Shown here one piece after another: positions 1-64,000 of a stretch of DNA of 64,000 bases. The position numbers and the translations under genes were made by a program. Under the pieces are notes generated by a model, which worked only from the letters and a program-made list of their open reading frames with translations, was not told where the DNA came from and searched no databases. The DNA is taken from IMG/VR virus record IMGVR_UViG_2770939519_000001, positions 1 through 64,000 of that record; one strand, 5' to 3'. This DNA comes from a virus (lineage: Duplodnaviria; Caudoviricetes). Position 1 is the stretch's first letter. The number at the start of each line of letters is the position of its first letter.

Positions 1-402
1 ATGTCCGACGGCGACCCCGCCACCGACCCACTGAGCGAAACCACCCTGGTGACCCAGTGCGGTCACGAGGTCCACCTCGAGGCGTACCAGGTAGAGGGAA
101 CCGGCTACGTGGTGATCACGCATGCCGACGGCACGACCGACGAGATCACCGCGGCCCAAGCCACGGACGTCATCGCGGCCCTGGGAGTCCAGGCGCATCG
201 CATGGCGGCCGAGTACCGGTCCGCCACGGGCGAGCCGGAGGCGGTTACGCCCTTCCACTCGCCCCGCAGCGTCCTCGGAAAGTTCAAGGGGTGGCGCAAC
301 TCTGCCCCCGGTCACAGCAAGGCTGTAGCGGGCATGACGGCGGGCCTGGGCGTCGCGCTGGTCGCCGATTGGGTCCGCTTCGCCCTGGAGGCCGCGGCCT
401 GA
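1..402 (+). CDS. Hypothetical protein with C-terminal hydrophobic segment (5' end may lie outside the window)
   Basis: 133-aa ORF with high-GC codon usage; ends in VAGMTAGLGVALVADWVRFAL. Confidence 0.5.
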   Translation: MSDGDPATDPLSETTLVTQCGHEVHLEAYQVEGTGYVVITHADGTTDEITAAQATDVIAALGVQAHRMAAEYRSATGEPEAVTPFHSPRSVLGKFKGWRNSAPGHSKAVAGMTAGLGVALVADWVRFALEAAA

Positions 403-503
403 CCGATCGAAAGCGATGCTGCCGGATCGGTTTTCGGTAGCGCGCGGTGGATTGCCCGTGACAGGCCATCTTCTGCGGCGTCGTTCGCACGCCTCCGGAT
501 GAA

Positions 504-1232
504 TCAACCGTCTGACCGACGGGAATCGAGTGCTCTCCGATGGATCATCCGCAAAGCTTCGAGAATTTCCTCGATGATCAGGTCCACGTCAGCGCCGACG
601 CCTGGCCTGCTCAGGAGATACTCGATCTTGCCCGAAAGTTCCCGTCGGACGTGTGTCACCGTCTTGCCCAGTTCGGGGATGGGTTGGAGTAAGCGGGGCC
701 CGCCGGGAATCGGCGTGCCCTGCACCGCAAGTCGCGCGACGAGCTGGAAGGTCTCGTATGCACGCGAGAGCCTGGCGATCGGACCCGCATCGCTTCGGTG
801 CGCACGGGAAAGCTGGTACCACCCTGCCTGCGCCAGGTCGGCGATCAGTTTGTGCGGGTCCTGACCGACCTGATCGGACGGTGATGCGGGCATCAGACCT
901 TTACGGCTGACGTATTTGAAGGGCTGACGATGGCCGGGTTCCCACGGAATCGGCGCGCTTTGGCCAACCCACCCGCAGGCCAGGTGGGCAGCCGGGAGAT
1001 CGGCCAATGTGAGCTCGACCTTGCCGGTGGCAGGCTCGCGTTGCCAGCTGGTGATGGCAAAAGCCCCGGTCACCACGTTGCTTTCGACGGCAAGCGCGAT
1101 ATCGCCGAATTGTTCGAGTTTCACATCCGAGCAGGTCCACCAGCGCGCGGTTCGGTCCCGCAACGACTGCGCCACGGCGTCGTCCTGGTGACCGGATGCG
1201 GTGCGAGTCGGGGTGACGTTGAACTCGATCAC
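504..1232 (-). CDS. Hypothetical protein
   Basis: 242-aa ORF with globular composition; N-terminal half has a W..(S/A)....ALAV...VVTGAFAI..W ... QPFKYV pattern, C-terminal half looks helical. Confidence 0.6.
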   Translation of the reverse strand: MIEFNVTPTRTASGHQDDAVAQSLRDRTARWWTCSDVKLEQFGDIALAVESNVVTGAFAITSWQREPATGKVELTLADLPAAHLACGWVGQSAPIPWEPGHRQPFKYVSRKGLMPASPSDQVGQDPHKLIADLAQAGWYQLSRAHRSDAGPIARLSRAYETFQLVARLAVQGTPIPGGPRLLQPIPELGKTVTHVRRELSGKIEYLLSRPGVGADVDLIIEEILEALRMIHRRALDSRRSDG

Positions 1233-1397
1233 CAGCCGAGAATACGTCGAAGTTCAGATACGTATCAATAGATACGCGGACCAGTATCCACTGATATGTG
1301 CCGCCGCGGAGCGATGGCATGAGAAGCTATTCGCAAGTTTCGAAAGCTCGTTCTCATCGTTCGATGGTCCGTCATCCGAGGCAAACGGGCAAGGGAG

Positions 1398-1943
1398 GTG
1401 TGCACCGTGGGTGGGCGAGCGTTGGAAGAGAAAACCTTCATCCCCGCTGGTGATCCACAGGACTTGGCTCCAGTATTGAGCTTCCTCACGGCGCATGAGC
1501 AACGTTGGGGGACACAAGCGCAGCTGAGCTATGCCCTTGTCGGCATCGACGAGCACGACCGGATCGAGCTTCCGGAGGAAGTTCATCAGGCATTGAAGCA
1601 GGTCGTTGCCGCCTTGCTGGCGGGCAAGGCGGTAACTGTCGCGCCGCGAAGCATGACCTTGACCTCGCAGCAGGCCGCTGATCTGCTCGGGGTCAGCCGC
1701 CCAACGGTGATACGACTCATCGACAGAGGGGATCTGCCCGCCGAACGGGTCGGTAATCGCCATCGATTGCGGCTGGACGACGTCCTCGTCTACCGGGAAG
1801 CAAGACGTAACCGTCAGTACGAAGCACTGGCCGAGACCGCGGTGGACATCGATGCCGAGGACGATCCGGAAGAGATTCGGGAACAGTTGCGTCAAGCCCG
1901 CAGAATCATGGCCGAACGCCGAAAGACAGAGCGGCGGAACTGA
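1398..1943 (+). CDS. Excisionase-family (HTH_17) DNA-binding protein, VapB50-like antitoxin
   Basis: LTSQQAADLLGVSRPTVIRLIDRGDLPAERVGNRHRLRLDDV motif; GGGAGG RBS; directly upstream of a PIN gene. Confidence 0.85.
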   Translation: MCTVGGRALEEKTFIPAGDPQDLAPVLSFLTAHEQRWGTQAQLSYALVGIDEHDRIELPEEVHQALKQVVAALLAGKAVTVAPRSMTLTSQQAADLLGVSRPTVIRLIDRGDLPAERVGNRHRLRLDDVLVYREARRNRQYEALAETAVDIDAEDDPEEIREQLRQARRIMAERRKTERRN

Positions 1944-1955
1944 AACAATCGGGAC

Positions 1956-2534
1956 ATGTTCGCCGTAGTGCTGGATACGTGCGTGCTCTGGCCGAGCCTG
2001 CAACGTGACTTCTTGTTGTCGCTGGCAGTCGAGGGCATGTACCGGCCGCTATGGTCGAGCGCGATCATCGGCGAGCTGGAATATCACGAGAGCGCCAAAC
2101 TGGTTGCCTGGGGCGAGGATCCGGAGACAGCTCGAAAACGCTCGTGTCATCTGATCGACATGATGACCTTGAGATTCGATGACGCATGCGTAGAGAACTG
2201 GGAATCGCTGGAGGGTACATTCCGGCTGCCCGATCCGAACGATGAGCACGTCCTCGCCGCGGCGGTTGTCGGTGGCGCGGGGGCGATCGTCACCGACAAC
2301 GTCTCTGATTTTCCCGAGCGTGAAGACCTCATCCCTTCGCGGATCAAGATTTTGACGGCAGCTCAGTTCGCTGCCGACACTGTCGCGGTCTCTCCGGAGA
2401 CGGCGTTGCATGCGATCGAAACGATGATCGTCCGCTTCGAGCGACCGCCACTGACTGTCGAACAGGTGCTCGGGTTTCTGATCGATCGGTATGCAATGAC
2501 CGAAGCGGTGGAGCTGATTCGTTCAGTCTGTTGA
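1956..2534 (+). CDS. PIN-domain ribonuclease toxin, VapC50-like
   Basis: VVLDTCVL, WSSAIIGEL, LPDPNDEHVLAAAVVGGAGAIVTDN PIN motifs. Confidence 0.9.
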   Translation: MFAVVLDTCVLWPSLQRDFLLSLAVEGMYRPLWSSAIIGELEYHESAKLVAWGEDPETARKRSCHLIDMMTLRFDDACVENWESLEGTFRLPDPNDEHVLAAAVVGGAGAIVTDNVSDFPEREDLIPSRIKILTAAQFAADTVAVSPETALHAIETMIVRFERPPLTVEQVLGFLIDRYAMTEAVELIRSVC

Positions 2535-2566
2535 GTTTTGGAGCCTTCGCGTTGAATCGTGTTGTG

Positions 2567-2968
2567 CTACTGCTGCGCAGCCGCCAACTGCCCGGCCTCG
2601 GCGGCAATAACCTTGCGCCGCTGAGCGATCAGCCGTTTCGCCACGGCCTCCAGCACCGCCAGATCCGCTGATTCCAGCAGCTCCATCCCGGCTGGAGGAG
2701 CCCACCCCTTGGCGGGCGCCTTCACATCCAGACGTGCCGCAACGACTTTCGGATCGATCCCGAGCGCATCCGCCAGCTTCATGACCGTCGTCGCATCGGG
2801 AATGGACCGGTTGCCCTTACCGGTCAGCAGTCGATGCACAGTGCTCGGACCCAACCCGGCGGCCTCGGCGAGCCGGGCGAGGCTGGGCACCCCGGTGCGC
2901 GGGTGCAGGAATCCCGCCGCGGCCATTTCCGATGCCCACGGCTCGGGCGCGATTTCTCCGCGTGACAT
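2567..2968 (-). CDS. XRE-family HTH protein, candidate prophage immunity repressor
   Basis: SLARLAEAAGLGPSTVHRLLTG...TVMKLADALG HTH; GGGAGG RBS; divergent from the early lytic operon. Confidence 0.75.
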   Translation of the reverse strand: MSRGEIAPEPWASEMAAAGFLHPRTGVPSLARLAEAAGLGPSTVHRLLTGKGNRSIPDATTVMKLADALGIDPKVVAARLDVKAPAKGWAPPAGMELLESADLAVLEAVAKRLIAQRRKVIAAEAGQLAAAQQ

Positions 2969-3088
2969 GACCGGGCGTCCTCCCTGATTGCGCTGATGTG
3001 CCGACCACTGTAGCGCACAGAGTTCATGGGATTTGGGACGGTAGGACGCTTCACACGCTGATCTTTAGCTCGAGCTGCCTTCCGCTAC

Positions 3089-3118
3089 TGGACAGTTACG
3101 TCCCATATGTCCTATAGT
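3089..3118 (+). promoter_or_regulatory. Candidate SigA-type early rightward promoter
   Basis: TGGACA (3089-3094), 18-bp spacer, TATAGT (3113-3118); in-frame ATG at 3128 suggests a leaderless or near-leaderless mRNA. Confidence 0.5.
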
Positions 3119-3127
3119 ACGTGGAAC

Positions 3128-4210
3128 ATGAGCGCTTCGGCATCAGGTGAACCACCTGATGAGCCCCGATCCTCATCGCCGATGAAGCGTCCCCCGGCCG
3201 CCCGCCGAACCATGGACGCGATTCGGGCAGCTACGCCCCCGAACCAGTCGACGAAGGACCCCGTGACATCCCATACCTCCCAGCCCATCAACGGCTGCGC
3301 CGTCCCGCTGGGCCGATTCCGCGCCGGTTCACCCGAATGGCACACCGCCCGCACCACCGGCCTGGGCGGCAGCGAGATCGCCGCGGTCCTGGGCCTGAGC
3401 CCCTGGGAGTCCTACTGGTCGCTGTGGCACCGCAAACAGAATCTGCTGCCCCCGGTCCGCGAAAACCTCTACATGCGCATGGGCTCGCTGTTCGAGCCGG
3501 TCATCTACGACCACTACGAACGCGAACTCCTCCCACCCGACCACACCATGACCACCGGCTGGACCTACCGCCACATCGACCGCCCCTGGATGATCGCAAA
3601 CCCCGACGGCCTGATCTGGAATCCCGACGGCGACCTCGTCGACGGCATCGAAATCAAATGCGCCGCACGCGATCATCAATGGGGACCCGAGGGCACCGAC
3701 GCCATCCCCATCTACTACAAGACCCAGATCTGCTGGTACTGCATCGTTCTCGGCCTCGACGGCATGAATCTGCGCGTCGTCTTCGGCGTCGGCGACTGGC
3801 GCACCTACCGCTACGAACCCACTGCCGAAGACATCGACACTCTCATCACCGCGGGCGCAGACTTCATGGCCGCCCTCGCCGCCCGGCAGCCCCCCAACCT
3901 CGACAGCCACCTCATGACCTACGAGGCCGTGCGCACCCTGCATCCCGAAATCGATGGCAGCACGATCCAGATATCCGCCGATCTGGCCGACCGCTGGTGG
4001 ACCGCCCAAGCCGAATTCGCTACGGCCGAAAGGCAACTCCAGCACGTCCGCAACGAACTCGCCGACACCATGGGCGACGCCTGGCGCGCGCAATGCGGCG
4101 ACCAAACCCTCGCCTGGCGCCAACGCCCCCGCGGCAACGGCGTCCCATTCCTCAAATCCGCACCCAACCCGCACCACGGCTCGATCACCGAAGCCCTCCC
4201 GAAAGGATGA
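3128..4210 (+). CDS. YqaJ/lambda-exonuclease-family recombination exonuclease
   Basis: EWHTARTTGLGGSEIAAVLGLSPW, ANPDG, GIEIK, YKTQICWY motifs; start uncertain. Confidence 0.9.
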   Translation: MSASASGEPPDEPRSSSPMKRPPAARRTMDAIRAATPPNQSTKDPVTSHTSQPINGCAVPLGRFRAGSPEWHTARTTGLGGSEIAAVLGLSPWESYWSLWHRKQNLLPPVRENLYMRMGSLFEPVIYDHYERELLPPDHTMTTGWTYRHIDRPWMIANPDGLIWNPDGDLVDGIEIKCAARDHQWGPEGTDAIPIYYKTQICWYCIVLGLDGMNLRVVFGVGDWRTYRYEPTAEDIDTLITAGADFMAALAARQPPNLDSHLMTYEAVRTLHPEIDGSTIQISADLADRWWTAQAEFATAERQLQHVRNELADTMGDAWRAQCGDQTLAWRQRPRGNGVPFLKSAPNPHHGSITEALPKG

Positions 4211-4482
4211 CCGTGCAGCTCACCGACTCTCTGCCACCGAGAACCGCCACGGGCGGTCGCCCGCACGCCTACGCCGCCGAAGCCGCGACCCTGCGCACCA
4301 ACCCGTACAAGTGGGGCCGCATCCTCACCGCGGGCAACCCGGCCGTCGCCGCGTCGCAAGCCAACAACATCCGCCGCGGCAAACTGCGCTCCTTCGAACC
4401 GGCCGGAGCCTTCGAGGCCGCCGCCCGCGGCTGCGATGTCTGGGCCCGCTATCTGCCCACCCCGGAAGCCGATGCCGCGTGA
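4207..4482 (+). CDS. Small phage hypothetical protein
   Basis: ATGA overlap with the exonuclease stop; MTVQLTDSLPPR...FEAAARGCDVWARY; its stop overlaps the recT start. Confidence 0.65.
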   Translation: MTVQLTDSLPPRTATGGRPHAYAAEAATLRTNPYKWGRILTAGNPAVAASQANNIRRGKLRSFEPAGAFEAAARGCDVWARYLPTPEADAA

Positions 4483-5207
4483 GCTCGATCGCCAACGCCG
4501 CCAACGCCTCCGAGCTGACCCCCGCGTCCATCGTCAACAGGTACCGCGACGACATCGCCGCGGTTCTGCCCCCGAAACTGCAGGCCCGCATCGACCGCTG
4601 GCTGCGCCTGGCCATCGGCGCGGTCAACAGCAATGCCGATCTGGTCGACCGCGTCCGCGCCGACCAGGGCGCGTCGATGATGCAGACGCTCATGAAATGC
4701 GCGGCCCTGGGCCACGAACCCGGTTCGGGCCTGTTCCACCTGGTCCCCAAGGGTCCGCGGATCGAGGGCTGGGAGGATTACAAGGGCGTGCTGCAGCGCA
4801 TCGACCGCTCCGGCGTCTATGCCCGCGTGGTGGTCGAGGTCGTGCACGCCAACGACGACTACGCCTACGACCCCAACCTCGACGATCGCCCGCAGCACAA
4901 GCGCGCTGCCGCCGATCGCGGCGAACCGGTGTCGGCCTACGCGTACGCGGTCTATCCCAACGGGGCGGTCACCGCGGTCGCCGAGGCCACCCCCGAACTG
5001 ATCGCCGCCTCCAAAGCCAAGGCCCGCGGCGCGGACAACGCCTCCTCGCCCTGGCGCGCACCCGGTGCGCCGATGCACCGCAAGGTCGCCATCCGGCAGC
5101 TGGAGAAGTTCGTCGCCACCTCCGCCGAGGACATGCGCGAGGTCGCGGTCCGCAATGCCGCGCCCGACGTCGAGGACGCACCCGCCGACTACTACCAGGA
5201 ACCGTGA
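4479..5207 (+). CDS. recT: RecT-family single-strand annealing protein
   Basis: CAALGHEPG..LFHLVP, DYKG...RSG, VVHAND.Y, SPW...MHRKVAIRQL motifs; adjacent to the YqaJ exonuclease. Confidence 0.85.
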   Translation: MSSIANAANASELTPASIVNRYRDDIAAVLPPKLQARIDRWLRLAIGAVNSNADLVDRVRADQGASMMQTLMKCAALGHEPGSGLFHLVPKGPRIEGWEDYKGVLQRIDRSGVYARVVVEVVHANDDYAYDPNLDDRPQHKRAAADRGEPVSAYAYAVYPNGAVTAVAEATPELIAASKAKARGADNASSPWRAPGAPMHRKVAIRQLEKFVATSAEDMREVAVRNAAPDVEDAPADYYQEP

Positions 5208-5395
5208 TGGAACAGATCTCCTACACCGCCGAACAGGCCGCCGCCCGCACCGGCCTCAAACCGCGCCGCATCTACGACGCCATGACCAACTGCGAACTGG
5301 CCTACCTGCAGGTCGGTCGCAACAAGGTGATCCTGCACGACGAGCTGATGCGCTGGTTGAAATCCCATCAGCCCGGCAGGCCCACGGCCGCTTGA
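5207..5395 (+). CDS. Excisionase-like (MerR-type HTH) protein
   Basis: 62 aa, SYTAEQAAARTGLKPRRIYDAMTNCELAYLQVGRNKVILHDELMRWL; TGATG coupling to recT. Confidence 0.7.
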   Translation: MEQISYTAEQAAARTGLKPRRIYDAMTNCELAYLQVGRNKVILHDELMRWLKSHQPGRPTAA

Positions 5396-5463
5396 TCTTT
5401 CGCCTCGCACCCTCGACCGGCAGCGCCGACCACACCGCCGCCGGTCCCACCTTCGACCTCGAT

Positions 5464-6051
5464 ATGGATTCGCCCGCAATGTATGTCGACCTCCTACCCG
5501 CCGACACGGCCCGTAATCACATCCAATTCCTATGTGACAACGGCAGCAACCAATCCCGCATAGCCCGCGCCGCCCGCATAGCCCGACCCACGGTGGTCGC
5601 GATCCACCGCGGCCGCAATCAGCGCATCACCCGCGATATCCACGAACGCATCCTGCGCGTGCGCCCCGGCGACGACGGCATCCCCGCCGGACATGTCGAC
5701 GTGCTCGGCTCGCTGCGCCGGGCGCGTGCGTTGATCGCCGACGGCCATCCGATCACCGAGATCGCGGCCCGGGCCCGGCTGACCGTCGAAGCGGTAGCGG
5801 CAATCGCGGAAGGGCAGGTCGGCGACGTTCCCGAGGAGGTCGCGCGGCGGCTCGCGCGTGCTTTCTCGAGCTTGCAGATGATTCCCGGCACGTGTGAACA
5901 GACTCGCCGCTATGGTGCCGCGCGGCGCTGGCATCTGTCCTGGGAGTGGGACGAGGATGATCTGGATCGCCGCCGCGCCCGGCCGTGCGCGCCGAGTACC
6001 AGTCGCCGCCACGAGATGGACGCGGCCGGGCCTCTCGAGGTCGCGGCGTGA
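5464..6051 (+). CDS. Phage DNA-binding protein with two HTH-like segments
   Basis: QSRIARAARIARPTVVAI and GSLRRARALIADGHPITEIAARA segments. Confidence 0.55.
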   Translation: MDSPAMYVDLLPADTARNHIQFLCDNGSNQSRIARAARIARPTVVAIHRGRNQRITRDIHERILRVRPGDDGIPAGHVDVLGSLRRARALIADGHPITEIAARARLTVEAVAAIAEGQVGDVPEEVARRLARAFSSLQMIPGTCEQTRRYGAARRWHLSWEWDEDDLDRRRARPCAPSTSRRHEMDAAGPLEVAA

Positions 6052-6650
6052 CCCTCGTGCACATTCCCGACAACTTCCCGGACGGCCCGGGCTTCAGCGA
6101 ACTCGAACGTGGGCACCAGTATTCACTGCTGCTCGGCTGGTTGTACTGTGCCCGCTACGACACCACCATCGTGCCGTCGGGCATCTGGGCGTCGTTCACC
6201 TCCGAGGTCACCTCGGGTGTACTGGAGCGCGCCGGGCTGATCGAAATACGGTCCACCCCAGCGGGAATCGTCTGTCACGGCGGTGGAAAGCCGAAACGAC
6301 CCCATCGCGCAGTAGCACCCCACGATTCGGCTCGATTCGAGGCGTGGTGGTCGGTCTGGCCGCGCAAGCAAGCCAAACGCGCCGCGCAGCAGGCATTCGC
6401 CAAGGCGCTCACCAAGATCGGCTTCGACGACCTGATGGCGGCCACCCACCGCTTCGCCGACGACCCGAACCGCGAAGACCGCTACACACCCCACCCCGCG
6501 ACCTGGCTCAACGGCGAACGCTGGCTCGACGCCCCCCAACCCGCCGACCCGCGCAGCACCAATGCCACCGCCCGGGTGAGCGCGACCGTCGAACTCGGCC
6601 GCAGACTGGCAGCCGCACAACAACTTCCCGCCCTGCGAGGACCGCGATGA
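6048..6650 (+). CDS. Phage replication initiator-like protein
   Basis: C-terminal RFEAWWSVWPRKQAKRAAQQAF...HPATWLNGERWLD domain typical of phage replisome organisers; GTGA overlap. Confidence 0.7.
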   Translation: MTLVHIPDNFPDGPGFSELERGHQYSLLLGWLYCARYDTTIVPSGIWASFTSEVTSGVLERAGLIEIRSTPAGIVCHGGGKPKRPHRAVAPHDSARFEAWWSVWPRKQAKRAAQQAFAKALTKIGFDDLMAATHRFADDPNREDRYTPHPATWLNGERWLDAPQPADPRSTNATARVSATVELGRRLAAAQQLPALRGPR

Positions 6651-7132
6651 ATCCTCGTCACATCGAGGCGGCCACCACCGCCTACGCGGCCGCCGAAGCC
6701 CTCGACCCGCAGATGCCCGCCGCCGACCTGATCCGCCTGCAGGCGTGGGCGGACCTGTTCGTCGACGACAATATCGGCCCGGCCGAGGCCCTGGCGGCGG
6801 TCAAGGACTTCTACCGCCAGCCCCAACGCTTCCCGATCAAACCCGGCGACATCATTGCCCGCGTGCGCCGCATGCCCGTCACCAGCAGCCCCGAACGCAT
6901 CCGCGCCTTCATCGACCGCTGGTCCGACCACCCGTACTCCGACGCGATCAGTCGCATCACCGGCATGACCTGGACGCCGCCCTACCCGCCGCCCGCCGAT
7001 ATCGACCGCGACGACCCCGACGCGCTGCGCGCATACCACCGCGCCGCCTACAAGACCTGGATCGCGACCCATCGCGCCGAACTCGAACAGCGCGCCCTGG
7101 CCCACGGCGAACAACTGGAACTGACCGCATGA
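6647..7132 (+). CDS. Putative helicase loader/inhibitor-like protein
   Basis: Lies between initiator and helicase; AW..L......EALAAVKDFY.......KPGDI pattern; ATGA overlaps on both sides. Confidence 0.45.
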   Translation: MNPRHIEAATTAYAAAEALDPQMPAADLIRLQAWADLFVDDNIGPAEALAAVKDFYRQPQRFPIKPGDIIARVRRMPVTSSPERIRAFIDRWSDHPYSDAISRITGMTWTPPYPPPADIDRDDPDALRAYHRAAYKTWIATHRAELEQRALAHGEQLELTA

Positions 7133-8634
7133 CAACCGCTTACGAGCGAGTCGTCGACGCCTTCCGCGCCCACGGACTGATCGTGATCGAGCGCGGCACC
7201 CACACCGCCTCCGCGCAGGCCCCCGGCCATTCCCCGGCCGATCGCTCGGTGTCGATCCGCGGCATCGAGGGCCAGGTCCTCATCCACAGCCACAGCGACG
7301 ACACCGCCACCGTCCTCGACGCCGTCGGGCTGACCATGCCCGACCTGTTCGACAGCCCCCAGGGAGCTACTTACAGCTACGACGACGGCCGCATCGTGCG
7401 CCGCACGCCCGCCAAGAAGTTCAGCCAGACGGGAAACACTCAGGGCCGCAGCCTGTTCCGCGCCTCTCGTCTGGCGGACGTGGATACGGTGTTTCTGGTC
7501 GAGGGGGAGAAGGACGTCCTGGCGATCGAATCGCTCGGCGGCACCGCCACCTGCAACGCCATGGGTGCGGGCAAACTTCATCTGTTCGACTTGACCCCGC
7601 TGCACGGTAAGAAGGTCGTCATCGTCCGCGATATGGACGAGATCGGCGAATCCCATGCTCGCCAGGCACTTTCACTGCTGGAGGGGCGCGCCGAGGTCAC
7701 CCTGGTACGCCCGGCCGTCGGAAAGGACGCCGCCGACCACATCGTCAACGGCTATGGCCTGCAGGACTTCCCACCCGTCACACCACCCATGCCCGAGGGT
7801 CCACGCCGCCTGTCCGACGCGGTGGCCGACTGGTGGACCTGGCTGGACGCCCCGCCCTCCCAGGTCCGGATCTTCCCGACGCCATGGGTGCGACTGAACG
7901 AGGTCATCGGCGGCGGCCAACACCCCAAACGCGTCTACATCGTCGCAGGCCGCCCCGGCGGCGGCAAAACCATCGGCCTGCTCAACCTCGCCCACCACAT
8001 GGCCGAAAACGGCCACCGCGCACTGGTGTTCAGCCTGGAAATGCCCGAACTGGAAATGGTCTCCCGCGTCATGTCCGCCGGAGCCGAAGCCAACTACGGC
8101 CGCATCACCCGCCGCGAACTCGATCAATGGGACCGCCGCAAACTCGAACTGTTCCACCGGGGCGGCCGCATCGACAACACCGACCTGTGGCTGATGGACC
8201 ACTCCACCCTCACTATCGAGGACATACGCGCCATCGCCCGCCAAATGAAAGCCTCGACCGGCCTGGACGGCGTATTCATCGACTACATCGGCCTCATCAC
8301 CGCCACAAAAGGCCACCGAGACCGCCGAGAATCCCTGGGCCACATCATGAAAGAGGCCGTCAAAATGAGTAAGGAACTCGACCTGGCCGTCACGATCGCC
8401 TCCCAACTCAACCGCGGCCCCGACCAATCCAACCGCCCCCCAATCCTTTCCGACCTCCGCGAAACCGGCGACATCGAACAGGACTGCGACGTAGCCCTGC
8501 TCCTACACCACCCCCAGATGGACGGCATCCCCACCGGCGAAGTCGAAATCATCGTCGCCAAAAACCGCACCGGCCCCCGCGACACCACAATCACGCTGCC
8601 CTGGCGCCCCAACTACGCCAAGATCGGAGCCTGA
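7129..8634 (+). CDS. TOPRIM primase / DnaB-like SF4 helicase fusion
   Basis: VFLVEGEKDV and IVRDMDEIG (TOPRIM); AGRPGGGKT Walker A; FSLEM, VFIDYIGL, SQLNR, DLRETGDIEQDCD, AKNRTG DnaB motifs. Confidence 0.9.
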   Translation: MTTAYERVVDAFRAHGLIVIERGTHTASAQAPGHSPADRSVSIRGIEGQVLIHSHSDDTATVLDAVGLTMPDLFDSPQGATYSYDDGRIVRRTPAKKFSQTGNTQGRSLFRASRLADVDTVFLVEGEKDVLAIESLGGTATCNAMGAGKLHLFDLTPLHGKKVVIVRDMDEIGESHARQALSLLEGRAEVTLVRPAVGKDAADHIVNGYGLQDFPPVTPPMPEGPRRLSDAVADWWTWLDAPPSQVRIFPTPWVRLNEVIGGGQHPKRVYIVAGRPGGGKTIGLLNLAHHMAENGHRALVFSLEMPELEMVSRVMSAGAEANYGRITRRELDQWDRRKLELFHRGGRIDNTDLWLMDHSTLTIEDIRAIARQMKASTGLDGVFIDYIGLITATKGHRDRRESLGHIMKEAVKMSKELDLAVTIASQLNRGPDQSNRPPILSDLRETGDIEQDCDVALLLHHPQMDGIPTGEVEIIVAKNRTGPRDTTITLPWRPNYAKIGA

Positions 8635-8637
8635 CCC

Positions 8638-8862
8638 ATGCCCACCAAACCCGAACTCGAAATCTGGGGCAACGAACACCTCATAGTCATCACCACCGAC
8701 ACCCGCTCCTGCGTCTTCACCATCGCCCACGGCCCCGAAATCCGCACCACCCAACCGGTCATCGGCGACTCCGACGGCGAATTCGAACTGGTCTTCCGCA
8801 TCTCGCGCCACTCGATCCACGACCGCGCTCAGGCGTCGGAAATCCTCACGCCAGCAGCTTGA
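8638..8862 (+). CDS. Small hypothetical protein
   Basis: 74-aa ORF 3 nt after the helicase stop, with the same C-rich codon bias. Confidence 0.55.
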   Translation: MPTKPELEIWGNEHLIVITTDTRSCVFTIAHGPEIRTTQPVIGDSDGEFELVFRISRHSIHDRAQASEILTPAA

Positions 8863-8872
8863 TCCGCCGCAT

Positions 8873-8899
8873 GGTGGGTACCCGGCCCGGGCACCCACC
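8873..8899. terminator. Hairpin between convergent genes
   Basis: GGTGGGTACCCG-GCC-CGGGCACCCACC; 12-bp stem with one mismatch. Confidence 0.55.
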
Positions 8900-8907
8900 G
8901 CCGGAGA

Positions 8908-9279
8908 CTAAGCGTCGATCATGCATTTCAAGAACTGATCACCGAACTTATACCTGTCGCCCTCACTGCTGTCCTGACTCTTCTCGATACATGGACCCCG
9001 GCGCGGTGCGAGCATGTCCTGCTCCGCTTCACTGAATTGACTATCGGAGCCGAACATCTTCTCCTTCATGCACTTCCCGAATGAGTCCATGAACTGCTTG
9101 ACTTCATCTCGCGGGATCCCCGCAACAACCTTCAAACACTCACTCACCTCCGGCTTCAGTTTCCCAGCCAGCTCCTTCTGCTCCGCACTGAGAGGCGCCG
9201 CCCCAGCGGGCCCGGCAAGCAACACAACAGCCAGCGCCGCGACCCCGAACGAGACAACCGAAACCTTCCGACCCAACAT
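8908..9279 (-). CDS. Secreted small helical protein with four cysteines
   Basis: Signal peptide ending GPAGA-A; four spaced Cys in a K/E-rich helical body. Confidence 0.7.
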   Translation of the reverse strand: MLGRKVSVVSFGVAALAVVLLAGPAGAAPLSAEQKELAGKLKPEVSECLKVVAGIPRDEVKQFMDSFGKCMKEKMFGSDSQFSEAEQDMLAPRRGPCIEKSQDSSEGDRYKFGDQFLKCMIDA

Positions 9280-9453
9280 CCCCTACCCCTTTCCCGATAC
9301 CTGACACGGACGGCCCTCGTCACAGCACACCGCGGCCACAACAAGCACCGACAATCCATTCGCCACAACAGCCCAACCCGGATGGGTAACAAGCGAAACC
9401 ATCACCCAGGCGTAGCGTCCCCGAGCACACCCAACCAGCCAGGAGCCCAACCC

Positions 9454-9900
9454 ATGGCAGCCCGCCACCTCATCGACGCCCACGTCCTCCTAACCCGCAA
9501 CAACCACCTACTCCTCTCCCAAAGAGGCGGCCAAGACGAATTCACCACCCGCTGGCACCTCCCCTCCGGAAAACTCGACCCCGCAGAACCCCTAACCCAA
9601 GCCGCAGCCCGAGAGGCCTACGAAGAGGTCGGCCTGACCATCAACCCCTCCGACCTCCAAGCCATCCACATAACCCACATAACCGGTTCCGGCCACGAAC
9701 CCCGACTGGGCATCTTCTTCCACGCCACCCATTGGCAAGGCAACCCCACCAACAAAGAACCAGACAAATGCCCTGCCCTCCAATGGGTCTCGTTCGACGA
9801 ACTGCACACGATGGACATCATCGAATACGCAGCCACAGGTATCCGAGCATTTCTATCCGGGGCCACCGCATCGTTCAGCGAATACGGCTGGCCCACCTAG
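9454..9900 (+). CDS. NUDIX hydrolase
   Basis: Nudix box GKLDPAEPLTQAAAREAYEEVGL; NKEPDKC..LQW C-terminal motif. Confidence 0.9.
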   Translation: MAARHLIDAHVLLTRNNHLLLSQRGGQDEFTTRWHLPSGKLDPAEPLTQAAAREAYEEVGLTINPSDLQAIHITHITGSGHEPRLGIFFHATHWQGNPTNKEPDKCPALQWVSFDELHTMDIIEYAATGIRAFLSGATASFSEYGWPT

Positions 9901-10127
9901 GTTTCTCGACGACATTCAACTCGCGTTCGGGTTATACCGCTTGACGACACTCAGATCGTCGTCACGGCGGATGATCACCGAGCCGTCCAACCGTCGCACC
10001 CCGTGCTCGCCAGGGCCTGGGACCGGCTCGTCCCAGTAGGTCGACAGTCGCCGGACAAGATCGTCCACCCTGCGTCTCGTTGTAATTTTTGGATATTGTT
10101 GTGCTGCAGTAGATTTGTCTGTTCACC

Positions 10128-11000
10128 TCACGGCACGTAGCACATTCCACCGACGATTCGGAACGTTGTCGGCGGCAGGTCTCCGCCGAGCCGGTCTTGA
10201 ATGGTCACCACGCCTGGCGGCAGGATCTCGAAGTCGTCAAGCAGCGCGACGATTTCATCGTCAGATCGCAGGCGGAATGCAGCTGTGCTGCAGGCGGTGT
10301 CGCGAATCACACTCTCGACGAAGTCGCGATCACTGTCGGAGGAACCATGTGTGACGGCAAGGACGCTGTTCGGGGCCAGCGCTTTTCGAAACCGGCCGAG
10401 GATCTCACCCGGGCACTCGCCGTCCATGATGTGGTGCAGAACGCCGACACACATCACTGCAACCGGTTGGTCGAAGTCGACAACCTTCTCGTCGCGCAAC
10501 TGGTCGATCAGCAGCGGATCCCGCAGGTCGCCCAACACCGACCGCACTGCCGGATCCTCAGGAATCATCGCGTTCGCGTGGGCGAACACCATCGGGTCGT
10601 AGTCGACCGACAACACACGAGCGCCCAACGGGTCACACTTCTGCGCAACTTCGTGAACCGCCGGTGATATCGGAATACCCGCACCCAAGTCGATGAACTG
10701 CCATATGCCCTCATCCAGCGCATCCTCGACACAACGGATCAGGAATTGACGGCTGAACCACGCCAACATGCGGGTATCAGGAGCGATCGCCAACATCCGT
10801 TGTGCCACAAGCTGATCCGCCGCATAGTTGTCTTTTCCGCCGAGTAGGTAGTCGTAGATCCGGGCCGCGTTAGGAACGTGTGGATCAAACCCGCGGTCAA
10901 AAACCGTTGCTGTCGCAGGATCAGGCTGTGTGTGAATCCGCTTGGCGGTGAGGCAGTCTCGGTCGAGACAACTGGAGCCTTCACGCCACTCAAGCCCCAT
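10128..11000 (-). CDS. Actinomycete-type SAM-dependent methyltransferase (Methyltransf_19-like)
   Basis: PNAARIYDYLLGGKDNYAAD, QFIDLGAGIP, VDYDP, GDLRDP, GVLHH motifs; start uncertain. Confidence 0.85.
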   Translation of the reverse strand: MGLEWREGSSCLDRDCLTAKRIHTQPDPATATVFDRGFDPHVPNAARIYDYLLGGKDNYAADQLVAQRMLAIAPDTRMLAWFSRQFLIRCVEDALDEGIWQFIDLGAGIPISPAVHEVAQKCDPLGARVLSVDYDPMVFAHANAMIPEDPAVRSVLGDLRDPLLIDQLRDEKVVDFDQPVAVMCVGVLHHIMDGECPGEILGRFRKALAPNSVLAVTHGSSDSDRDFVESVIRDTACSTAAFRLRSDDEIVALLDDFEILPPGVVTIQDRLGGDLPPTTFRIVGGMCYVP

Positions 11001-11285
11001 GGCTTCGGGATCGCTGCAGCGTCGGTTCACCGTCGCATTCAAGGGCAGCTCGGGGCACCTGCGTGACAGTGCGACAATCACCGAGGTTGTGGGCTGTTCT
11101 CGACTGTTATGCCGCCCTGCCGGTCCAGGCTTGCCCATCCGAATGGGTAATCTGAGTGCGTTGGCGTTGTCTCCGGACAAGAGAGGCCACTCACTGTGGA
11201 AGTCTCCGCGACCCCACCCAATACGAATCCCGCACGACCGCAGAGTCCGGTCAGTCCACAAGCGCGCGGTAGGGCAATCGCAGCC

Positions 11286-12361
11286 GTGGGCGGCAAGCTC
11301 TGGACCCAGCTCGGCTCAGTGGCTTTGGCAGCGACGGAGCTAATGGCGCGGTACCCGGATGTGCCGAGGCTGCCGGCGCACCGCTACGCCGCAGGCCTAT
11401 CTCGAGACGGTGCCGCTGAGCGCTATAACGAGGTCACTGGTCATCAGACGAGCCTCGGCGGGACCACGATCAACGCATGGGAATCCTGGGCGCGAGGTCG
11501 AGGCCAAGGCTCACCACCGTCGTTGTCCAGCCTGCTGATCCTGTGCGCCGCCTATGGCCGCGGCCCCTGGGCGTCGCTGATGAACCAATCTCGCCCGCCG
11601 CGCTGATCGCCGAAGCCTACGAACGGCTTCCGATCGAAGACCAGCTGTCCCTCAAAAAATTCGACACTGACACTGGCCCGGGACGAAGGATTTCATCCAC
11701 ACAGCCGCAGTTGCTCCCACGGAGCGAGCATCATGCGGCCGACCCGACAGGTCAGGAGGGCTGCGAGTTCACCCTCACCGTGCCGACTGTCGAGTACGGA
11801 AACCCGGAAATCTGCGTGTACACCCTGCCGAACCCGAACCCGAACCCGGGGCGATTGCTCGACCTGACGTGGAAGACTTTCGGGCTCGGCGTCGAACGGC
11901 TGTCGACGCAGATCAAGAACGTCGGCAAACGCCTAGATGTAGACATCTGTTTCGGCGTCAACGAAGCCGGGCTGGTGATGGCTACATTCCTTGCATCGGC
12001 CCGCTTCGGCCGATGTCCCATCGGATACCTGCGTTGCAACAAGATCCGAGATGGCATCGATCTCGACGAAGCCTCCTTCTTCCCCACCGCCAGAGCCGAA
12101 CCCACCATCGTCATCTGCGATTTCGAAGTGAAACACGCCGATGTCATCGGTTACCTCGCCTGTCAGATCCGGGCGCGGTATCCCGGCGCGGAACTCTACT
12201 TCGCCGTTTTCGGGGCTATGACCAAGGACCGTGACCTCGCCGTCGACAGCTTCGACGATCTGACCGGCGCCGAGATTATGCGCGCCGCCAAGTTCGAGGC
12301 CGTATTCGTCGCCGCCACTATGAATCCGCCTGGAATCGAACCGCCGCTCGAGTTGCGCTAA
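11286..12361 (+). pseudogene. XRE-HTH + phosphoribosyltransferase-fold fusion, frameshifted
   Basis: HTH frame (RYAAGLSRDGAAER...TINAWE...LLILCAAYGRGP) joins the PRTase frame (LGVADEPISP...FGVNEAGLVMATFLA...IVICDFEV) if one C is added to the CCCC run near 11564-11567. Confidence 0.7.
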
Positions 12362-12380
12362 CCCGAAAGGGGCCCACCAA

Positions 12381-12481
12381 GTGAACAACCCCAGCGCGAT
12401 CCCCGAACGCGCTCAGCACATCACCACCATGGTCCGCCAAGCCATGGACGAGATACGGCCTCGACTCGTCGAGGCCGCACT
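12381..12481 (+). pseudogene. 5' fragment of inositol-monophosphatase-family gene
   Basis: GAAAGGGG RBS and GTG start; 33 codons (…MVRQAMDEIRPRLVEAA) rejoin in frame with 16129 onward once the IS and one TSD copy are removed. Confidence 0.85.
12475..12481 (+). repeat. Left target-site duplication CCGCACT
   Basis: Identical 7-mer at 16122-16128. Confidence 0.9.
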
Positions 12482-12655
12482 TGGCTATGCCGGTGAAGTC
12501 TGACGTCGTTTGTTGGTGAATGGTGGCGTCGTTCTGGGGTGTGGGGGTGGTGTCGTATCGGTGGAAATTGACGGCAGAGAATCGTTGTGTCACTGCGGGA
12601 TCGGCGTGTCGGACCCTTGCAGCGTCAGGGGTGGTGCCCGTAATCGGAGCATCGA

Positions 12656-13447
12656 ATGATCTCGAACGGTGAGGATGGCGGCATGATGACTTACTCGCGA
12701 GTCGCCGTTGTGGCGGATGTGCATGGTGTGCTCCCGGCGTTGGAAGCGGTGCTGGCGGAGCCGGATGTGGTGGGAGCGCAGCGGATTGTGGTGGCGGGTG
12801 ACGTCGCTGCCGGACCGCAGCCGAGGGAAGTACTCGACCGGCTGGCGGTGCTGGGCGAGCGGGTAATCTTGTTGCGAGGCAATGCTGATCGGGAGTTGGT
12901 GGAGTATCGGCGCGGTGGCAGGAGCACGATTCCGGATCCGATCGGGGTCTGGGCTGCCGAGCGACTGCGCGAGGACCAGGTGGAGCGGCTGGCGGGGCTT
13001 CCGGAATCGGTGACGCTGGGTATCGAGGGCCTCGGTGAGGTTCTGTTCTGTCATGCAACCCCGCGCGATGACGAGGAGGTGGTGTTGGTCGACTCCCGTC
13101 TGCATCGCTGGGCGGAGGTATTGGCCGGGCTGCCGGACAGTGTCGAGACGGTGGTCTGTGGACATACCCACATGCCTTTCGCCCGCCTCGCGCACGGACG
13201 GTTCGTGGTGAATCCGGGCAGCGTGGGGATGCCGTATGGCCGGCCGGGCGCGCATTGGGCGCTGCTGGGGCCCGGTGTCCAGCTGCGCCGCACCGTGTTC
13301 GATCCGGCTGCGGCCAGCGCTGAAGTGGTGACGTCGTCGGGATATCCGGAGGCCGCGCAGTGGTGCGACTACTTCCTTCACGCGCGTGCGTCGGACGCTG
13401 AAGCACTGGACTCGTTCGGGCCGCGGGACGGTCGCGGAGAGCCGTAA
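12656..13447 (+). CDS. Calcineurin-like metallophosphoesterase (YfcE/MJ0936-like), IS passenger
   Basis: ADVHG, AGD, RGNAD, CHATP, CGHTH, VNPGSVG motifs; start may be the ATG near 12683. Confidence 0.9.
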   Translation: MISNGEDGGMMTYSRVAVVADVHGVLPALEAVLAEPDVVGAQRIVVAGDVAAGPQPREVLDRLAVLGERVILLRGNADRELVEYRRGGRSTIPDPIGVWAAERLREDQVERLAGLPESVTLGIEGLGEVLFCHATPRDDEEVVLVDSRLHRWAEVLAGLPDSVETVVCGHTHMPFARLAHGRFVVNPGSVGMPYGRPGAHWALLGPGVQLRRTVFDPAAASAEVVTSSGYPEAAQWCDYFLHARASDAEALDSFGPRDGRGEP

Positions 13448-13554
13448 CTGGTCGGACGCGTGGTTGATCTATCGGCGAATGCCGACGGCACTCGAGAGCC
13501 GATGACCACGGTTGTATCGGTGAATTTCGGCGTCACCCAAGGCTATGAACGGTG

Positions 13555-14346
13555 TCATCCCTTGATCGCTCGGGTGCGGGCGAGCCGGTAGGAATCGGTG
13601 CCGGTTTCGATGATGTGCCCGCCGAAGGTGAGCCGGTCGACGATCGCGGCGCAGAGCCGCGGGTCGGTGAAGGTTTTCGTCCATCCGGAGAACGACTCGT
13701 TGGACGCGATCGCCACCGAGTTCTTCTCCTCCCGCTCGGTCAACACCTGGAACAGCAGCTCGGCGCCCCGACGGTCCAGCTCCATGTAGCCCAGTTCGTC
13801 GATGCAGAGGAGATCGACGCGGCCGTAGCGGGCGATGGTTTTGGTGAGCACCTTGTCGTCGGCGGCTTCGACCAGCTCGTTCACCAGCTTGGCGGCGAGG
13901 GTGTATTTCACCCGGAATCCGGCCATCGCCGCCTCGGTGCCCATTGCGATGAGCAGGTGGCTCTTGCCGGTGCCGGAGTCGCCGATCAGACACAGCGGCA
14001 TACCTTTGCGGATCCACTCGCATTTGGCGAGGGTGTGGACAGTGGCCGGGTCGACGTTGGGGTTGGCGTCGAAATCGAAGGCGCGCAACGACTTGTCACG
14101 TGGAAATCCTGCGGCGCGGATGCGGCGTTCGGAGCGTCGGCGGGCGCGGTCGTCGCATTCGGCCAACAACAGCTCGGCCAGAAACGCCCGGTAGGTCATC
14201 TGCTCTTTGGTCGCGGTGTCGGCGATCTCGCCGAATTGGGTGCGGATCGTCGGCAACCGCAGCATGCGGCAGGCTTGATCAACCGCGGCGTCGGCGGCCT
14301 GTTCGGTCATGCCGTGGCGGCGGGGCGTGCTGGTCGTGGAAGTCAT
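13555..14346 (-). CDS. istB: IS21 helper AAA+ ATPase IstB
   Basis: GDSGTGKSHL Walker A, LLCIDELGY Walker B, AAIVDRL. Confidence 0.95.
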   Translation of the reverse strand: MTSTTSTPRRHGMTEQAADAAVDQACRMLRLPTIRTQFGEIADTATKEQMTYRAFLAELLLAECDDRARRRSERRIRAAGFPRDKSLRAFDFDANPNVDPATVHTLAKCEWIRKGMPLCLIGDSGTGKSHLLIAMGTEAAMAGFRVKYTLAAKLVNELVEAADDKVLTKTIARYGRVDLLCIDELGYMELDRRGAELLFQVLTEREEKNSVAIASNESFSGWTKTFTDPRLCAAIVDRLTFGGHIIETGTDSYRLARTRAIKG

Positions 14347-16019
14347 GAACTGGTGTTTCCTTCCGTGACGGGCGTGTGGCGAAGAAGTTGGTCGTAGACG
14401 GCCACCGATGGAAGCGGACGCCGATCGGGTGGCAACTGGGCCAGGCGACGTTCGGTCAGTGACGGCATCGGATCCGGTTCGTCCAACTCGACTACCGTCT
14501 CGGCTGCCGGGGTGACATCAGCGATTTTTCGGGCTTCCAGGGCGACCGCGTCCGAGGTCAGCGCGCCGGCCTTCAATGCCGCGGCAAGTCCGGCGACGAC
14601 GTGGTCGTGTGGCATGTGCCGATGTAGCAGGAGCACCTCGATCAACGCTCGGGTGCCCTCGCGGGTGCCGTGTGCGGCGCGGGCCGCGCCCCACCACGCG
14701 TCGTGTACGGGTGTGAATTTGCCCGCCGCGCGGGCTTGTTCGAGTGCTGTCGCGCCGGGCAGTGCGCCGGGTTTGCGCAGCAGCCCTTCCAGGTAGTGGT
14801 CGAGCTCCAGTCGTGACAGCCCACGGCCGAGCAGACGTTCGTGGCGGGCGACCTCGGTGCGGCCGTCGTAGACGATCAAGTTGTTGGCGTGCAGTAACAC
14901 CCGCAGCGGGCGGCCGATAAGTCGGACCGGAACCGAGTAGCGGTTGGTGCGCACGGTGATCTGCGCGTAACGGTCGACTCGCGGGGTGAACCAGCGGCCG
15001 GTCTCGAATTCCTCGACAGGTAGCGGTTTGAGCAGTGGCTTCTCGACCGCGAAGTGCTCACCGATGGTCCGAGGCCGGGCGCCGATTCGACGGGCATCGT
15101 CGGCGACGTCCCAGATGTCGATCATCGAGTTGAGCTCCTCGATCGATTCGATCTCCGGCACGGGGACAAGATGATTGCGCCGGAACCACCCGATCTGTCC
15201 CTCCACTCCGCCTTTCTCGTGTGCCCCGTCGATACCGGGCTGGCAGTAGAACGGCTCAAGGTTGTAGTGCGAGCGGAACGCGGTCCAGCGATCGGTTTCC
15301 TCACGCATCCGAGCGAAGCCCAGCACACGGGCGACCGCGGCGCGCAGATTGTCGTAGCGGACCTTGCCGAAGGGCACCCCACCGAGCACGGTGAACGCGT
15401 GCACGTGGCCTTCGAAGAACGCCTCCTGCCCACCGGAGAGGAAGCAGCGGTGAACGGCCTTGCCGGAGAACGACATCCGGAACGCGAACAGGTATACCTG
15501 CACTAGTTCGCCGCGCAGCCGCACCGTCACGTCACCGAAGTCGACCTCGGCCTCCTCACCAGGGCGATGGCTCTGCGGGATGAACACCTGCGCCGGACCA
15601 CGACCGGCCTCGATCCGGATCTTCGGCTTGCGAACGGCGACGTAGTCTCGCAGTGTTTGATATGCGACGTCGGTCATGCCGTGTTCGTCGATCAGCCGCT
15701 GGTAGATGCGTTTGATCGTGTGCCGTTGTTTGCGCGGCGCGTCTAAATCTGCTCGCAGGATCTCATCGACTACTGGTTTGAACGGATCCAGCTTCGATCC
15801 CCGCCGCGGATACGGTTTGTGCTCGGCGGGCCATACCCCGTCTACCGCGGCCCGCACCGTCCGCCACCCCACCCCGTACTTGGCCTCGAGCTGGCGTCCC
15901 GACATTCCCGCACGCGCGTCTCGCCGGATGGCGGCATACAGCTCGACCTTCGACGCACGAGGTAACGACGACTCTCTTCCAGCGCGGCACCGCGAAGCAC
16001 GAGAAGCCTTGCACTGCAA
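14343..16019 (-). CDS. istA: IS21 DDE transposase IstA
   Basis: EAEVDFG, VRYDN, HEKGGVEG, RTNRYSVP motifs; overlaps istB; true start may be somewhat downstream. Confidence 0.95.
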   Translation of the reverse strand: MQCKASRASRCRAGRESSLPRASKVELYAAIRRDARAGMSGRQLEAKYGVGWRTVRAAVDGVWPAEHKPYPRRGSKLDPFKPVVDEILRADLDAPRKQRHTIKRIYQRLIDEHGMTDVAYQTLRDYVAVRKPKIRIEAGRGPAQVFIPQSHRPGEEAEVDFGDVTVRLRGELVQVYLFAFRMSFSGKAVHRCFLSGGQEAFFEGHVHAFTVLGGVPFGKVRYDNLRAAVARVLGFARMREETDRWTAFRSHYNLEPFYCQPGIDGAHEKGGVEGQIGWFRRNHLVPVPEIESIEELNSMIDIWDVADDARRIGARPRTIGEHFAVEKPLLKPLPVEEFETGRWFTPRVDRYAQITVRTNRYSVPVRLIGRPLRVLLHANNLIVYDGRTEVARHERLLGRGLSRLELDHYLEGLLRKPGALPGATALEQARAAGKFTPVHDAWWGAARAAHGTREGTRALIEVLLLHRHMPHDHVVAGLAAALKAGALTSDAVALEARKIADVTPAAETVVELDEPDPMPSLTERRLAQLPPDRRPLPSVAVYDQLLRHTPVTEGNTSS

Positions 16020-16121
16020 GCAAGATCACGCCATCACTTTTCACCGATACAACCACCACCCCCTACCAGGGTGCCGTCGCGATCCACCGATCGGCGCCGT
16101 CGTAGATCACCGATGTAGCCA

Positions 16122-16128
16122 CCGCACT
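16122..16128 (+). repeat. Right target-site duplication CCGCACT
   Basis: Identical to 12475-12481. Confidence 0.9.
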
Positions 16129-16957
16129 CACTGGTGACCGCGGCGAGAACGAAAACCGCCGCCACAGCGACAACTTCCTGTCCGGCTACGACCTCTGGAT
16201 GCACCAGCGCTACAAAGAGCTCCTCAGCCGCCACATCCCGTCGTTCGTTTACGCCTCCGAGGAAGCCGATCCGGAGGTGATCGGCAACGACCCCGACCCA
16301 GACCTGTGTGTCATCGTGGACCCACTCGACACCAGCGAACTCGCCGTTCGCGGCCTCTACGGCTACACCCACGTGCTGGTCTACTCACGCCGACAAGCCC
16401 GACCCACCATCGCCGTGGTCGGCGACATTTTCCATCACCTACAGGTCTACGTCGCAGCCCAGGACCGAGACGGCAACGATCGCGCATTCCTACTCACGCG
16501 GGATGGCCACGAACACACCCTCGATCGCCCTTCCCAAGTTCAACTACCCGCAGCGCTCGTGACGAACTACCTCATGCGACCCGAACAACGATTCCAACCC
16601 CTTGCCGCTCAGCAGGACTTCCTCGCCGCCCTCAGCGCTGAATCGCCAGACGGCAAGGCCCGCGGCCGCATCGGCGTTGATTTCGGGTCCATCGGCCTCT
16701 GCCACGTCGCGGCTGGCCTGTCCGATGCGATGATCGAATTCGCCAAAGGCTTTGCGATCTGGGATCTCTCCCCGGGCCACTACATTCTGCATGCGGCAGG
16801 GGGCGTCGTAACCGATCTGCAAGGGGCGTCCATCGCGCTCGACTACAACCTCGACTCGTTGACCGATATCAAACAAGCCATGGATCAGCGGCGTCGGTTC
16901 ATCGCAGCTGGAAACGTAAATCTCGCTGGGCAGATTCGAAAATCGTTGCGGCAGTGA
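16129..16957 (+). pseudogene. 3' part of inositol-monophosphatase (FIG superfamily) gene
   Basis: SEE...IVDPLDTS, HVAAG, IWDLSPGHYILHAAGGVVTDLQG motifs. Confidence 0.85.
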
Positions 16958-17136
16958 AGAAGACGCGACTACGAACGCCCCTGCGCCCTTCGGATTCAGG
17001 GCAGCCACCGAACCTGCTTTGTCCGCGACCCCGCCGCTGCGTCTTCGGTTCCTCCCACCCGCTTAGCTGTCTATACATCCCATAGGCTATGAACTGTGAG
17101 GTATTTTCGGAGCAGCCAACCGAAAGGACCACCACC

Positions 17137-17580
17137 GTGGCCACAGGAGACACCCTCCTAACCCTCACCGGCAACCTAACCGCCGACCCTGAACTACGCT
17201 TCACAGCCCAAGGTCAAGCCGTAGCCAATTTCACCGTCGCTTCCACCCCCCGCTCGTTCAACAAGACCACCAGCCAGTGGGAAGACGGCGAAGCCCTGTT
17301 CCTGCGCTGCACCGTCTGGCGCGACCAAGCCGAGAACATCGCCGAATCCCTGACCCGCGGAACCCGAGTCATCGTCACCGGCCGCCTCAAATCCCGCACC
17401 TTCGACACCAAGGACGGCGACAAACGCACCGTCCTCGAACTCGAAGTCGACGAGATCGGCCCCTCACTCCGCAACGCCCAAGCCAAAGTCACCAAGTCCG
17501 CGACGAAAAACTCTGGCGCACAACCTCAGTGGGCAGCAGCCGCACCGGCCCGACAGCCAACCGACGCCCCGCCATTCTAG
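17137..17580 (+). CDS. ssb: Single-stranded DNA-binding protein
   Basis: [26 protein letters not shown]-terminal DAPPF; GAAAGGA RBS. Confidence 0.95.
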
Positions 17581-17592
17581 AAGGCGCACGCC

Positions 17593-17736
17593 ATGCATCT
17601 CCTCGACACCGAAATCCTGCACGAGGACATCACCCAAATCCTCGACCGCGCAATACCGAGCGACGAACCCACCCAATCCGCCATGCACCGCCTACGCACC
17701 CTCCTCGACAGCGGCATCCGCCTACGCCCGGAATAG
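17593..17736 (+). CDS. 47-aa hypothetical protein
   Basis: MHLLDTEILHEDITQILDRA...; fills the ssb-whiB gap. Confidence 0.5.
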   Translation: MHLLDTEILHEDITQILDRAIPSDEPTQSAMHRLRTLLDSGIRLRPE

Positions 17737-17755
17737 AGAGCGCCCACAACTTCAT

Positions 17756-18040
17756 ATGGCCCCCCACGACCGAGACTGGATGGTCCGCGCGAAATGCCGC
17801 GGCACCGACGACTACGCCGCCTACGACGCCGACAACCGCGGCGGCGGCCAAGCCGAACAACTCGAACGTGCCTGCGGCGGCTGCACCGTCAAACCCGAAT
17901 GCGCCGCCTACGCACTCAAACACGAATCCACCATCGGCGGCATGATCTGGGCCGGCGTCCCCATCCCCGAATCACCCACCACCATCTACTACCACCGGGC
18001 ACTGGACCGACTCCGCGTCATCGCCAGAAACGCCCGATGA
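17756..18040 (+). CDS. WhiB-family transcription factor
   Basis: AKC...ACGGCTVKPECAAYAL...GMIWAG four-Cys pattern. Confidence 0.85.
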   Translation: MAPHDRDWMVRAKCRGTDDYAAYDADNRGGGQAEQLERACGGCTVKPECAAYALKHESTIGGMIWAGVPIPESPTTIYYHRALDRLRVIARNAR

Positions 18041-18450
18041 CCACCCCGCCCGAACTGCTTACCGCCGCAGCAACATTCACCAAACCGCTCTACACCATCA
18101 CCATCCCCGGCGAACCGGTCCCCAAAAAACGCCCCCGCTTCGACGGCCGCCGCGCCTTCACCACCCGCGACGACCACAACGCCGAAGCACACACCGGATG
18201 GCATCTGGCCCAAGCGATCCCACAACCACTGACAGGAAACCTCGCCGTCGCCTGCGTGTTCTACCGCAGCACCCGCCGCCCCGTCGACGCCGACAACCTC
18301 ATCAAACACGTCATGGACGCAGGCAACGGCATCGCCTGGCGCGACGACTCCCAATGCACCGCCGAATTCGGCGTCATCGAACTCGACCGCACCAACCCCC
18401 GCACCACCATCCTCATCGCCCGCCACAACTCCACCCTGAAACGCAGATGA
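18037..18450 (+). CDS. rusA: RusA-family Holliday junction resolvase
   Basis: IPGEPVPKKRPR, DADNLIKHVMDAGNGIAWRDDSQ. Confidence 0.9.
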   Translation: MTTPPELLTAAATFTKPLYTITIPGEPVPKKRPRFDGRRAFTTRDDHNAEAHTGWHLAQAIPQPLTGNLAVACVFYRSTRRPVDADNLIKHVMDAGNGIAWRDDSQCTAEFGVIELDRTNPRTTILIARHNSTLKRR

Positions 18451-18722
18451 CCCTCACCCTCACCCGCACCGTCTACCGCCTGTTCGGCGTCCCCATCGCC
18501 TCCATCACCCGCCACCGCGCCACCCTCCCCGACCACCTCCCCACGCCCACCACCCCCCTGCAAGCCACCGGCGCCATCCCGATCCTCAGCGACCACGGCT
18601 ACGCCTACTCCTGCCGCCGCTGCGGCGAACTCCTCCTCGAGGGCCTCACCGAACCCATCGCCGGAGCCGACGCCATCGAACTAGTCCTCCACCACAACTG
18701 CCAGGAGAACCCCAGTGGCTGA
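18447..18722 (+). CDS. Hypothetical protein with CxxC motif
   Basis: ATGA overlap; YSCRRCG...HHNC. Confidence 0.55.
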   Translation: MTLTLTRTVYRLFGVPIASITRHRATLPDHLPTPTTPLQATGAIPILSDHGYAYSCRRCGELLLEGLTEPIAGADAIELVLHHNCQENPSG

Positions 18723-18960
18723 ACAACTCTCACCCCGAGACGACCTCGACCGCGCCATCCGCCGCTGGCTCGCCAACGAAACCAGCGGCGGCCTGGCCAC
18801 CGACTACATCCTCTTCTCCGCCTACCTCGACCCCGCCCGCCACGGCACCGGCTACCACCTCGCGCTCTCCGAGGGCATCAGCTACCACGCCGCCAGCGGG
18901 TTGGCGGGCCACCTCCCCGCGGTCGTCGAGGACACCTTCACCGGCGACGAGGACGACTGA
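18715..18960 (+). CDS. Small phage hypothetical protein
   Basis: 81 aa; overlaps the previous stop; C-rich phage codon bias. Confidence 0.6.
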   Translation: MAEQLSPRDDLDRAIRRWLANETSGGLATDYILFSAYLDPARHGTGYHLALSEGISYHAASGLAGHLPAVVEDTFTGDEDD

Positions 18961-19240
18961 GCCGAGCTGCGAAAGCCGCCGTATCAAGCCGAAAACGCTT
19001 CGGGCATTTTGGCCGATCGGCAGGAGTCGCACCTCGCGCAAATGTCCCACACGCTACTGACGAACCCGCGGCTGCGAGCCCGGCAGGCGCGCGCGTATCC
19101 ATCCCTGGATAGCTGGTGAGCATGAAAAGCCCAGCCTGTCGCCTCGTAAGTTTCCGACCGCAGTGAAGCAGGGCTCGTAGAGTTCGTAAGTATGGCAGTC
19201 TGGCGGTCTATGTCGCCTCCGAGTGCAATAATTCGAATGC

Positions 19241-20230
19241 ATGTTCGATGATCCTGAGCTGAGAGGAGGTCAGGTGACACACTCCTACGCCGCGCATCAG
19301 GGGGAAGGTGGCGAGGTCGAAGGATCGCTCCTCGGCAACGACAAGGAGCGTGCGGCGCTGGTAGCCATGATGCGGCTCGAGTCGAAGCGGGTGGATTGGT
19401 CGAAGCTGACCGAGCGACTCAGCGAACGTGGGAGCGCGGTGCTGCTGTGGGAAGACGAGCATCCGAAGGATCTGTTCGGCGATGGCGGCGATGCGGCGGT
19501 ATTGCAGCAGGCCGAACGTGACATCCAGACATGGAAGCGCGCGCCGTTCCAATTTCACACCTTCACCGACCGGTCCTATCCCTCCCAGCTGCGATCGGTG
19601 CGTCAGGTTCCGCCGATGGTATTCACACACGGAAAACTGAAACCGGGCGAAATCGGAATCTGTGTTGTCGGTTCACGCAACGCAACCGACGCCGGTCTGA
19701 CCTTCGCGCGCACCATCTGCCGATATTTGGTCGACTCCGGCCTGACGGTGATTGCCGGATTGGCAAAAGGAATCGACACCGCTGCCCATCGCGCAGCATT
19801 GGATGCCGACGGCCGAACGGTGGCAGTGCTCGGCAACGGGCTGAATCGCGTGTATCCGCAAGAGAACCGCGACCTGCAAAACGAAATCTCCGAGCGCGGA
19901 ATGTTGCTCACACACTTCCTGCCCGAATACCCGCCGTCGCGGTGGTCCTTCCCGGCTCGGAACGTCACCATGAGCGCATACGGGACAGCCACCGTGATCG
20001 TCGAAGCCAGCGAGAAAAGCGGCACGAGGATCCAAGCACGCGAAGCGGTCGCGCATGGCCGCCCAGTCATCATCAACGCCGCCGTGGTCGGTTCGACAAC
20101 CTGGGGAAGGGCGCTGCAAAACGAACCGGGCGTCTATGTAGCCGAATCGGCACAACAGGCCTTCGAGCACGTTCAGAAGATTCTGCATCATCGCGAGATG
20201 GTCTCCCAGTTGCTGGGCTCCGCACGGTGA
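19241..20230 (+). CDS. DprA/Smf Rossmann-fold protein (ShosA-like)
   Basis: YPSQL, VVGSR, IAGLAKGIDTAAHRAAL, VAVLGNG, FPARN, IVEASEKSGT motifs. Confidence 0.92.
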   Translation: MFDDPELRGGQVTHSYAAHQGEGGEVEGSLLGNDKERAALVAMMRLESKRVDWSKLTERLSERGSAVLLWEDEHPKDLFGDGGDAAVLQQAERDIQTWKRAPFQFHTFTDRSYPSQLRSVRQVPPMVFTHGKLKPGEIGICVVGSRNATDAGLTFARTICRYLVDSGLTVIAGLAKGIDTAAHRAALDADGRTVAVLGNGLNRVYPQENRDLQNEISERGMLLTHFLPEYPPSRWSFPARNVTMSAYGTATVIVEASEKSGTRIQAREAVAHGRPVIINAAVVGSTTWGRALQNEPGVYVAESAQQAFEHVQKILHHREMVSQLLGSAR

Positions 20231-20295
20231 GCAGCGGCGTGATCGAGGTCTCGCGCCCGCTTTCTGAGATGGACGCCCGCGAATCCGAGTGATAG

Positions 20296-21138
20296 ATGAA
20301 TGAGAACCCCCAGATCAGCGAGGCCGCACAACTGGTCCGACGCCTCGTTCGCGACAGCGTTGGAGCGTTCTTCCGCAACACCTATGCCCCTGGCACTCTC
20401 GACATCTGTTCGGTATGCCGAGCGCCGGCCAATGGAAACCTCTGCGATGACTGCCGCAGCCACCGCGCCGACTACGGAAACCAACTGGCCGACCGCACGA
20501 TCCTGCTCACCTATGCGCAGGGCAAGCACCCGGGGGGCCCGCACCAGTCCGCCCATGTCGTCCGGGCGTACAAGGGCTACTTCGGTACTCCCGCTTCCCC
20601 GGAGTGTCAGGAATACATGAAACTGATGGTCCGAGTCGCGGCCGAAATCCATCGGCCATGCTTCGAAGGCTGGCTCGGCATATCCTGGGATTCCCTCACC
20701 TTCATTCCGTCACGAGAACGGCCCGACGCCAGCCATCCCGTCGCTGCGCTCGCGCGTGCCGTGGAATCTCCCGACGGGCCGACTTCTCCCCTGGACCGGT
20801 TCCTTCTCGAGACAGGCCCAGGCGCAGTCATAAGCGCGAAACATCAACTGGTCGAGGACCGCTTCCTGGTACCGGAAAAATGGCGCTCCGCCGTCGATGG
20901 CAAGAACGTACTGATCGTCGATGATACGTGGACCAGAGGCGCAAGCGCTCAAGGCGCAGCCATCGCCGCCAAGCAAGCAGGTGCCGCCACTGTGACAGTC
21001 CTGTGCGTCTCGCGGTGGCTGAACTGGAACTGGGCACCCAACGAGCGATTGCTCAGTTCCCTGGCCGAGGATTACAACGCACTGCTCTGCCCTGTGACCG
21101 GGCAAGTGTGCCAATCCGCCATCAACTACCGAGCTTGA
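20296..21138 (+). CDS. ComF-like phosphoribosyltransferase (ShosT-like)
   Basis: CSVC..P....LCDDC zinc knuckle; VLIVDDTWTRGAS PRPP-binding loop. Confidence 0.85.
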   Translation: MNENPQISEAAQLVRRLVRDSVGAFFRNTYAPGTLDICSVCRAPANGNLCDDCRSHRADYGNQLADRTILLTYAQGKHPGGPHQSAHVVRAYKGYFGTPASPECQEYMKLMVRVAAEIHRPCFEGWLGISWDSLTFIPSRERPDASHPVAALARAVESPDGPTSPLDRFLLETGPGAVISAKHQLVEDRFLVPEKWRSAVDGKNVLIVDDTWTRGASAQGAAIAAKQAGAATVTVLCVSRWLNWNWAPNERLLSSLAEDYNALLCPVTGQVCQSAINYRA

Positions 21139-21300
21139 ACCCTGTTGTAAGCCACCCGGCTCGGAATGCATACGCGCACAGCCGGATCGGCCCGTATTGG
21201 CAGTGGAGCCAGTGGTAGTCCCCGTCCCCTATCGCCTGATTTGTCTGCTATGCCGAGCTGCTTTAAGCTGCGCGGGCAGACGTGCACTGGAGGGGGAGAT

Positions 21301-21789
21301 ATGTCCGTGTGGCCTCGGATCGTGGTCGCGGTAGCCGTGGCGATCGCGCTTGCGGGATGCAGCGAAGAGACTCGTCCCTCCGGCCCGTTCGACACCTGCC
21401 GCGACCTCAGCACGACCATGCTGACACAAGCGGGAATCGATCCGGCCAGCAAGCAGGACACCGTAGTGACCGGACCGCTGACGCCGAGCTGCGTATATGG
21501 GCTGAAGAACCCCGCCGGATCGGTGCGGTTCGACCAGCTTTCAAATCTGACCTATTCGTCGGAGCTGGCGAGAGAGCAGAAGATCGCACAGGGCGTAACG
21601 GTCAAGGCGGCGCGTATCAACGACCGCAATGCGTACACCAAGTCGGTGGAAGGCTTTCTGTCCAAATGCGATCTGATCATGGAACTGAAGCAGGGCGTAG
21701 AGGTGATCTCGGTCTTCGCGGGATCAGATCAGTGTGGCATCGCCACCCGGATCGGCACCGCGATCGACCCGGTTATCGGCAAGCGTTGA
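21301..21789 (+). CDS. Lipoprotein, DUF3558-like
   Basis: Lipobox IALAGC; FDTC, PSCVY, SKCDL, DQCGIA Cys pattern. Confidence 0.7.
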   Translation: MSVWPRIVVAVAVAIALAGCSEETRPSGPFDTCRDLSTTMLTQAGIDPASKQDTVVTGPLTPSCVYGLKNPAGSVRFDQLSNLTYSSELAREQKIAQGVTVKAARINDRNAYTKSVEGFLSKCDLIMELKQGVEVISVFAGSDQCGIATRIGTAIDPVIGKR

Positions 21790-22006
21790 CAAGCTGACGG
21801 GTGCGCCTCCGCCTACTGCGATCGAGCCGGATTCTATTGCGGTGCAACTGATCTGCCCAGGTCGCCTCATCGACTCAAACATGCCCAGCGAGAGAAGAAG
21901 GTGCCAACTGGGCAGAGGCGGTCCACTGTCGAGGCGCGGGGTACCGGTCATCGGTTCATCCACCGCGCTCGGGCTAAGCTCATTTCTGTTGGGCGGGAGG
22001 AGAACT

Positions 22007-22891
22007 GTGACACGAGACTGGGCAACGCTACTCCAGGTCATGCCAGACTTTCTGGAGCCGGACGTCTCCGCTGGCGGCGACATCATTCCCGCCAATGAAC
22101 GTTTCCAACTGCGAGATCTCGAGACGGGCTACTTCGTCGACTTCACCGGGGAGGGAAAAGGTCTGAAGATTACCGTACCCACCCCGCCAGATCCCGATGT
22201 CGCCGAGCGCACCCTCAGCATCATCCAGAAGCAGCCCGCCGGGATGTGGATAAGGGACAGCGTGTAGTGGCCCGACGACGCCGACGAGTTGAACACCGGC
22301 TGGCGATATTTCCACGGCGACCCCGCTGTCGCCGCTTCCGTCGTGACAGTCATGTGTAATGGGCTGGGCATGGACATGCGTCGACTGCGATCCCGCGCTT
22401 GGGATGACAAAGGACCTCAGCTCTTTTACACTGAAAGCGACTGGCCGACAAGTCGCAATGCCGCGGCGCGGTGCACGGACTGGGACGACTTTACCGACAG
22501 GCTCGACTGGGTGCTACACACCATGCCGCAGAGCGCGATCACTCTCACCGCTCCCGATCAGCAGACAATTCAGTTCACACACCAGTACAACGGAACATTC
22601 AGTTGCGAAGCCAGCCACGACCCTGGCAATGCCGAATCCGCCAGGCGCATGGCGGAGTTGGGTTGGACATATGAAACCACCAGCTACCCGAGGTTCGAAC
22701 TCTGGTCGCCACCAACCGGGCGAGCGGGGCGCAAACCAGTACTGAACAACGCCGCATACCGTGCGGTCACTACCTTCCGCGAGGTCTACGGCATCGACAG
22801 CCTACGGCGGTTACAGGTCGAGGTCACTTCTCTACGATCGCGCCTCGACGAAATGTCTTACGTCGCTATCGAACTGGGACTCAAAGACTGA
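22007..22891 (+). pseudogene. Two-domain YbjN/T3SS-chaperone-like (TY-Chap-like) protein with an internal TAG
   Basis: GGGAGG RBS and GTG at 22007; ORFs 21734-22267 and 22289-22891 share a frame and are split by one TAG (22265-22267); DWATLL and DWDDFTDRLDWVL repeats. Confidence 0.6.
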
Positions 22892-23040
22892 AGGCTCGCC
22901 TGACATTCGATGCTCGTCCGTGCGCCGGCCAGCCGATTCCTGCTTTCAAGGTGGACATCGTCGGCCGTCTGGAAGCACGGCTTCGTAGCCTTGAAACCGA
23001 GGATTCGATCACGGCTGGTCGGGGCGCCTCATCTTCTCTC

Positions 23041-23244
23041 CTACTCGTCCTCGGGTTCATCAAGCCACGCTTGATATTCGGGATTGACGATAGCCAGACT
23101 GATGACATTGGGGATCGCAGACAAATTGACGACCACGTTCGGCAGGTTCCAACCGATTGTCGCGTCGACCCCCGGTTCATGTCGATTCGGCGCGCCTGGG
23201 ATTGCTGTCAGAGCTGTGCTGAGAGCGGAGAAGCTGTCGCTCAC
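23041..23244 (-). pseudogene. C-terminal fragment of a DUF6301-like immunity gene
   Basis: GWNLPNVVV...LAIVNPEYQAWLDEPEDE matches the C-termini of the paralogues. Confidence 0.6.
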
Positions 23245-23334
23245 TTGCTCACCGGCCGACGGCAGGAGGCGGTAACGATGGCGAGATATGGCTGGGATGC
23301 AGGTGGATGTTTCGCCTGAGTGGTAAGAGTAGAA

Positions 23335-23430
23335 ATGCGTGAAGCCCCGACTCGGATCGAGTCAGGACTTCGCGAGAGCCCTTCAGCGGGAAGGAGTCTC
23401 CCAGGTCATGATGAGCGCAAATATCTGCCG
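23335..23430 (+). repeat. Degenerate copy of a ~100-bp hairpin-containing repeat
   Basis: ATGCGTGAAGCCCCGACTC-GGATC-GAGTCAGGACTTC...GATGAGCGCA; matches 29002-29100. Confidence 0.75.
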
Positions 23431-23665
23431 CTGGCACAAGACCGGCTACCCAGAAATTCTTCAACGCCCGCGCGACCGGGCTTGTCGACTGCGGGCTGGT
23501 GATCAACACCGGAGTTCGGCCATCGAGTCGGCCCAATTGCCAGCCGCGTCGCTCGCTGAGATGGCCAGGCCTGTCTACAGGCCACGGCCAGTCGAATCCG
23601 ATTGCTGCGCAAAAGATCTGCACGGCCTCGATATCCTGTCGCATCGGGTACTGGGGGAGCCGCGG

Positions 23666-24184
23666 TCAGTTCTGGGGCCAGACGCTGTCGAGATCGGGAT
23701 GAGCTTCGGGCTCGATCCAATCATCGTTTCGTCCTGCCATGCCTGGTTCGGGGCTGACCAGCGAGACATTGCCCGAGCCATCACTCACCGTAATCTTCAG
23801 AACAATACCGGGCACGTCCCAACGCAACATTCGGTTCGGATCTCGCCACCACCATCCTGTCGGAAGCTGCCCTACCAGCACGAATATCCGCTGCGCCAAT
23901 GCGTCGAAAGCATTGGACAACAACGGCTTTGTGCTCGAGTCATTCAAGACCACGTCGGTGAAGTAGAACCAGACCTGATCGACAGGCCGAGGCCCGCAAT
24001 CGAGGAACCTGTCGAGGAGGCTATAGCTTCGGTGCGGTTGAGGTCGAAGTCGGTAGTCAGTGCGGGGGTCGTTGGTCGAGATCGGTCACTCGCCAGCCAA
24101 CTTGCTGCGCGAATCCGAGGAGATCATCGATGGTCCACGTCCAATCGAACTCCGAGGCGACCCCGTACTGATGTCTGATCGCAT
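23666..24184 (-). pseudogene. DUF6301-like immunity paralogue (subtype B), frameshifted
   Basis: MRSDI.. / SEFDWTWTIDDL..FAQQVGW / LTTDFDLNRT / FDALAQRIF..WWWRDPNRMLRWDVPG pieces lie in different frames. Confidence 0.7.
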
Positions 24185-24214
24185 TGGAATGTGTTCTGCT
24201 CGACCGGGATCGAT

Positions 24215-24718
24215 TCAGTCTTCTTCCAGGTTCGCGTCGTTCTCGTCGTTCCACTTCTGATACGCGGGACTGATGAAGTTCAAATACACCCCGGTCTTGC
24301 TCGTGGTCACCGTCACCACGATGCCAGGAAGATCCCAACGCAGCCCGCGGGTCGGCTCGACCCAGCTTCCGTCCGGGCGCTTCTCGACCACCTCGAACAC
24401 GCGCTGCGTGAGTTCGTCGAATACCCTATCAATTTCAGGCTTCATCCCCGGATCGTTGACGATCGCATCGGTGACGTTGAACGTGATCTGCTCCAACGGC
24501 CGCGGCACGTCCGGATTCACTCTGTTGTTGATATACAGCAAGGCGTCGGTGCGCTCGATCGCGAGATCGGTGGTCAAGGAGGGGGATCGGTCCTCGGGTC
24601 GGCTCTGTTGCCAACCGACTCGGTCGCTGAAATCAGCCAGGTCTGCAACGGTCCATGCCCACTCGAATTCGGATGCTGCACGGACGATCTGTGCGGCGCG
24701 CTCGATGTCTCTCTGCAT
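24215..24718 (-). CDS. DUF6301-like protein, putative immunity (subtype A, intact)
   Basis: MQRDIERAAQIVRAASEFEWAWT...RGLRWDLPG...SPAYQKW; close paralogue of 26002-26502. Confidence 0.8.
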   Translation of the reverse strand: MQRDIERAAQIVRAASEFEWAWTVADLADFSDRVGWQQSRPEDRSPSLTTDLAIERTDALLYINNRVNPDVPRPLEQITFNVTDAIVNDPGMKPEIDRVFDELTQRVFEVVEKRPDGSWVEPTRGLRWDLPGIVVTVTTSKTGVYLNFISPAYQKWNDENDANLEED

Positions 24719-24953
24719 CTTGGGACACTGCTTTCTTGCTGTGGCGGCTCGGTTTCAGACCATCACGAGCGGTTGTTGCTTCCCATAACCCGAGAGCGCA
24801 AGTGCGTTTCACAGGAAGGCGCCGTGCGTCAGGTATTTGAGCTACTCGACTTTGGTGCTGTCCTCGTCCCCACAGCCACCGACGAGTAGCGATCGCCACT
24901 CACAGCATGTCGAAACCCGGTCACGCCAGAGGATTTCGGTGGAGGTCACCCAC

Positions 24954-25513
24954 TCACACCTGTCTGTGACCTAAGTGAGAGTCTAGTCTCCGCGGGGTCC
25001 AGACACTGGCGAGATCAGGGTGCATATCGGGGTCGATGCGATCATCGATATCGTCCTGGTATTCGGGGCTGACCAGCGCAACGTTGTCCGAGGTGTCGCT
25101 CACCGAAATTTTCAGCACGAGTCCGGGCAAGTCTCAACGCAACATCCGATTCGGATCTTGCCACCACCGACCAGCGGGCGTTGACCGACGAGCTGGAATA
25201 TCCGTTGTGCAAGCTCGTCGAAAGCATTGGACAGCAGTGGCTTTACATTCGCATCATCCAGGATGACATCGGTGAAGTAGATCCAGATCCGCTTTGTTGG
25301 ACGCGCCGGATCGACTGAGTTGTCATGGAATGCCATGACGTCGGTTCGGTTGATGTCGAAGTCGGTAGTCAGTGTGGGGGAGCGCTGGTCGAGGTTGGCC
25401 AGCTGCCAGCCAACTTGCCGGACGAATTCGGGGAGGTCGTCGACGGTCCAGGCCCAATTGAACTCCAAGGCACCCTGGATGACCTGAATGGCACGGTCGA
25501 GGTCTGCTCGCAT
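24954..25513 (-). pseudogene. DUF6301-like immunity paralogue (subtype B), frameshift plus TGG>TGA
   Basis: MRADLDRAIQ...FNWAWTVDDL is intact to ~25190, then shifts to GRWWQDPNRMLR*DLPGLVLKISV...HPDLASVW. Confidence 0.75.
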
Positions 25514-26001
25514 GGATGGACTGCTCTTCTTTGTGGGGCAAGCCGGTTCGGGGCGGTGCGAGGCTGGTGCCGCCTCGCACCGCGCGGTGAAGGTACGTGT
25601 TCATAGGTAGGTCAAACACCTGAGGCTTTCCGCTCGGGTCGTGTCCTGGGCGGAAGGCTTGCGTTGTGCGATGGCGACAGTTACCGGCGGGATCGCAACA
25701 GCGAAGGTCACGGAGCCAGCTGCGAGCCGGGCGAGCAAGTTGTCGAGCGGTCTGTTCTCGGAGCCGGCGACCGCGGGAATTGGCAGCGCGACGCCATGTA
25801 GTCTCGGCTCCGAGATTTCGTCCGCAGGTGGAGTGGCCAGTGGCTTTGCCGGTTTCGGTGTCGTCGGGACATTTCCCACTCGATCCGTCGTCTCGCCTCT
25901 CTGATGCGGCGTGCTGTTTACTCACTTAGGACCGGTTCCGGCCCCAGATTCACGCGGTTGCCGCACAAGCGATCTACACGGCGAGCTCGATCACTCAGCT
26001 T

Positions 26002-26502
26002 CTATTCGTCGCCGTCGGCCTCGATTTTGTCCTGCCATCTCTGATACTCGGGACTGACCAACTCGACATAGACAGTGCGAGCACTGGTCGTCACCGCTAC
26101 TGCGATCGTGGGCAAATGCCAGCGCAGGCCGCGGGTGGGTTCGACCCACCACTCGTCGGCCCGTCGCCCCAACACCTCGAACACCCGTTGTGCGAGCTCA
26201 TCGAATACCCGGTCGATCTCGGGCTTCAGATTCGTATCGTCGAGTATCACGTCGGTTGTCCTGAACCAGATATGGTTGAGCGGACGTGAGTCGCCGGTTC
26301 CGACTGTGTTGTCGACCGACAGCATGGTGTCGCGACGATTGACGTCGAGATCGGTGGTCAGTTCGGGATACGTCTGATCCAGACCGGTCAGCTGCCAGCC
26401 GACCAGGTCGCTGAAGGCGGGGAGGTCGGCCGCGGTCCAGGTCCAGTCGAATTCCGTTGCGGTGCGCACGATCTGCGCGGCACGTTCGATGTCTGTACGC
26501 AT
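26002..26502 (-). CDS. DUF6301-like protein, putative cognate immunity protein
   Basis: MRTDIERAAQIVRTATEFDWTWT...; first gene downstream of the toxin. Confidence 0.8.
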   Translation of the reverse strand: MRTDIERAAQIVRTATEFDWTWTAADLPAFSDLVGWQLTGLDQTYPELTTDLDVNRRDTMLSVDNTVGTGDSRPLNHIWFRTTDVILDDTNLKPEIDRVFDELAQRVFEVLGRRADEWWVEPTRGLRWHLPTIAVAVTTSARTVYVELVSPEYQRWQDKIEADGDE

Positions 26503-26596
26503 CTGTATGAACAGTACTTTCTCGCTGCTGCGGTTCGGGGCTTCACAGCACCCCCTGTGGGTGTAGCTTTCCACAACAAGGTCGTGAAGGGTGCGC

Positions 26597-28819
26597 TCAC
26601 AGATGAGCGCCGTGAGTGAGACATTTGAGCCACTCATCCCAAGGAGCACCCTGGGCGGATGCTGGGCGGGGTGCGATGGTAACCACCATTGATTGATCTG
26701 CCGGTCGGCGGCGGTTCCAGAACCCCTGCTGCAACTCCGGAATCTCGGGTACGGGGATGTGGAGTTGGGCGAGAGCGGACACGTCGTGCAGTCGTCCCTG
26801 AACCAGCTCTCCGAACCACGTTGTGGCTTGACCGAGCAGGCCGCCCAACGAGTTGTCGGTGTAGGGGGCGGGTTGTGTAAGCGGTTGCGCTACTCCGTGA
26901 ATAGTGGGGCCATGCCCTGGCTCTTGGCCAGTTGTCTTACCTATGACAGTGTCGCCGGGGGTCCAACCGTTGGCCGGCTCTTGATTGGAGCCGTAGATAA
27001 TGATGTTTCCATCGGTGTCGGTTTTGATCAGGCGGTAGCCGACTCGGGCGGGGTCTTCATTTTGGACCGCGTCCCACACTCCATTGTCGACCAGCCATTG
27101 CATGAAGGCTGGATCATTGGCCGCATCTTCCTTGAGTTTGCCCCACAGGTAAGGGTCGGTCATCTGCTGAGCGCGAATCGTCGTATCGCTGTCGGGACCG
27201 TCGGGAACCATAGCGGTGCCCGGTCTGGGCTTGCCTGGATCGCCACCTTTCGATTCGATGACCATGATCTGGCCGTTCTTCACGGCGACCAGGTCATGCG
27301 TGTACGCACCAGAGGGCCGAGTATTCACTGTCCAGCCGTCGGATTTGAGCATCGCGACCGCTCCGGCCTCACCAAGCAGTTCCTTGGCGCGGTCCACGGG
27401 GGCTTTCGCCTTCCACCAGGCGTCGATTGCTGCCTGCAGAGGGGCGGTGGGCAATCCGAGGTCGCTGAGATCCCGCAACTGAGCATTGCGTACATCTTTG
27501 TCGCTGCTGGTGAGTTTGCCGATATCGATGTCGAGGTTGGGGTTCTGCTCCTCGAGTCCTGAGGCCAGACCTTCGATCCCCTTGTAAAACATGTTCCGGT
27601 AGATCTTGGCGACCTCGACGACGCCCATGGCCAGCAAGACAGGTGGGCGATACTCTTCGTCCAAGTCTTCAAATTTCCAGCTCAGGAGGCGGATCAACTC
27701 GGACCTGAGACTGATCCTCCCGTCGCCCTTAGCGGCGAAACTGCCTGGCTGTTTTCCCTCTGGGTTTCCTTGCCCCCATCGCAGGGTGTTGCCGTCCCAG
27801 TACGTTCCTTCTACCGGAACCCAGGCTTGCCCAGGCTTCGTACTGGGGAACAGTTGTCGCTGATGGTTGGTATTCGGATCGTTTGCTGGTCCGGGGATTG
27901 TGGTCGGCGCAGTGCCGGGGTTGCCTTGGTTCAGCGCGTTCGGGCCGGGGGTTACGGTCGTAGTCGCACCGGGTCGGGTGTTGGGACTGGGGGTATCGGG
28001 CAGCGAATTGGGATCCAGGCGATCGTCGGATTCGCTACGGGGCTTGTCGTCGTTGCGTGTCAGGTAGAAGTGCAGAGCCGTAAGCCCGAGACCGACGACG
28101 ACAGCCGCGCCAGCGCCGATGACGGCACCGGGAACAGCTCCGACGCCTCCGCCGCCGACGGTGCCCACCGCCGCACCGATTTCACCTCCCTCGATTGCCA
28201 TCGTCGCGAGCTCGGCGGCTGTGAGACCCGCCCCTGCCTCGAGCGCGCCGGTTCCGAGCGCCGCACCTGCGCCCGCACCCAACAGCGCGGTGCTGTTACC
28301 GTCGCTCCTGTCGTCGCCGTCGCTGCCCGATGAGACTCGATTGCCCTGGCCGTCAATGGTGTACAGATACTCACCCGCGCGGTTCAGAACCGCGTAGCGA
28401 GGCTTCCCATCGGCTCCATCGGCCAGCTGAGTCTTAGTGGCGGGGTAGGGGTCGCTGGCGTAATGGGGTTGTTCCGCGGGGACATTGATTTCGACGCGGC
28501 TACCGTCGCTGGGGTCGTAACCGTGATAGGTGTGGGCCGGTTGCGGCGCGGCGGGGACCAGGCCTGGGGAGTTCGGGTTGTAGGCCGGGAGGTCCGAGGC
28601 TTGTGGGCGCGAGGAATTCTGTCCCGGTTGAGAATTCGAGGCGGGAGACTGTGACTGTTGCTGGTTGGCAATCGTGGACCACACCGGATCCTGGGCGACT
28701 CTGTCGTTGTTCGCCTGGATCGCGGCCCGCGCGGCCGGGTCGCCCAATATCGCGGCTGCACCTGGATCGAGTGGGGGGGTTTTGGTTGAGTCGGACGACG
28801 AGTTCGGCTGGGGAGCCAT
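26597..28819 (-). CDS. Polymorphic-toxin-like protein with PD-(D/E)xK nuclease domain
   Basis: 740 aa; low-complexity N-terminus; glycine-zipper hydrophobic region (GAAVGTVGGGGVGAVPGAVIGAGAAVVVG); nuclease motifs LLGEAGA...HDLVAV...VIESKGG; GGAG RBS. Confidence 0.75.
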   Translation of the reverse strand: MAPQPNSSSDSTKTPPLDPGAAAILGDPAARAAIQANNDRVAQDPVWSTIANQQQSQSPASNSQPGQNSSRPQASDLPAYNPNSPGLVPAAPQPAHTYHGYDPSDGSRVEINVPAEQPHYASDPYPATKTQLADGADGKPRYAVLNRAGEYLYTIDGQGNRVSSGSDGDDRSDGNSTALLGAGAGAALGTGALEAGAGLTAAELATMAIEGGEIGAAVGTVGGGGVGAVPGAVIGAGAAVVVGLGLTALHFYLTRNDDKPRSESDDRLDPNSLPDTPSPNTRPGATTTVTPGPNALNQGNPGTAPTTIPGPANDPNTNHQRQLFPSTKPGQAWVPVEGTYWDGNTLRWGQGNPEGKQPGSFAAKGDGRISLRSELIRLLSWKFEDLDEEYRPPVLLAMGVVEVAKIYRNMFYKGIEGLASGLEEQNPNLDIDIGKLTSSDKDVRNAQLRDLSDLGLPTAPLQAAIDAWWKAKAPVDRAKELLGEAGAVAMLKSDGWTVNTRPSGAYTHDLVAVKNGQIMVIESKGGDPGKPRPGTAMVPDGPDSDTTIRAQQMTDPYLWGKLKEDAANDPAFMQWLVDNGVWDAVQNEDPARVGYRLIKTDTDGNIIIYGSNQEPANGWTPGDTVIGKTTGQEPGHGPTIHGVAQPLTQPAPYTDNSLGGLLGQATTWFGELVQGRLHDVSALAQLHIPVPEIPELQQGFWNRRRPADQSMVVTIAPRPASAQGAPWDEWLKCLTHGAHL

Positions 28820-28842
28820 TGATCACACTCCATGCGGGCATG

Positions 28843-28878
28843 AAAAAGCCCAGGCGGCAATATGTTTGCGGCCTGAGC
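28843..28878 (-). terminator. Intrinsic terminator directly upstream of the toxin start
   Basis: Minus strand GCTCAGGC-CGCAAACATATTGCC-GCCTGGGC-TTTTT, ending ~24 nt before the ATG. Confidence 0.65.
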
Positions 28879-29001
28879 GGTGGACGGGATGCAAAGGCGG
28901 AGGTCACACCCCCGCCGAGGGCCGGGGCGCGACAGGAGGGCGGTCCTTGCGGCTCACCGGCCGACGGCTCGGGGCGGGAACAAAGGCGGGATGTGGCTGA
29001 G

Positions 29002-29100
29002 ATGCGTGAAGCCCCGACTCGGGTCGCTGAGTCGGGGCTTCGAGTGAGAGTTATTCAGAGAGAGGAAGTCTCACTGACCTGATGAGCGCACAGATATGGC
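29002..29100 (+). repeat. ~100-bp repeat with a perfect 13-bp hairpin
   Basis: GAAGCCCCGACTC (29008-29020) / GAGTCGGGGCTTC (29029-29041); paralogous to 23335-23430. Confidence 0.75.
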
Positions 29101-29174
29101 GCTCGCATCAGCTTCACGTAAACGGGGAACTACGTCAAGCCCGCAGGTGCGGAGCGGTGCTGGTCATGTACGGT

Positions 29175-30153
29175 TCAGTCGCGTCGGCGTCGCACGCCGA
29201 GCTCGGTGTCCAGGTAGCGCAAACCCTCTGCGGCGAAAGACAATTCCCGAGGATGCTGCGCGCCGAAGATATCCCGCAGTGTCGCTATCGTGCGGGGGAC
29301 CAGCTCGCCAAGGGTGCGGTTCTGCAACGTCCGTGTGCGAGAACCCTTCCAGATCGGGTACTCGACGCCACCGAAATCCTCTGGTGCCCGATGCCATCTG
29401 AGCGAGTCCATCCGAGCGTGCAGTTCCGCGCGATCGAGTGACACCGCTCCACCCAGCAGACATTGGCTGTGGATTTCGAACTGACTGAAGAATTCGATGC
29501 TGGTGCATCGCCTGTCTCACTCGGCGCGTGCAGGCTCAGCACCTGGCCCGACGGCAAGGTCGTGATGGCCCAATCCAGCCGCTCGGCGAAATCACCCCAG
29601 TCGATGCAGGTTTCGGCCGCATCGCGGTGAAACGGGCGATCCGGAGCGACTGATGTCAGCTTCCGAGTCCCCCCGTACAGCGCGTCCACCGGGCCGTCGT
29701 TATCGGCCGCCGTGTACCGCAGCCGCTGCGGCGCGGCACCCAAACCATCCCGCAGCACCTCGACCAGCGTGGCCGCGATCTCCTTGCGAAACCGTTCATG
29801 GTTCGGCCAGCCGGTCTTGCACTGCCGCACCGACATATCGCGCGTTTCCTTGAATACCGAGGACGGCCCCCACATCGGACCGTCTTTCTGCCGCAGCACT
29901 TCTCCCGAGGGGAGGTGAATCGAACCGACATTGGTCGTCCGGTTCGACCGAAGCACGTCCACCAGTCGCCCCGCCGCCACCGGACCCTCGGGAATCGGCA
30001 CGATCACCTCGTTCCAGCCATGTTGTGGAACAGCACCCGATGTCCGGTCTCGACGTCGCGGATCTGGACGAGACTTCCATCGTTGGTGCCGTCGTGGCTG
30101 TACAGGTACAGCGGCAGATCCTCGAGCAATCGCTCCCAGCTGTATTCGGTCAC
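29175..30153 (-). pseudogene. Two-domain TY-Chap-like paralogue with two frameshifts
   Basis: VTEYSWERLLEDLPLYL...QIRDVETG aligns with VTRDWATLLQVMPDFL...QLRDLETG of 22007; DWGDFAERLDWAI matches DWDDFTDRLDWVL; shifts near 30015 and 29490. Confidence 0.6.
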
Positions 30154-30267
30154 AGTTATCCCCAATCCCTTTGATCGCCAACAACATAGCGACGCACCCC
30201 GACATCCTCGGCCCTGGCCGACTCAGCCAGACCGCTACGCCAGCGAGATCTCCAGGTTTGGGCTAGT

Positions 30268-31398
30268 TTGCGTGATATGCGTGATCAGATCGACGGACCG
30301 ACACAGTCCGCGACCGAGAATCCCGAAGCGGCGCAACCGAACCCGGCCCAGACTCGACGTTTCGGCCCGCTGTCCGCGATTCCGGCGATGGAGCAGCCGG
30401 ACGTCGCGCTGGTGGGTAAACCGGAGTACGCCGAACTGCTGATGACGACCGTCCGTCGGCGTGCCCGGATACACGGTCGATTGGTGGGCTTGGCGGCCGC
30501 GATCCCGCTTGTCCTGATGGTCGTGCTGTGGGTGTTGCACCAGGACGCCATCGCGATGGCCGTGACCGCGGTGGCTGCCTTCGTGGTATTCCTGCGGTGG
30601 ATGGGAATCGGGCCGCTGGCGCGGACCTATCGCGCGGTGATCCCACTCGACGGGCAGTCGATGACCATCCGATTCGGTCCCGACGCGTTCGACTTGCAAG
30701 GCCCCGGCGACCGGGTCCGCTTCCCGCACAGCCGCTTCCGCGCGATTCAGGTCGAGCCGGAAACGATTACCTTGCGCATGCGAAACACCCTGATCACCTT
30801 CCCGCGAGAACTGTTCCCGGACACGGCGATCGACTACCTCCGCGCCCGATTAGCCGGACATGACGATGTCGCCGCTCCGCCGCCGCTGCCCTCGCTCCCG
30901 CCGCTGGGTCAGCCGACCGCGCAGGTCACGGCCGGACCGGACACTGCTTCGCAGCTTGCCTGGGCAGTCACCTGGCGAAGCAATCGGCAACTGACCCAGC
31001 TCAATGCCATCGTTGCCGTGACGCTCGTACTCACCGCCGTAGTGGTCGGCGGTGAACGAGGTCTGGCCGCCGGTGCCTTCGCGGCGGGCGTGATCATTCT
31101 CGTCGTGCTGGCCGCCCGCCTGACCGCGGCGGTGATCGACTTCGCCCGCATGCAAAGAGGATTCACCGCTTACGCCGCCGACGGCGACGTGCTCGCCACC
31201 AGGTTCGGACCCGACGCGTTCGCGGTGCGCACCGCCGAAATGCACAGCCACATCCGATACGACAGAATCGCCAAACTGACCGTCCGCCGTCACACGGTGC
31301 TCATGACCCACGGCGGCCGTGCCACGGCGTACCCGCGGGAATTGTTCCCCGATACAGCAATAGCGCATATACGCGCGGCCAACCCGAGTTTGCTCTGA
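30268..31398 (+). CDS. Membrane protein with two tandem [2TM + YcxB-like] repeats
   Basis: Two hydrophobic hairpins, each followed by RFGPDAF...PRELFPDTAI. Confidence 0.75.
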   Translation: MRDMRDQIDGPTQSATENPEAAQPNPAQTRRFGPLSAIPAMEQPDVALVGKPEYAELLMTTVRRRARIHGRLVGLAAAIPLVLMVVLWVLHQDAIAMAVTAVAAFVVFLRWMGIGPLARTYRAVIPLDGQSMTIRFGPDAFDLQGPGDRVRFPHSRFRAIQVEPETITLRMRNTLITFPRELFPDTAIDYLRARLAGHDDVAAPPPLPSLPPLGQPTAQVTAGPDTASQLAWAVTWRSNRQLTQLNAIVAVTLVLTAVVVGGERGLAAGAFAAGVIILVVLAARLTAAVIDFARMQRGFTAYAADGDVLATRFGPDAFAVRTAEMHSHIRYDRIAKLTVRRHTVLMTHGGRATAYPRELFPDTAIAHIRAANPSLL

Positions 31399-31413
31399 GG
31401 CTGGGAGACATGG

Positions 31414-31449
31414 GTAGGCCGAGCGCCCTCCGGATAGCGCCCGGCCTAC
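31414..31449. terminator. Hairpin between convergent genes
   Basis: GTAGGCCGAGCGC...GCGCCCGGCCTAC; 13-bp stem with one mismatch. Confidence 0.6.
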
Positions 31450-31467
31450 GAAAAGCTCACCCCACCA

Positions 31468-31566
31468 CTACACGACCGCGACCACCGAACCGAGCAGCAA
31501 GCCGACAAACGACACCGCGGCAGCGACAGCGACACCGAGCAGACTTCCAACACCGGGCAGCAACAT
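31468..31566 (-). CDS. 32-aa hydrophobic peptide, copy 3
   Basis: MLLPGVGSLLGVAVAAAVSFVGLLLGSVVAVV*; GAAAGGA RBS. Confidence 0.8.
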   Translation of the reverse strand: MLLPGVGSLLGVAVAAAVSFVGLLLGSVVAVV

Positions 31567-31626
31567 GACCGTTCCTTTCGGTTGACTGTGAATAGGTAGG
31601 TAGTGCTTTCAGGGCCGCGCAGTCGA

Positions 31627-31725
31627 TTACAGAACCGCCACCACAGATCCGAGCAGAAGACCAGCGAAAGTCACCACAGCAGCGACAGCGACGCCGAGCA
31701 GACTTCCGACACCGGGCAGCAACAT
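31627..31725 (-). CDS. 32-aa hydrophobic peptide, copy 2
   Basis: MLLPGVGSLLGVAVAAVVTFAGLLLGSVVAVL*; GAAAGGA RBS. Confidence 0.8.
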   Translation of the reverse strand: MLLPGVGSLLGVAVAAVVTFAGLLLGSVVAVL

Positions 31726-31835
31726 GACAGGTCCTTTCGTAGGCGAATTGCAGTGCGAACGTTGAAGCAGGCACACGACACAGCAGGTGCGTGGCCTGGG
31801 GAAACGTGAATGCGAACTACGAACGTCTTCCGCGA

Positions 31836-31934
31836 TCAGATAATCGCGACCGCGGCACCCAGTAGGACGCCGACGAAAGCCGACACTGCGGCAACGGCGA
31901 CACCAGCAATACTTCCAACGACGGGCAGCAACAT
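31836..31934 (-). CDS. 32-aa hydrophobic peptide, copy 1
   Basis: MLLPVVGSIAGVAVAAVSAFVGVLLGAAVAII*; GAAAGGA RBS. Confidence 0.8.
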   Translation of the reverse strand: MLLPVVGSIAGVAVAAVSAFVGVLLGAAVAII

Positions 31935-32239
31935 GGAGCGTGTCCTTTCTGATGGTCCGGTATTCCGGTGCGGTGCTTCGTAATCCATGTCTACCCAGGC
32001 TTCTGAATTCATAACCACACAGACGCGCAATATTTTTCGCGCCCCGCACACCGGGTCATTTCCGGCATTTCGCTCGAATCAGGGTCGCGGTAGTCAGCGC
32101 CGACTTATGCCGAGTGCATGGCCGGGCAACTGTAAATCCAAGCCAGGACCACCCAACGCGCCGGTTATGGTTCATAGGCTATTGGGTTCCGACCGGGCAT
32201 TCACCCGTCGAACCGACGTCGGATCGGAAGGCAATCACG

Positions 32240-33040
32240 ATGACCGACCGCCCCTGGATCGAGCGTCCCCTCGGCGGCTTCGACCTCGAAACCACAAGCC
32301 CCGACCCCGAATCCGCACGGATCGTGTCGGCCTGCCTGGTACTGATCGAACCAACCGGCCCCCGCCTGCGAACCTGGCTACTCAATCCCGGCATCGACAT
32401 CCCCGCCGAAGCCGCAGCCATACACGGCATCACCACCGAACAAGCCCGCACCGAAGGAACCGACTACGCGAGCGGATACCGCGACATACGCCGAGAACTC
32501 TGCCGCGCGTGGGAAAACGGCTACGCGATCGCCATGTACAACGGCGCCTACGACTGCACCGTAATGGACCGACAAGGCCGCGCACTCGACTGGCCCGCCC
32601 TCCACGTCGGCCTCACCGTGGACCCGTACGTCATCGACCGCGCCGTCGACCCGGACCGACCCGGCCCCCGACGCCTGGACGCCACCATCGCCCACTACGG
32701 CCTCCCCATGGGAGACGCACACACCGCCGACGCCGACGCACTGGCAGCCGCCCGCCTGGCCTGGCTCCTCGGCCGCCGCCACCCCCGGATCGGCGCCCTC
32801 ACCCCCGAACAGCTGATGAACGCCCAAACCGACTGGCACCAAACCCATTCCGACAACTATCGCGACTGGGCCACCCGCAAAGCCGCCGAACTCCGCGACC
32901 AGGCCACCGCACTACAGCACCGAGCCACCGAACTGACCACCCGCGCCGCCCACACCGACGGCAGCTGGCCCCTCCGAAGGGTGTTCAAACATCGTGACAA
33001 CCACCTCCAGCCCACTAACCTCGAAACCGTGGGCACGTAA
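32240..33040 (+). CDS. DEDDh 3'-5' exonuclease (DNA pol III epsilon-like)
   Basis: GFDLETT, AIHGIT, MYNGAYD, DAHTADADALAA motifs. Confidence 0.9.
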   Translation: MTDRPWIERPLGGFDLETTSPDPESARIVSACLVLIEPTGPRLRTWLLNPGIDIPAEAAAIHGITTEQARTEGTDYASGYRDIRRELCRAWENGYAIAMYNGAYDCTVMDRQGRALDWPALHVGLTVDPYVIDRAVDPDRPGPRRLDATIAHYGLPMGDAHTADADALAAARLAWLLGRRHPRIGALTPEQLMNAQTDWHQTHSDNYRDWATRKAAELRDQATALQHRATELTTRAAHTDGSWPLRRVFKHRDNHLQPTNLETVGT

Positions 33041-33182
33041 TCAAGCGTCCCGCAGGCACTTTCGCCTAGGGAACCCGCTGGTGGTAAGCGGGACAACTGA
33101 ATACACAACTGAATACCCGCCGGTGACGATCTGAAGTCCCGGCACCCCGGCTCGAGCCTCGCGGATCCGCGCCGAGCCAACC

Positions 33183-33226
33183 CCGCCCCGGGCGCACGTA
33201 ATGTCCTTTCCGTGCGCCCGGGGCGG
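33183..33226. terminator. Perfect 16-bp hairpin between convergent units
   Basis: CCGCCCCGGGCGCACG-12 nt loop-CGTGCGCCCGGGGCGG. Confidence 0.65.
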
Positions 33227-33232
33227 ATTCAG

Positions 33233-33472
33233 TTATCGCCGCATCGATGGCTGACGCCGCAATTCCTCGAGACTCAACACCGGCCCACCAATCGGGGTCT
33301 CGGCCCGCCCGCACTCGATCGCGGCCGCAATCTCGACATCGGTCAGCCCATGCAGATAACCGCAGCCGACCGCCGCCTGAGCAGCACCCGCATCACCATT
33401 GCGAACCGCGTCGGCGACAGCTCGCAGCAATACCACGACCTGCTGCGGACCCGGTCTGACGAACAGACTCAT
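33233..33472 (-). CDS. Small hypothetical protein
   Basis: ATGA overlap with the upstream ORF stop. Confidence 0.45.
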   Translation of the reverse strand: MSLFVRPGPQQVVVLLRAVADAVRNGDAGAAQAAVGCGYLHGLTDVEIAAAIECGRAETPIGGPVLSLEELRRQPSMRR

Positions 33473-34107
33473 CCCTGTCGCCCGGCACCAGCGAACGAAT
33501 CCAGACAAGCCACCGCCCGACTGTGGGCCAGGGCGACCCGTTCTCGAACATCGGGATCACCCGCGATCATCTCGGCCGCCTCCCAATGAGTCATCAACTG
33601 CGGGCAGTACAGCGCGCCGTCATCGATCAGATCACGGCCCCAGTGCGCCCGGTATTCCCAGACGCCCTGGTGCGCGCCACCGATCGCCCCACCTCGGAAA
33701 TGTCCGATCCGCCAGATCAGCCCACCGATCTCGATCTCGTACCAACGCGAATCGTCTACGCGCGCAACCGCTGTCGCCTCACGCTCAACACGCGCCCTGG
33801 CGCTATCGAGCACGGCCGTTCCGGAAACCCCGAGCCGCTCAGCGTATTTCGCGATATCGACAATCATATCGCCCACCGCCTCACCAAGCCGCTCCCGCCC
33901 GTCGCTGTTGCTCGCGGCGTCGGCCAACCACAGCAACACATCCTCCCGGCTCCCAGCGTGACCAGTGAGGGCGGCGTATTCGATAACCGCCGCGACCGCG
34001 CCCTTCTTACCACGGCATCGACCGCAAACACAGAAGTTGGACAGTGCCACCTCGACACGATTCGTCTTCTTCGTTCGGAAATTCCACGCCATTTCTACTA
34101 TCTCCAT
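33469..34107 (-). CDS. Hypothetical protein
   Basis: 212-aa ORF with globular composition; start uncertain. Confidence 0.55.
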   Translation of the reverse strand: MEIVEMAWNFRTKKTNRVEVALSNFCVCGRCRGKKGAVAAVIEYAALTGHAGSREDVLLWLADAASNSDGRERLGEAVGDMIVDIAKYAERLGVSGTAVLDSARARVEREATAVARVDDSRWYEIEIGGLIWRIGHFRGGAIGGAHQGVWEYRAHWGRDLIDDGALYCPQLMTHWEAAEMIAGDPDVRERVALAHSRAVACLDSFAGAGRQG

Positions 34108-34318
34108 CTACCAGATGCGCCCATCTGGCGCTTTCCTATGAGCAACTTATCGATATGAGAATGCGGCGCAGCGAGTATTTACACCCCACGCAACCGCTGA
34201 AAGCACGGCTGCGGGCGGATTCGCCCGCACCCCTCGGTACGATGGGCGAGGGCTCGGATCATCTAAGCCATGATCCGAGCCCTCTACCGTCTACCGCCGG
34301 TCACAACCGGTCACGCGC

Positions 34319-35698
34319 TCACTCTCGCCAGTGAATCGCGCCCTGCACCCGCGCCAGGTTCGGCTTCGAGCAGAGCCGATGCAGCGTACCGAGCCCACGC
34401 TGTACCGCCTCGGCATCCGCGACCGGGATGTTCTGGAACAACACAAGCTGCTTCGCGTCGGTCAACGGATTCGACAACCGCTTCGTGAGAAACCGGTTGT
34501 AGTACCGCCGCTCCCGAGTGAACACGTCCTCCGCACTCACCGGCATCAATACACTGTCCTGACCAATACCCGCCTCGATCGAATTCACGGCGAACGCACT
34601 GAGCAACTCATCAATGGTCAGATACGCATACGTCTCGCGCCCTTCCCGAGTAAGCCACGATTCCCACACCGGCGCGCAATCTCGATCATCCCGCTCGGCC
34701 GATGCCAGGAATGCCATCAATGACACATCCGACATCGCGTCGAACAGATCCCCGTCGATGACGTAGTGATCGGTGAACCGTTCACTCACTGCCAACAGAT
34801 TCGCCCTCTGTGCCGACGACATCCAGCCCGAATCGCTCAGCGAGTAATGAACACGTTTGTGACCGAACCGAAAATCGATCCAATCCTGCGACAGCGGACC
34901 GTCCACGCTCGGATGGAAACCGAGCACACCCGACCGCCACACGTGATCACGGAAGGTGATGTAATGCCGCTGCACCTCGCGAAACACGCCGATCGGCGCT
35001 TCGATCACCGCACAGACCCGCGTATCCACCTCGGCGAGCGGCACAATCCGCGAATTCTGCCGCACCACAACCTCATCGGCGTGATGGTGATAGGGATGCG
35101 CACCCGTCGCCAGGTAATGCGGCAGGAACATCCGCAGGAATTGCAACCACGCTTGCCTGCTGTACGACTGCACCACACGCTCATGCAGACTCGGTGCATC
35201 GACCGCGTACACATCGCGATACACGAAGTAGCCGTACGGCTGGATGACAGTCGGCAGAATCCGCATCATCGAATGCAGTCCCGTATACGCGTCCCCGTAC
35301 GAGTAGATCTCATGCAACAGCGCCGACGCCGAGACCATATCGACCGGTTCATCCAACAGTGACGCGATGTCCTGCGCCCACCCGTGAACGAGCGCACTGG
35401 AACCGATCGTATTGAACCGATCCATCGCGGTGAGCAGCGATTGCGAGACCACACCGGGTGCTTCGATCAAGGTCAGCCGCGCCGTCCGCGACCCTTCCAC
35501 CAGTCGATCGGTCAAGTATTCGACTGCCGCACCGCCACCCGGGCCGATCTCGACGATATGCGGGACATCATTCTCGATCCGACTCAATGCCCGATGGACA
35601 AGCATTCCTTTCTCGTCGCCGTGATCGTTGGTGGCGACATCCAGATACACCGTCCCCGACTTCTGTTCCTGCGCAAACTGATTAGCTGCCCCGTTCAT
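34319..35698 (-). CDS. Class I SAM-dependent methyltransferase with long C-terminal extension
   Basis: GAGGAGG RBS; IVEIGPGGG motif I, LIE, SASALLHEIYSY, VYRD. Confidence 0.8.
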   Translation of the reverse strand: MNGAANQFAQEQKSGTVYLDVATNDHGDEKGMLVHRALSRIENDVPHIVEIGPGGGAAVEYLTDRLVEGSRTARLTLIEAPGVVSQSLLTAMDRFNTIGSSALVHGWAQDIASLLDEPVDMVSASALLHEIYSYGDAYTGLHSMMRILPTVIQPYGYFVYRDVYAVDAPSLHERVVQSYSRQAWLQFLRMFLPHYLATGAHPYHHHADEVVVRQNSRIVPLAEVDTRVCAVIEAPIGVFREVQRHYITFRDHVWRSGVLGFHPSVDGPLSQDWIDFRFGHKRVHYSLSDSGWMSSAQRANLLAVSERFTDHYVIDGDLFDAMSDVSLMAFLASAERDDRDCAPVWESWLTREGRETYAYLTIDELLSAFAVNSIEAGIGQDSVLMPVSAEDVFTRERRYYNRFLTKRLSNPLTDAKQLVLFQNIPVADAEAVQRGLGTLHRLCSKPNLARVQGAIHWRE

Positions 35699-36260
35699 GG
35701 GGTGCCTCCTCATGAGTGAGTGGTGAGAGTTGGTCGAATCGACCTGGAACCTTCGGGAGAGCCGCGCGACCGCCACGGAAGTGGCGGATTGCGTTGTCGC
35801 GGTGCGTAGTTCGTTCACCCGATCCCCGTCGCCGCTCCGGTCGGTGCGGCGATGACACAAAGCTAGGGGACAAGATTGGCACACGTCAACTGTGAGTGAT
35901 TTTGAAAAGGGTAGAGGATCCTGCGCGCGTTATCAGGCGGTGCGGGCCATCGCCAAATCATGTCGCTGACCTGCGCAAATAAGGTGATGTGACGTGCGAC
36001 ACATACATCGCTTCGGGGGCGAAATCATCGCGAAACCAGGGTCATCCGGTGCATGGACTCGCGCCGAACGGGCGGGCAAAACGGTTGCCGCGCGGTCGAA
36101 TTCGCGCGCCTGGATGCGGCTCGCACCTTGCTGGTTCGAGGGGTGGGGGGGAGACCTCCCCCGCGCCCGCGAGCGCGTAGCGCATGACTCGGGTGATCGC
36201 TGGATGTACGGGTTCTCGGGGGCTTCTGGGTTGGCCCCCGGTCAAAGCGTCACGGTGACG

Positions 36261-36785
36261 CTATGTCTGACGCGCTGGTTCCGCGATGATGTCCACAGTC
36301 AGGCCGAACTTCGGTGCGAAGTCGACCAGGGAGTCCAGTCGAAAGAGGTTGGGGCGCCGTGACTTCAGCTTCGAGACGGTGGTGCGAGGGAGTCCGACGC
36401 TGTCGCCGAGAGCGCCTTGGGTGAGCGGTGAGCGATCGACCGCGACCGCAATCGCGAGGCCGAGCTCGCGGCTCATGTACCCGCTGTCGGTGTAATCGGT
36501 GTCGGCGCTTCGGTTTCGAGCTTCCAGCCAGGCGGGATCGTCGATGGAGTGCGGCTCGGTGTCCGCTCCCTCCAGGCTCATCCTTACGGTCAGGCCGAAG
36601 GGGGCGCAGTAGTTCACAAGCCGCTCGAGTGAGAAGCGGGTGACGTTCCGATCCGCGAGCCGACCGACCTCATGTCGATCAATGCCCGTGTCGAGGGCGA
36701 TCTCCTGAATCTGCTCATCCTTGGCCTCGATGGCGTCTGCTATCGCATCGATCAGCTTGGTGCGAAGTTCGAGGCTGGTGGGCAT
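36261..36785 (-). CDS. Tandem double XRE-HTH (HigA-like) regulator
   Basis: Two repeats: IQEIALDTGIDRHEVGRL...FSLERLV..FGLTV and TQGALGDSVGLPRTTVSKL...FRLDSLV..FGLTV. Confidence 0.8.
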   Translation of the reverse strand: MPTSLELRTKLIDAIADAIEAKDEQIQEIALDTGIDRHEVGRLADRNVTRFSLERLVNYCAPFGLTVRMSLEGADTEPHSIDDPAWLEARNRSADTDYTDSGYMSRELGLAIAVAVDRSPLTQGALGDSVGLPRTTVSKLKSRRPNLFRLDSLVDFAPKFGLTVDIIAEPARQT

Positions 36786-37348
36786 GTGGATGAGTGTACC
36801 GACACTGTCTCATTCACCGCAGGCGGCGTACATGTCACGCCGTCTATATCCCATGGGATGCATGGTACGGTTGGTGAGCGCCACTGTTCATGCCGCAACC
36901 CCCTGCGCCCGTGGGTTTTTCAACGGGTGGGACGCCTGACCCGCGTTGCCGTCGTGCCGTCAGAGGGCCATTCGCTTTCGTTCCCGATTCAGGGAGTCCA
37001 CCTGGTAAAGGCAGACTCGGGCAGGGGCGGCCGTGGTTGGTCGCAGTGGCTTCCTGGAGTGACCCAGTCCTGGGGCTCCGAGTAATTTCCGTGGGCCCGT
37101 TGTCCGACGAAGCGATCCGATCCGACCGACCGGGCGTGTGCACGTGGGGTGATCCGTAGCCGAGCGGTTACGGGGTTACCCTGCCTGGCTCCCCTTCACG
37201 CTCTCTCCCGAGCGGGAGGGCCTGGTTGGCGAGGTGGTTGATCTTGATAGATGGAAGCCGCTGAGTATCAATGGGATTCGAACAATTGATCTGGTTGCGG
37301 CCATAGGGCGCTGGGAGAATCGGTGGAGGTGCTTCAGGTGGTGGTGTC

Positions 37349-37654
37349 GTGACGTGGGGTTCCGGCGGTACGCGTGCGGTGAGTGCGCTGCATCGGCGGA
37401 ATCGGCCGTTGGTGTTGGCGCGGGACGGATTTCAGTGTCGGCTTCGGTTTTCGGGGTGCGCGGGTGATGCGGTCGAAGTGGACCACATCGTGAACCATGC
37501 GCGGGGTGGGTCGGATGAGATCGACAACCTCCAGGCGGTGTGCGCGCCATGTCATCGGAAGAAGACCGGATCGGAGTCCGCGCAGGCGCGGGCCGAGGTG
37601 AAACATGCGGCACGGCATCCGAATTCGTTGTTGAAGCACCCCGGATACAAGTGA
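37349..37654 (+). CDS. HNH endonuclease (packaging-associated)
   Basis: ARDGFQC...EVDHIV...GGSDEIDNLQAVCAPCHRKKT; sits before the terminases. Confidence 0.92.
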   Translation: MTWGSGGTRAVSALHRRNRPLVLARDGFQCRLRFSGCAGDAVEVDHIVNHARGGSDEIDNLQAVCAPCHRKKTGSESAQARAEVKHAARHPNSLLKHPGYK

Positions 37655-37661
37655 GGTAGCA

Positions 37662-37763
37662 ATGTCGGTCGATGTTGACAATGTGATCGTCGTGGGCCAG
37701 GCCCTGGTCACGGTTCTCGGTGTGATCGTGAAGGTCCTGCCGATCGTGCTGGGCTGGTTCTGA
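37662..37763 (+). CDS. 33-aa single-TM peptide
   Basis: MSVDVDNVIVVGQALVTVLGVIVKVLPIVLGWF*; GAGGT RBS. Confidence 0.5.
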   Translation: MSVDVDNVIVVGQALVTVLGVIVKVLPIVLGWF

Positions 37764-37945
37764 TCATCTTGCACCCACCCGCGGTATCGATACCGTGGGT
37801 GGGTGGCAGGGGTGCGTCTGCCTGCCCGCGTGTGCGATGCGGGTGAGAACAACGCGCGAGATTTGAATGCCGGTGTATCGCAATGTGATCCGTCAGGGGC
37901 CCTGTTGTGTCCGGCGAGCGGACCCGACACGGGAGTGACTTGGAT

Positions 37946-38416
37946 ATGGCTGGACGTAGGAGTGGTCCGCCGCCGAAATCGCCGGAGGAGCGGGCGCGAC
38001 GCAATGTCGATCCGCTGGTCGGCGCGGATGGGTGGACCGAGATCGGTTCGACGCCGTTCACGGGTGAGGTGCCCGAGATCCCCGAGTGGATCGAGGTGGG
38101 GCCGACGGGTCGCGCTGTCTACGAACATCTTTCGCGGTTACCGCAGGCGGCGATGTACGGCCCGGGTACCTGGTTTCAGTTGCATATGACGCTCCCGCTC
38201 ATCGAGCGGTATCTGACGCGTCCGGGTTCGGAGAACTACAAGGCCATCACGACGACTCTCGGAGCGGCGCTGCGCCTTACCGAGGACGATCTGGCGCGCG
38301 CCCGGGTGCGGGTCGCGGCGCCGGTGACCGAGGAGGACGCCTCGCCCGAGCAGCGGGCCCGCAGTGCGCGGGTGGCGTCGCTGGCGGATCGTCGCAAGCG
38401 GCTGATGGCTGGTTGA
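37946..38416 (+). CDS. Terminase small subunit
   Basis: MAGRRSGPPPKSPEERARRN N-terminus; ..RVASLADRRKRL C-terminus; position before TerL. Confidence 0.75.
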   Translation: MAGRRSGPPPKSPEERARRNVDPLVGADGWTEIGSTPFTGEVPEIPEWIEVGPTGRAVYEHLSRLPQAAMYGPGTWFQLHMTLPLIERYLTRPGSENYKAITTTLGAALRLTEDDLARARVRVAAPVTEEDASPEQRARSARVASLADRRKRLMAG

Positions 38417-38437
38417 TGGCCGAGGACCGGAGCCGCG

Positions 38438-40159
38438 ATGCCGGTTGAAGTCGTCAAGCCTCGCCGTTCCTCGCGCAGTTGTTCGCTGGGTTGGCTGGCG
38501 ATCAATTGGATCGAGAGTTTGGTTGTGCACGGCGCGGGTGACGTGGTCGGTATGCCGGTGGAGCTGATCGATGATCAGGCCGCGTTTCTGCTCGACACGT
38601 ATGCCCTTGCCGCGCCCGGTGAGCCGGATGAGGGTCGACGCTTGGTCGACGAGGTGTTGATGCTGGCTCCCAAGGGTGCGGACAAGTCCGGTCTCGCCGC
38701 GCGAATGCTGATGTGGGAGGCCATCGGGCCGTCGCGATTCGACGGGTGGGCCAAGGGTGGTGAGGTCTATCGGGATCCGTGGGGCCTCGGCTTCGAATAC
38801 GAATTCCAGCCGGGTGAGCCGCTCGGGCGTCCGGTGGACAATCCGTTCATCCGGTGCCTGGCGACGGCGGCGGATCAGTCGTCGAATACCTATGAATCCA
38901 TCCTGTACAACTTCCGTGACGGTCCACTGTCGGAGGCGATGCGTCGCCGGGACAATGCCGGTATCACGCGGATCGTGCTGCCCGAGGGCGGGGAGATCAT
39001 CCCGTCGACCGCGTCGGGCTCGTCGAAGGATGGTGGCCGCGAGACCGCGGCGAATGCGGACGAGACCCATCTGTATGTGCTGCCCGAGTTGAAGAATATG
39101 TTCCGGGTGGTGAACCGCAATCTGCGCAAGCGTGCGAAATTCGCTGAGCCGCTGATGATTGCGACGTCGACCTACTACGATCCCGCCGACGGGTCGATCT
39201 GTCAGGAGCAGCACGAGCTGGCGCTGAAGATCCGGGCGGGAAAGGTCAAGAACGACCGGTTGCTGCTGCACTATCGGTACGGCGATATCGAGCCCGCCGA
39301 TCTGGGCGATACTCCGAAGCTGCGCGCGGCGCTGGCGGAGGCCTATGGCGGCGCGGCGAAGTGGATGGATCTGGATGCGCTGGTCACCGAGGTGCAGGAT
39401 CCGCGTAATCCGGTCGAGGCGTCGTATCGGTACTTTCTGAATTCACCGTCGACGGCGTCGAATGCGTGGTTGTCGCCCTGGGAATGGGCGCGCTGCGGAC
39501 CGATCGACGATGATCTCGACACGCACCGGCGGATCGAGCCGGGTGATGTGATCGTGCTGGGTTTCGACGGTTCTCGTAAACGCAAGCGCGGCATTACCGA
39601 TTCGACGGCTCTGATCGGTTGTCGGGTGTCGGACGGTTGTTTGTTCGAGGTCAAGGTGTGGGAGCAGCCGCCGGGGCATCATCCCGATGGCTGGGAGGTC
39701 GATACGACCGCGGTCGACGCGGCGGTCGAGCAGGCGTTTCGCACCTACAACGTCGTCGGTTTCTACGCCGATCCGGCGCTGTGGGAAACCTATGTAGCCA
39801 AGTGGGAGGCGAAGTACGGGGCGAGATTGCTGGTGAAGTCCACGCAGCCGCATCCGATCGAATGGTGGATGACCGGCGCGCGGGCATTCAAAACCGTTGA
39901 GGCGCTGCGCAAGTTCCAGGACGCGGTGCTCGATGGCGAGCTGTGTCACGACGGTTCGCCGATCCTTACCCAGCATGTACTCAATGCGCGGCGGTTCGCT
40001 TCCACCAAGGGTGTGCAGATTCGCAAGGAGCATCCGGATTCGGCGAACAAGATCGATGCCGCCGTCGCGGCCACGCTGGCGTGGCAGGCCCGGCTCGACG
40101 CGGTCGCCAAGGGTATCGGCGGGAAGAAGCGCAAACGGATCGCGGTTCGAGTCCGCTAG
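38438..40159 (+). CDS. Terminase large subunit
   Basis: PKGADKS Walker A-like, ADETH Walker B, LGFDGS, DSTAL, KIDAAVA nuclease motifs. Confidence 0.93.
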   Translation: MPVEVVKPRRSSRSCSLGWLAINWIESLVVHGAGDVVGMPVELIDDQAAFLLDTYALAAPGEPDEGRRLVDEVLMLAPKGADKSGLAARMLMWEAIGPSRFDGWAKGGEVYRDPWGLGFEYEFQPGEPLGRPVDNPFIRCLATAADQSSNTYESILYNFRDGPLSEAMRRRDNAGITRIVLPEGGEIIPSTASGSSKDGGRETAANADETHLYVLPELKNMFRVVNRNLRKRAKFAEPLMIATSTYYDPADGSICQEQHELALKIRAGKVKNDRLLLHYRYGDIEPADLGDTPKLRAALAEAYGGAAKWMDLDALVTEVQDPRNPVEASYRYFLNSPSTASNAWLSPWEWARCGPIDDDLDTHRRIEPGDVIVLGFDGSRKRKRGITDSTALIGCRVSDGCLFEVKVWEQPPGHHPDGWEVDTTAVDAAVEQAFRTYNVVGFYADPALWETYVAKWEAKYGARLLVKSTQPHPIEWWMTGARAFKTVEALRKFQDAVLDGELCHDGSPILTQHVLNARRFASTKGVQIRKEHPDSANKIDAAVAATLAWQARLDAVAKGIGGKKRKRIAVRVR

Positions 40160-40179
40160 AGCGAAAGAACAACTGAACA

Positions 40180-41697
40180 ATGGCTGGTCAGCAGCAGAAA
40201 CAGCAGCCGCCCGAGTGGTGGTTCGAGTATTTGATGAAGCGGTTCAACGAGAAGCTGGAGCGTAAGCCGCGGGTTGTGACCTCCCATACGCCCACGACGC
40301 GGCGGGAACGGTTGGCGCTGCTGTGGTCGTATTACATCGGCGACGCGCCGTTGCCGTACATCAATGAGAAGTATCGCGAGACGTTCCGGGAGCTACTGCG
40401 TAAGGCGCGCCCCAATTACGCGATGATGGCGATCGACGCGATGGCCGATCGTTCGGTGCTCAAGGGCATCTACACCGATCCGGACAAGGATCTGGACGGC
40501 GACGATATCGCGCGCAATGTGATGAATGTGTCGGGTTTCGCCGCGCTGCAACGGGATATGCAGACCTACCTGTACACGCTGGGTGAAAGCTACGTCACCA
40601 TCGTGCCGCCGCTGCCGGGCGCCGCGGCGGGGTCGGTGCCGATGCTGCTGGCCGAGGATCCGCGGTTCTGTGTGGGTGAGGTGGATCCGTTGAATCCGCG
40701 GCATCTGGTCGCATTCGTGAAGGTGTTCAACGACAAGATCAATAATCGGCAGCAGGCGATTCTGTTCGTCCCGGGGCAGCAGCACACCTTCGTCCGCGAG
40801 CCCGGCCAGTTCACCGAGCAGTTCACCCTCGACCAGTGGACCAAGACCGATTCGGCGAGCCTGTCCGGGCTGGACGATTTCGGCGGCGTGCCGGTGGTGA
40901 AGTTCACCAACAAGATGGGGCTGGGGGAGTTCGAACCGTATATCGATCTGCTGGATCGCATCTCCGACGGCATTCTGAACCGGATGGTCATCACCTGGTA
41001 TCAGTCCTTCAAGCAGCGGGCCATCAAAGGCGATCTGGATGGCGGCGCGGATTTCAGCGACGATTCCGATTCGCTGATCAGAGATCTGTCCGACGCGCAT
41101 CTGTCGGATGTATTCGAGGCCGATCCGGGCAGTCTGTGGATTGTGCCGCCGGATGTGGAGTTCTGGGAATCCAGTGCCACCGATCTGCAGCCGCTGCTGC
41201 TGGCGGTGCGTGATGACGTAAAGGAATTCGCCTCGTGCACAAGGATTCCCATGCACATGATGGCTCCGGATGGCGCCAATCAGACCGCCGAGGGTGCGGC
41301 GATGGCCCGCGAGGGGTTGACCGACAAGATCGAGGATCGGCAGAGCCGTCAGGACCCGCAGTGGATTCTGCTGTGGCAGATGGTGTTCGGGTTGTCCGGA
41401 CAGGCGGGGCGGACGGCGAATGTGCGGATCCAGTGGGGGCCGACCGAACGGGTTCCGATGGCGTCGCGGACCGATGCGGCGAGTAAGACGCGTGGGATTC
41501 TGTCGCGCAAGCGGCAGGTGGTGGACATTCTGGGCTTCGACCCGGTGGTCGCGAAGTTGAACGAGACCGAACTGCTGGAAGAGGCCATGGCCTCCGAATC
41601 CGCCGCGTCGCCGCTGCCCGATCTGTCGGCCGGTGCCGCGCCGACCGTGGAGAATCCGGGGGCCGAGGACGAGCAGACGGTGGAGACGGCCCGATGA
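40180..41697 (+). CDS. Portal protein (SPP1 gp6-like)
   Basis: 505 aa; follows TerL; GVPVVKFTNKMGLGEFEP..DLLDRI, SFKQRAI. Confidence 0.9.
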   Translation: MAGQQQKQQPPEWWFEYLMKRFNEKLERKPRVVTSHTPTTRRERLALLWSYYIGDAPLPYINEKYRETFRELLRKARPNYAMMAIDAMADRSVLKGIYTDPDKDLDGDDIARNVMNVSGFAALQRDMQTYLYTLGESYVTIVPPLPGAAAGSVPMLLAEDPRFCVGEVDPLNPRHLVAFVKVFNDKINNRQQAILFVPGQQHTFVREPGQFTEQFTLDQWTKTDSASLSGLDDFGGVPVVKFTNKMGLGEFEPYIDLLDRISDGILNRMVITWYQSFKQRAIKGDLDGGADFSDDSDSLIRDLSDAHLSDVFEADPGSLWIVPPDVEFWESSATDLQPLLLAVRDDVKEFASCTRIPMHMMAPDGANQTAEGAAMAREGLTDKIEDRQSRQDPQWILLWQMVFGLSGQAGRTANVRIQWGPTERVPMASRTDAASKTRGILSRKRQVVDILGFDPVVAKLNETELLEEAMASESAASPLPDLSAGAAPTVENPGAEDEQTVETAR

Positions 41698-42014
41698 TCT
41701 CCGACGGCCACCACACCTTCGCCGAGCTCTACGAATACCGAATGCTGTACAACGCGCTGCTGTTCAACGAATGGGCGGCCACGGGCAGCCACGATGTGCA
41801 CAAGAGTCTGCGCCACAGCGACGGCGAATTATGTCTGGGCGGTGGCTGGTTCATTGTCGTGGCCACCTTGCCGGGCGGCCAGATCAGCAACCACTACCCC
41901 GTCGAGCATTGGGGCAAGTTCCGAATCCCGCCGCGGGATGTGGCCGCCGAATGGGACGGGCACACCTGCGGCGACGCGGCCGCGCGAATGACCCGACTGC
42001 TGACGGCGGCGTGA
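41694..42014 (+). CDS. Small phage protein with WDGH motif
   Basis: DGHHTFAELY...QISNHY...EWDGHT; overlaps both neighbours. Confidence 0.7.
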   Translation: MISDGHHTFAELYEYRMLYNALLFNEWAATGSHDVHKSLRHSDGELCLGGGWFIVVATLPGGQISNHYPVEHWGKFRIPPRDVAAEWDGHTCGDAAARMTRLLTAA

Positions 42015-43033
42015 TGCTGGCGGGTCTGCTGCTGTCGCATTCGCGACGCAGACATCTGCTCCTGTTGGACGCGCAGGATCGGGTTCAGGCGCGCTGGCGA
42101 ATGACCGATCCGTCCGACGGCTTCGCGGTAGAAGCATTTTCGCACGACGCCGCGCGAGTATCGATCGCGACTCAACGCCGCGCGGTCTCGCTGGTGTCGG
42201 CGGTCCAGCGCCGCTACCTGCACGAAATGGGTACCGAAATAGGCGATTTCATACCCGAGGTGCCCGACGAGGTACGCCTGTACTCCACCACCCGACCCTA
42301 CCGATACGCCGAGCCGAGACTGGTTCGCACGAGTGCCGGTGTGTCACAGCGCCTGCCGGTGACCGAGGTATGGAACCGGCCGGCGCGGCGCTACCGGCGG
42401 ATGCTGGAGGATGGCCGCGACCCGAACGAAGCTCTGGACGTCACCGCCGCCCGTGTGAAAATGGAACTGGCTATGAACGTCGCCCTAGCAGAGCGGGAGG
42501 CGGAATCGCAGATCATCGGTCGTGCGGGCAGGGTCGATCCGGAGGTGATCGGCTGGCGGCGAGTAATTCGCCCCGAGCTCGCCAGGACCGGGAGTTGCGG
42601 ATTGTGCGTCGCCGCGTCGGATCGGATCTATCGAACCGACGAGTTGAAGCCGCTGCACACCGGGTGCAACTGCGCCGTGCTGCCGGTGAAGCACGGTTCG
42701 GATCCGGGGCGCTCGCTCAATCGCGAGGACCTCGACCGGATCTACGGCGATGCGGGCGGTACGGCGGCAGAACTGTTGCACCGCACCAAATATCGCGTCG
42801 ACGAGCACGGCGAACTGCAGGCGCTGCTGGTACCCGTCCGCCGCGGCGAACCGGTGCCACGGTTGCGAGGCGCGATCGCCGACGACGCGACGCCGAATAC
42901 GCACAGGCAGTTGTCGATCATGCGGAAACTGCTGGCGGCGACGCAGCGCGAGGGGCTGGCCGCCGATGATCCGCGGCTGTTGTGGCAGCGGGGGCAGGTG
43001 CGGCGCTATGAGCGCATCGTATCGGCGGCGTAG
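42014..43033 (+). CDS. Head morphogenesis (MuF-like/capsid maturation) protein
   Basis: GWRRVI...SCGLCVAASDRIY...PLHTGCNCAVLP. Confidence 0.75.
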   Translation: MLAGLLLSHSRRRHLLLLDAQDRVQARWRMTDPSDGFAVEAFSHDAARVSIATQRRAVSLVSAVQRRYLHEMGTEIGDFIPEVPDEVRLYSTTRPYRYAEPRLVRTSAGVSQRLPVTEVWNRPARRYRRMLEDGRDPNEALDVTAARVKMELAMNVALAEREAESQIIGRAGRVDPEVIGWRRVIRPELARTGSCGLCVAASDRIYRTDELKPLHTGCNCAVLPVKHGSDPGRSLNREDLDRIYGDAGGTAAELLHRTKYRVDEHGELQALLVPVRRGEPVPRLRGAIADDATPNTHRQLSIMRKLLAATQREGLAADDPRLLWQRGQVRRYERIVSAA

Positions 43034-43140
43034 AGACTTCCCACCCCGATTCGGGGGCGGACGAGCAGGGCCGAACCCGGCATGGGCGAGACCTGACTGA
43101 AATACCGAATTCATTACCCGGCAAGGGATCACAACTGACT

Positions 43141-43791
43141 ATGAGCAACCAGCACGCCGCAATCGAGGACACCGTCACCGAGGCCGAGGATTTCGTCGAC
43201 GGCGACGAGGCCACCGACGCCGCGGGGGAGCAGGAGCTGAACCGCTACGGCTACCCCGACGCCACCCCGTTGACCGAGATGAGCATCGAACAGCAGGCGG
43301 CGTACTGGAAGCACAAGGCGCGCGTGCACGAACAGCGGTCCAAGTCCAAGCAGGCCGGTCACACCCCCGAAGAGGTGCAGGCCCTGCGTGAGGAGCTCGA
43401 AGCGCTGCGCAGCGCACAGCTGTCGGAATCCGAACGCGCACACGCCGACGCGGTCGAAACGGCCCGCATCGCCGGTCGCGATGAGGCCCGCGCGCAGCTG
43501 ATGCCGCTGGTTCAGGAGGCGCAGCTGCGCGGTTACGCCTCCACCGTGATCAAGGGCGCCCGCCTGGACGGCTGGGTCGCGACGGTCAACGTGACCGCGT
43601 TCTGCGCCGAGGACGGCAGTGTCGACGGCGCGAAGGTGGTCGAACACCTGCGGACCCAGTACGGCGAGGAACCCGCGACGCCGAGCACCTACCCGAACTT
43701 CGGGCAGGGATCGTCCGGCGCGCATCCGGAGAAGTCGACCAAGTCCGACGGCCTGGCCGAGGCGCGACGCCGATTCACCAAGGCCGCCTAA
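43141..43791 (+). CDS. Scaffolding protein
   Basis: Acidic N-terminus; QQAAYWKHKARVHE coiled coil; position before the head genes. Confidence 0.8.
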   Translation: MSNQHAAIEDTVTEAEDFVDGDEATDAAGEQELNRYGYPDATPLTEMSIEQQAAYWKHKARVHEQRSKSKQAGHTPEEVQALREELEALRSAQLSESERAHADAVETARIAGRDEARAQLMPLVQEAQLRGYASTVIKGARLDGWVATVNVTAFCAEDGSVDGAKVVEHLRTQYGEEPATPSTYPNFGQGSSGAHPEKSTKSDGLAEARRRFTKAA

Positions 43792-43806
43792 CTGTTTGGA
43801 GCATCC

Positions 43807-44202
43807 ATGAGCAATATCGCAACCCGCGTCACCGGCACCTACAGCGGTGATTCGCGGGCATTCGTCTACGCCGACGTCTCCGGCCAGCCCGGGCGCGCGT
43901 CGGTGACGCTGGATATGAGCAAGTTCACCGCGGCCCAGCTGGCCGCCGGCTCGCTGCCCTCGGGCATCGTGCTGGGCAAGATCGACGCCACCGGCCTGTA
44001 CGGGCCCTACGATCCCGCCGCGACCGACGGCCGCAAGGTTCCGGCCGGATTCCTGTGGAATGCGTTCACCCCCACGGGAACTCAGGAGGCCGCGCCGCTG
44101 TGGTTCGGCCCGGGTGCGATCAAGGAGAGCAAGCTGCCGACCGGCTCGGGCCTGGATGCGGGGGCGAAGACCGCGCTCGGCGCCTGGTTCAAGTTCTTCT
44201 GA
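43807..44202 (+). CDS. Head decoration protein
   Basis: SGIVLGKIDATGLYGPYDPAATDGR pattern; between scaffold and capsid. Confidence 0.8.
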   Translation: MSNIATRVTGTYSGDSRAFVYADVSGQPGRASVTLDMSKFTAAQLAAGSLPSGIVLGKIDATGLYGPYDPAATDGRKVPAGFLWNAFTPTGTQEAAPLWFGPGAIKESKLPTGSGLDAGAKTALGAWFKFF

Positions 44203-44255
44203 ACCGAATCCGCTTCTCCCACCATCGAATTGACAACTGAATACAGAGGCCACGA

Positions 44256-45290
44256 ATGACTCTAGTCTTCGACGCCCCGGTCCATCCGGACTCGGCGACC
44301 GTCTTTGCCCGTGAAGTGCCGCTGCCCGCCGACCACAAGCTGGTCAACTTCCTGCCCGATGTGCTCGTGCAGGAACAGACCGTCCGGCTGGTCAACGCCA
44401 CCCGCGTCAACCGCACCGCGTCGTTCCGCTCCTTCGACGGCAATATCCCGCAGCTCGAGCGCGATTACGTCGATACCCGCGAGGTGGACCTGCTGCCCAT
44501 CAGCGTGCAGGGCATGAAGGGCGAACTCGAGCGGTTGCAGCTCGAACGCGCCCGGCAGAAGGGCGGTTCGCTGGCGGCGATCACCACCGCCATCTACGAC
44601 GACATCACCCTGGCGGTCCGCGCGATCCGCAACCGCATCGAGGTGGCCCGCGGGGAGCTGCTGCACTCGGGCAAGATCCAGCTCAATGGCGAGAACGGCC
44701 TGTATTTGAACGCCGATTTCGGTGTTCCCGCAGACCATTTCGTCACCGCGGCCAAGCCGTGGTCGGATCCGGCCGCGACCATCGTGTCGGATCTGGCGGC
44801 CTGGGTCGACAAGTACACCCAGGACACCGGTTACGCGCCGGGCGGCATGATCATCAGCCGCAAGACCGCGTCGCTGCTGCAGCGCAACGCCGAATTCCGC
44901 ACCTACGCGGCCAGTCTTGCGGGCACCCCGCAGCTGGTGTCGCGCAGCATGGTGAACAACATCCTCGACGACTTCAACCTCCCGGCCATCGCCGAGGTCT
45001 ACGACACGGTCATCCGCGTCGACGGGGTCGACAAGCGCGTGATCCCCGAGGGCAAGGTCATCTTCGTGCCCCCGACCAACACGCTCGGCTCGGTGAAGTG
45101 GGGTATCACCGCCACCGCGCTCGAGCTGGTCAATGCCGCGCAGTCGGATATGAGCTTCGCCGACGCGCCGGGCCTGACGGGGGTGGTGGTCAAGAGCGGC
45201 CCGCCGTTCAAGGAGACCACCGTGGTCGACGCGCTGTGCCTGCCGGTCCTCGAGGACCCCAAGGCGCTGTTCGTCGCCACCATCGGCTGA
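44256..45290 (+). CDS. Major capsid protein (lambda gpE-like family)
   Basis: 344 aa; RIEVARGELLHSGKI, DFGVPADH, AKPWSD, IPEGKVIF. Confidence 0.88.
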   Translation: MTLVFDAPVHPDSATVFAREVPLPADHKLVNFLPDVLVQEQTVRLVNATRVNRTASFRSFDGNIPQLERDYVDTREVDLLPISVQGMKGELERLQLERARQKGGSLAAITTAIYDDITLAVRAIRNRIEVARGELLHSGKIQLNGENGLYLNADFGVPADHFVTAAKPWSDPAATIVSDLAAWVDKYTQDTGYAPGGMIISRKTASLLQRNAEFRTYAASLAGTPQLVSRSMVNNILDDFNLPAIAEVYDTVIRVDGVDKRVIPEGKVIFVPPTNTLGSVKWGITATALELVNAAQSDMSFADAPGLTGVVVKSGPPFKETTVVDALCLPVLEDPKALFVATIG

Positions 45291-45301
45291 TCGGCAGCGC
45301 A

Positions 45302-45511
45302 GTGGCACAACTGATTTCGTATGTCTGCGTGCGCGACGCGGACGGCGCGGACCAATGGTTCGGGCCCGGCGACGCGGTGCCGGAGTGGGCGGTCGCGCAG
45401 ATCGCCAACCCCGCCGCCTGGGATGGCGCTGTGGCATCCGCTGCCGCAGAACAGGAAGCGGGTTCCGGGCCGAAACGTCGTCCCCGCAAAGCCGCCACCG
45501 AGGGGGCCTAG
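45302..45511 (+). CDS. Small head-associated protein
   Basis: WFGPGDAVPEWAVAQIANPAAW plus basic tail; post-capsid position. Confidence 0.65.
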   Translation: MAQLISYVCVRDADGADQWFGPGDAVPEWAVAQIANPAAWDGAVASAAAEQEAGSGPKRRPRKAATEGA

Positions 45512-45514
45512 CCG

Positions 45515-45898
45515 GTGGGTGTGTTCGCCACGCGTGCGGATCTGCTCGCCTCCTACGAAGGTGAGCTGACCGAACGCCAGATCGTCTGGGCGGAAACCAA
45601 GATCGTCGAGGCCGAGGCGCTGCTGATGACGCAGGTACCGCGGCTGGCCGTCGATCCGGCGACCCTGCCCGCGCTGGTGAAGGCCAACGCCACCCGCGCG
45701 GTCTGCGCGGCCGTGCTGCGCGTGGTGCGCAACCCCGCCGGTGTCGCCTACCAGGCCGCCGGCGGGTACACCACGCGACTGTCCGACAAGGCGTCGACCG
45801 GCGAATTGTTCTTCACCCCAGAGGAACTCGCGCCGCTGCGCAAACGCCGCCGCCGCTACGGAGTCGTAGGAATCGCGCCGGTGCGGTGGTCGGCATGA
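45515..45898 (+). CDS. Head-to-tail adaptor
   Basis: FATRADL, VLRVVRNPAG, GELFFTPEEL. Confidence 0.8.
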   Translation: MGVFATRADLLASYEGELTERQIVWAETKIVEAEALLMTQVPRLAVDPATLPALVKANATRAVCAAVLRVVRNPAGVAYQAAGGYTTRLSDKASTGELFFTPEELAPLRKRRRRYGVVGIAPVRWSA

Positions 45899-46245
45899 TG
45901 CTGCCCACTCCACACGGCGAGACCGTGACCGTGTGGCGGCGTCCGGCCCGCGACCGGTTCGGCGACACCTCCTACGTCGAGCACCACGAAATCCGCTGTG
46001 CCGTCATTGATTTCGGCGACCAGGACGAACCCAACGCCAACGGCGTCGCGACCTCGAACCGGGAAATGGCCCGCTACGACGCGACGGCGTACGTGCCCGT
46101 CGGATCCGACGTGCTGGCGAACGACCTGATCGAGCTGGCCGACGGGGAGAAATACCACGTCATCGGGCGGCCGCAGCGGCCCAAGCATCCGGTGACGGGA
46201 TGGACACCCGGGGTGATCGTCCGGTTGCGGCGGATCGAGGGATAG
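45895..46245 (+). CDS. Head-to-tail stopper/closure protein
   Basis: ETVTVWRR..RDRFGD, YHVIGRP; synteny. Confidence 0.7.
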   Translation: MMLPTPHGETVTVWRRPARDRFGDTSYVEHHEIRCAVIDFGDQDEPNANGVATSNREMARYDATAYVPVGSDVLANDLIELADGEKYHVIGRPQRPKHPVTGWTPGVIVRLRRIEG

Positions 46246-46253
46246 AGGCACCG

Positions 46254-46718
46254 ATGATGTACCGCTTCGGCGCGCTGGTCTGGTACGGCGAGCAGGACCG
46301 CGCCCCCTCGGGCGCTCCGACCAACCCCGCGCTGGCCACGGTCGCCAGTAGTCCGCACATGGCCGCGGGCCTGTACGGCATCGCGCGCGAGGCCAGAGCG
46401 CTGTGGGCCGCTCGCGTCCCGCACCGGACCGGGAACCTGGCCAGCTCCACCAGCATCTACCCCGAACCGCTGAAAACCGTCGGTTCCGACGGCCGCCGCA
46501 TCGCGGTCTCGTTCGACGCCCGCGCCGACTACGCCGCGGCGGTCGAATTCGGTCGCAAAAACCTTGCCACCCACGGCAATCGACGCCCGCCGGTGCGGAC
46601 CCGTGTCAAACCCGGCCAGTTCCCGCCCCGCGTGGGCGGCCGCCACGTCCTCGGCGGCGACAACCGGCGGCTGCGATCGGTGGTCACCGATATCGAGCGC
46701 CTGTACGGCGGTCGATGA
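46254..46718 (+). CDS. Neck protein (HK97 gp10-like)
   Basis: RVPHRTGNLASS, DYAAAVEFG. Confidence 0.65.
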   Translation: MMYRFGALVWYGEQDRAPSGAPTNPALATVASSPHMAAGLYGIAREARALWAARVPHRTGNLASSTSIYPEPLKTVGSDGRRIAVSFDARADYAAAVEFGRKNLATHGNRRPPVRTRVKPGQFPPRVGGRHVLGGDNRRLRSVVTDIERLYGGR

Positions 46719-47098
46719 TGGCCACCTTCCCCGACGCCGAAATCGTCCTGCTGGCCCTGCTCGACGACCTGGGCTGGACGTGCACCGCGCTGCCCGACCC
46801 CGCCGAATGGCCCACACTCATGCCGATCATCGCCGTGAACCGCATCGGCGGCGGCTGCCGCGACGGCATCACCGATCGCGCGCTGATGTCGGTGGTCGTC
46901 GTCGCCGACACCCGCGCCAAGGCCTGGGCCAGCGCGCACAGGGTCCGCGAACGCATCCTGTCCGCCGGGGCGACCAAGGCCGGTGGCGTGCTGATCGACT
47001 ACACCGACGAGGAAGTCGGCAACACCCAGGAACCGGACCTGAACAGCGACAACAGATTCGTCGAATCCACCTATTGGATCAGCTTCCGCGCCCGGTAG
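46715..47098 (+). CDS. Tail terminator protein
   Basis: FPDAE..LL, IAVNRIGG; synteny. Confidence 0.75.
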   Translation: MMATFPDAEIVLLALLDDLGWTCTALPDPAEWPTLMPIIAVNRIGGGCRDGITDRALMSVVVVADTRAKAWASAHRVRERILSAGATKAGGVLIDYTDEEVGNTQEPDLNSDNRFVESTYWISFRAR

Positions 47099-47104
47099 AG
47101 ACCC

Positions 47105-47470
47105 GTGATCACACAACTTCATACCTGCACCGGCTGCCGGAAAGCCCGGCCCGCCAACGAGTTCCACCGTAATGCGAGCAAACGCGACGGTATCGAACGG
47201 CGCTGCCGCGACTGCGCCGCCGATCGTAAACTTCAGGGCCGCTACGGCATAACGCGCGACGGCTATCGGCGACTGTTCGCCGATCAGGGCGGCGTGTGCG
47301 CGATCTGCGCCGAACCCGCCGAGGACGTGCCGCTGGTCGTCGACCACCAGCACGGCAGCGGTCAGGTGCGCGGACTGCTGTGCCACGGCTGCAATACCGG
47401 CATCGGACTGCTCAAAGACAATCCGGCGACGCTGTTGCGCGCCGCCGCCTACCTCGGAATACACAACTGA
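47105..47470 (+). CDS. Endonuclease VII-family (homing-type) nuclease
   Basis: CTGC...CRDC, YGIT...QGGVCAIC, VDHQH..GQVRGLLCHGCNTGIG. Confidence 0.88.
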   Translation: MITQLHTCTGCRKARPANEFHRNASKRDGIERRCRDCAADRKLQGRYGITRDGYRRLFADQGGVCAICAEPAEDVPLVVDHQHGSGQVRGLLCHGCNTGIGLLKDNPATLLRAAAYLGIHN

Positions 47471-47485
47471 AAAGGGAGTCACCCC

Positions 47486-48148
47486 ATGGTGGATACCGCC
47501 GCCCTGCGCAATCTTCAGCAGAGCCTGATCCGCAAGCCCCTCGCCGGCGCTGTCCTGCTGGCCCCGCTGTCGACGAATCTGCCCGCCGCGTTCACCGCCG
47601 GTGAGACCGCCGATCTGATCGACCTCAAGACCACCGGCTTCACCTCGCTGGGCCACGTCGCCAAGGACGGCGCTCCGGCGTTCACGCCCGAGACCGAGAC
47701 CTCCGAGGTGGAGAGCTGGGGGCTACTGGAATCCGCGCGCACCGATATCACCAAGCGCAACACCAAGATCACCTGGACCGGGCAGGAAACCCACAAGGCG
47801 AATCTGGAGCTGTACCACAACCGGGACCTGTCGACGGTCACCTACGACAAGGTCACCGGCGAGACCTCCTTCGCCGACCCGACCGAACCGTCGCTCATGT
47901 ACCACCGCGCGCTGTTCGTCGGCATCGACGGCGCGGGCGCGGACACCATCTACGTGATCAAGGTCGTGCCGAAGCTGACCATCGTCGAGGTCGCCGAACA
48001 GTCCTGGAAGCAGGACGAGGCGCTGTCCTACCAGTTCACCGCCCGCGCGAAGCTGGACGACAAGCTGGGTTACGCGATCAAGACCGTCTTCGGCGGCCCG
48101 GGCTGGAAGAAGATCGCCGCGGCCGCGGGCTTCTCCGCCTCGGTCTGA
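47486..48148 (+). CDS. Major tail protein
   Basis: 220 aa; FTSLGHVAKDG, EVESWG, RTDIT; AGGGAG RBS. Confidence 0.88.
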   Translation: MVDTAALRNLQQSLIRKPLAGAVLLAPLSTNLPAAFTAGETADLIDLKTTGFTSLGHVAKDGAPAFTPETETSEVESWGLLESARTDITKRNTKITWTGQETHKANLELYHNRDLSTVTYDKVTGETSFADPTEPSLMYHRALFVGIDGAGADTIYVIKVVPKLTIVEVAEQSWKQDEALSYQFTARAKLDDKLGYAIKTVFGGPGWKKIAAAAGFSASV

Positions 48149-48174
48149 CCCAACCCGCCGAAAGGTTTTCGCAT

Positions 48175-48366
48175 ATGTCCGCCACCATCATGATCTCGCC
48201 CGACAACGTCGAGGTCACCGCGCACAGCGCCGCCGAGATCAATAATCTGGCGTGCTCGGGCTATGTCCGCAAGAGTGGTACCAGCGCGGTCGCCCAGCCC
48301 GTCGAGGCCGACACCGAATCCGGTGACCGCAAGCCCAAGCCCGTCCTCCGCCCTGCCGGAAAGTAA
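48175..48366 (+). CDS. Small tail-region protein
   Basis: 63 aa; ISPDNVEV...EINNL..SGY. Confidence 0.55.
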   Translation: MSATIMISPDNVEVTAHSAAEINNLACSGYVRKSGTSAVAQPVEADTESGDRKPKPVLRPAGK

Positions 48367-48403
48367 CGGGCGCAACACAACTCAATACCGGGAGTCGAGC
48401 ACC

Positions 48404-48799
48404 ATGGCCGCTGCGGCGAAAAGCACGCAGAAGAAGACCGTCGAATCCAAATGGGCGCGTCTGGTCCGCGAAGCGAAAAAGGACCTCAACCCGCCCAAGC
48501 CCTATGAATTCGACGCCTACGAGCCGCCGGTGCTCATCTCCCCGCCCGTCGGCATCGAACGCACCCTCATGCTGGCCCGCCTCGCCGACTCCGCGGGCAT
48601 GGTCTCCGGCGAGGACCTGCCCGACATGATCGAGGCCCTGGTCGGCGAGGACGCCTTTCCCAAGGTGTGGGCCGTGCTGCGCGACGAGCCGATCGAGGTC
48701 ACCCTGGCGCTGATCGACGACCTCAACCGCCACTTCAACGGTGGCGCCGACGCGGGCGCAGAGGAACTGCCGGGGGGCGAGTCGGCCTCGCAGTCCTGA
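48404..48799 (+). CDS. Tail assembly chaperone (gpG-like)
   Basis: Between MTP and tape measure; ends with a slippery G-GGG-GGC. Confidence 0.85.
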   Translation: MAAAAKSTQKKTVESKWARLVREAKKDLNPPKPYEFDAYEPPVLISPPVGIERTLMLARLADSAGMVSGEDLPDMIEALVGEDAFPKVWAVLRDEPIEVTLALIDDLNRHFNGGADAGAEELPGGESASQS

Positions 48800-49260
48800 T
48801 CGAACGGCACTGCGAGGCCATCGAGTGGGATCTGCACGCCTACTGGGGCGTGGACCTACTCGATTTCTTCCGCGGCAGCCTGCCGTGGACCAAACTCTGG
48901 CGGTTCCTCGCCCAGGTCCCCGACGGCTCGCGCTACCGCGCCTCCCAGGCCATGGACCTCGACCTCGCCGAACACATCCTCGAAGTCGAGGATGAAACCG
49001 GCGGCGTGGCAGCGCAATCCGCCGACGAGGGCCCGATACTGCGGTCCTCGGCGGGCTACGACCTCAACGTCCAGGTGCTGATGACCATCGCGGACCTGAT
49101 CCAGCAGCTCAACGCCACGCTGATCGCGGTCAACCTGCCGCCGGACAAGTCCCCGCCCAAGATCCATCCCCTGCCGCGGCCGGTATCCGCGGTCGAGGTC
49201 GTGCGCGCCCGACGTGAGCGCGCCGACCTCGCCACTCAACTCGAGGTTTTCGGCATCTGA
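48772..49260 (+). CDS. Tail assembly chaperone frameshift extension (gpGT-like)
   Basis: -1 frame from GGGGGGC (48772-48778): GRVGLAVLIERHCEAIEWDL...LLDFFRG. Confidence 0.8.
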   Translation, partial: GGRVGLAVLIERHCEAIEWDLHAYWGVDLLDFFRGSLPWTKLWRFLAQVPDGSRYRASQAMDLDLAEHILEVEDETGGVAAQSADEGPILRSSAGYDLNVQVLMTIADLIQQLNATLIAVNLPPDKSPPKIHPLPRPVSAVEVVRARRERADLATQLEVFGI

Positions 49261-49298
49261 ACCGTTCCGCCTGACCTTCCGACCCAAAGGTTCGACAC

Positions 49299-52200
49299 AT
49301 GTCCTATATCGCTGGCCATATCAAGATCACCGTCAGCCCGGACATGAGCGGTTTCACCGAAGCCGTCGAGCGGGAATTCCGCAAAACCAGAAGCGATTCC
49401 GCCGCCGACAACGCCCGCGACGACAAAGCCGCCGTAGAACGCGGCCGGGCGCGCGGTAAAGCCGAAGGCGTCGCGCACGGCAAGGCATTCCAGGACGCCT
49501 CCGACCAACACACCCGCCCCGGCCGCGGCCGCGGAATGAACGAGCGGCTCGCCGACTACGAAAAAGAACTGCGCGAGCGCCGCAAGATCCGCCGCAAGAT
49601 CGAAGACGACGACGAGCCCGTCCGGCAGCGCTCCCGCGCCGCCAAAAAAGACGCCGACTGGCTCGACGACGAAATCCGCAAGGAAGAGTCCGCGCGGCTG
49701 CGGCGCAATCGCACTCGCCAGGCCCGGCAGGAACGCGAGGCCGAGAACGACGCCAAACGCGCCGCCCAGCATGCCGAAAAACTCGCCCGCAACAGTGATC
49801 TCACCGCGCGCACCGCCCGCGAACGGCAACAGATCGCCGACGCACTCAACCCCGCGGGCCGAAACGCCCGAGGACGTCTGCGCGGATACACGCGGCACGT
49901 CCAGGAACAGATCCTCTCCGCGGGGCAGCTCACCCAATTCAGCAACAAACAGGCCGACGCCTGGCGCAAGGCCGCGGCCGCCCAGGACCGTGCGTCGGCC
50001 GACTACGCCAAAGCCGTGCAGGCCTCACGAAAAGCCGATCGCGATGTCGACAACGCCATCGACGACCTGGCCCAGCAGCGCGCCACCAATGCGTCGAGGC
50101 GGCAGGTCGGTCGGGCCGAGAATCGGCTCGACAATGCGCTGGACAATCAGCGGCTTGCCAATGACCGCAAGGCTGTTGCAAAGGATGCGGTCACTCGGGC
50201 TCGGGCGGAGGCCGATCGGGCGGGGAGTGAGTTCCGGTCCGCGCACGCACTGTCGTCCTACGATCAGACGCGACTCGACGCGATCGTCAGAAATGTCACC
50301 GCGCAGGCCCGCCAACGCCGCGACTTCAACTCCGGCACAGCCGATTCCGATTCCAATGTCATCGGCATCGCCAACCGCAACGCCGATCTGCTCAAACGCC
50401 GAGGCGCGAACCGCAACGATCAGAACGCCGCGCAGACCGCCATTGCCGCTGCCGCCGAACTGGACAGCGCCGAACGCAAGGTGTCCCAAGCGGAGATCGA
50501 ACGGACCCGCGCGCAGGAACGGCTCACCCGTGCCGCGGTCGCCAAACACCAGGCCGACGCGCAGTCGATCACCGACGCCACCCGCCTGGCCGCGATCAAC
50601 AACGAACTCACCAACGCCATGCGCGCCCGCGATATCGCCGAGGCGCGCGTCTCCACGACGAAGCACTACCGCGACGTCGCGGCCACCCGATACCAGGGCG
50701 CCGACAGATCGCTGCGAGATCGCGAAAACGTCAGCCCCGTACTCCGGGCAATGGAACGCGTCGGCTCCGGACTCGAAAGCCGTTGGGGCGCACTCAACGA
50801 CAAGCTGATCTACATGGGCCGCTACCTGTCCTCGGTCGGGCAGATCGCGATGTCCTCCGCGGCCGCGCTGGCTGCCTTCGGCGCGGTCAACCTGCTGCCG
50901 CTGATCTCGTCACTGGGCCAGGCCCTCGCTGCGCTGTCCTCGCTCCCCGCGGTGATCGTCGCGGCGGGAACCGGTATCGCCGCGATCGCCGTTGGCGGGC
51001 ACGGCCTGTTCTCCACACTCAAAGCCGCGGGCCAGGCCAGCAAATCAGCGACCGCCGACGCCGAGTCCGCCGCCGAGAAGCAGACCGACGCCGACCGCCG
51101 AGTTCGGGAGTCCGGCGAGAACCTTGCCACCGCGCGCCGCGACGCCGCGCGCACGGCCGCCAGTGGCGTCAGACAGATCGTCGATGCCGAGAAATCCGTC
51201 CAGAGCGCCCAGCGCACCAGCGAGGACGCGCAGAAATCACTGACTCGCGCCCGCAAGGACGCCGCGGAGAAGATCAAAGACCTCAACGACGCCCTCAAAG
51301 GCAACGCGCTGTCCGAACGCGGCGCGAAACTGTCGGCGCTGCGTGCCGAGAAGAACCTGTGGAAAGTCTCGGCGGATCCGGATTCCGACTGGCTCGACAT
51401 CGCCGAGGCCGTCCAGGCCCGCGATGAAGCGAACTACAACGTCGAACAGGTCCAGGCGGCCAATCAGAAGAAACTCGAAGCCGCCACCGAGGCCAATGCC
51501 AAAGGCGTGGAAGGCGACGACCAGGTCGTCGAGGCCAAACAGGCTCTGATCGACGCCAATTCACGCCTGGCCGAAGCGCAGGAGCGAGTCGGCGAAGTCG
51601 TACAGCAGGTCGCCGACGCCAACGACGACGCCAACCGGCGCGCCGAACGAGCGGTCGAGTCCTATAACGACGCCCTGCGCGAACAGCAGAAGGTGCTGGA
51701 CACACTCGGAAAATCCGGGGCCGCCAAGACCTTCGCCGAGGAATACCGGAAGCTCTCACCCCACGCCCGCGACCTGGTGGACCAGGTGCGATCGCTGGGA
51801 CCGGAGTGGACCAAACTGCGCACCACCGCCCAGGACGCGCTGACCCGTGGACTCGGCCAGGCATTCACCGACGTCGCCACCAAACAGCTGCCGCTGATGC
51901 GCATCGGATTCGCGGCGATCAACAACGAAATCAACGCGGGCCTCAAACAGAGCCTCGCCGTCTTCGGCAGTAATAAAGCCCAGCTGGACTATTCGGCATT
52001 CCTGGGCAACACCACCTCCGGATTCCGGAACCTGATGCAGGCCGCCGCGCCCCTCTCCCGAATCTTCATCGACCTGTCCACCGCGGGTTCCGCTGTCCTG
52101 CCGCGACTGGGCCAAGCCCTGTCCGACAGCGCATCACGCTGGGCCGACCGTATCGCTGGAGCCCGCGAAACCGGTGAACTGAATGCCGCCATCGACCGCG

Positions 52201-55200
52201 GCATCGAGAAGATGAAGCAGTTCGGTCACGTCATCGGCAATACCTTCGGCGGCCTGCGCGGCTTCTTCCAAGCCCTGCGCGGCGAAGGCGACGGACTGCT
52301 CGCCACCCTGGATCACTCCACCGCGCGATTCGAAGCCTGGACGAAATCCGCCGAGGGCGCGAGCTCGATCCAACGCGTCTTCGCGGCGATCAACGAAAAG
52401 GCCGGGCAGGTCTGGTCGATCATCAAGTCGATCGTCTCCTCGGTTGCCTCGATCGTCGCTCCGGTGGCGGACAACTTCGGATTCACCCTGACCGTCGCCG
52501 AGAAATTGGCATCGGCGATCGCCAAGATCGTCGATGCCCTCATGTCCTTCGGCCCCACGGCCAAGCTGATCGAGGGCGTACTGACCGTCTTCGCGGCCAT
52601 GTACACGCTGAGATCTCTGAGCACGGTATTCACAGGTATCAAGTCCGCCGCGATGACGGCCTACACCGGCATCGGTGTGGCGGCAATCAATGCCCGCCAG
52701 AACATGACCGGCTACTTTACGGGAATTCGTGAAGAGTCCCGCAGCACCTACCAGCTCATGCGGGGACACCAGGCAGACCACGTCGAAGATGCCAGGGGGC
52801 GCTACAGCCAGTTGCAATCGCGGGCCGGCGCAGCCTTCTCCGGTATCCAGACCGCGGCCACCAGCGCTCTCGGCGGCGTTCGCTCGATGACGAGTTCGCT
52901 GGTCAGTGCGATGGGCGGCTGGTTCAATGTCGTGGCGATCGCGGGTGTGCTGGCTTTCACGCAGATCTCCAGTGCCATATCCGGTTTCAACGACAAGGTC
53001 GCCGCGGCAAAGAAGGATATGCAGGAGGCGCAGCAGTTCGACCTGAAGTTCAAGCTCGACCTGAGCAAGGCGCTCAACAATTCGGACGGCCTGGTCGACG
53101 AGCAGGTCAAGGGGGTCATGCTCCAGAAGGTCGAGCAGTATCAGAAGACACTCGACTCCGCGATCTCGAAGAAGACCAGTTTCGCCGACCAATACGGCGA
53201 GCAGTGGAAAGACACCGACTGGTGGAATGTCGGTGAGCACCTGATCAATCTGATCGGTGGCGATATGGCCATCGGCGGTCTACTCGGTGGGACGGGTGGA
53301 GCTGCTCCGGATTCCTACAAGCTGGACCAGGCCGCCGACGCCGCCAAGGCGGTCAAGGATCGGTTGTCGGATCTGAAGATCACCAATGAAGGCCTGACCT
53401 CCGCACTGACCGGTTCGAATATCGAATGGGACAGATTCAAGGTGCGCCTGCTCGACGGCAGTGAGGGCGGCCGAATCGCGGCCGAGCAGTTGCAGAGGAC
53501 TCGCGACGAGTTCGTCGAATCGCAGAAGACCGCATCGCGGCTGCGTGACACCATCGACGAGTTGAAGTCGAAGAACCTCGAAGCCGCCGATGCGGTCGAG
53601 AAACTGACCAGTGTTCTTGCGCGCCAACGCAAGAACAATATGACCCAGGACGACGCGAAGTCCCAGGCCTTCAGCGCGCTGGACGAGCTGAACAACTTCA
53701 AGCCGGTCGAGAACGGCGGAACGGTCTTCGAAGGCGACCAGATCAACCTCCGGAGCGAGAACGGCCGACGATACCGCGCTCTGCTGCTGTCGGTCGCGGG
53801 TGGCTACGACCAGTTGGCCTCGGCGTCGTATCAGGCTTCATTGAGTGTCAACAACAATGAGGGTGCGGCGGCCGTCGCCGCTCAGAACGCTACGCAGGTG
53901 ATCACCGACTCGGTGCGGGAACGAATCGCCGCGTACGTGGGCGAGGGTCAGGCACTGGAGAACCTGATCACTCAATATCAGCTGGGTCCGAACAGCCTCC
54001 AGCAGCGCATCGATGCCGCGCGCGGCGGTAATCAGGCGGTGGCCACCGCGGTCGATCCGACCGTCCCCGCTTCGGTAGCGAACAACCCGACCCTCGCGGC
54101 GTTGTTTCCCGCTCTGGTCCCAGGTGTTCCGCAGAACACCCAGCCGGGCGGCTTGTCCTCACTGTTCCCAAGCCTGCCCGCAACTCAGCCCAATCAAGTC
54201 GCGCCACAACCCGCGCCGCAGTCGGCCGTTCAGCAGCCGAATCCCGCGCCCCAGGTGGTTCCCGTTCAGCTGAAGGTGCCCGACTACAGCGGCAGCCTGC
54301 AGGCCTACAACGATTACGTCGCCGCTGTCGAGGCGGGCTACAACCAGAAGCTGTTGCCCGCTTTCACCGGATCCATCGATAAGGCGAACGCGCTCGGCAC
54401 CGCGGTCTCGGGTGCCGCCGATACCGCCAAACCCGCGTTCGAGCTGATCACCGGTTATGTCAACGGTTTGAATATCGTGTTCGGCGACAACCTCGGTGAC
54501 CAGAACGGTGCGCTGAAAGCGTGGAAGACGCTCTACAACACCATGGGTATCGATATCACCGCGATGTCGGACACCATGTTTCCGAAGCTCGTACAGGCGC
54601 TGACCGATCTGGGGAACCAGTTCAACACAACCCAGTCGGGGATCGCGACGAGTTTCGGCGGGATCAAACGCGGCGTCGCCGAACCGATCAACTGGCTGAT
54701 TCAGAACGTCTTCAACGGCGGTCTGAAAAACGCGTGGAACGCTGTGCGGCAGGTGATTCCGTCGCTGCCGGAGTGGACGGTCACCGTCGAGCCGATCACC
54801 GGTTATTACTCCGGCGGTGTCATCCCCGGCTACACCCCGGGGCGTGACACCCAAGTCATCGCGGTCGGCGGCGGCGAGGCCATCCTGCGCCCCGAAGTCG
54901 TGCGGGCGATCGGCACCGATTGGGTGCACGGGGTAAATTCGGCGGCGCGGACCGGCGGCGTGGACAAGGTTCAGCAGCAGTTGGGCGGACGATTCGCGGG
55001 TGCCTTCGCCGACGGCGGCATCGTGGATACGATGAAATCGGCCATCCAGGAACGCTTCCCGGGAATGCAGCTGACCTCCGGCTACCGCAATGAGCCGGGC
55101 AGCTATCACTCTACCGGTCAGGCGGGGGATTTCTCCGACGGCACCGACGACACCCCCGGCATGCAGCGGCTGGCCGCGTGGATCGCGTCGAACTTCCTCG

Positions 55201-56873
55201 GCTCCACCATGGAGCTGATCCATCAGCCGTTCAATCACAACATCAAGAACCGTGCCTATGTCGGCGACGGCAATTCGGTGTACGGCCCCGCGACGATGGC
55301 CGAGCATCGCAATCACGTGCACTGGGCGCTCGCGCAGGCGCTGGGCAGTGCGGCGGGAACCACGATTCCCAATGAGGCGTGGGACGGGTTGTCGGCGGCG
55401 ATAGGGCAGGTGCAGCAGTTGCTGTGGCAGCCCATGTCGCAGTTGACGGCCTCCATGCCCGATTGGGGTAGCGCGGGGATGGCGCAGATTCCGTCGAAGA
55501 TGCTCTCGACGGTGATGTCGGCCGTCTCGGAGATGGTCGGCAAGTCCAGTGACGTAGGGCTGACGCCGTTCGATATCTCCGCGGGCGCCGCGCAGTGGCG
55601 GCCGAATGTGATTGCCGCACTGGAGCGCGAGGGCTGGGCGGCCGATGAACGCAATATCCGGCTGACGCTGGCGCAGATCCAGTCCGAATCCGCAGGCAAT
55701 CCGAATATCACCCAGCAGGTCCAGGATGTGAACTCCGGCGGCAATGAGGCCATAGGTCTGCTGCAGGTCACCCCCGGTACCTTCGCCGCCCATCGCAATC
55801 CGGCGCTGCCCAACGATCGCACCAACCCGGACGCGAATATCAGTGCGGCGCTGCGGTATTACCGCAGCCGCTACGGCAACGACCTCGGCGCGCAATGGGG
55901 TCAGGGACACGGCTACGACCAGGGCGGCTGGCTGCCGCACGGCGGTTGGGGATGGAATCTGTCGGGCAAGGCCGAGCCGGTATTCACCAACGAGCAGTGG
56001 CAGCTCATGACCGCGCAGCTGAGTGAGTTAGCCTCTGCGGTACCGGGTTTGGGCAAGATGACGGTGCCGACCGGGCCCGCGGAATTCGTCGACAATCTGC
56101 GCAAGGTCGTGGCGGCCGCGGGCAAGGCGATTGCCGATCTGGTCCAGGCGCGCGATGCCGCTACGGCGAAGCTGAACCAGAAGGGCAGTACGCCGCAAAC
56201 CTCACCGGATGCCAGCGGCGGCGGCACGCAGGCCAAGGTCGATCCGAACACCGTCGATCAGGCCAAGGACGGCCTTGCCACCGGCGAACTCAACACCGAC
56301 GCGGTGCCCACCGGCAACCGCGACGGCGACATCACCCCGACCAACCCGGACCCGGAATCGGCCGCCACCGGCCTCGCCCAGGGCTCCCCGGCCACGGGTA
56401 CCGACCAGAGCGACAATTCGGGCACCCTCGGCAACCCGACCCCGGCATCCCCGGGCGACCCCGCGGGTGCGACCCAGCCGCAGAAGAACACCCAGGACGC
56501 TGCCGACGAGGCCTACCGCACAGCGGCCATGACCACCCGCGATCCCCAGCACTACCAGCAGATCTGGGATACCGCGGGCAAGAGCTTCCTCAAATCCACC
56601 TGGAACCAGTTCACCTCCGACCTGGGCATCACCGGCAACGGCTTCCTCTCCCAGATCGTGTCCGCGGGCCAGAGCTCCGACAACCAGCTCAACCAGGTCA
56701 TCACCCATGAGCTGAACAAGAACGACACGGTCAAAGCCGTCCAGAAGGCCATCGCCGACGCGCCGCGGGTGGTCGAGGAACACATCCACTATCACGTCAC
56801 CAATATCGAAGAAGCATTGCGTAAGAACGCGATTCGGCAGCGTCAGAACGCGGCCGCGTTCATCGCGCGCTGA
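49299..56873 (+). CDS. Tape measure protein with C-terminal peptidoglycan hydrolase domains
   Basis: 2524 aa, Ala/Gln-rich coiled coil; TSGYR...YH...AGD...HRNHVHW peptidase-like segment; QSESAGNP..GLLQV..TF..NISAALRYY lytic transglycosylase. Confidence 0.95.
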   Translation: MSYIAGHIKITVSPDMSGFTEAVEREFRKTRSDSAADNARDDKAAVERGRARGKAEGVAHGKAFQDASDQHTRPGRGRGMNERLADYEKELRERRKIRRKIEDDDEPVRQRSRAAKKDADWLDDEIRKEESARLRRNRTRQARQEREAENDAKRAAQHAEKLARNSDLTARTARERQQIADALNPAGRNARGRLRGYTRHVQEQILSAGQLTQFSNKQADAWRKAAAAQDRASADYAKAVQASRKADRDVDNAIDDLAQQRATNASRRQVGRAENRLDNALDNQRLANDRKAVAKDAVTRARAEADRAGSEFRSAHALSSYDQTRLDAIVRNVTAQARQRRDFNSGTADSDSNVIGIANRNADLLKRRGANRNDQNAAQTAIAAAAELDSAERKVSQAEIERTRAQERLTRAAVAKHQADAQSITDATRLAAINNELTNAMRARDIAEARVSTTKHYRDVAATRYQGADRSLRDRENVSPVLRAMERVGSGLESRWGALNDKLIYMGRYLSSVGQIAMSSAAALAAFGAVNLLPLISSLGQALAALSSLPAVIVAAGTGIAAIAVGGHGLFSTLKAAGQASKSATADAESAAEKQTDADRRVRESGENLATARRDAARTAASGVRQIVDAEKSVQSAQRTSEDAQKSLTRARKDAAEKIKDLNDALKGNALSERGAKLSALRAEKNLWKVSADPDSDWLDIAEAVQARDEANYNVEQVQAANQKKLEAATEANAKGVEGDDQVVEAKQALIDANSRLAEAQERVGEVVQQVADANDDANRRAERAVESYNDALREQQKVLDTLGKSGAAKTFAEEYRKLSPHARDLVDQVRSLGPEWTKLRTTAQDALTRGLGQAFTDVATKQLPLMRIGFAAINNEINAGLKQSLAVFGSNKAQLDYSAFLGNTTSGFRNLMQAAAPLSRIFIDLSTAGSAVLPRLGQALSDSASRWADRIAGARETGELNAAIDRGIEKMKQFGHVIGNTFGGLRGFFQALRGEGDGLLATLDHSTARFEAWTKSAEGASSIQRVFAAINEKAGQVWSIIKSIVSSVASIVAPVADNFGFTLTVAEKLASAIAKIVDALMSFGPTAKLIEGVLTVFAAMYTLRSLSTVFTGIKSAAMTAYTGIGVAAINARQNMTGYFTGIREESRSTYQLMRGHQADHVEDARGRYSQLQSRAGAAFSGIQTAATSALGGVRSMTSSLVSAMGGWFNVVAIAGVLAFTQISSAISGFNDKVAAAKKDMQEAQQFDLKFKLDLSKALNNSDGLVDEQVKGVMLQKVEQYQKTLDSAISKKTSFADQYGEQWKDTDWWNVGEHLINLIGGDMAIGGLLGGTGGAAPDSYKLDQAADAAKAVKDRLSDLKITNEGLTSALTGSNIEWDRFKVRLLDGSEGGRIAAEQLQRTRDEFVESQKTASRLRDTIDELKSKNLEAADAVEKLTSVLARQRKNNMTQDDAKSQAFSALDELNNFKPVENGGTVFEGDQINLRSENGRRYRALLLSVAGGYDQLASASYQASLSVNNNEGAAAVAAQNATQVITDSVRERIAAYVGEGQALENLITQYQLGPNSLQQRIDAARGGNQAVATAVDPTVPASVANNPTLAALFPALVPGVPQNTQPGGLSSLFPSLPATQPNQVAPQPAPQSAVQQPNPAPQVVPVQLKVPDYSGSLQAYNDYVAAVEAGYNQKLLPAFTGSIDKANALGTAVSGAADTAKPAFELITGYVNGLNIVFGDNLGDQNGALKAWKTLYNTMGIDITAMSDTMFPKLVQALTDLGNQFNTTQSGIATSFGGIKRGVAEPINWLIQNVFNGGLKNAWNAVRQVIPSLPEWTVTVEPITGYYSGGVIPGYTPGRDTQVIAVGGGEAILRPEVVRAIGTDWVHGVNSAARTGGVDKVQQQLGGRFAGAFADGGIVDTMKSAIQERFPGMQLTSGYRNEPGSYHSTGQAGDFSDGTDDTPGMQRLAAWIASNFLGSTMELIHQPFNHNIKNRAYVGDGNSVYGPATMAEHRNHVHWALAQALGSAAGTTIPNEAWDGLSAAIGQVQQLLWQPMSQLTASMPDWGSAGMAQIPSKMLSTVMSAVSEMVGKSSDVGLTPFDISAGAAQWRPNVIAALEREGWAADERNIRLTLAQIQSESAGNPNITQQVQDVNSGGNEAIGLLQVTPGTFAAHRNPALPNDRTNPDANISAALRYYRSRYGNDLGAQWGQGHGYDQGGWLPHGGWGWNLSGKAEPVFTNEQWQLMTAQLSELASAVPGLGKMTVPTGPAEFVDNLRKVVAAAGKAIADLVQARDAATAKLNQKGSTPQTSPDASGGGTQAKVDPNTVDQAKDGLATGELNTDAVPTGNRDGDITPTNPDPESAATGLAQGSPATGTDQSDNSGTLGNPTPASPGDPAGATQPQKNTQDAADEAYRTAAMTTRDPQHYQQIWDTAGKSFLKSTWNQFTSDLGITGNGFLSQIVSAGQSSDNQLNQVITHELNKNDTVKAVQKAIADAPRVVEEHIHYHVTNIEEALRKNAIRQRQNAAAFIAR

Positions 56874-56908
56874 GCCGACCACCGACAACCGAATAGGCGA
56901 ATACTGCT

Positions 56909-57796
56909 GTGGACAACCGCACGCTCGTGGAGATCGAAGGCTGCAACGGCAGCTGGTTCACGATTTCCGGGCCCGGCATGGGCGACCAGGGCATCATCCT
57001 GGGAACCGATCTCGAAGGCATCTACGACGCGCCCGTCAAGACCATCTACACCGAGCATGCGCACCAGATCGGCGCGAGTTACGCCGGAATGCGATATCTC
57101 AAGCGCGACATCGTATTCGGAGTGTGGATCGACGGATTCAACGGTGACACCTGGCAGTTCAACGACAGCGAGTGGCGCAAGGCATGGTCCTACGACCGGG
57201 ACACCAAGATCTGGGTCACCACCCAGGAGTCGGGCCGCCGCTGTCTGAAGGCGCGACTGTCCGAACAGCCGCAGTTCAAACCGGAGAAGGATCCCAACCT
57301 CACCAAATCCGCGCGCGTGGTGATGACCATCGTCAGCGGTGACCCCTGGTGGTACGAGGAACGCGACTACACCAGCACCTGGGTATTGAGCTCGGGGACG
57401 TCGGGCTCGGGCACGGTGACCGTCGACAATCCCACCGATCAGCCGGTGTGGATGAAATGGGTGCTCCAGGGCGGCGCGCGATGGACGATCCCCGATTTCA
57501 GCTTCGGCGACAACACCTTCGGACGTGCGGTACAGGACAAGGACCGCAAGATACAGATGCCCAAACAGAAGCCGGGCCAGGAATTCCGCATCGACACCGA
57601 TCCGCACGAGGATATGCTGCGCGACCCGGCGGGCACGCAGGTGTGGTCACTGATGGGCGGCGTGACATTCAACTACCCACTTCCCGCCTACACCACGAGG
57701 ATTCAGCTGCCGGTGTCGGTGGCCGAAGCCGACGCCGGAGTCGGCGTGCAGGTGCGGTGCGCGCGCGCGTGGAGCCGACCGTGGGGGCTGGAATGA
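56909..57796 (+). CDS. Distal tail / minor tail protein
   Basis: First gene after TMP; NPTDQPVWMKW, RAWSRPWGLE end. Confidence 0.85.
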   Translation: MDNRTLVEIEGCNGSWFTISGPGMGDQGIILGTDLEGIYDAPVKTIYTEHAHQIGASYAGMRYLKRDIVFGVWIDGFNGDTWQFNDSEWRKAWSYDRDTKIWVTTQESGRRCLKARLSEQPQFKPEKDPNLTKSARVVMTIVSGDPWWYEERDYTSTWVLSSGTSGSGTVTVDNPTDQPVWMKWVLQGGARWTIPDFSFGDNTFGRAVQDKDRKIQMPKQKPGQEFRIDTDPHEDMLRDPAGTQVWSLMGGVTFNYPLPAYTTRIQLPVSVAEADAGVGVQVRCARAWSRPWGLE

Positions 57797-59430
57797 GCGT
57801 CCCCACAGTCGATTTCGACGCGGTCTATGAACGATTCCGCGCCAACGCCGCCGATGAGCGGTTCCGGCGGCTCGCACCGCCGCTGGTGCGAATCTGGGAC
57901 GGCAACTGGCAGCTGCGCGGCCGGGTCACCCGCATCGTGTCCGCGGAGATCAACGAGGTCAACAACGACACCGGCATGGCCACGATCGAACTGCCGCTGG
58001 ACTATTGGATCAGCGATTGGGTGGTCAACCTCGAGAAGCGGACGTCGAATATCCACCTGACCGTGGACAAGGACAATATTCGCTGGTCGGGTCGGATGGA
58101 TTCGTTCACCGTCCGCAAGAACGCCGACGGTTCGGGTGTGCTGGCGCTGTCGTTCAAACACGACTACGAAGAACTCAAACACATCATCTGCTATCCGAAT
58201 CCGTTCCTGCCGCCGGAGGTGCAGTTCCCGAAGTTGTGGTTCTGCTTCGGCCCGGCCAAGTGGGCGCTGAAGCTGACAGCCCACTTGAACATCATGCGGC
58301 TCAACGGCAAGTTCTGGGACCTCAGCCCCGACCCCATGGATCCCGCCTACTGGCCCTCCGACGGCCGCTCCAGCTGGTCGATGGTGGTCAAGCCCGATCC
58401 GATCGGAATCGACAATTCCCTTCCCGCGCTGGTGATCTCGCGCATGAAGTCGCTGCACGACGCCAGTAAGAAGATCGTCGCCGACGCCCAGTTGACCTGG
58501 ACCTTCCGCCGATTCCTCCCCGGCGACCCCGAACCGTGGCCCGGCGCGAACCTGCGCTACGGATGTCTGGTCATCGACCTCGAGGACCGCTCCGGATTCA
58601 CCAAGGGCACCAGCTTCTTCGGCGATCTGTTCGGCGGCCTGGTCCGCGCGTTCGTCAACCTCGGCTCCGACGGCCTGAAAGAGGGCATCGACATCATCGA
58701 CGACCCCTCGATACCGGCCGAATACCGCGACCCCGACTTCAAAGGCACACTGCCGGAAGCACCCTGGGTGATCTACCGCGACGGCCCGCACACCGGCATC
58801 CAGACCAGCGAGTTCACCGTCAAACCCGCCACCGACGTCGGCGTCATCGCGGGCGGCCACTCACCGGCGGGCGTGAACGAGCTGATCGGCGCGGCCATCC
58901 AGACCGTCGGCGACCTCATCGCGGCCGCGGTCTTCGTCCCGCCGATCGGCGGCGCGCTGGACCGGATCCTGGCCCCGCTCTACACCGATGTGCTGTTCAG
59001 CTTCGGCAAGTGGGGATTTCCCGACCGCAAGGCGAAACTCGGCTGGTCGCACTATCACGAGCATTTCCAGGAGGGCGCGGACAAGGCCTACAGCCTCGGC
59101 TGGCTGCTGGCGATGCGCGCCGGGCAGTGGGCGACCCGGGAGACGACCAGTCATGAAGTGGTGGTCGCCGATGGTGCGCCGTACCATATCGGTGGCCGGG
59201 GATTCGGACATTTCTACCTCGGCGACCGCGTCGGCTCCACCGTGCGCGGTATGGCCCCGGGCCGCGTATTCGTCGACCGCGTCACCCAGGTGTCGCTGGC
59301 ATGGAACCGCGAGCAGGCGCCCGGCTGGAAGATCACCGTCGGCCAACGCGAAGACCAGGACCCCGTGATCAAGGCATGGGAGCAACTGCGCGAAATCCTC
59401 AGCCTGATACAGGATCTCGGCGTGCTGTGA
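57793..59430 (+). CDS. Minor tail (baseplate hub, Gp37-like) protein
   Basis: RIWDGNW, RWSGR, HFYLGDRVG motifs; synteny. Confidence 0.85.
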   Translation: MSVPTVDFDAVYERFRANAADERFRRLAPPLVRIWDGNWQLRGRVTRIVSAEINEVNNDTGMATIELPLDYWISDWVVNLEKRTSNIHLTVDKDNIRWSGRMDSFTVRKNADGSGVLALSFKHDYEELKHIICYPNPFLPPEVQFPKLWFCFGPAKWALKLTAHLNIMRLNGKFWDLSPDPMDPAYWPSDGRSSWSMVVKPDPIGIDNSLPALVISRMKSLHDASKKIVADAQLTWTFRRFLPGDPEPWPGANLRYGCLVIDLEDRSGFTKGTSFFGDLFGGLVRAFVNLGSDGLKEGIDIIDDPSIPAEYRDPDFKGTLPEAPWVIYRDGPHTGIQTSEFTVKPATDVGVIAGGHSPAGVNELIGAAIQTVGDLIAAAVFVPPIGGALDRILAPLYTDVLFSFGKWGFPDRKAKLGWSHYHEHFQEGADKAYSLGWLLAMRAGQWATRETTSHEVVVADGAPYHIGGRGFGHFYLGDRVGSTVRGMAPGRVFVDRVTQVSLAWNREQAPGWKITVGQREDQDPVIKAWEQLREILSLIQDLGVL

Positions 59431-59460
59431 CCGAAAACTGAATAGAGGACATACGTTTCG

Positions 59461-59907
59461 ATGTTGAAGACCATCGAGGACACCGATTTCGACGACCCCG
59501 AAGACCACTTCGCGGCCGCCTTGCAGAACGTCCCGGGACTAGGCCCCGGCGGTGTGGCGATCCCGCTGGCCTGGGCGCAGATCATCTCCAAACACCTGGT
59601 CGAATGCGGATATGTGTTCGCGCCCTGGCTGCGACGGCTGGCCGACGCGGACGGCAGGATCGACGTGAAGAATCTGCCCGAGCAGACCAAGAAGCTGCAG
59701 CGTCCGGCGCGCGGCCCGAACCACGCGTGGAATCCCGCGGTGCGCTGGGTGCCCATGGACACCCCCGATCCGGAACCGGTCGTGCTGCCCGACGTCAACA
59801 CCCTCACCGACCAGGAACGCGGTGCGCTGCTGGAGATGTTCCGCGCCCGCGGCGACCTGCCCGAGCCGGTCCTCGACGACGACATCGCCCGTGTGATCGA
59901 GGGCTGA
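59461..59907 (+). CDS. Minor tail protein (DUF2744-like)
   Basis: DPEDHF..AL, SKHLVECG, RGP..AWNPAVRWVPMDTPDPEP. Confidence 0.8.
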   Translation: MLKTIEDTDFDDPEDHFAAALQNVPGLGPGGVAIPLAWAQIISKHLVECGYVFAPWLRRLADADGRIDVKNLPEQTKKLQRPARGPNHAWNPAVRWVPMDTPDPEPVVLPDVNTLTDQERGALLEMFRARGDLPEPVLDDDIARVIEG

Positions 59908-60059
59908 GCCTGTCCCGACACCGAGGGAAACATCTACCACCCGCCCGAACGGCAGGTGAGAATCGGGAGACAACCGGCCGCGATCTCCCCGCGGCCGCAG
60001 CTGTCTCGCCGTCGCTGCTTCCCGCACAGGTTCGTTGGAGTTCCCCGTTGATTCGATGC

Positions 60060-61454
60060 ATGCCCCTGAAACAAGGCACCTACACGATCGCCTCCGGGTT
60101 CGGAATCCGCGGTGGCAGCATGCATTACGGCCTGGACTTCGCCGCCGCCGACGGCACTCCGATCTACGCGGCGCAGGCCGGAACCGTTGCCTATATCGGG
60201 CCGGCGCAGGGCTTCGCGCAATGGATCGTCCTCGATCATCCGGCGCAGGCGGGCGGCGGCACCACGGTGTACGGGCACATGTGGGACGCGCACGCCACCG
60301 GATTGAAACTGGGTGATTGGGTCGCGGCCGGACAGCTGATCGCCTACGTCGGCAACAATGGCGAATCCAGTGGCCCGCATTGCCATTTCGAGGTACACCC
60401 GAGCGTGTGGCGGCCGGGCTCGCAGATCGACCCGGCGCTGTGGCTGGCCGGTGCGACCGAACCGGGCGCTCCGGTGCCGCCGCAGCCGCAGACCTACTTC
60501 GGTATCGATATCGCCTCGTATCAGGCCGGGCTGGATATGGCCGCGGTCAAGGCCGAGGGCTTCGCCTACGTGCTGGCCAAGGCCACCGAGGGCGACAGCT
60601 ACGTCAACCCGTTCTACTGCGAGCAGCGCGACGGTGCGCGCGCGGCCGGAATGCTGTTCGGCGCGTATCACTATGTGCGCGAGGGCAGTTCGGCCGCAGC
60701 GCAGGCCGAGCACTACGCCGCGGCCGAGCCGGACCGGGCGATACCGGTCATGCTCGATGTCGAAATCGGCTCCGGTGGTGTGGAACTCGTCCGTGAATTG
60801 GTCGCCGAGTTCACCGCCCGCGGCTACCGCGTCAATCTGATCTACCTGCCCAACTGGTACTGGTCCGGCAATCTGGGCAGCCCCGACCTCACCGGCCTGC
60901 CGCCGCTGATGTCGTCGAACTACGTCGACGGCTCCGGCTACGCCGCCACCCTCTACCCCGGCGACACCCATCGCGGCTGGAACGGCTACGGCGGCAATTC
61001 CGTCGCGGTGTTCCAGTTCTCCGACAGGGGCCTGGCCGCCGGACACGCACTCGACGTCAACGCCTTTCGCGGCACACCCGCCGAACTGGCCGCCCTGTTC
61101 GACACCCAGGAGAACGACTTGCCCTACACACCCGAAGATCTCAAAGCGATCGTCTTCGACTGCCTGAAGACCTACGTCGGCCCGATGGGCAGCGATATCA
61201 AAGACATTCGCTTCGAGCTGACCGGCGGCCGCGACTCCGGCCAGTACCCGGGCCATCCGTCGCTCTACGACATCCGCGCGGGCAAACCCGGCGCGGAAGT
61301 GTTCCACGGCACGGTCACCCGCTTCATCCAGGAACTCGACGCCAAGGTCGAAACCCTGTCCCGCGAGAACGCGGTGCTCGCCGAGAGGCTCACCGAACTG
61401 CTCGCGCGCCCGATCGCGGCCCCCACCACCGATACGGAGAATTCCCATGGCTGA
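60060..61454 (+). CDS. Endolysin (M23 peptidase + GH25 muramidase)
   Basis: HYGLDF, YGH, SSGPHCHFEV (M23); GIDIASYQ, KATEG, GAYHY, MLDVE, LDVN (GH25); start may be TTG at 60048. Confidence 0.92.
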   Translation: MPLKQGTYTIASGFGIRGGSMHYGLDFAAADGTPIYAAQAGTVAYIGPAQGFAQWIVLDHPAQAGGGTTVYGHMWDAHATGLKLGDWVAAGQLIAYVGNNGESSGPHCHFEVHPSVWRPGSQIDPALWLAGATEPGAPVPPQPQTYFGIDIASYQAGLDMAAVKAEGFAYVLAKATEGDSYVNPFYCEQRDGARAAGMLFGAYHYVREGSSAAAQAEHYAAAEPDRAIPVMLDVEIGSGGVELVRELVAEFTARGYRVNLIYLPNWYWSGNLGSPDLTGLPPLMSSNYVDGSGYAATLYPGDTHRGWNGYGGNSVAVFQFSDRGLAAGHALDVNAFRGTPAELAALFDTQENDLPYTPEDLKAIVFDCLKTYVGPMGSDIKDIRFELTGGRDSGQYPGHPSLYDIRAGKPGAEVFHGTVTRFIQELDAKVETLSRENAVLAERLTELLARPIAAPTTDTENSHG

Positions 61455-61659
61455 TGTTTTCACCAAGGCCGGTCTCGTCGACGCCGGTAAGCGGGCGCTC
61501 AAGACCTTCGCCCAGACGCTCGCGGCCTCGCTGGCCGTATTCACCGGTGTGCTGGACACCAACTGGACCGCCAGCCTCGGCGCGGCCGGTCTCGCGGCCC
61601 TGATCTCGCTGCTGCACAACATCGCCGGTGACGCGGCCGCCTCGGGTCAGGTGCGGTAA
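61447..61659 (+). CDS. Holin
   Basis: RALKTFAQTL two-TM r1t-like pattern; overlaps the lysin stop. Confidence 0.85.
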   Translation: MADVFTKAGLVDAGKRALKTFAQTLAASLAVFTGVLDTNWTASLGAAGLAALISLLHNIAGDAAASGQVR

Positions 61660-61665
61660 GCCACC

Positions 61666-62067
61666 GTGCCCGACACCCATCCGTGGGTGGTGTGGGCCTC
61701 GGTCGTCGTCGCGGTCATCACGATCGCGGCGGCGGCCGTGCCGAAGGTCCGTGAACTCCTCCGCCCGCTTCTCGACTTCATCTACGGATTCCGTGTGAGC
61801 CGCATCAAGCGTCAGGCCCGAATCGAGGCCGCCGCGGCGGTCCTCAACGATCAGCGCGTCGAACTGCTCTCAGTCCAATTGTCCGGCGTCGCCGCGCAGT
61901 TGGACGGCGTGCTGCGCCAGTCGAGAGAGGATGCCATTCGCTATCAAACCGAAATTGCCTCCCTGCGTACCGAATTGGCGGATACCAAACGTGAGCTCGC
62001 CGCCAGTCGAGTCGAAATCGCGGCGCTGCGAGCCGAATTGGCAGAGTATCGAGGAGCGCAGGCGTGA
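61666..62067 (+). CDS. Membrane protein with coiled coil (lysis-associated)
   Basis: N-terminal TM helix followed by a heptad coiled coil. Confidence 0.7.
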   Translation: MPDTHPWVVWASVVVAVITIAAAAVPKVRELLRPLLDFIYGFRVSRIKRQARIEAAAAVLNDQRVELLSVQLSGVAAQLDGVLRQSREDAIRYQTEIASLRTELADTKRELAASRVEIAALRAELAEYRGAQA

Positions 62068-62909
62068 CATTCCCGGTAGGCAATCCGCCCGACGGCGCGT
62101 TCCAGGTCGGGTCGAAGTTCGGTAAGGACCTCAACAAGGACACCGCGGTCGCGATCATGACCGGGGGCATCAAGCAGAAGTTCACCGATGTGCGCGGTAC
62201 CTACAAAGATCAGGTCGAGGATCCGATCAAGGACAAGCCGTCCCTGTCGCAGGTGCCGGTCGGATCGCCGATGTGGCAATCGTTTCGGGCGAACGAGGAC
62301 ACCACCTTTCCCCGCACCCAGCTGACCTTCGGCGCCGCCTCGTCGACCTCCTCCGGCGGCGGCAGCAACAACAGCCACACCCATTCGCTGCGTGTCACGC
62401 CGGACTATCAGCCCGCCGGACACGGCGCGAGTTACCTCGAACTGGGATACATCCAGGCCCAACGCGACCGAACCTACACCGAGGTCGGATTCATCACCGG
62501 CGGATCGGTGACCGCCTTCGGAATCGGCGGCTTCTACATCGGGGTGTATTCGGTCGACACCGCGACCGGCAACCTGACGCTGCTCAATCCCGTCTCCGCG
62601 GCGGTGGATATGAAGGGCAGTTTCGGTGCGACCAATACCGAATACCGGTTCAACCTGGGCACCGCGCTCACCGCCAAGCAGGGCGATGTGTTCGCGATCG
62701 GACTGCTCCAGGTCACCGCCCTCGGGCAGACCTGCTCGTCGCTGCTGTGCATCACGATGAACAACATCACTCCGCCGCAGATCAGCTCGGCGTTCCCGCG
62801 CAAGAACTACTGCTACGCCGGTGGTTTCTCCGCGATTCCCGCGGCGATCGGCGAATCCGCGCTCAACTACAACGAATCGAACAAGGTCCCCTTCTACGTA
62901 CTGCGATAG
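62064..62909 (+). CDS. Minor tail protein
   Basis: MTFP.G..PDGA...GS N-terminus typical of actinophage minor tails; beta-rich C-terminus. Confidence 0.75.
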   Translation: MTFPVGNPPDGAFQVGSKFGKDLNKDTAVAIMTGGIKQKFTDVRGTYKDQVEDPIKDKPSLSQVPVGSPMWQSFRANEDTTFPRTQLTFGAASSTSSGGGSNNSHTHSLRVTPDYQPAGHGASYLELGYIQAQRDRTYTEVGFITGGSVTAFGIGGFYIGVYSVDTATGNLTLLNPVSAAVDMKGSFGATNTEYRFNLGTALTAKQGDVFAIGLLQVTALGQTCSSLLCITMNNITPPQISSAFPRKNYCYAGGFSAIPAAIGESALNYNESNKVPFYVLR

Positions 62910-62912
62910 GTT

Positions 62913-63293
62913 ATGGCCGACAAGCTCAAGCACATCAAGAATTTCTTCGTCGCCAATGTCCTCGACGGCTTCGGATCCCGCCGCTATATCGGGCATCACG
63001 ATCTGGATCCGGCGCGCAAGTACATCCACAACTATGCGGTGCCGGGACTGTATGCGGCGATCATGACCGACGATCCCGACTACGACCCGCAGGGCGCGCC
63101 GACCGAGGCCGCCACGAATGCGGCGACACTGGCGTGGGTCAGCGACCTGCAGCGCGATATGCAGTCGCTCGGACGCATCGACCCGCATGGGGACCTGTAT
63201 CTGATGATGTGCACGCCGGGCGCTACCGGCTGTTTCATGGACGACCTGTATGCGGCGTTGGATGCCGACGACCCGGGCTGGCGGTCGCGATGA
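62913..63293 (+). CDS. Tail-region hypothetical protein
   Basis: 126 aa; in an operon with the flanking genes. Confidence 0.65.
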   Translation: MADKLKHIKNFFVANVLDGFGSRRYIGHHDLDPARKYIHNYAVPGLYAAIMTDDPDYDPQGAPTEAATNAATLAWVSDLQRDMQSLGRIDPHGDLYLMMCTPGATGCFMDDLYAALDADDPGWRSR

Positions 63294-63613
63294 CCGCCCC
63301 CGGCCAGATCGGACTGCCGCCGCCGGTCGGCACGATGAACCTGAAGAAGTTCTCCGGCCTGGAATGGCAATTCCGTTGGTATGCAGGCGAATTCCCCGCC
63401 GGAGCGCAGCTGTATCTGCTTGTCGGCGACGACGACACCCCGCAGCGCTGGGATTTCACCATCTCCGGTGATATGGCCACCATCGCCATCAAACCCGAAG
63501 TGACCGCGGCCATTCCGGACCGGACCGCCTTCTACCTGATGTTCAAGGCCAATGCCGCGGCGCTGCCTGTCCAGTTGGAAATGGGCAAGGTCAAACAGTG
63601 GAAGGCCAAATGA
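63290..63613 (+). CDS. Minor tail protein (LtfC/p132-like beta-sandwich)
   Basis: FPAGAQLYL...WDFTISG.MATI.I pattern; ATGA overlaps. Confidence 0.65.
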   Translation: MTAPGQIGLPPPVGTMNLKKFSGLEWQFRWYAGEFPAGAQLYLLVGDDDTPQRWDFTISGDMATIAIKPEVTAAIPDRTAFYLMFKANAAALPVQLEMGKVKQWKAK

Positions 63614-64000
63614 GCGCGCCCCTGATCATCGGCCTGCCGCCCGCCACGCCCGCCCTCGGCCCGGGCACGATTCCCGCTGGGGGAGTGCTGGTTCCGGTCG
63701 CCGGACGCGACGGCCACGGCATCAGCTTCACCGGTGTCAAGAACACCTACGCCGATCTGCCCACCGGGCTCGGGCCCGGTGACAACGGGGTCTGCTACCT
63801 CGTCCTCGAGGACAACCTCGCCTACTTCTGGAACGGCGCGGCCTGGCCGGCCAAAGGCAAAGGCGCGCCGATCAAGGGCGACCAGGGCGATCCGGGCCGG
63901 GGCATCGACTCCATCACCGCCACGCCTGCGGGCCTGCGCTTCGCCATGACCACCGGCGTGACCCCGGTCGACGTCGCGGTGCCCGCCCTGACCAACGCCA
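63610..64000 (+). CDS. Tail fibre-like protein, truncated by the window edge
   Basis: YADLP..L...D.G..Y...YFWNG..W repeat unit, followed by collagen-like KGDQGDPG. Confidence 0.7.
   Translation, partial: MSAPLIIGLPPATPALGPGTIPAGGVLVPVAGRDGHGISFTGVKNTYADLPTGLGPGDNGVCYLVLEDNLAYFWNGAAWPAKGKGAPIKGDQGDPGRGIDSITATPAGLRFAMTTGVTPVDVAVPALTNA

Follow-up and report, generated by a model that had tools for sequence, protein, structure and literature searches.

Organization of the micro-protein array

The window, the 64,000-nucleotide stretch of DNA analyzed here (C24:9347-73346 of the host genome), carries three small open reading frames (ORFs) in tandem on its minus strand. We confirmed at all three coordinates the original prediction of three 99-nt ORFs, each with its own GAAAGGA Shine-Dalgarno (SD) sequence (Table 1); the length is exact in every case and includes the stop codon. 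Copies 1, 2, and 3 encode the peptides MLLPVVGSIAGVAVAAVSAFVGVLLGAAVAII, MLLPGVGSLLGVAVAAVVTFAGLLLGSVVAVL, and MLLPGVGSLLGVAVAAAVSFVGLLLGSVVAVV, respectively. D, E, K, R, H, N, and Q are absent from all three, leaving zero charged residues and GRAVY values of 2.2-2.4. Their calculated average masses, with Met kept, are 2949.6, 3007.7, and 2979.7 Da. The peptides have in common Gly7, Ser8, Gly11, Gly22, and Gly26, along with the N terminus MLLP(V/G)VGS, so that the lack of charge and the conserved glycines and GS serine had been read correctly at the outset.

Table 1. Features of the prophage micro-protein array (window coordinates)
Feature	Position	Strand	Description
Micro-protein gene copy 1	31836..31934	-	32 codons + TGA; most divergent of the three
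Micro-protein gene copy 2	31627..31725	-	32 codons + TAA
Micro-protein gene copy 3	31468..31566	-	32 codons + TAG
Shine-Dalgarno GAAAGGA, copy 1	31943..31949	-	8 nt 5' of ATG
Shine-Dalgarno GAAAGGA, copy 2	31732..31738	-	6 nt 5' of ATG
Shine-Dalgarno GAAAGGA, copy 3	31573..31579	-	6 nt 5' of ATG
Perfect 14-bp-stem GC-rich hairpin	31414..31449	.	18 nt past the copy 3 stop
Upstream intergenic region, 290 nt	31950..32239	-	common with divergent phage exonuclease gene, ATG at 32240

The repeat unit of the array is the coding sequence plus the 13 nt holding the SD, and nothing more; the spacers (110 and 60 nt) do not align to each other. Between the array and the convergent gene at 30268-31398 lies a hairpin of -39.7 kcal/mol (z -3.0), which none of 200 shuffles matched in folding. 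It is likely a bidirectional terminator without a U-tract, a kind common in actinobacteria. In the upstream region and the spacers, on the other hand, folding is no stronger than in shuffled sequence (z -1.5, -0.4, and +1.1). Based on this combination of a terminal hairpin with spacers and an upstream region of ordinary folding, the three genes are probably co-transcribed from the intergenic region they have in common with the divergent exonuclease gene, within which we presume the array promoter to lie. A sigma-70 consensus scan, which is uninformative for an actinobacterium, returned no promoter match for the array. Two terminator-like matches from the same scan were set aside, being weak and located inside or upstream of genes.

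The convergent gene (30268-31398, plus strand), which shares the terminator hairpin, encodes a 376-aa protein with two internal repeats, each made up of a hydrophobic hairpin and then a ~100-aa domain that ends ...PRELFPDTAI..., and has no Pfam, PHROG, or PADLOC match. On the other side of the array, positions 32208-32223 read TCCGAC-GTCG-GTTCGA on the minus strand, 17 nt before the exonuclease ATG. Compared with the actinobacterial LexA-box consensus, this sequence has one good half and one 4-of-6 half. The divergent promoter region by 32240 could be under SOS control via this candidate LexA box.

Coding evidence for the three ORFs

We compared the copies with one another and with family members from other species to assess their coding character. 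Copies 2 and 3 differ at 17 nucleotides, 12 of them at third codon positions, with 4 amino-acid changes (dN 0.08, dS 0.56), and copies 1 and 2 are further apart (dN 0.25, dS 1.06). For 31 unique family coding sequences from 7 species, the median dN/dS is 0.27, and variability at codon positions 1, 2, and 3 is 0.19, 0.07, and 0.34 (3>1>2). The low variability at position 2 fits selection for hydrophobicity. Mostly synonymous or conservative substitutions next to diverging spacers had been taken as a sign of selection on the peptide, and both the dN/dS of ~0.27 and the unalignable spacers agree with this. The reading frame is conserved in homologues, with length fixed at 32, 28, or 27 codons and a strong SD 6-9 nt 5' of every family copy.

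Such ORFs are rare in the genome. A scan of all 8.4 Mb returned 12 SD-preceded ORFs of 20-50 codons without D, E, K, R, H, N, or Q, and nine of the 12 belong to the micro-protein family; the array pattern is therefore well beyond chance. AlphaFold2 predicts one helix spanning residues 3-31 (pLDDT 91). With 32 residues and neither an n-region nor a cleavage site, the prophage peptides have no cleavable Sec or Tat signal peptide, and they are in this respect of the same kind as PorA, PorH, and ProtX (<60 aa and no cleavable Sec/Tat signal).

Together, these comparisons lead us to conclude that the three ORFs are real genes, for uncharged micro-proteins of 32 residues with a predicted single helix. 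Chance ORFs within a DNA repeat, without function as genes, would fit the antisense frames that are also open in the GC-rich DNA here, but a dN/dS of 0.27, the conserved length, an SD on every copy, a repeat unit confined to SD and coding sequence, more than 100 copies over 29 species, and the near lack of other ORFs of this kind genome-wide reduce that explanation to a negligible one.

Position within the prophage

Two 27-bp att repeats flank the window from outside, at C24:8957-8983 and C24:84726-84752. The first lies inside an intact tRNA-Arg(ACG), and a tyrosine integrase gene is present at C24:83254-83598. The window falls entirely between the repeats. Thus, judging from repeats and integrase, it is wholly inside a prophage of ~75.8 kb integrated at tRNA-Arg(ACG), which bears out the suspected prophage association of the array, although the family itself is chromosomal in origin (see below). 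One of the ~21 PF00756 mycoloyltransferase-family paralogues in the genome (C24:5750-6781) is situated 2.2 kb left of attL.

Genes in the window include a YqaJ recombinase, a primase-helicase, an SSB, the phage exonuclease, and HTH regulators, as well as a large terminase, a portal protein, the major capsid protein, and minor tail proteins. The tape measure, judged by its position in the tail module, is an unusually long ORF of 2524 aa (49299-56873, plus strand). Between the replication and packaging modules, accessory genes run in both orientations, and the array sits among them, with phage genes on both sides and opposite in orientation to both flanking genes. No transferase or hemophore-related gene adjoins the prophage array, and PADLOC and PHROGs scans of the neighboring accessory genes gave nothing relevant.

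Two other features of the prophage stand out. Among the early genes, positions 13555-16019 hold an IS21-family element (IstB-like ATPase and Mu-type transposase). Positions 22000-30200 form a lower-GC accessory stretch (0.60 versus 0.64) with minus-strand genes, among them a 740-aa ORF and a DUF6301 gene, that match nothing in PHROG or PADLOC.

Distribution of the family

The host is a Nocardia, and a search for further copies placed nine family members in its genome, three in the prophage and six in a chromosomal array (C39:30553-31726), in which all six tandem copies are exactly 32 codons long and have strong SDs. A profile of the nine peptides matched in 29 of 267 Nocardia species genomes. 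Members in this genus nearly always form tandem arrays of 2-7, with an overall range of 1-7 genes, and fall into length classes of 32 and 28 aa by profile. A third class of 27 aa (MLLSVTVPLGLG...) came to light only when loci of this type were examined in two more species. The spread of such arrays in Nocardia is thus underestimated by the 32-aa profile, since it misses the 27-aa class. Members of the 32- and 28-aa classes all have Ser8, within a Gly-rich segment, and the 27-aa class has Ser4 and Thr6 in its place. The 27-aa arrays (L144:5970-6498 in genome G024, contig C17; L062 in genome G152) are tandem, uncharged, and downstream of a hemophore-related gene.

Two solitary ORFs were also observed. 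The sole further ORF in the host genome that resembles the family is an SD-preceded, uncharged, 28-codon ORF, MLVALASGFLALLGVGLGALAAVFGIIL, at G000:C31:145768-145854 on the plus strand. In N. pulmonis, a solitary member with its own hairpin (L050:9951-10049, scaffold 16) lies ~400 bp upstream of a gene for a 1087-aa MmpL-family transporter with C-terminal CarboxypepD_reg-like domains.

Outside Nocardia the family was not recovered. A pattern scan of the genomes of 185,579 species matched in Nocardia only, with relatives including N. pulmonis CDC141 and N. brevicatena NBRC 12119, and in 395 genomes covering 96 further genera of the order, an HMM search gave only two marginal matches (E ~0.005), which we took as noise. 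Among 1.8 billion protein representatives, a profile search found 4 unnamed relatives only. No family in Pfam or NCBIfam matched at E<=10 beyond noise, the sole Rfam match was a sub-threshold sucA outside the array, and the ESM Atlas held no match at 0.8 or above. The micro-protein family thus appears restricted to Nocardia and is effectively unannotated.

There was also no relative in 50,697 phage records (blastn and tblastn) or in a pattern scan of IMG/VR, and we therefore ruled out that the array is a general phage gene. The phage copies have 73-82% nucleotide and 70-91% amino-acid identity to any chromosomal copy. Low nucleotide identity with high protein identity indicates that the prophage array is probably an old capture kept under purifying selection. 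Like phage morons and conversion cargo, the array lies inside the prophage borders, has chromosomal homologues, is oppositely oriented, and ends in a terminator hairpin. The family is thus probably chromosomal in origin and the prophage copy captured cargo.

A chromosomal cassette with a mycoloyltransferase and a hemophore-related protein

To find what accompanies the chromosomal arrays, we examined 20 kb around the arrays of eleven other species, with genes called by GC3. Only two genes were common to all of these loci, one for a ~360-aa PF00756 esterase and one for a ~140-aa secreted protein, the TIGR04529 hemophore-related protein, whose gene is always near the array. The PF00756 gene is tail to tail (3' to 3') with the array at a distance of 68-526 bp in 20 of 21 species examined, and ~1.2 kb away in the remaining one and in the 27-aa class, where it is again a Cmt1-type gene of the array-linked clade.

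The best solved relative of the PF00756 neighbor is Corynebacterium glutamicum Cmt1/MytC (4H18/8QHF), matched over the full length at E 3e-78 to 3e-81, as opposed to 1e-41 to 1e-46 for PS1 and ~1e-26 for Ag85; the bit scores are 267-277, 144-162, and 85-98, respectively. The catalytic triad of Cmt1 (S189/E310/H341) aligns in the array-linked transferase. The long 271-311 segment is present and 5 residues shorter than in Cmt1, and PS1 has a further 8-residue gap relative to the Nocardia transferase within this region (residue roles of the triad and segment are from PMC11927696). Based on these alignments, the neighbor is assigned as a Cmt1/MytC-type protein mycoloyltransferase, closer to Cmt1 than to Ag85 or PS1. 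Cmt1 orthologues have been reported in Nocardia (PMC5310785, PMC11066868).

The outer flanks of the cassettes fall into two unrelated contexts, gyrB-gyrA-DUF3566 and purQ/purL-type plus peptidase genes. Only the array, the transferase, and the hemophore-related gene are shared between the two, from which it appears that this trio was kept together through relocation. In quick IQ-TREE and FastTree trees, the array-adjacent transferases form one clade (support 96-100), and the best matches of array-lacking genomes form a separate clade with this genome's universal Cmt1 paralogue, which is about as close to Cmt1 as the array-linked paralogue is. Genus-wide, a transferase of the array-linked type (E<=1e-156) was found in 24 of 29 array-bearing and in 0 of 238 array-lacking Nocardia genomes. 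Array-bearing species occupy at least 3 separate places on a tree of the universal Cmt1 paralogue, the single-gene proxy on which our species relationships rest. The joint presence and absence of array and transferase would thus not be a single event, given this proxy species order.

As a control, we searched 47 loci (183 kb) around other mycoloyltransferase paralogues and found no small uncharged SD-preceded ORF, whereas all six loci of the array-linked clade fetched in the same way hold 1-6 of them. Beside Cmt1-like genes of two other genera there was none, in a sample far too small for inference. A dependence on a Cmt1-type transferase is seen only at the level of neighborhood and co-occurrence. 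These data show, by sequence comparison, a conserved and selected micro-protein family with a genetic tie both to a Cmt1-type enzyme dedicated to it and to a hemophore-related protein.

Candidate functions of the micro-proteins

Three alternatives had been put forward in the original prediction, namely, type I toxin-like pore formers, small mycomembrane proteins of the PorA/PorH/ProtX kind, and unmodified bacteriocin-like peptides. We favor the second. The repeated linkage to a Cmt1/MytC-type gene speaks for it; homology to the named proteins does not, as no sequence similarity to PorA, PorH, or ProtX was detected in Pfam, NCBIfam, or the 1.8 billion representatives. The family would therefore be an analogue of these proteins and not a homologue.

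Since the chromosomal copies stand beside a dedicated Cmt1-type mycoloyltransferase, the peptides are probably lipid-tagged peptides of the outer envelope rather than toxins. No enzyme other than Cmt1/MytC is known to attach mycolate to proteins (PMC9671496). PorA/PorH assembly depends on Cmt1 and on Ser O-mycoloylation (PMC13643282, PMC11927696), and ProtX, with 38 aa and no signal sequence, has one Ser mycoloylated by MytC (PMC5310785). Known O-mycoloylation sites follow no strict motif beyond a Ser with Gly, Ala, and Ser around it (PMC11066868); Ser8 appears to match this context, though not specifically.

We propose, with moderate confidence, that the peptides are signal-less envelope micro-proteins that serve as acceptors of the dedicated mycoloyltransferase at Ser8, and that the prophage copy is old captured cargo that alters the lysogen surface. 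Lacking a signal sequence, the peptides would insert into the plasma membrane unaided and display the conserved N-terminal MLLPxVGS segment at the outer face. There, the periplasmic Cmt1-type enzyme would transfer mycolate from trehalose monomycolate to the near-invariant Ser8. The mycoloyl-peptide would then relocate to the mycomembrane and be abundant there, in a structural or pore-like role. The prophage array, a self-contained unit with its own SDs and its own terminator, would depend on the transferase of the host. Its probable effect would be a changed lysogen surface, possibly with altered phage adsorption.

Several observations count against this proposal. The peptides are wholly apolar, with the look of ordinary plasma-membrane helices, unlike corynebacterial PorA, PorH, and ProtX, which are polar or acidic. 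Helix packing, instead of acylation, could account for the conservation of Ser8, which belongs to a small-xxx-small pattern (G7-S8-x-x-G11). Neighborhood and co-occurrence point to a coupling with the enzyme and do not prove that the peptide is its substrate. The prophage array has neither partner gene beside it. There are many Cmt1-like paralogues in Nocardia, and the universal one is about equally Cmt1-like. Finally, the solitary N. pulmonis copy is upstream of an MmpL gene and not at the transferase, which would also suit an accessory role.

Such a role is the strongest alternative to mycoloylation. The peptides would be unmodified inner-membrane micro-proteins accessory to the mycolate export or transfer machinery, much as KdpF or AcrZ serve their partners, with the Cmt1-type enzyme, an MmpL transporter, or the hemophore-related protein as the partner to which they add a small subunit, an anchor, or a regulator. 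The sequence is that of a textbook apolar transmembrane helix, the same transferase and hemophore linkage data apply, and the N. pulmonis copy fits either view. However, known regulatory micro-proteins are single-copy and stoichiometric, while arrays of 3-7 diverging paralogues with a strong SD each suggest a product made in bulk. The N-terminal PxVGS segment, which is nearly invariant, falls outside the core of the helix, and a phage copy arriving without a partner gene would be harder to explain. We therefore regard accessory proteins as possible but rather unlikely.

Type I toxin-like or holin-like peptides under antisense RNA control, acting in prophage stabilization or abortive infection, are improbable. 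The ORFs are small, hydrophobic, and tandem, and the array is in a prophage, as would be expected of such peptides, but every copy has a strong, optimally spaced SD, and with no folding beyond that of shuffles in the upstream region or the spacers, there is no sign of SD sequestration. No toxin or antitoxin family matched in Pfam, NCBIfam, or Rfam, with no homology to Hok, Ldr, Ibs, TisB, Fst, or other toxin families in the first two, and the peptides lack a charged tail. Up to 7 copies occur at a conserved chromosomal locus, co-occurring with envelope enzymes, and the family is in no other phage of the phage and viral collections searched. The first of the three original alternatives thus found no support.

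The third fared no better. Secreted unmodified bacteriocin-like peptides or RiPP precursors would account for tandem precursor-like genes with a shared N terminus and greater variation further along, but the peptides have zero charge and are not cationic amphipathic, a leader and double-glycine site are absent, and no conserved transporter, immunity, protease, or RiPP-tailoring gene is nearby, only the transferase and hemophore-related gene being shared, which makes this reading very improbable.

Returning to mycoloylated envelope peptides, we tentatively extend the proposal to the phage, though we consider this extension rather doubtful. In some Nocardia species, a portable cassette of dedicated Cmt1 paralogue, hemophore-like carrier, and an array of acceptor peptides would produce mycoloyl-lipopeptides of ribosomal origin as bulk material of the mycomembrane, and a temperate phage would have captured the peptide genes to re-surface the lysogen by way of the host enzyme, for example to exclude phages that use the peptides as receptors, in the way that Cog uses ProtX. 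The host genome also carries the chromosomal cassette, so that its enzyme could act on peptides encoded by the phage. Infection by corynephage Cog requires ProtX and PorA (PMC9671496). Taken together with the host cassette, this requirement makes a conversion or superinfection-exclusion role of the phage copy plausible, if speculative.

Significance

To our knowledge, protein O-mycoloylation has been demonstrated so far only in Corynebacterium. Substrate choice by Cmt1, and the route that takes signal-less mini-proteins to the mycomembrane, have yet to be explained (PMC11066868, PMC13643282). In Nocardia, a genus that includes human pathogens, the family links a dedicated transferase paralogue to a very simple candidate acceptor, 27-32 residues long with a single conserved Ser, in a pairing defined by genetics. 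By our searches, the micro-protein family is new, and annotation pipelines miss it as a conserved gene family of >100 copies. From the phage-borne copy it seems that conversion genes for envelope micro-proteins can travel on temperate phages of mycolic-acid bacteria.

Comparison with known systems

Ibs/Sib, Ldr/Rdl, and Hok/Sok resemble the array in that their short hydrophobic peptides are often tandem, prophage-borne, and unannotated. The array differs from them in its strong SDs, its conserved envelope-enzyme neighborhood, and its lack of homology, and neither an antisense partner nor translational occlusion is in evidence from Rfam, folding, or the sequence alone.

The phenol-soluble modulin (PSM) alpha operon of Staphylococcus has a similar layout, with four tandem genes of ~21 codons, each with a ribosome-binding site and long unannotated, and a bulk, signal-less, surface-active product. 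PSMs, in contrast, are charged amphipathic peptides that leave the cell through a dedicated ABC transporter, and their lineage and chemistry are unrelated. Phage morons and lysogenic-conversion genes provide the closest parallel in genomic setting, as the array is self-contained, host-derived, counter-oriented, equipped with its own terminator, and placed in an accessory region; it differs in being known from sequence alone, with a presumed promoter.

PorA and PorH are likewise small helical mycomembrane proteins without signal peptides and with adjacent genes. In the published MytC model, Ser15 of PorA enters the active site. They are, however, acidic and amphipathic, with 45 and 57 aa, and form a hetero-oligomeric pore. 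The Nocardia peptides have no polar face, so a water-filled pore made from them seems unlikely unless Gly and Ser line it.

ProtX (cg2875) of C. glutamicum differs in being single-copy, in having polar residues, in being modified near the C terminus, and in not being encoded beside cmt1, whereas the Nocardia peptides are apolar throughout, are encoded in arrays, and are paired with a transferase paralogue of their own, their modification being a prediction. ProtX is a solvent-extractable envelope protein, Ser-acylated by Cmt1/MytC and needed for phage adsorption (PMC5310785, PMC9671496). It is tiny, signal-less, and was long missed by annotation, as are the Nocardia peptides with their 27-32 aa and no signal sequence, and their near-invariant Ser and genetic tie to a Cmt1-type enzyme extend the likeness.
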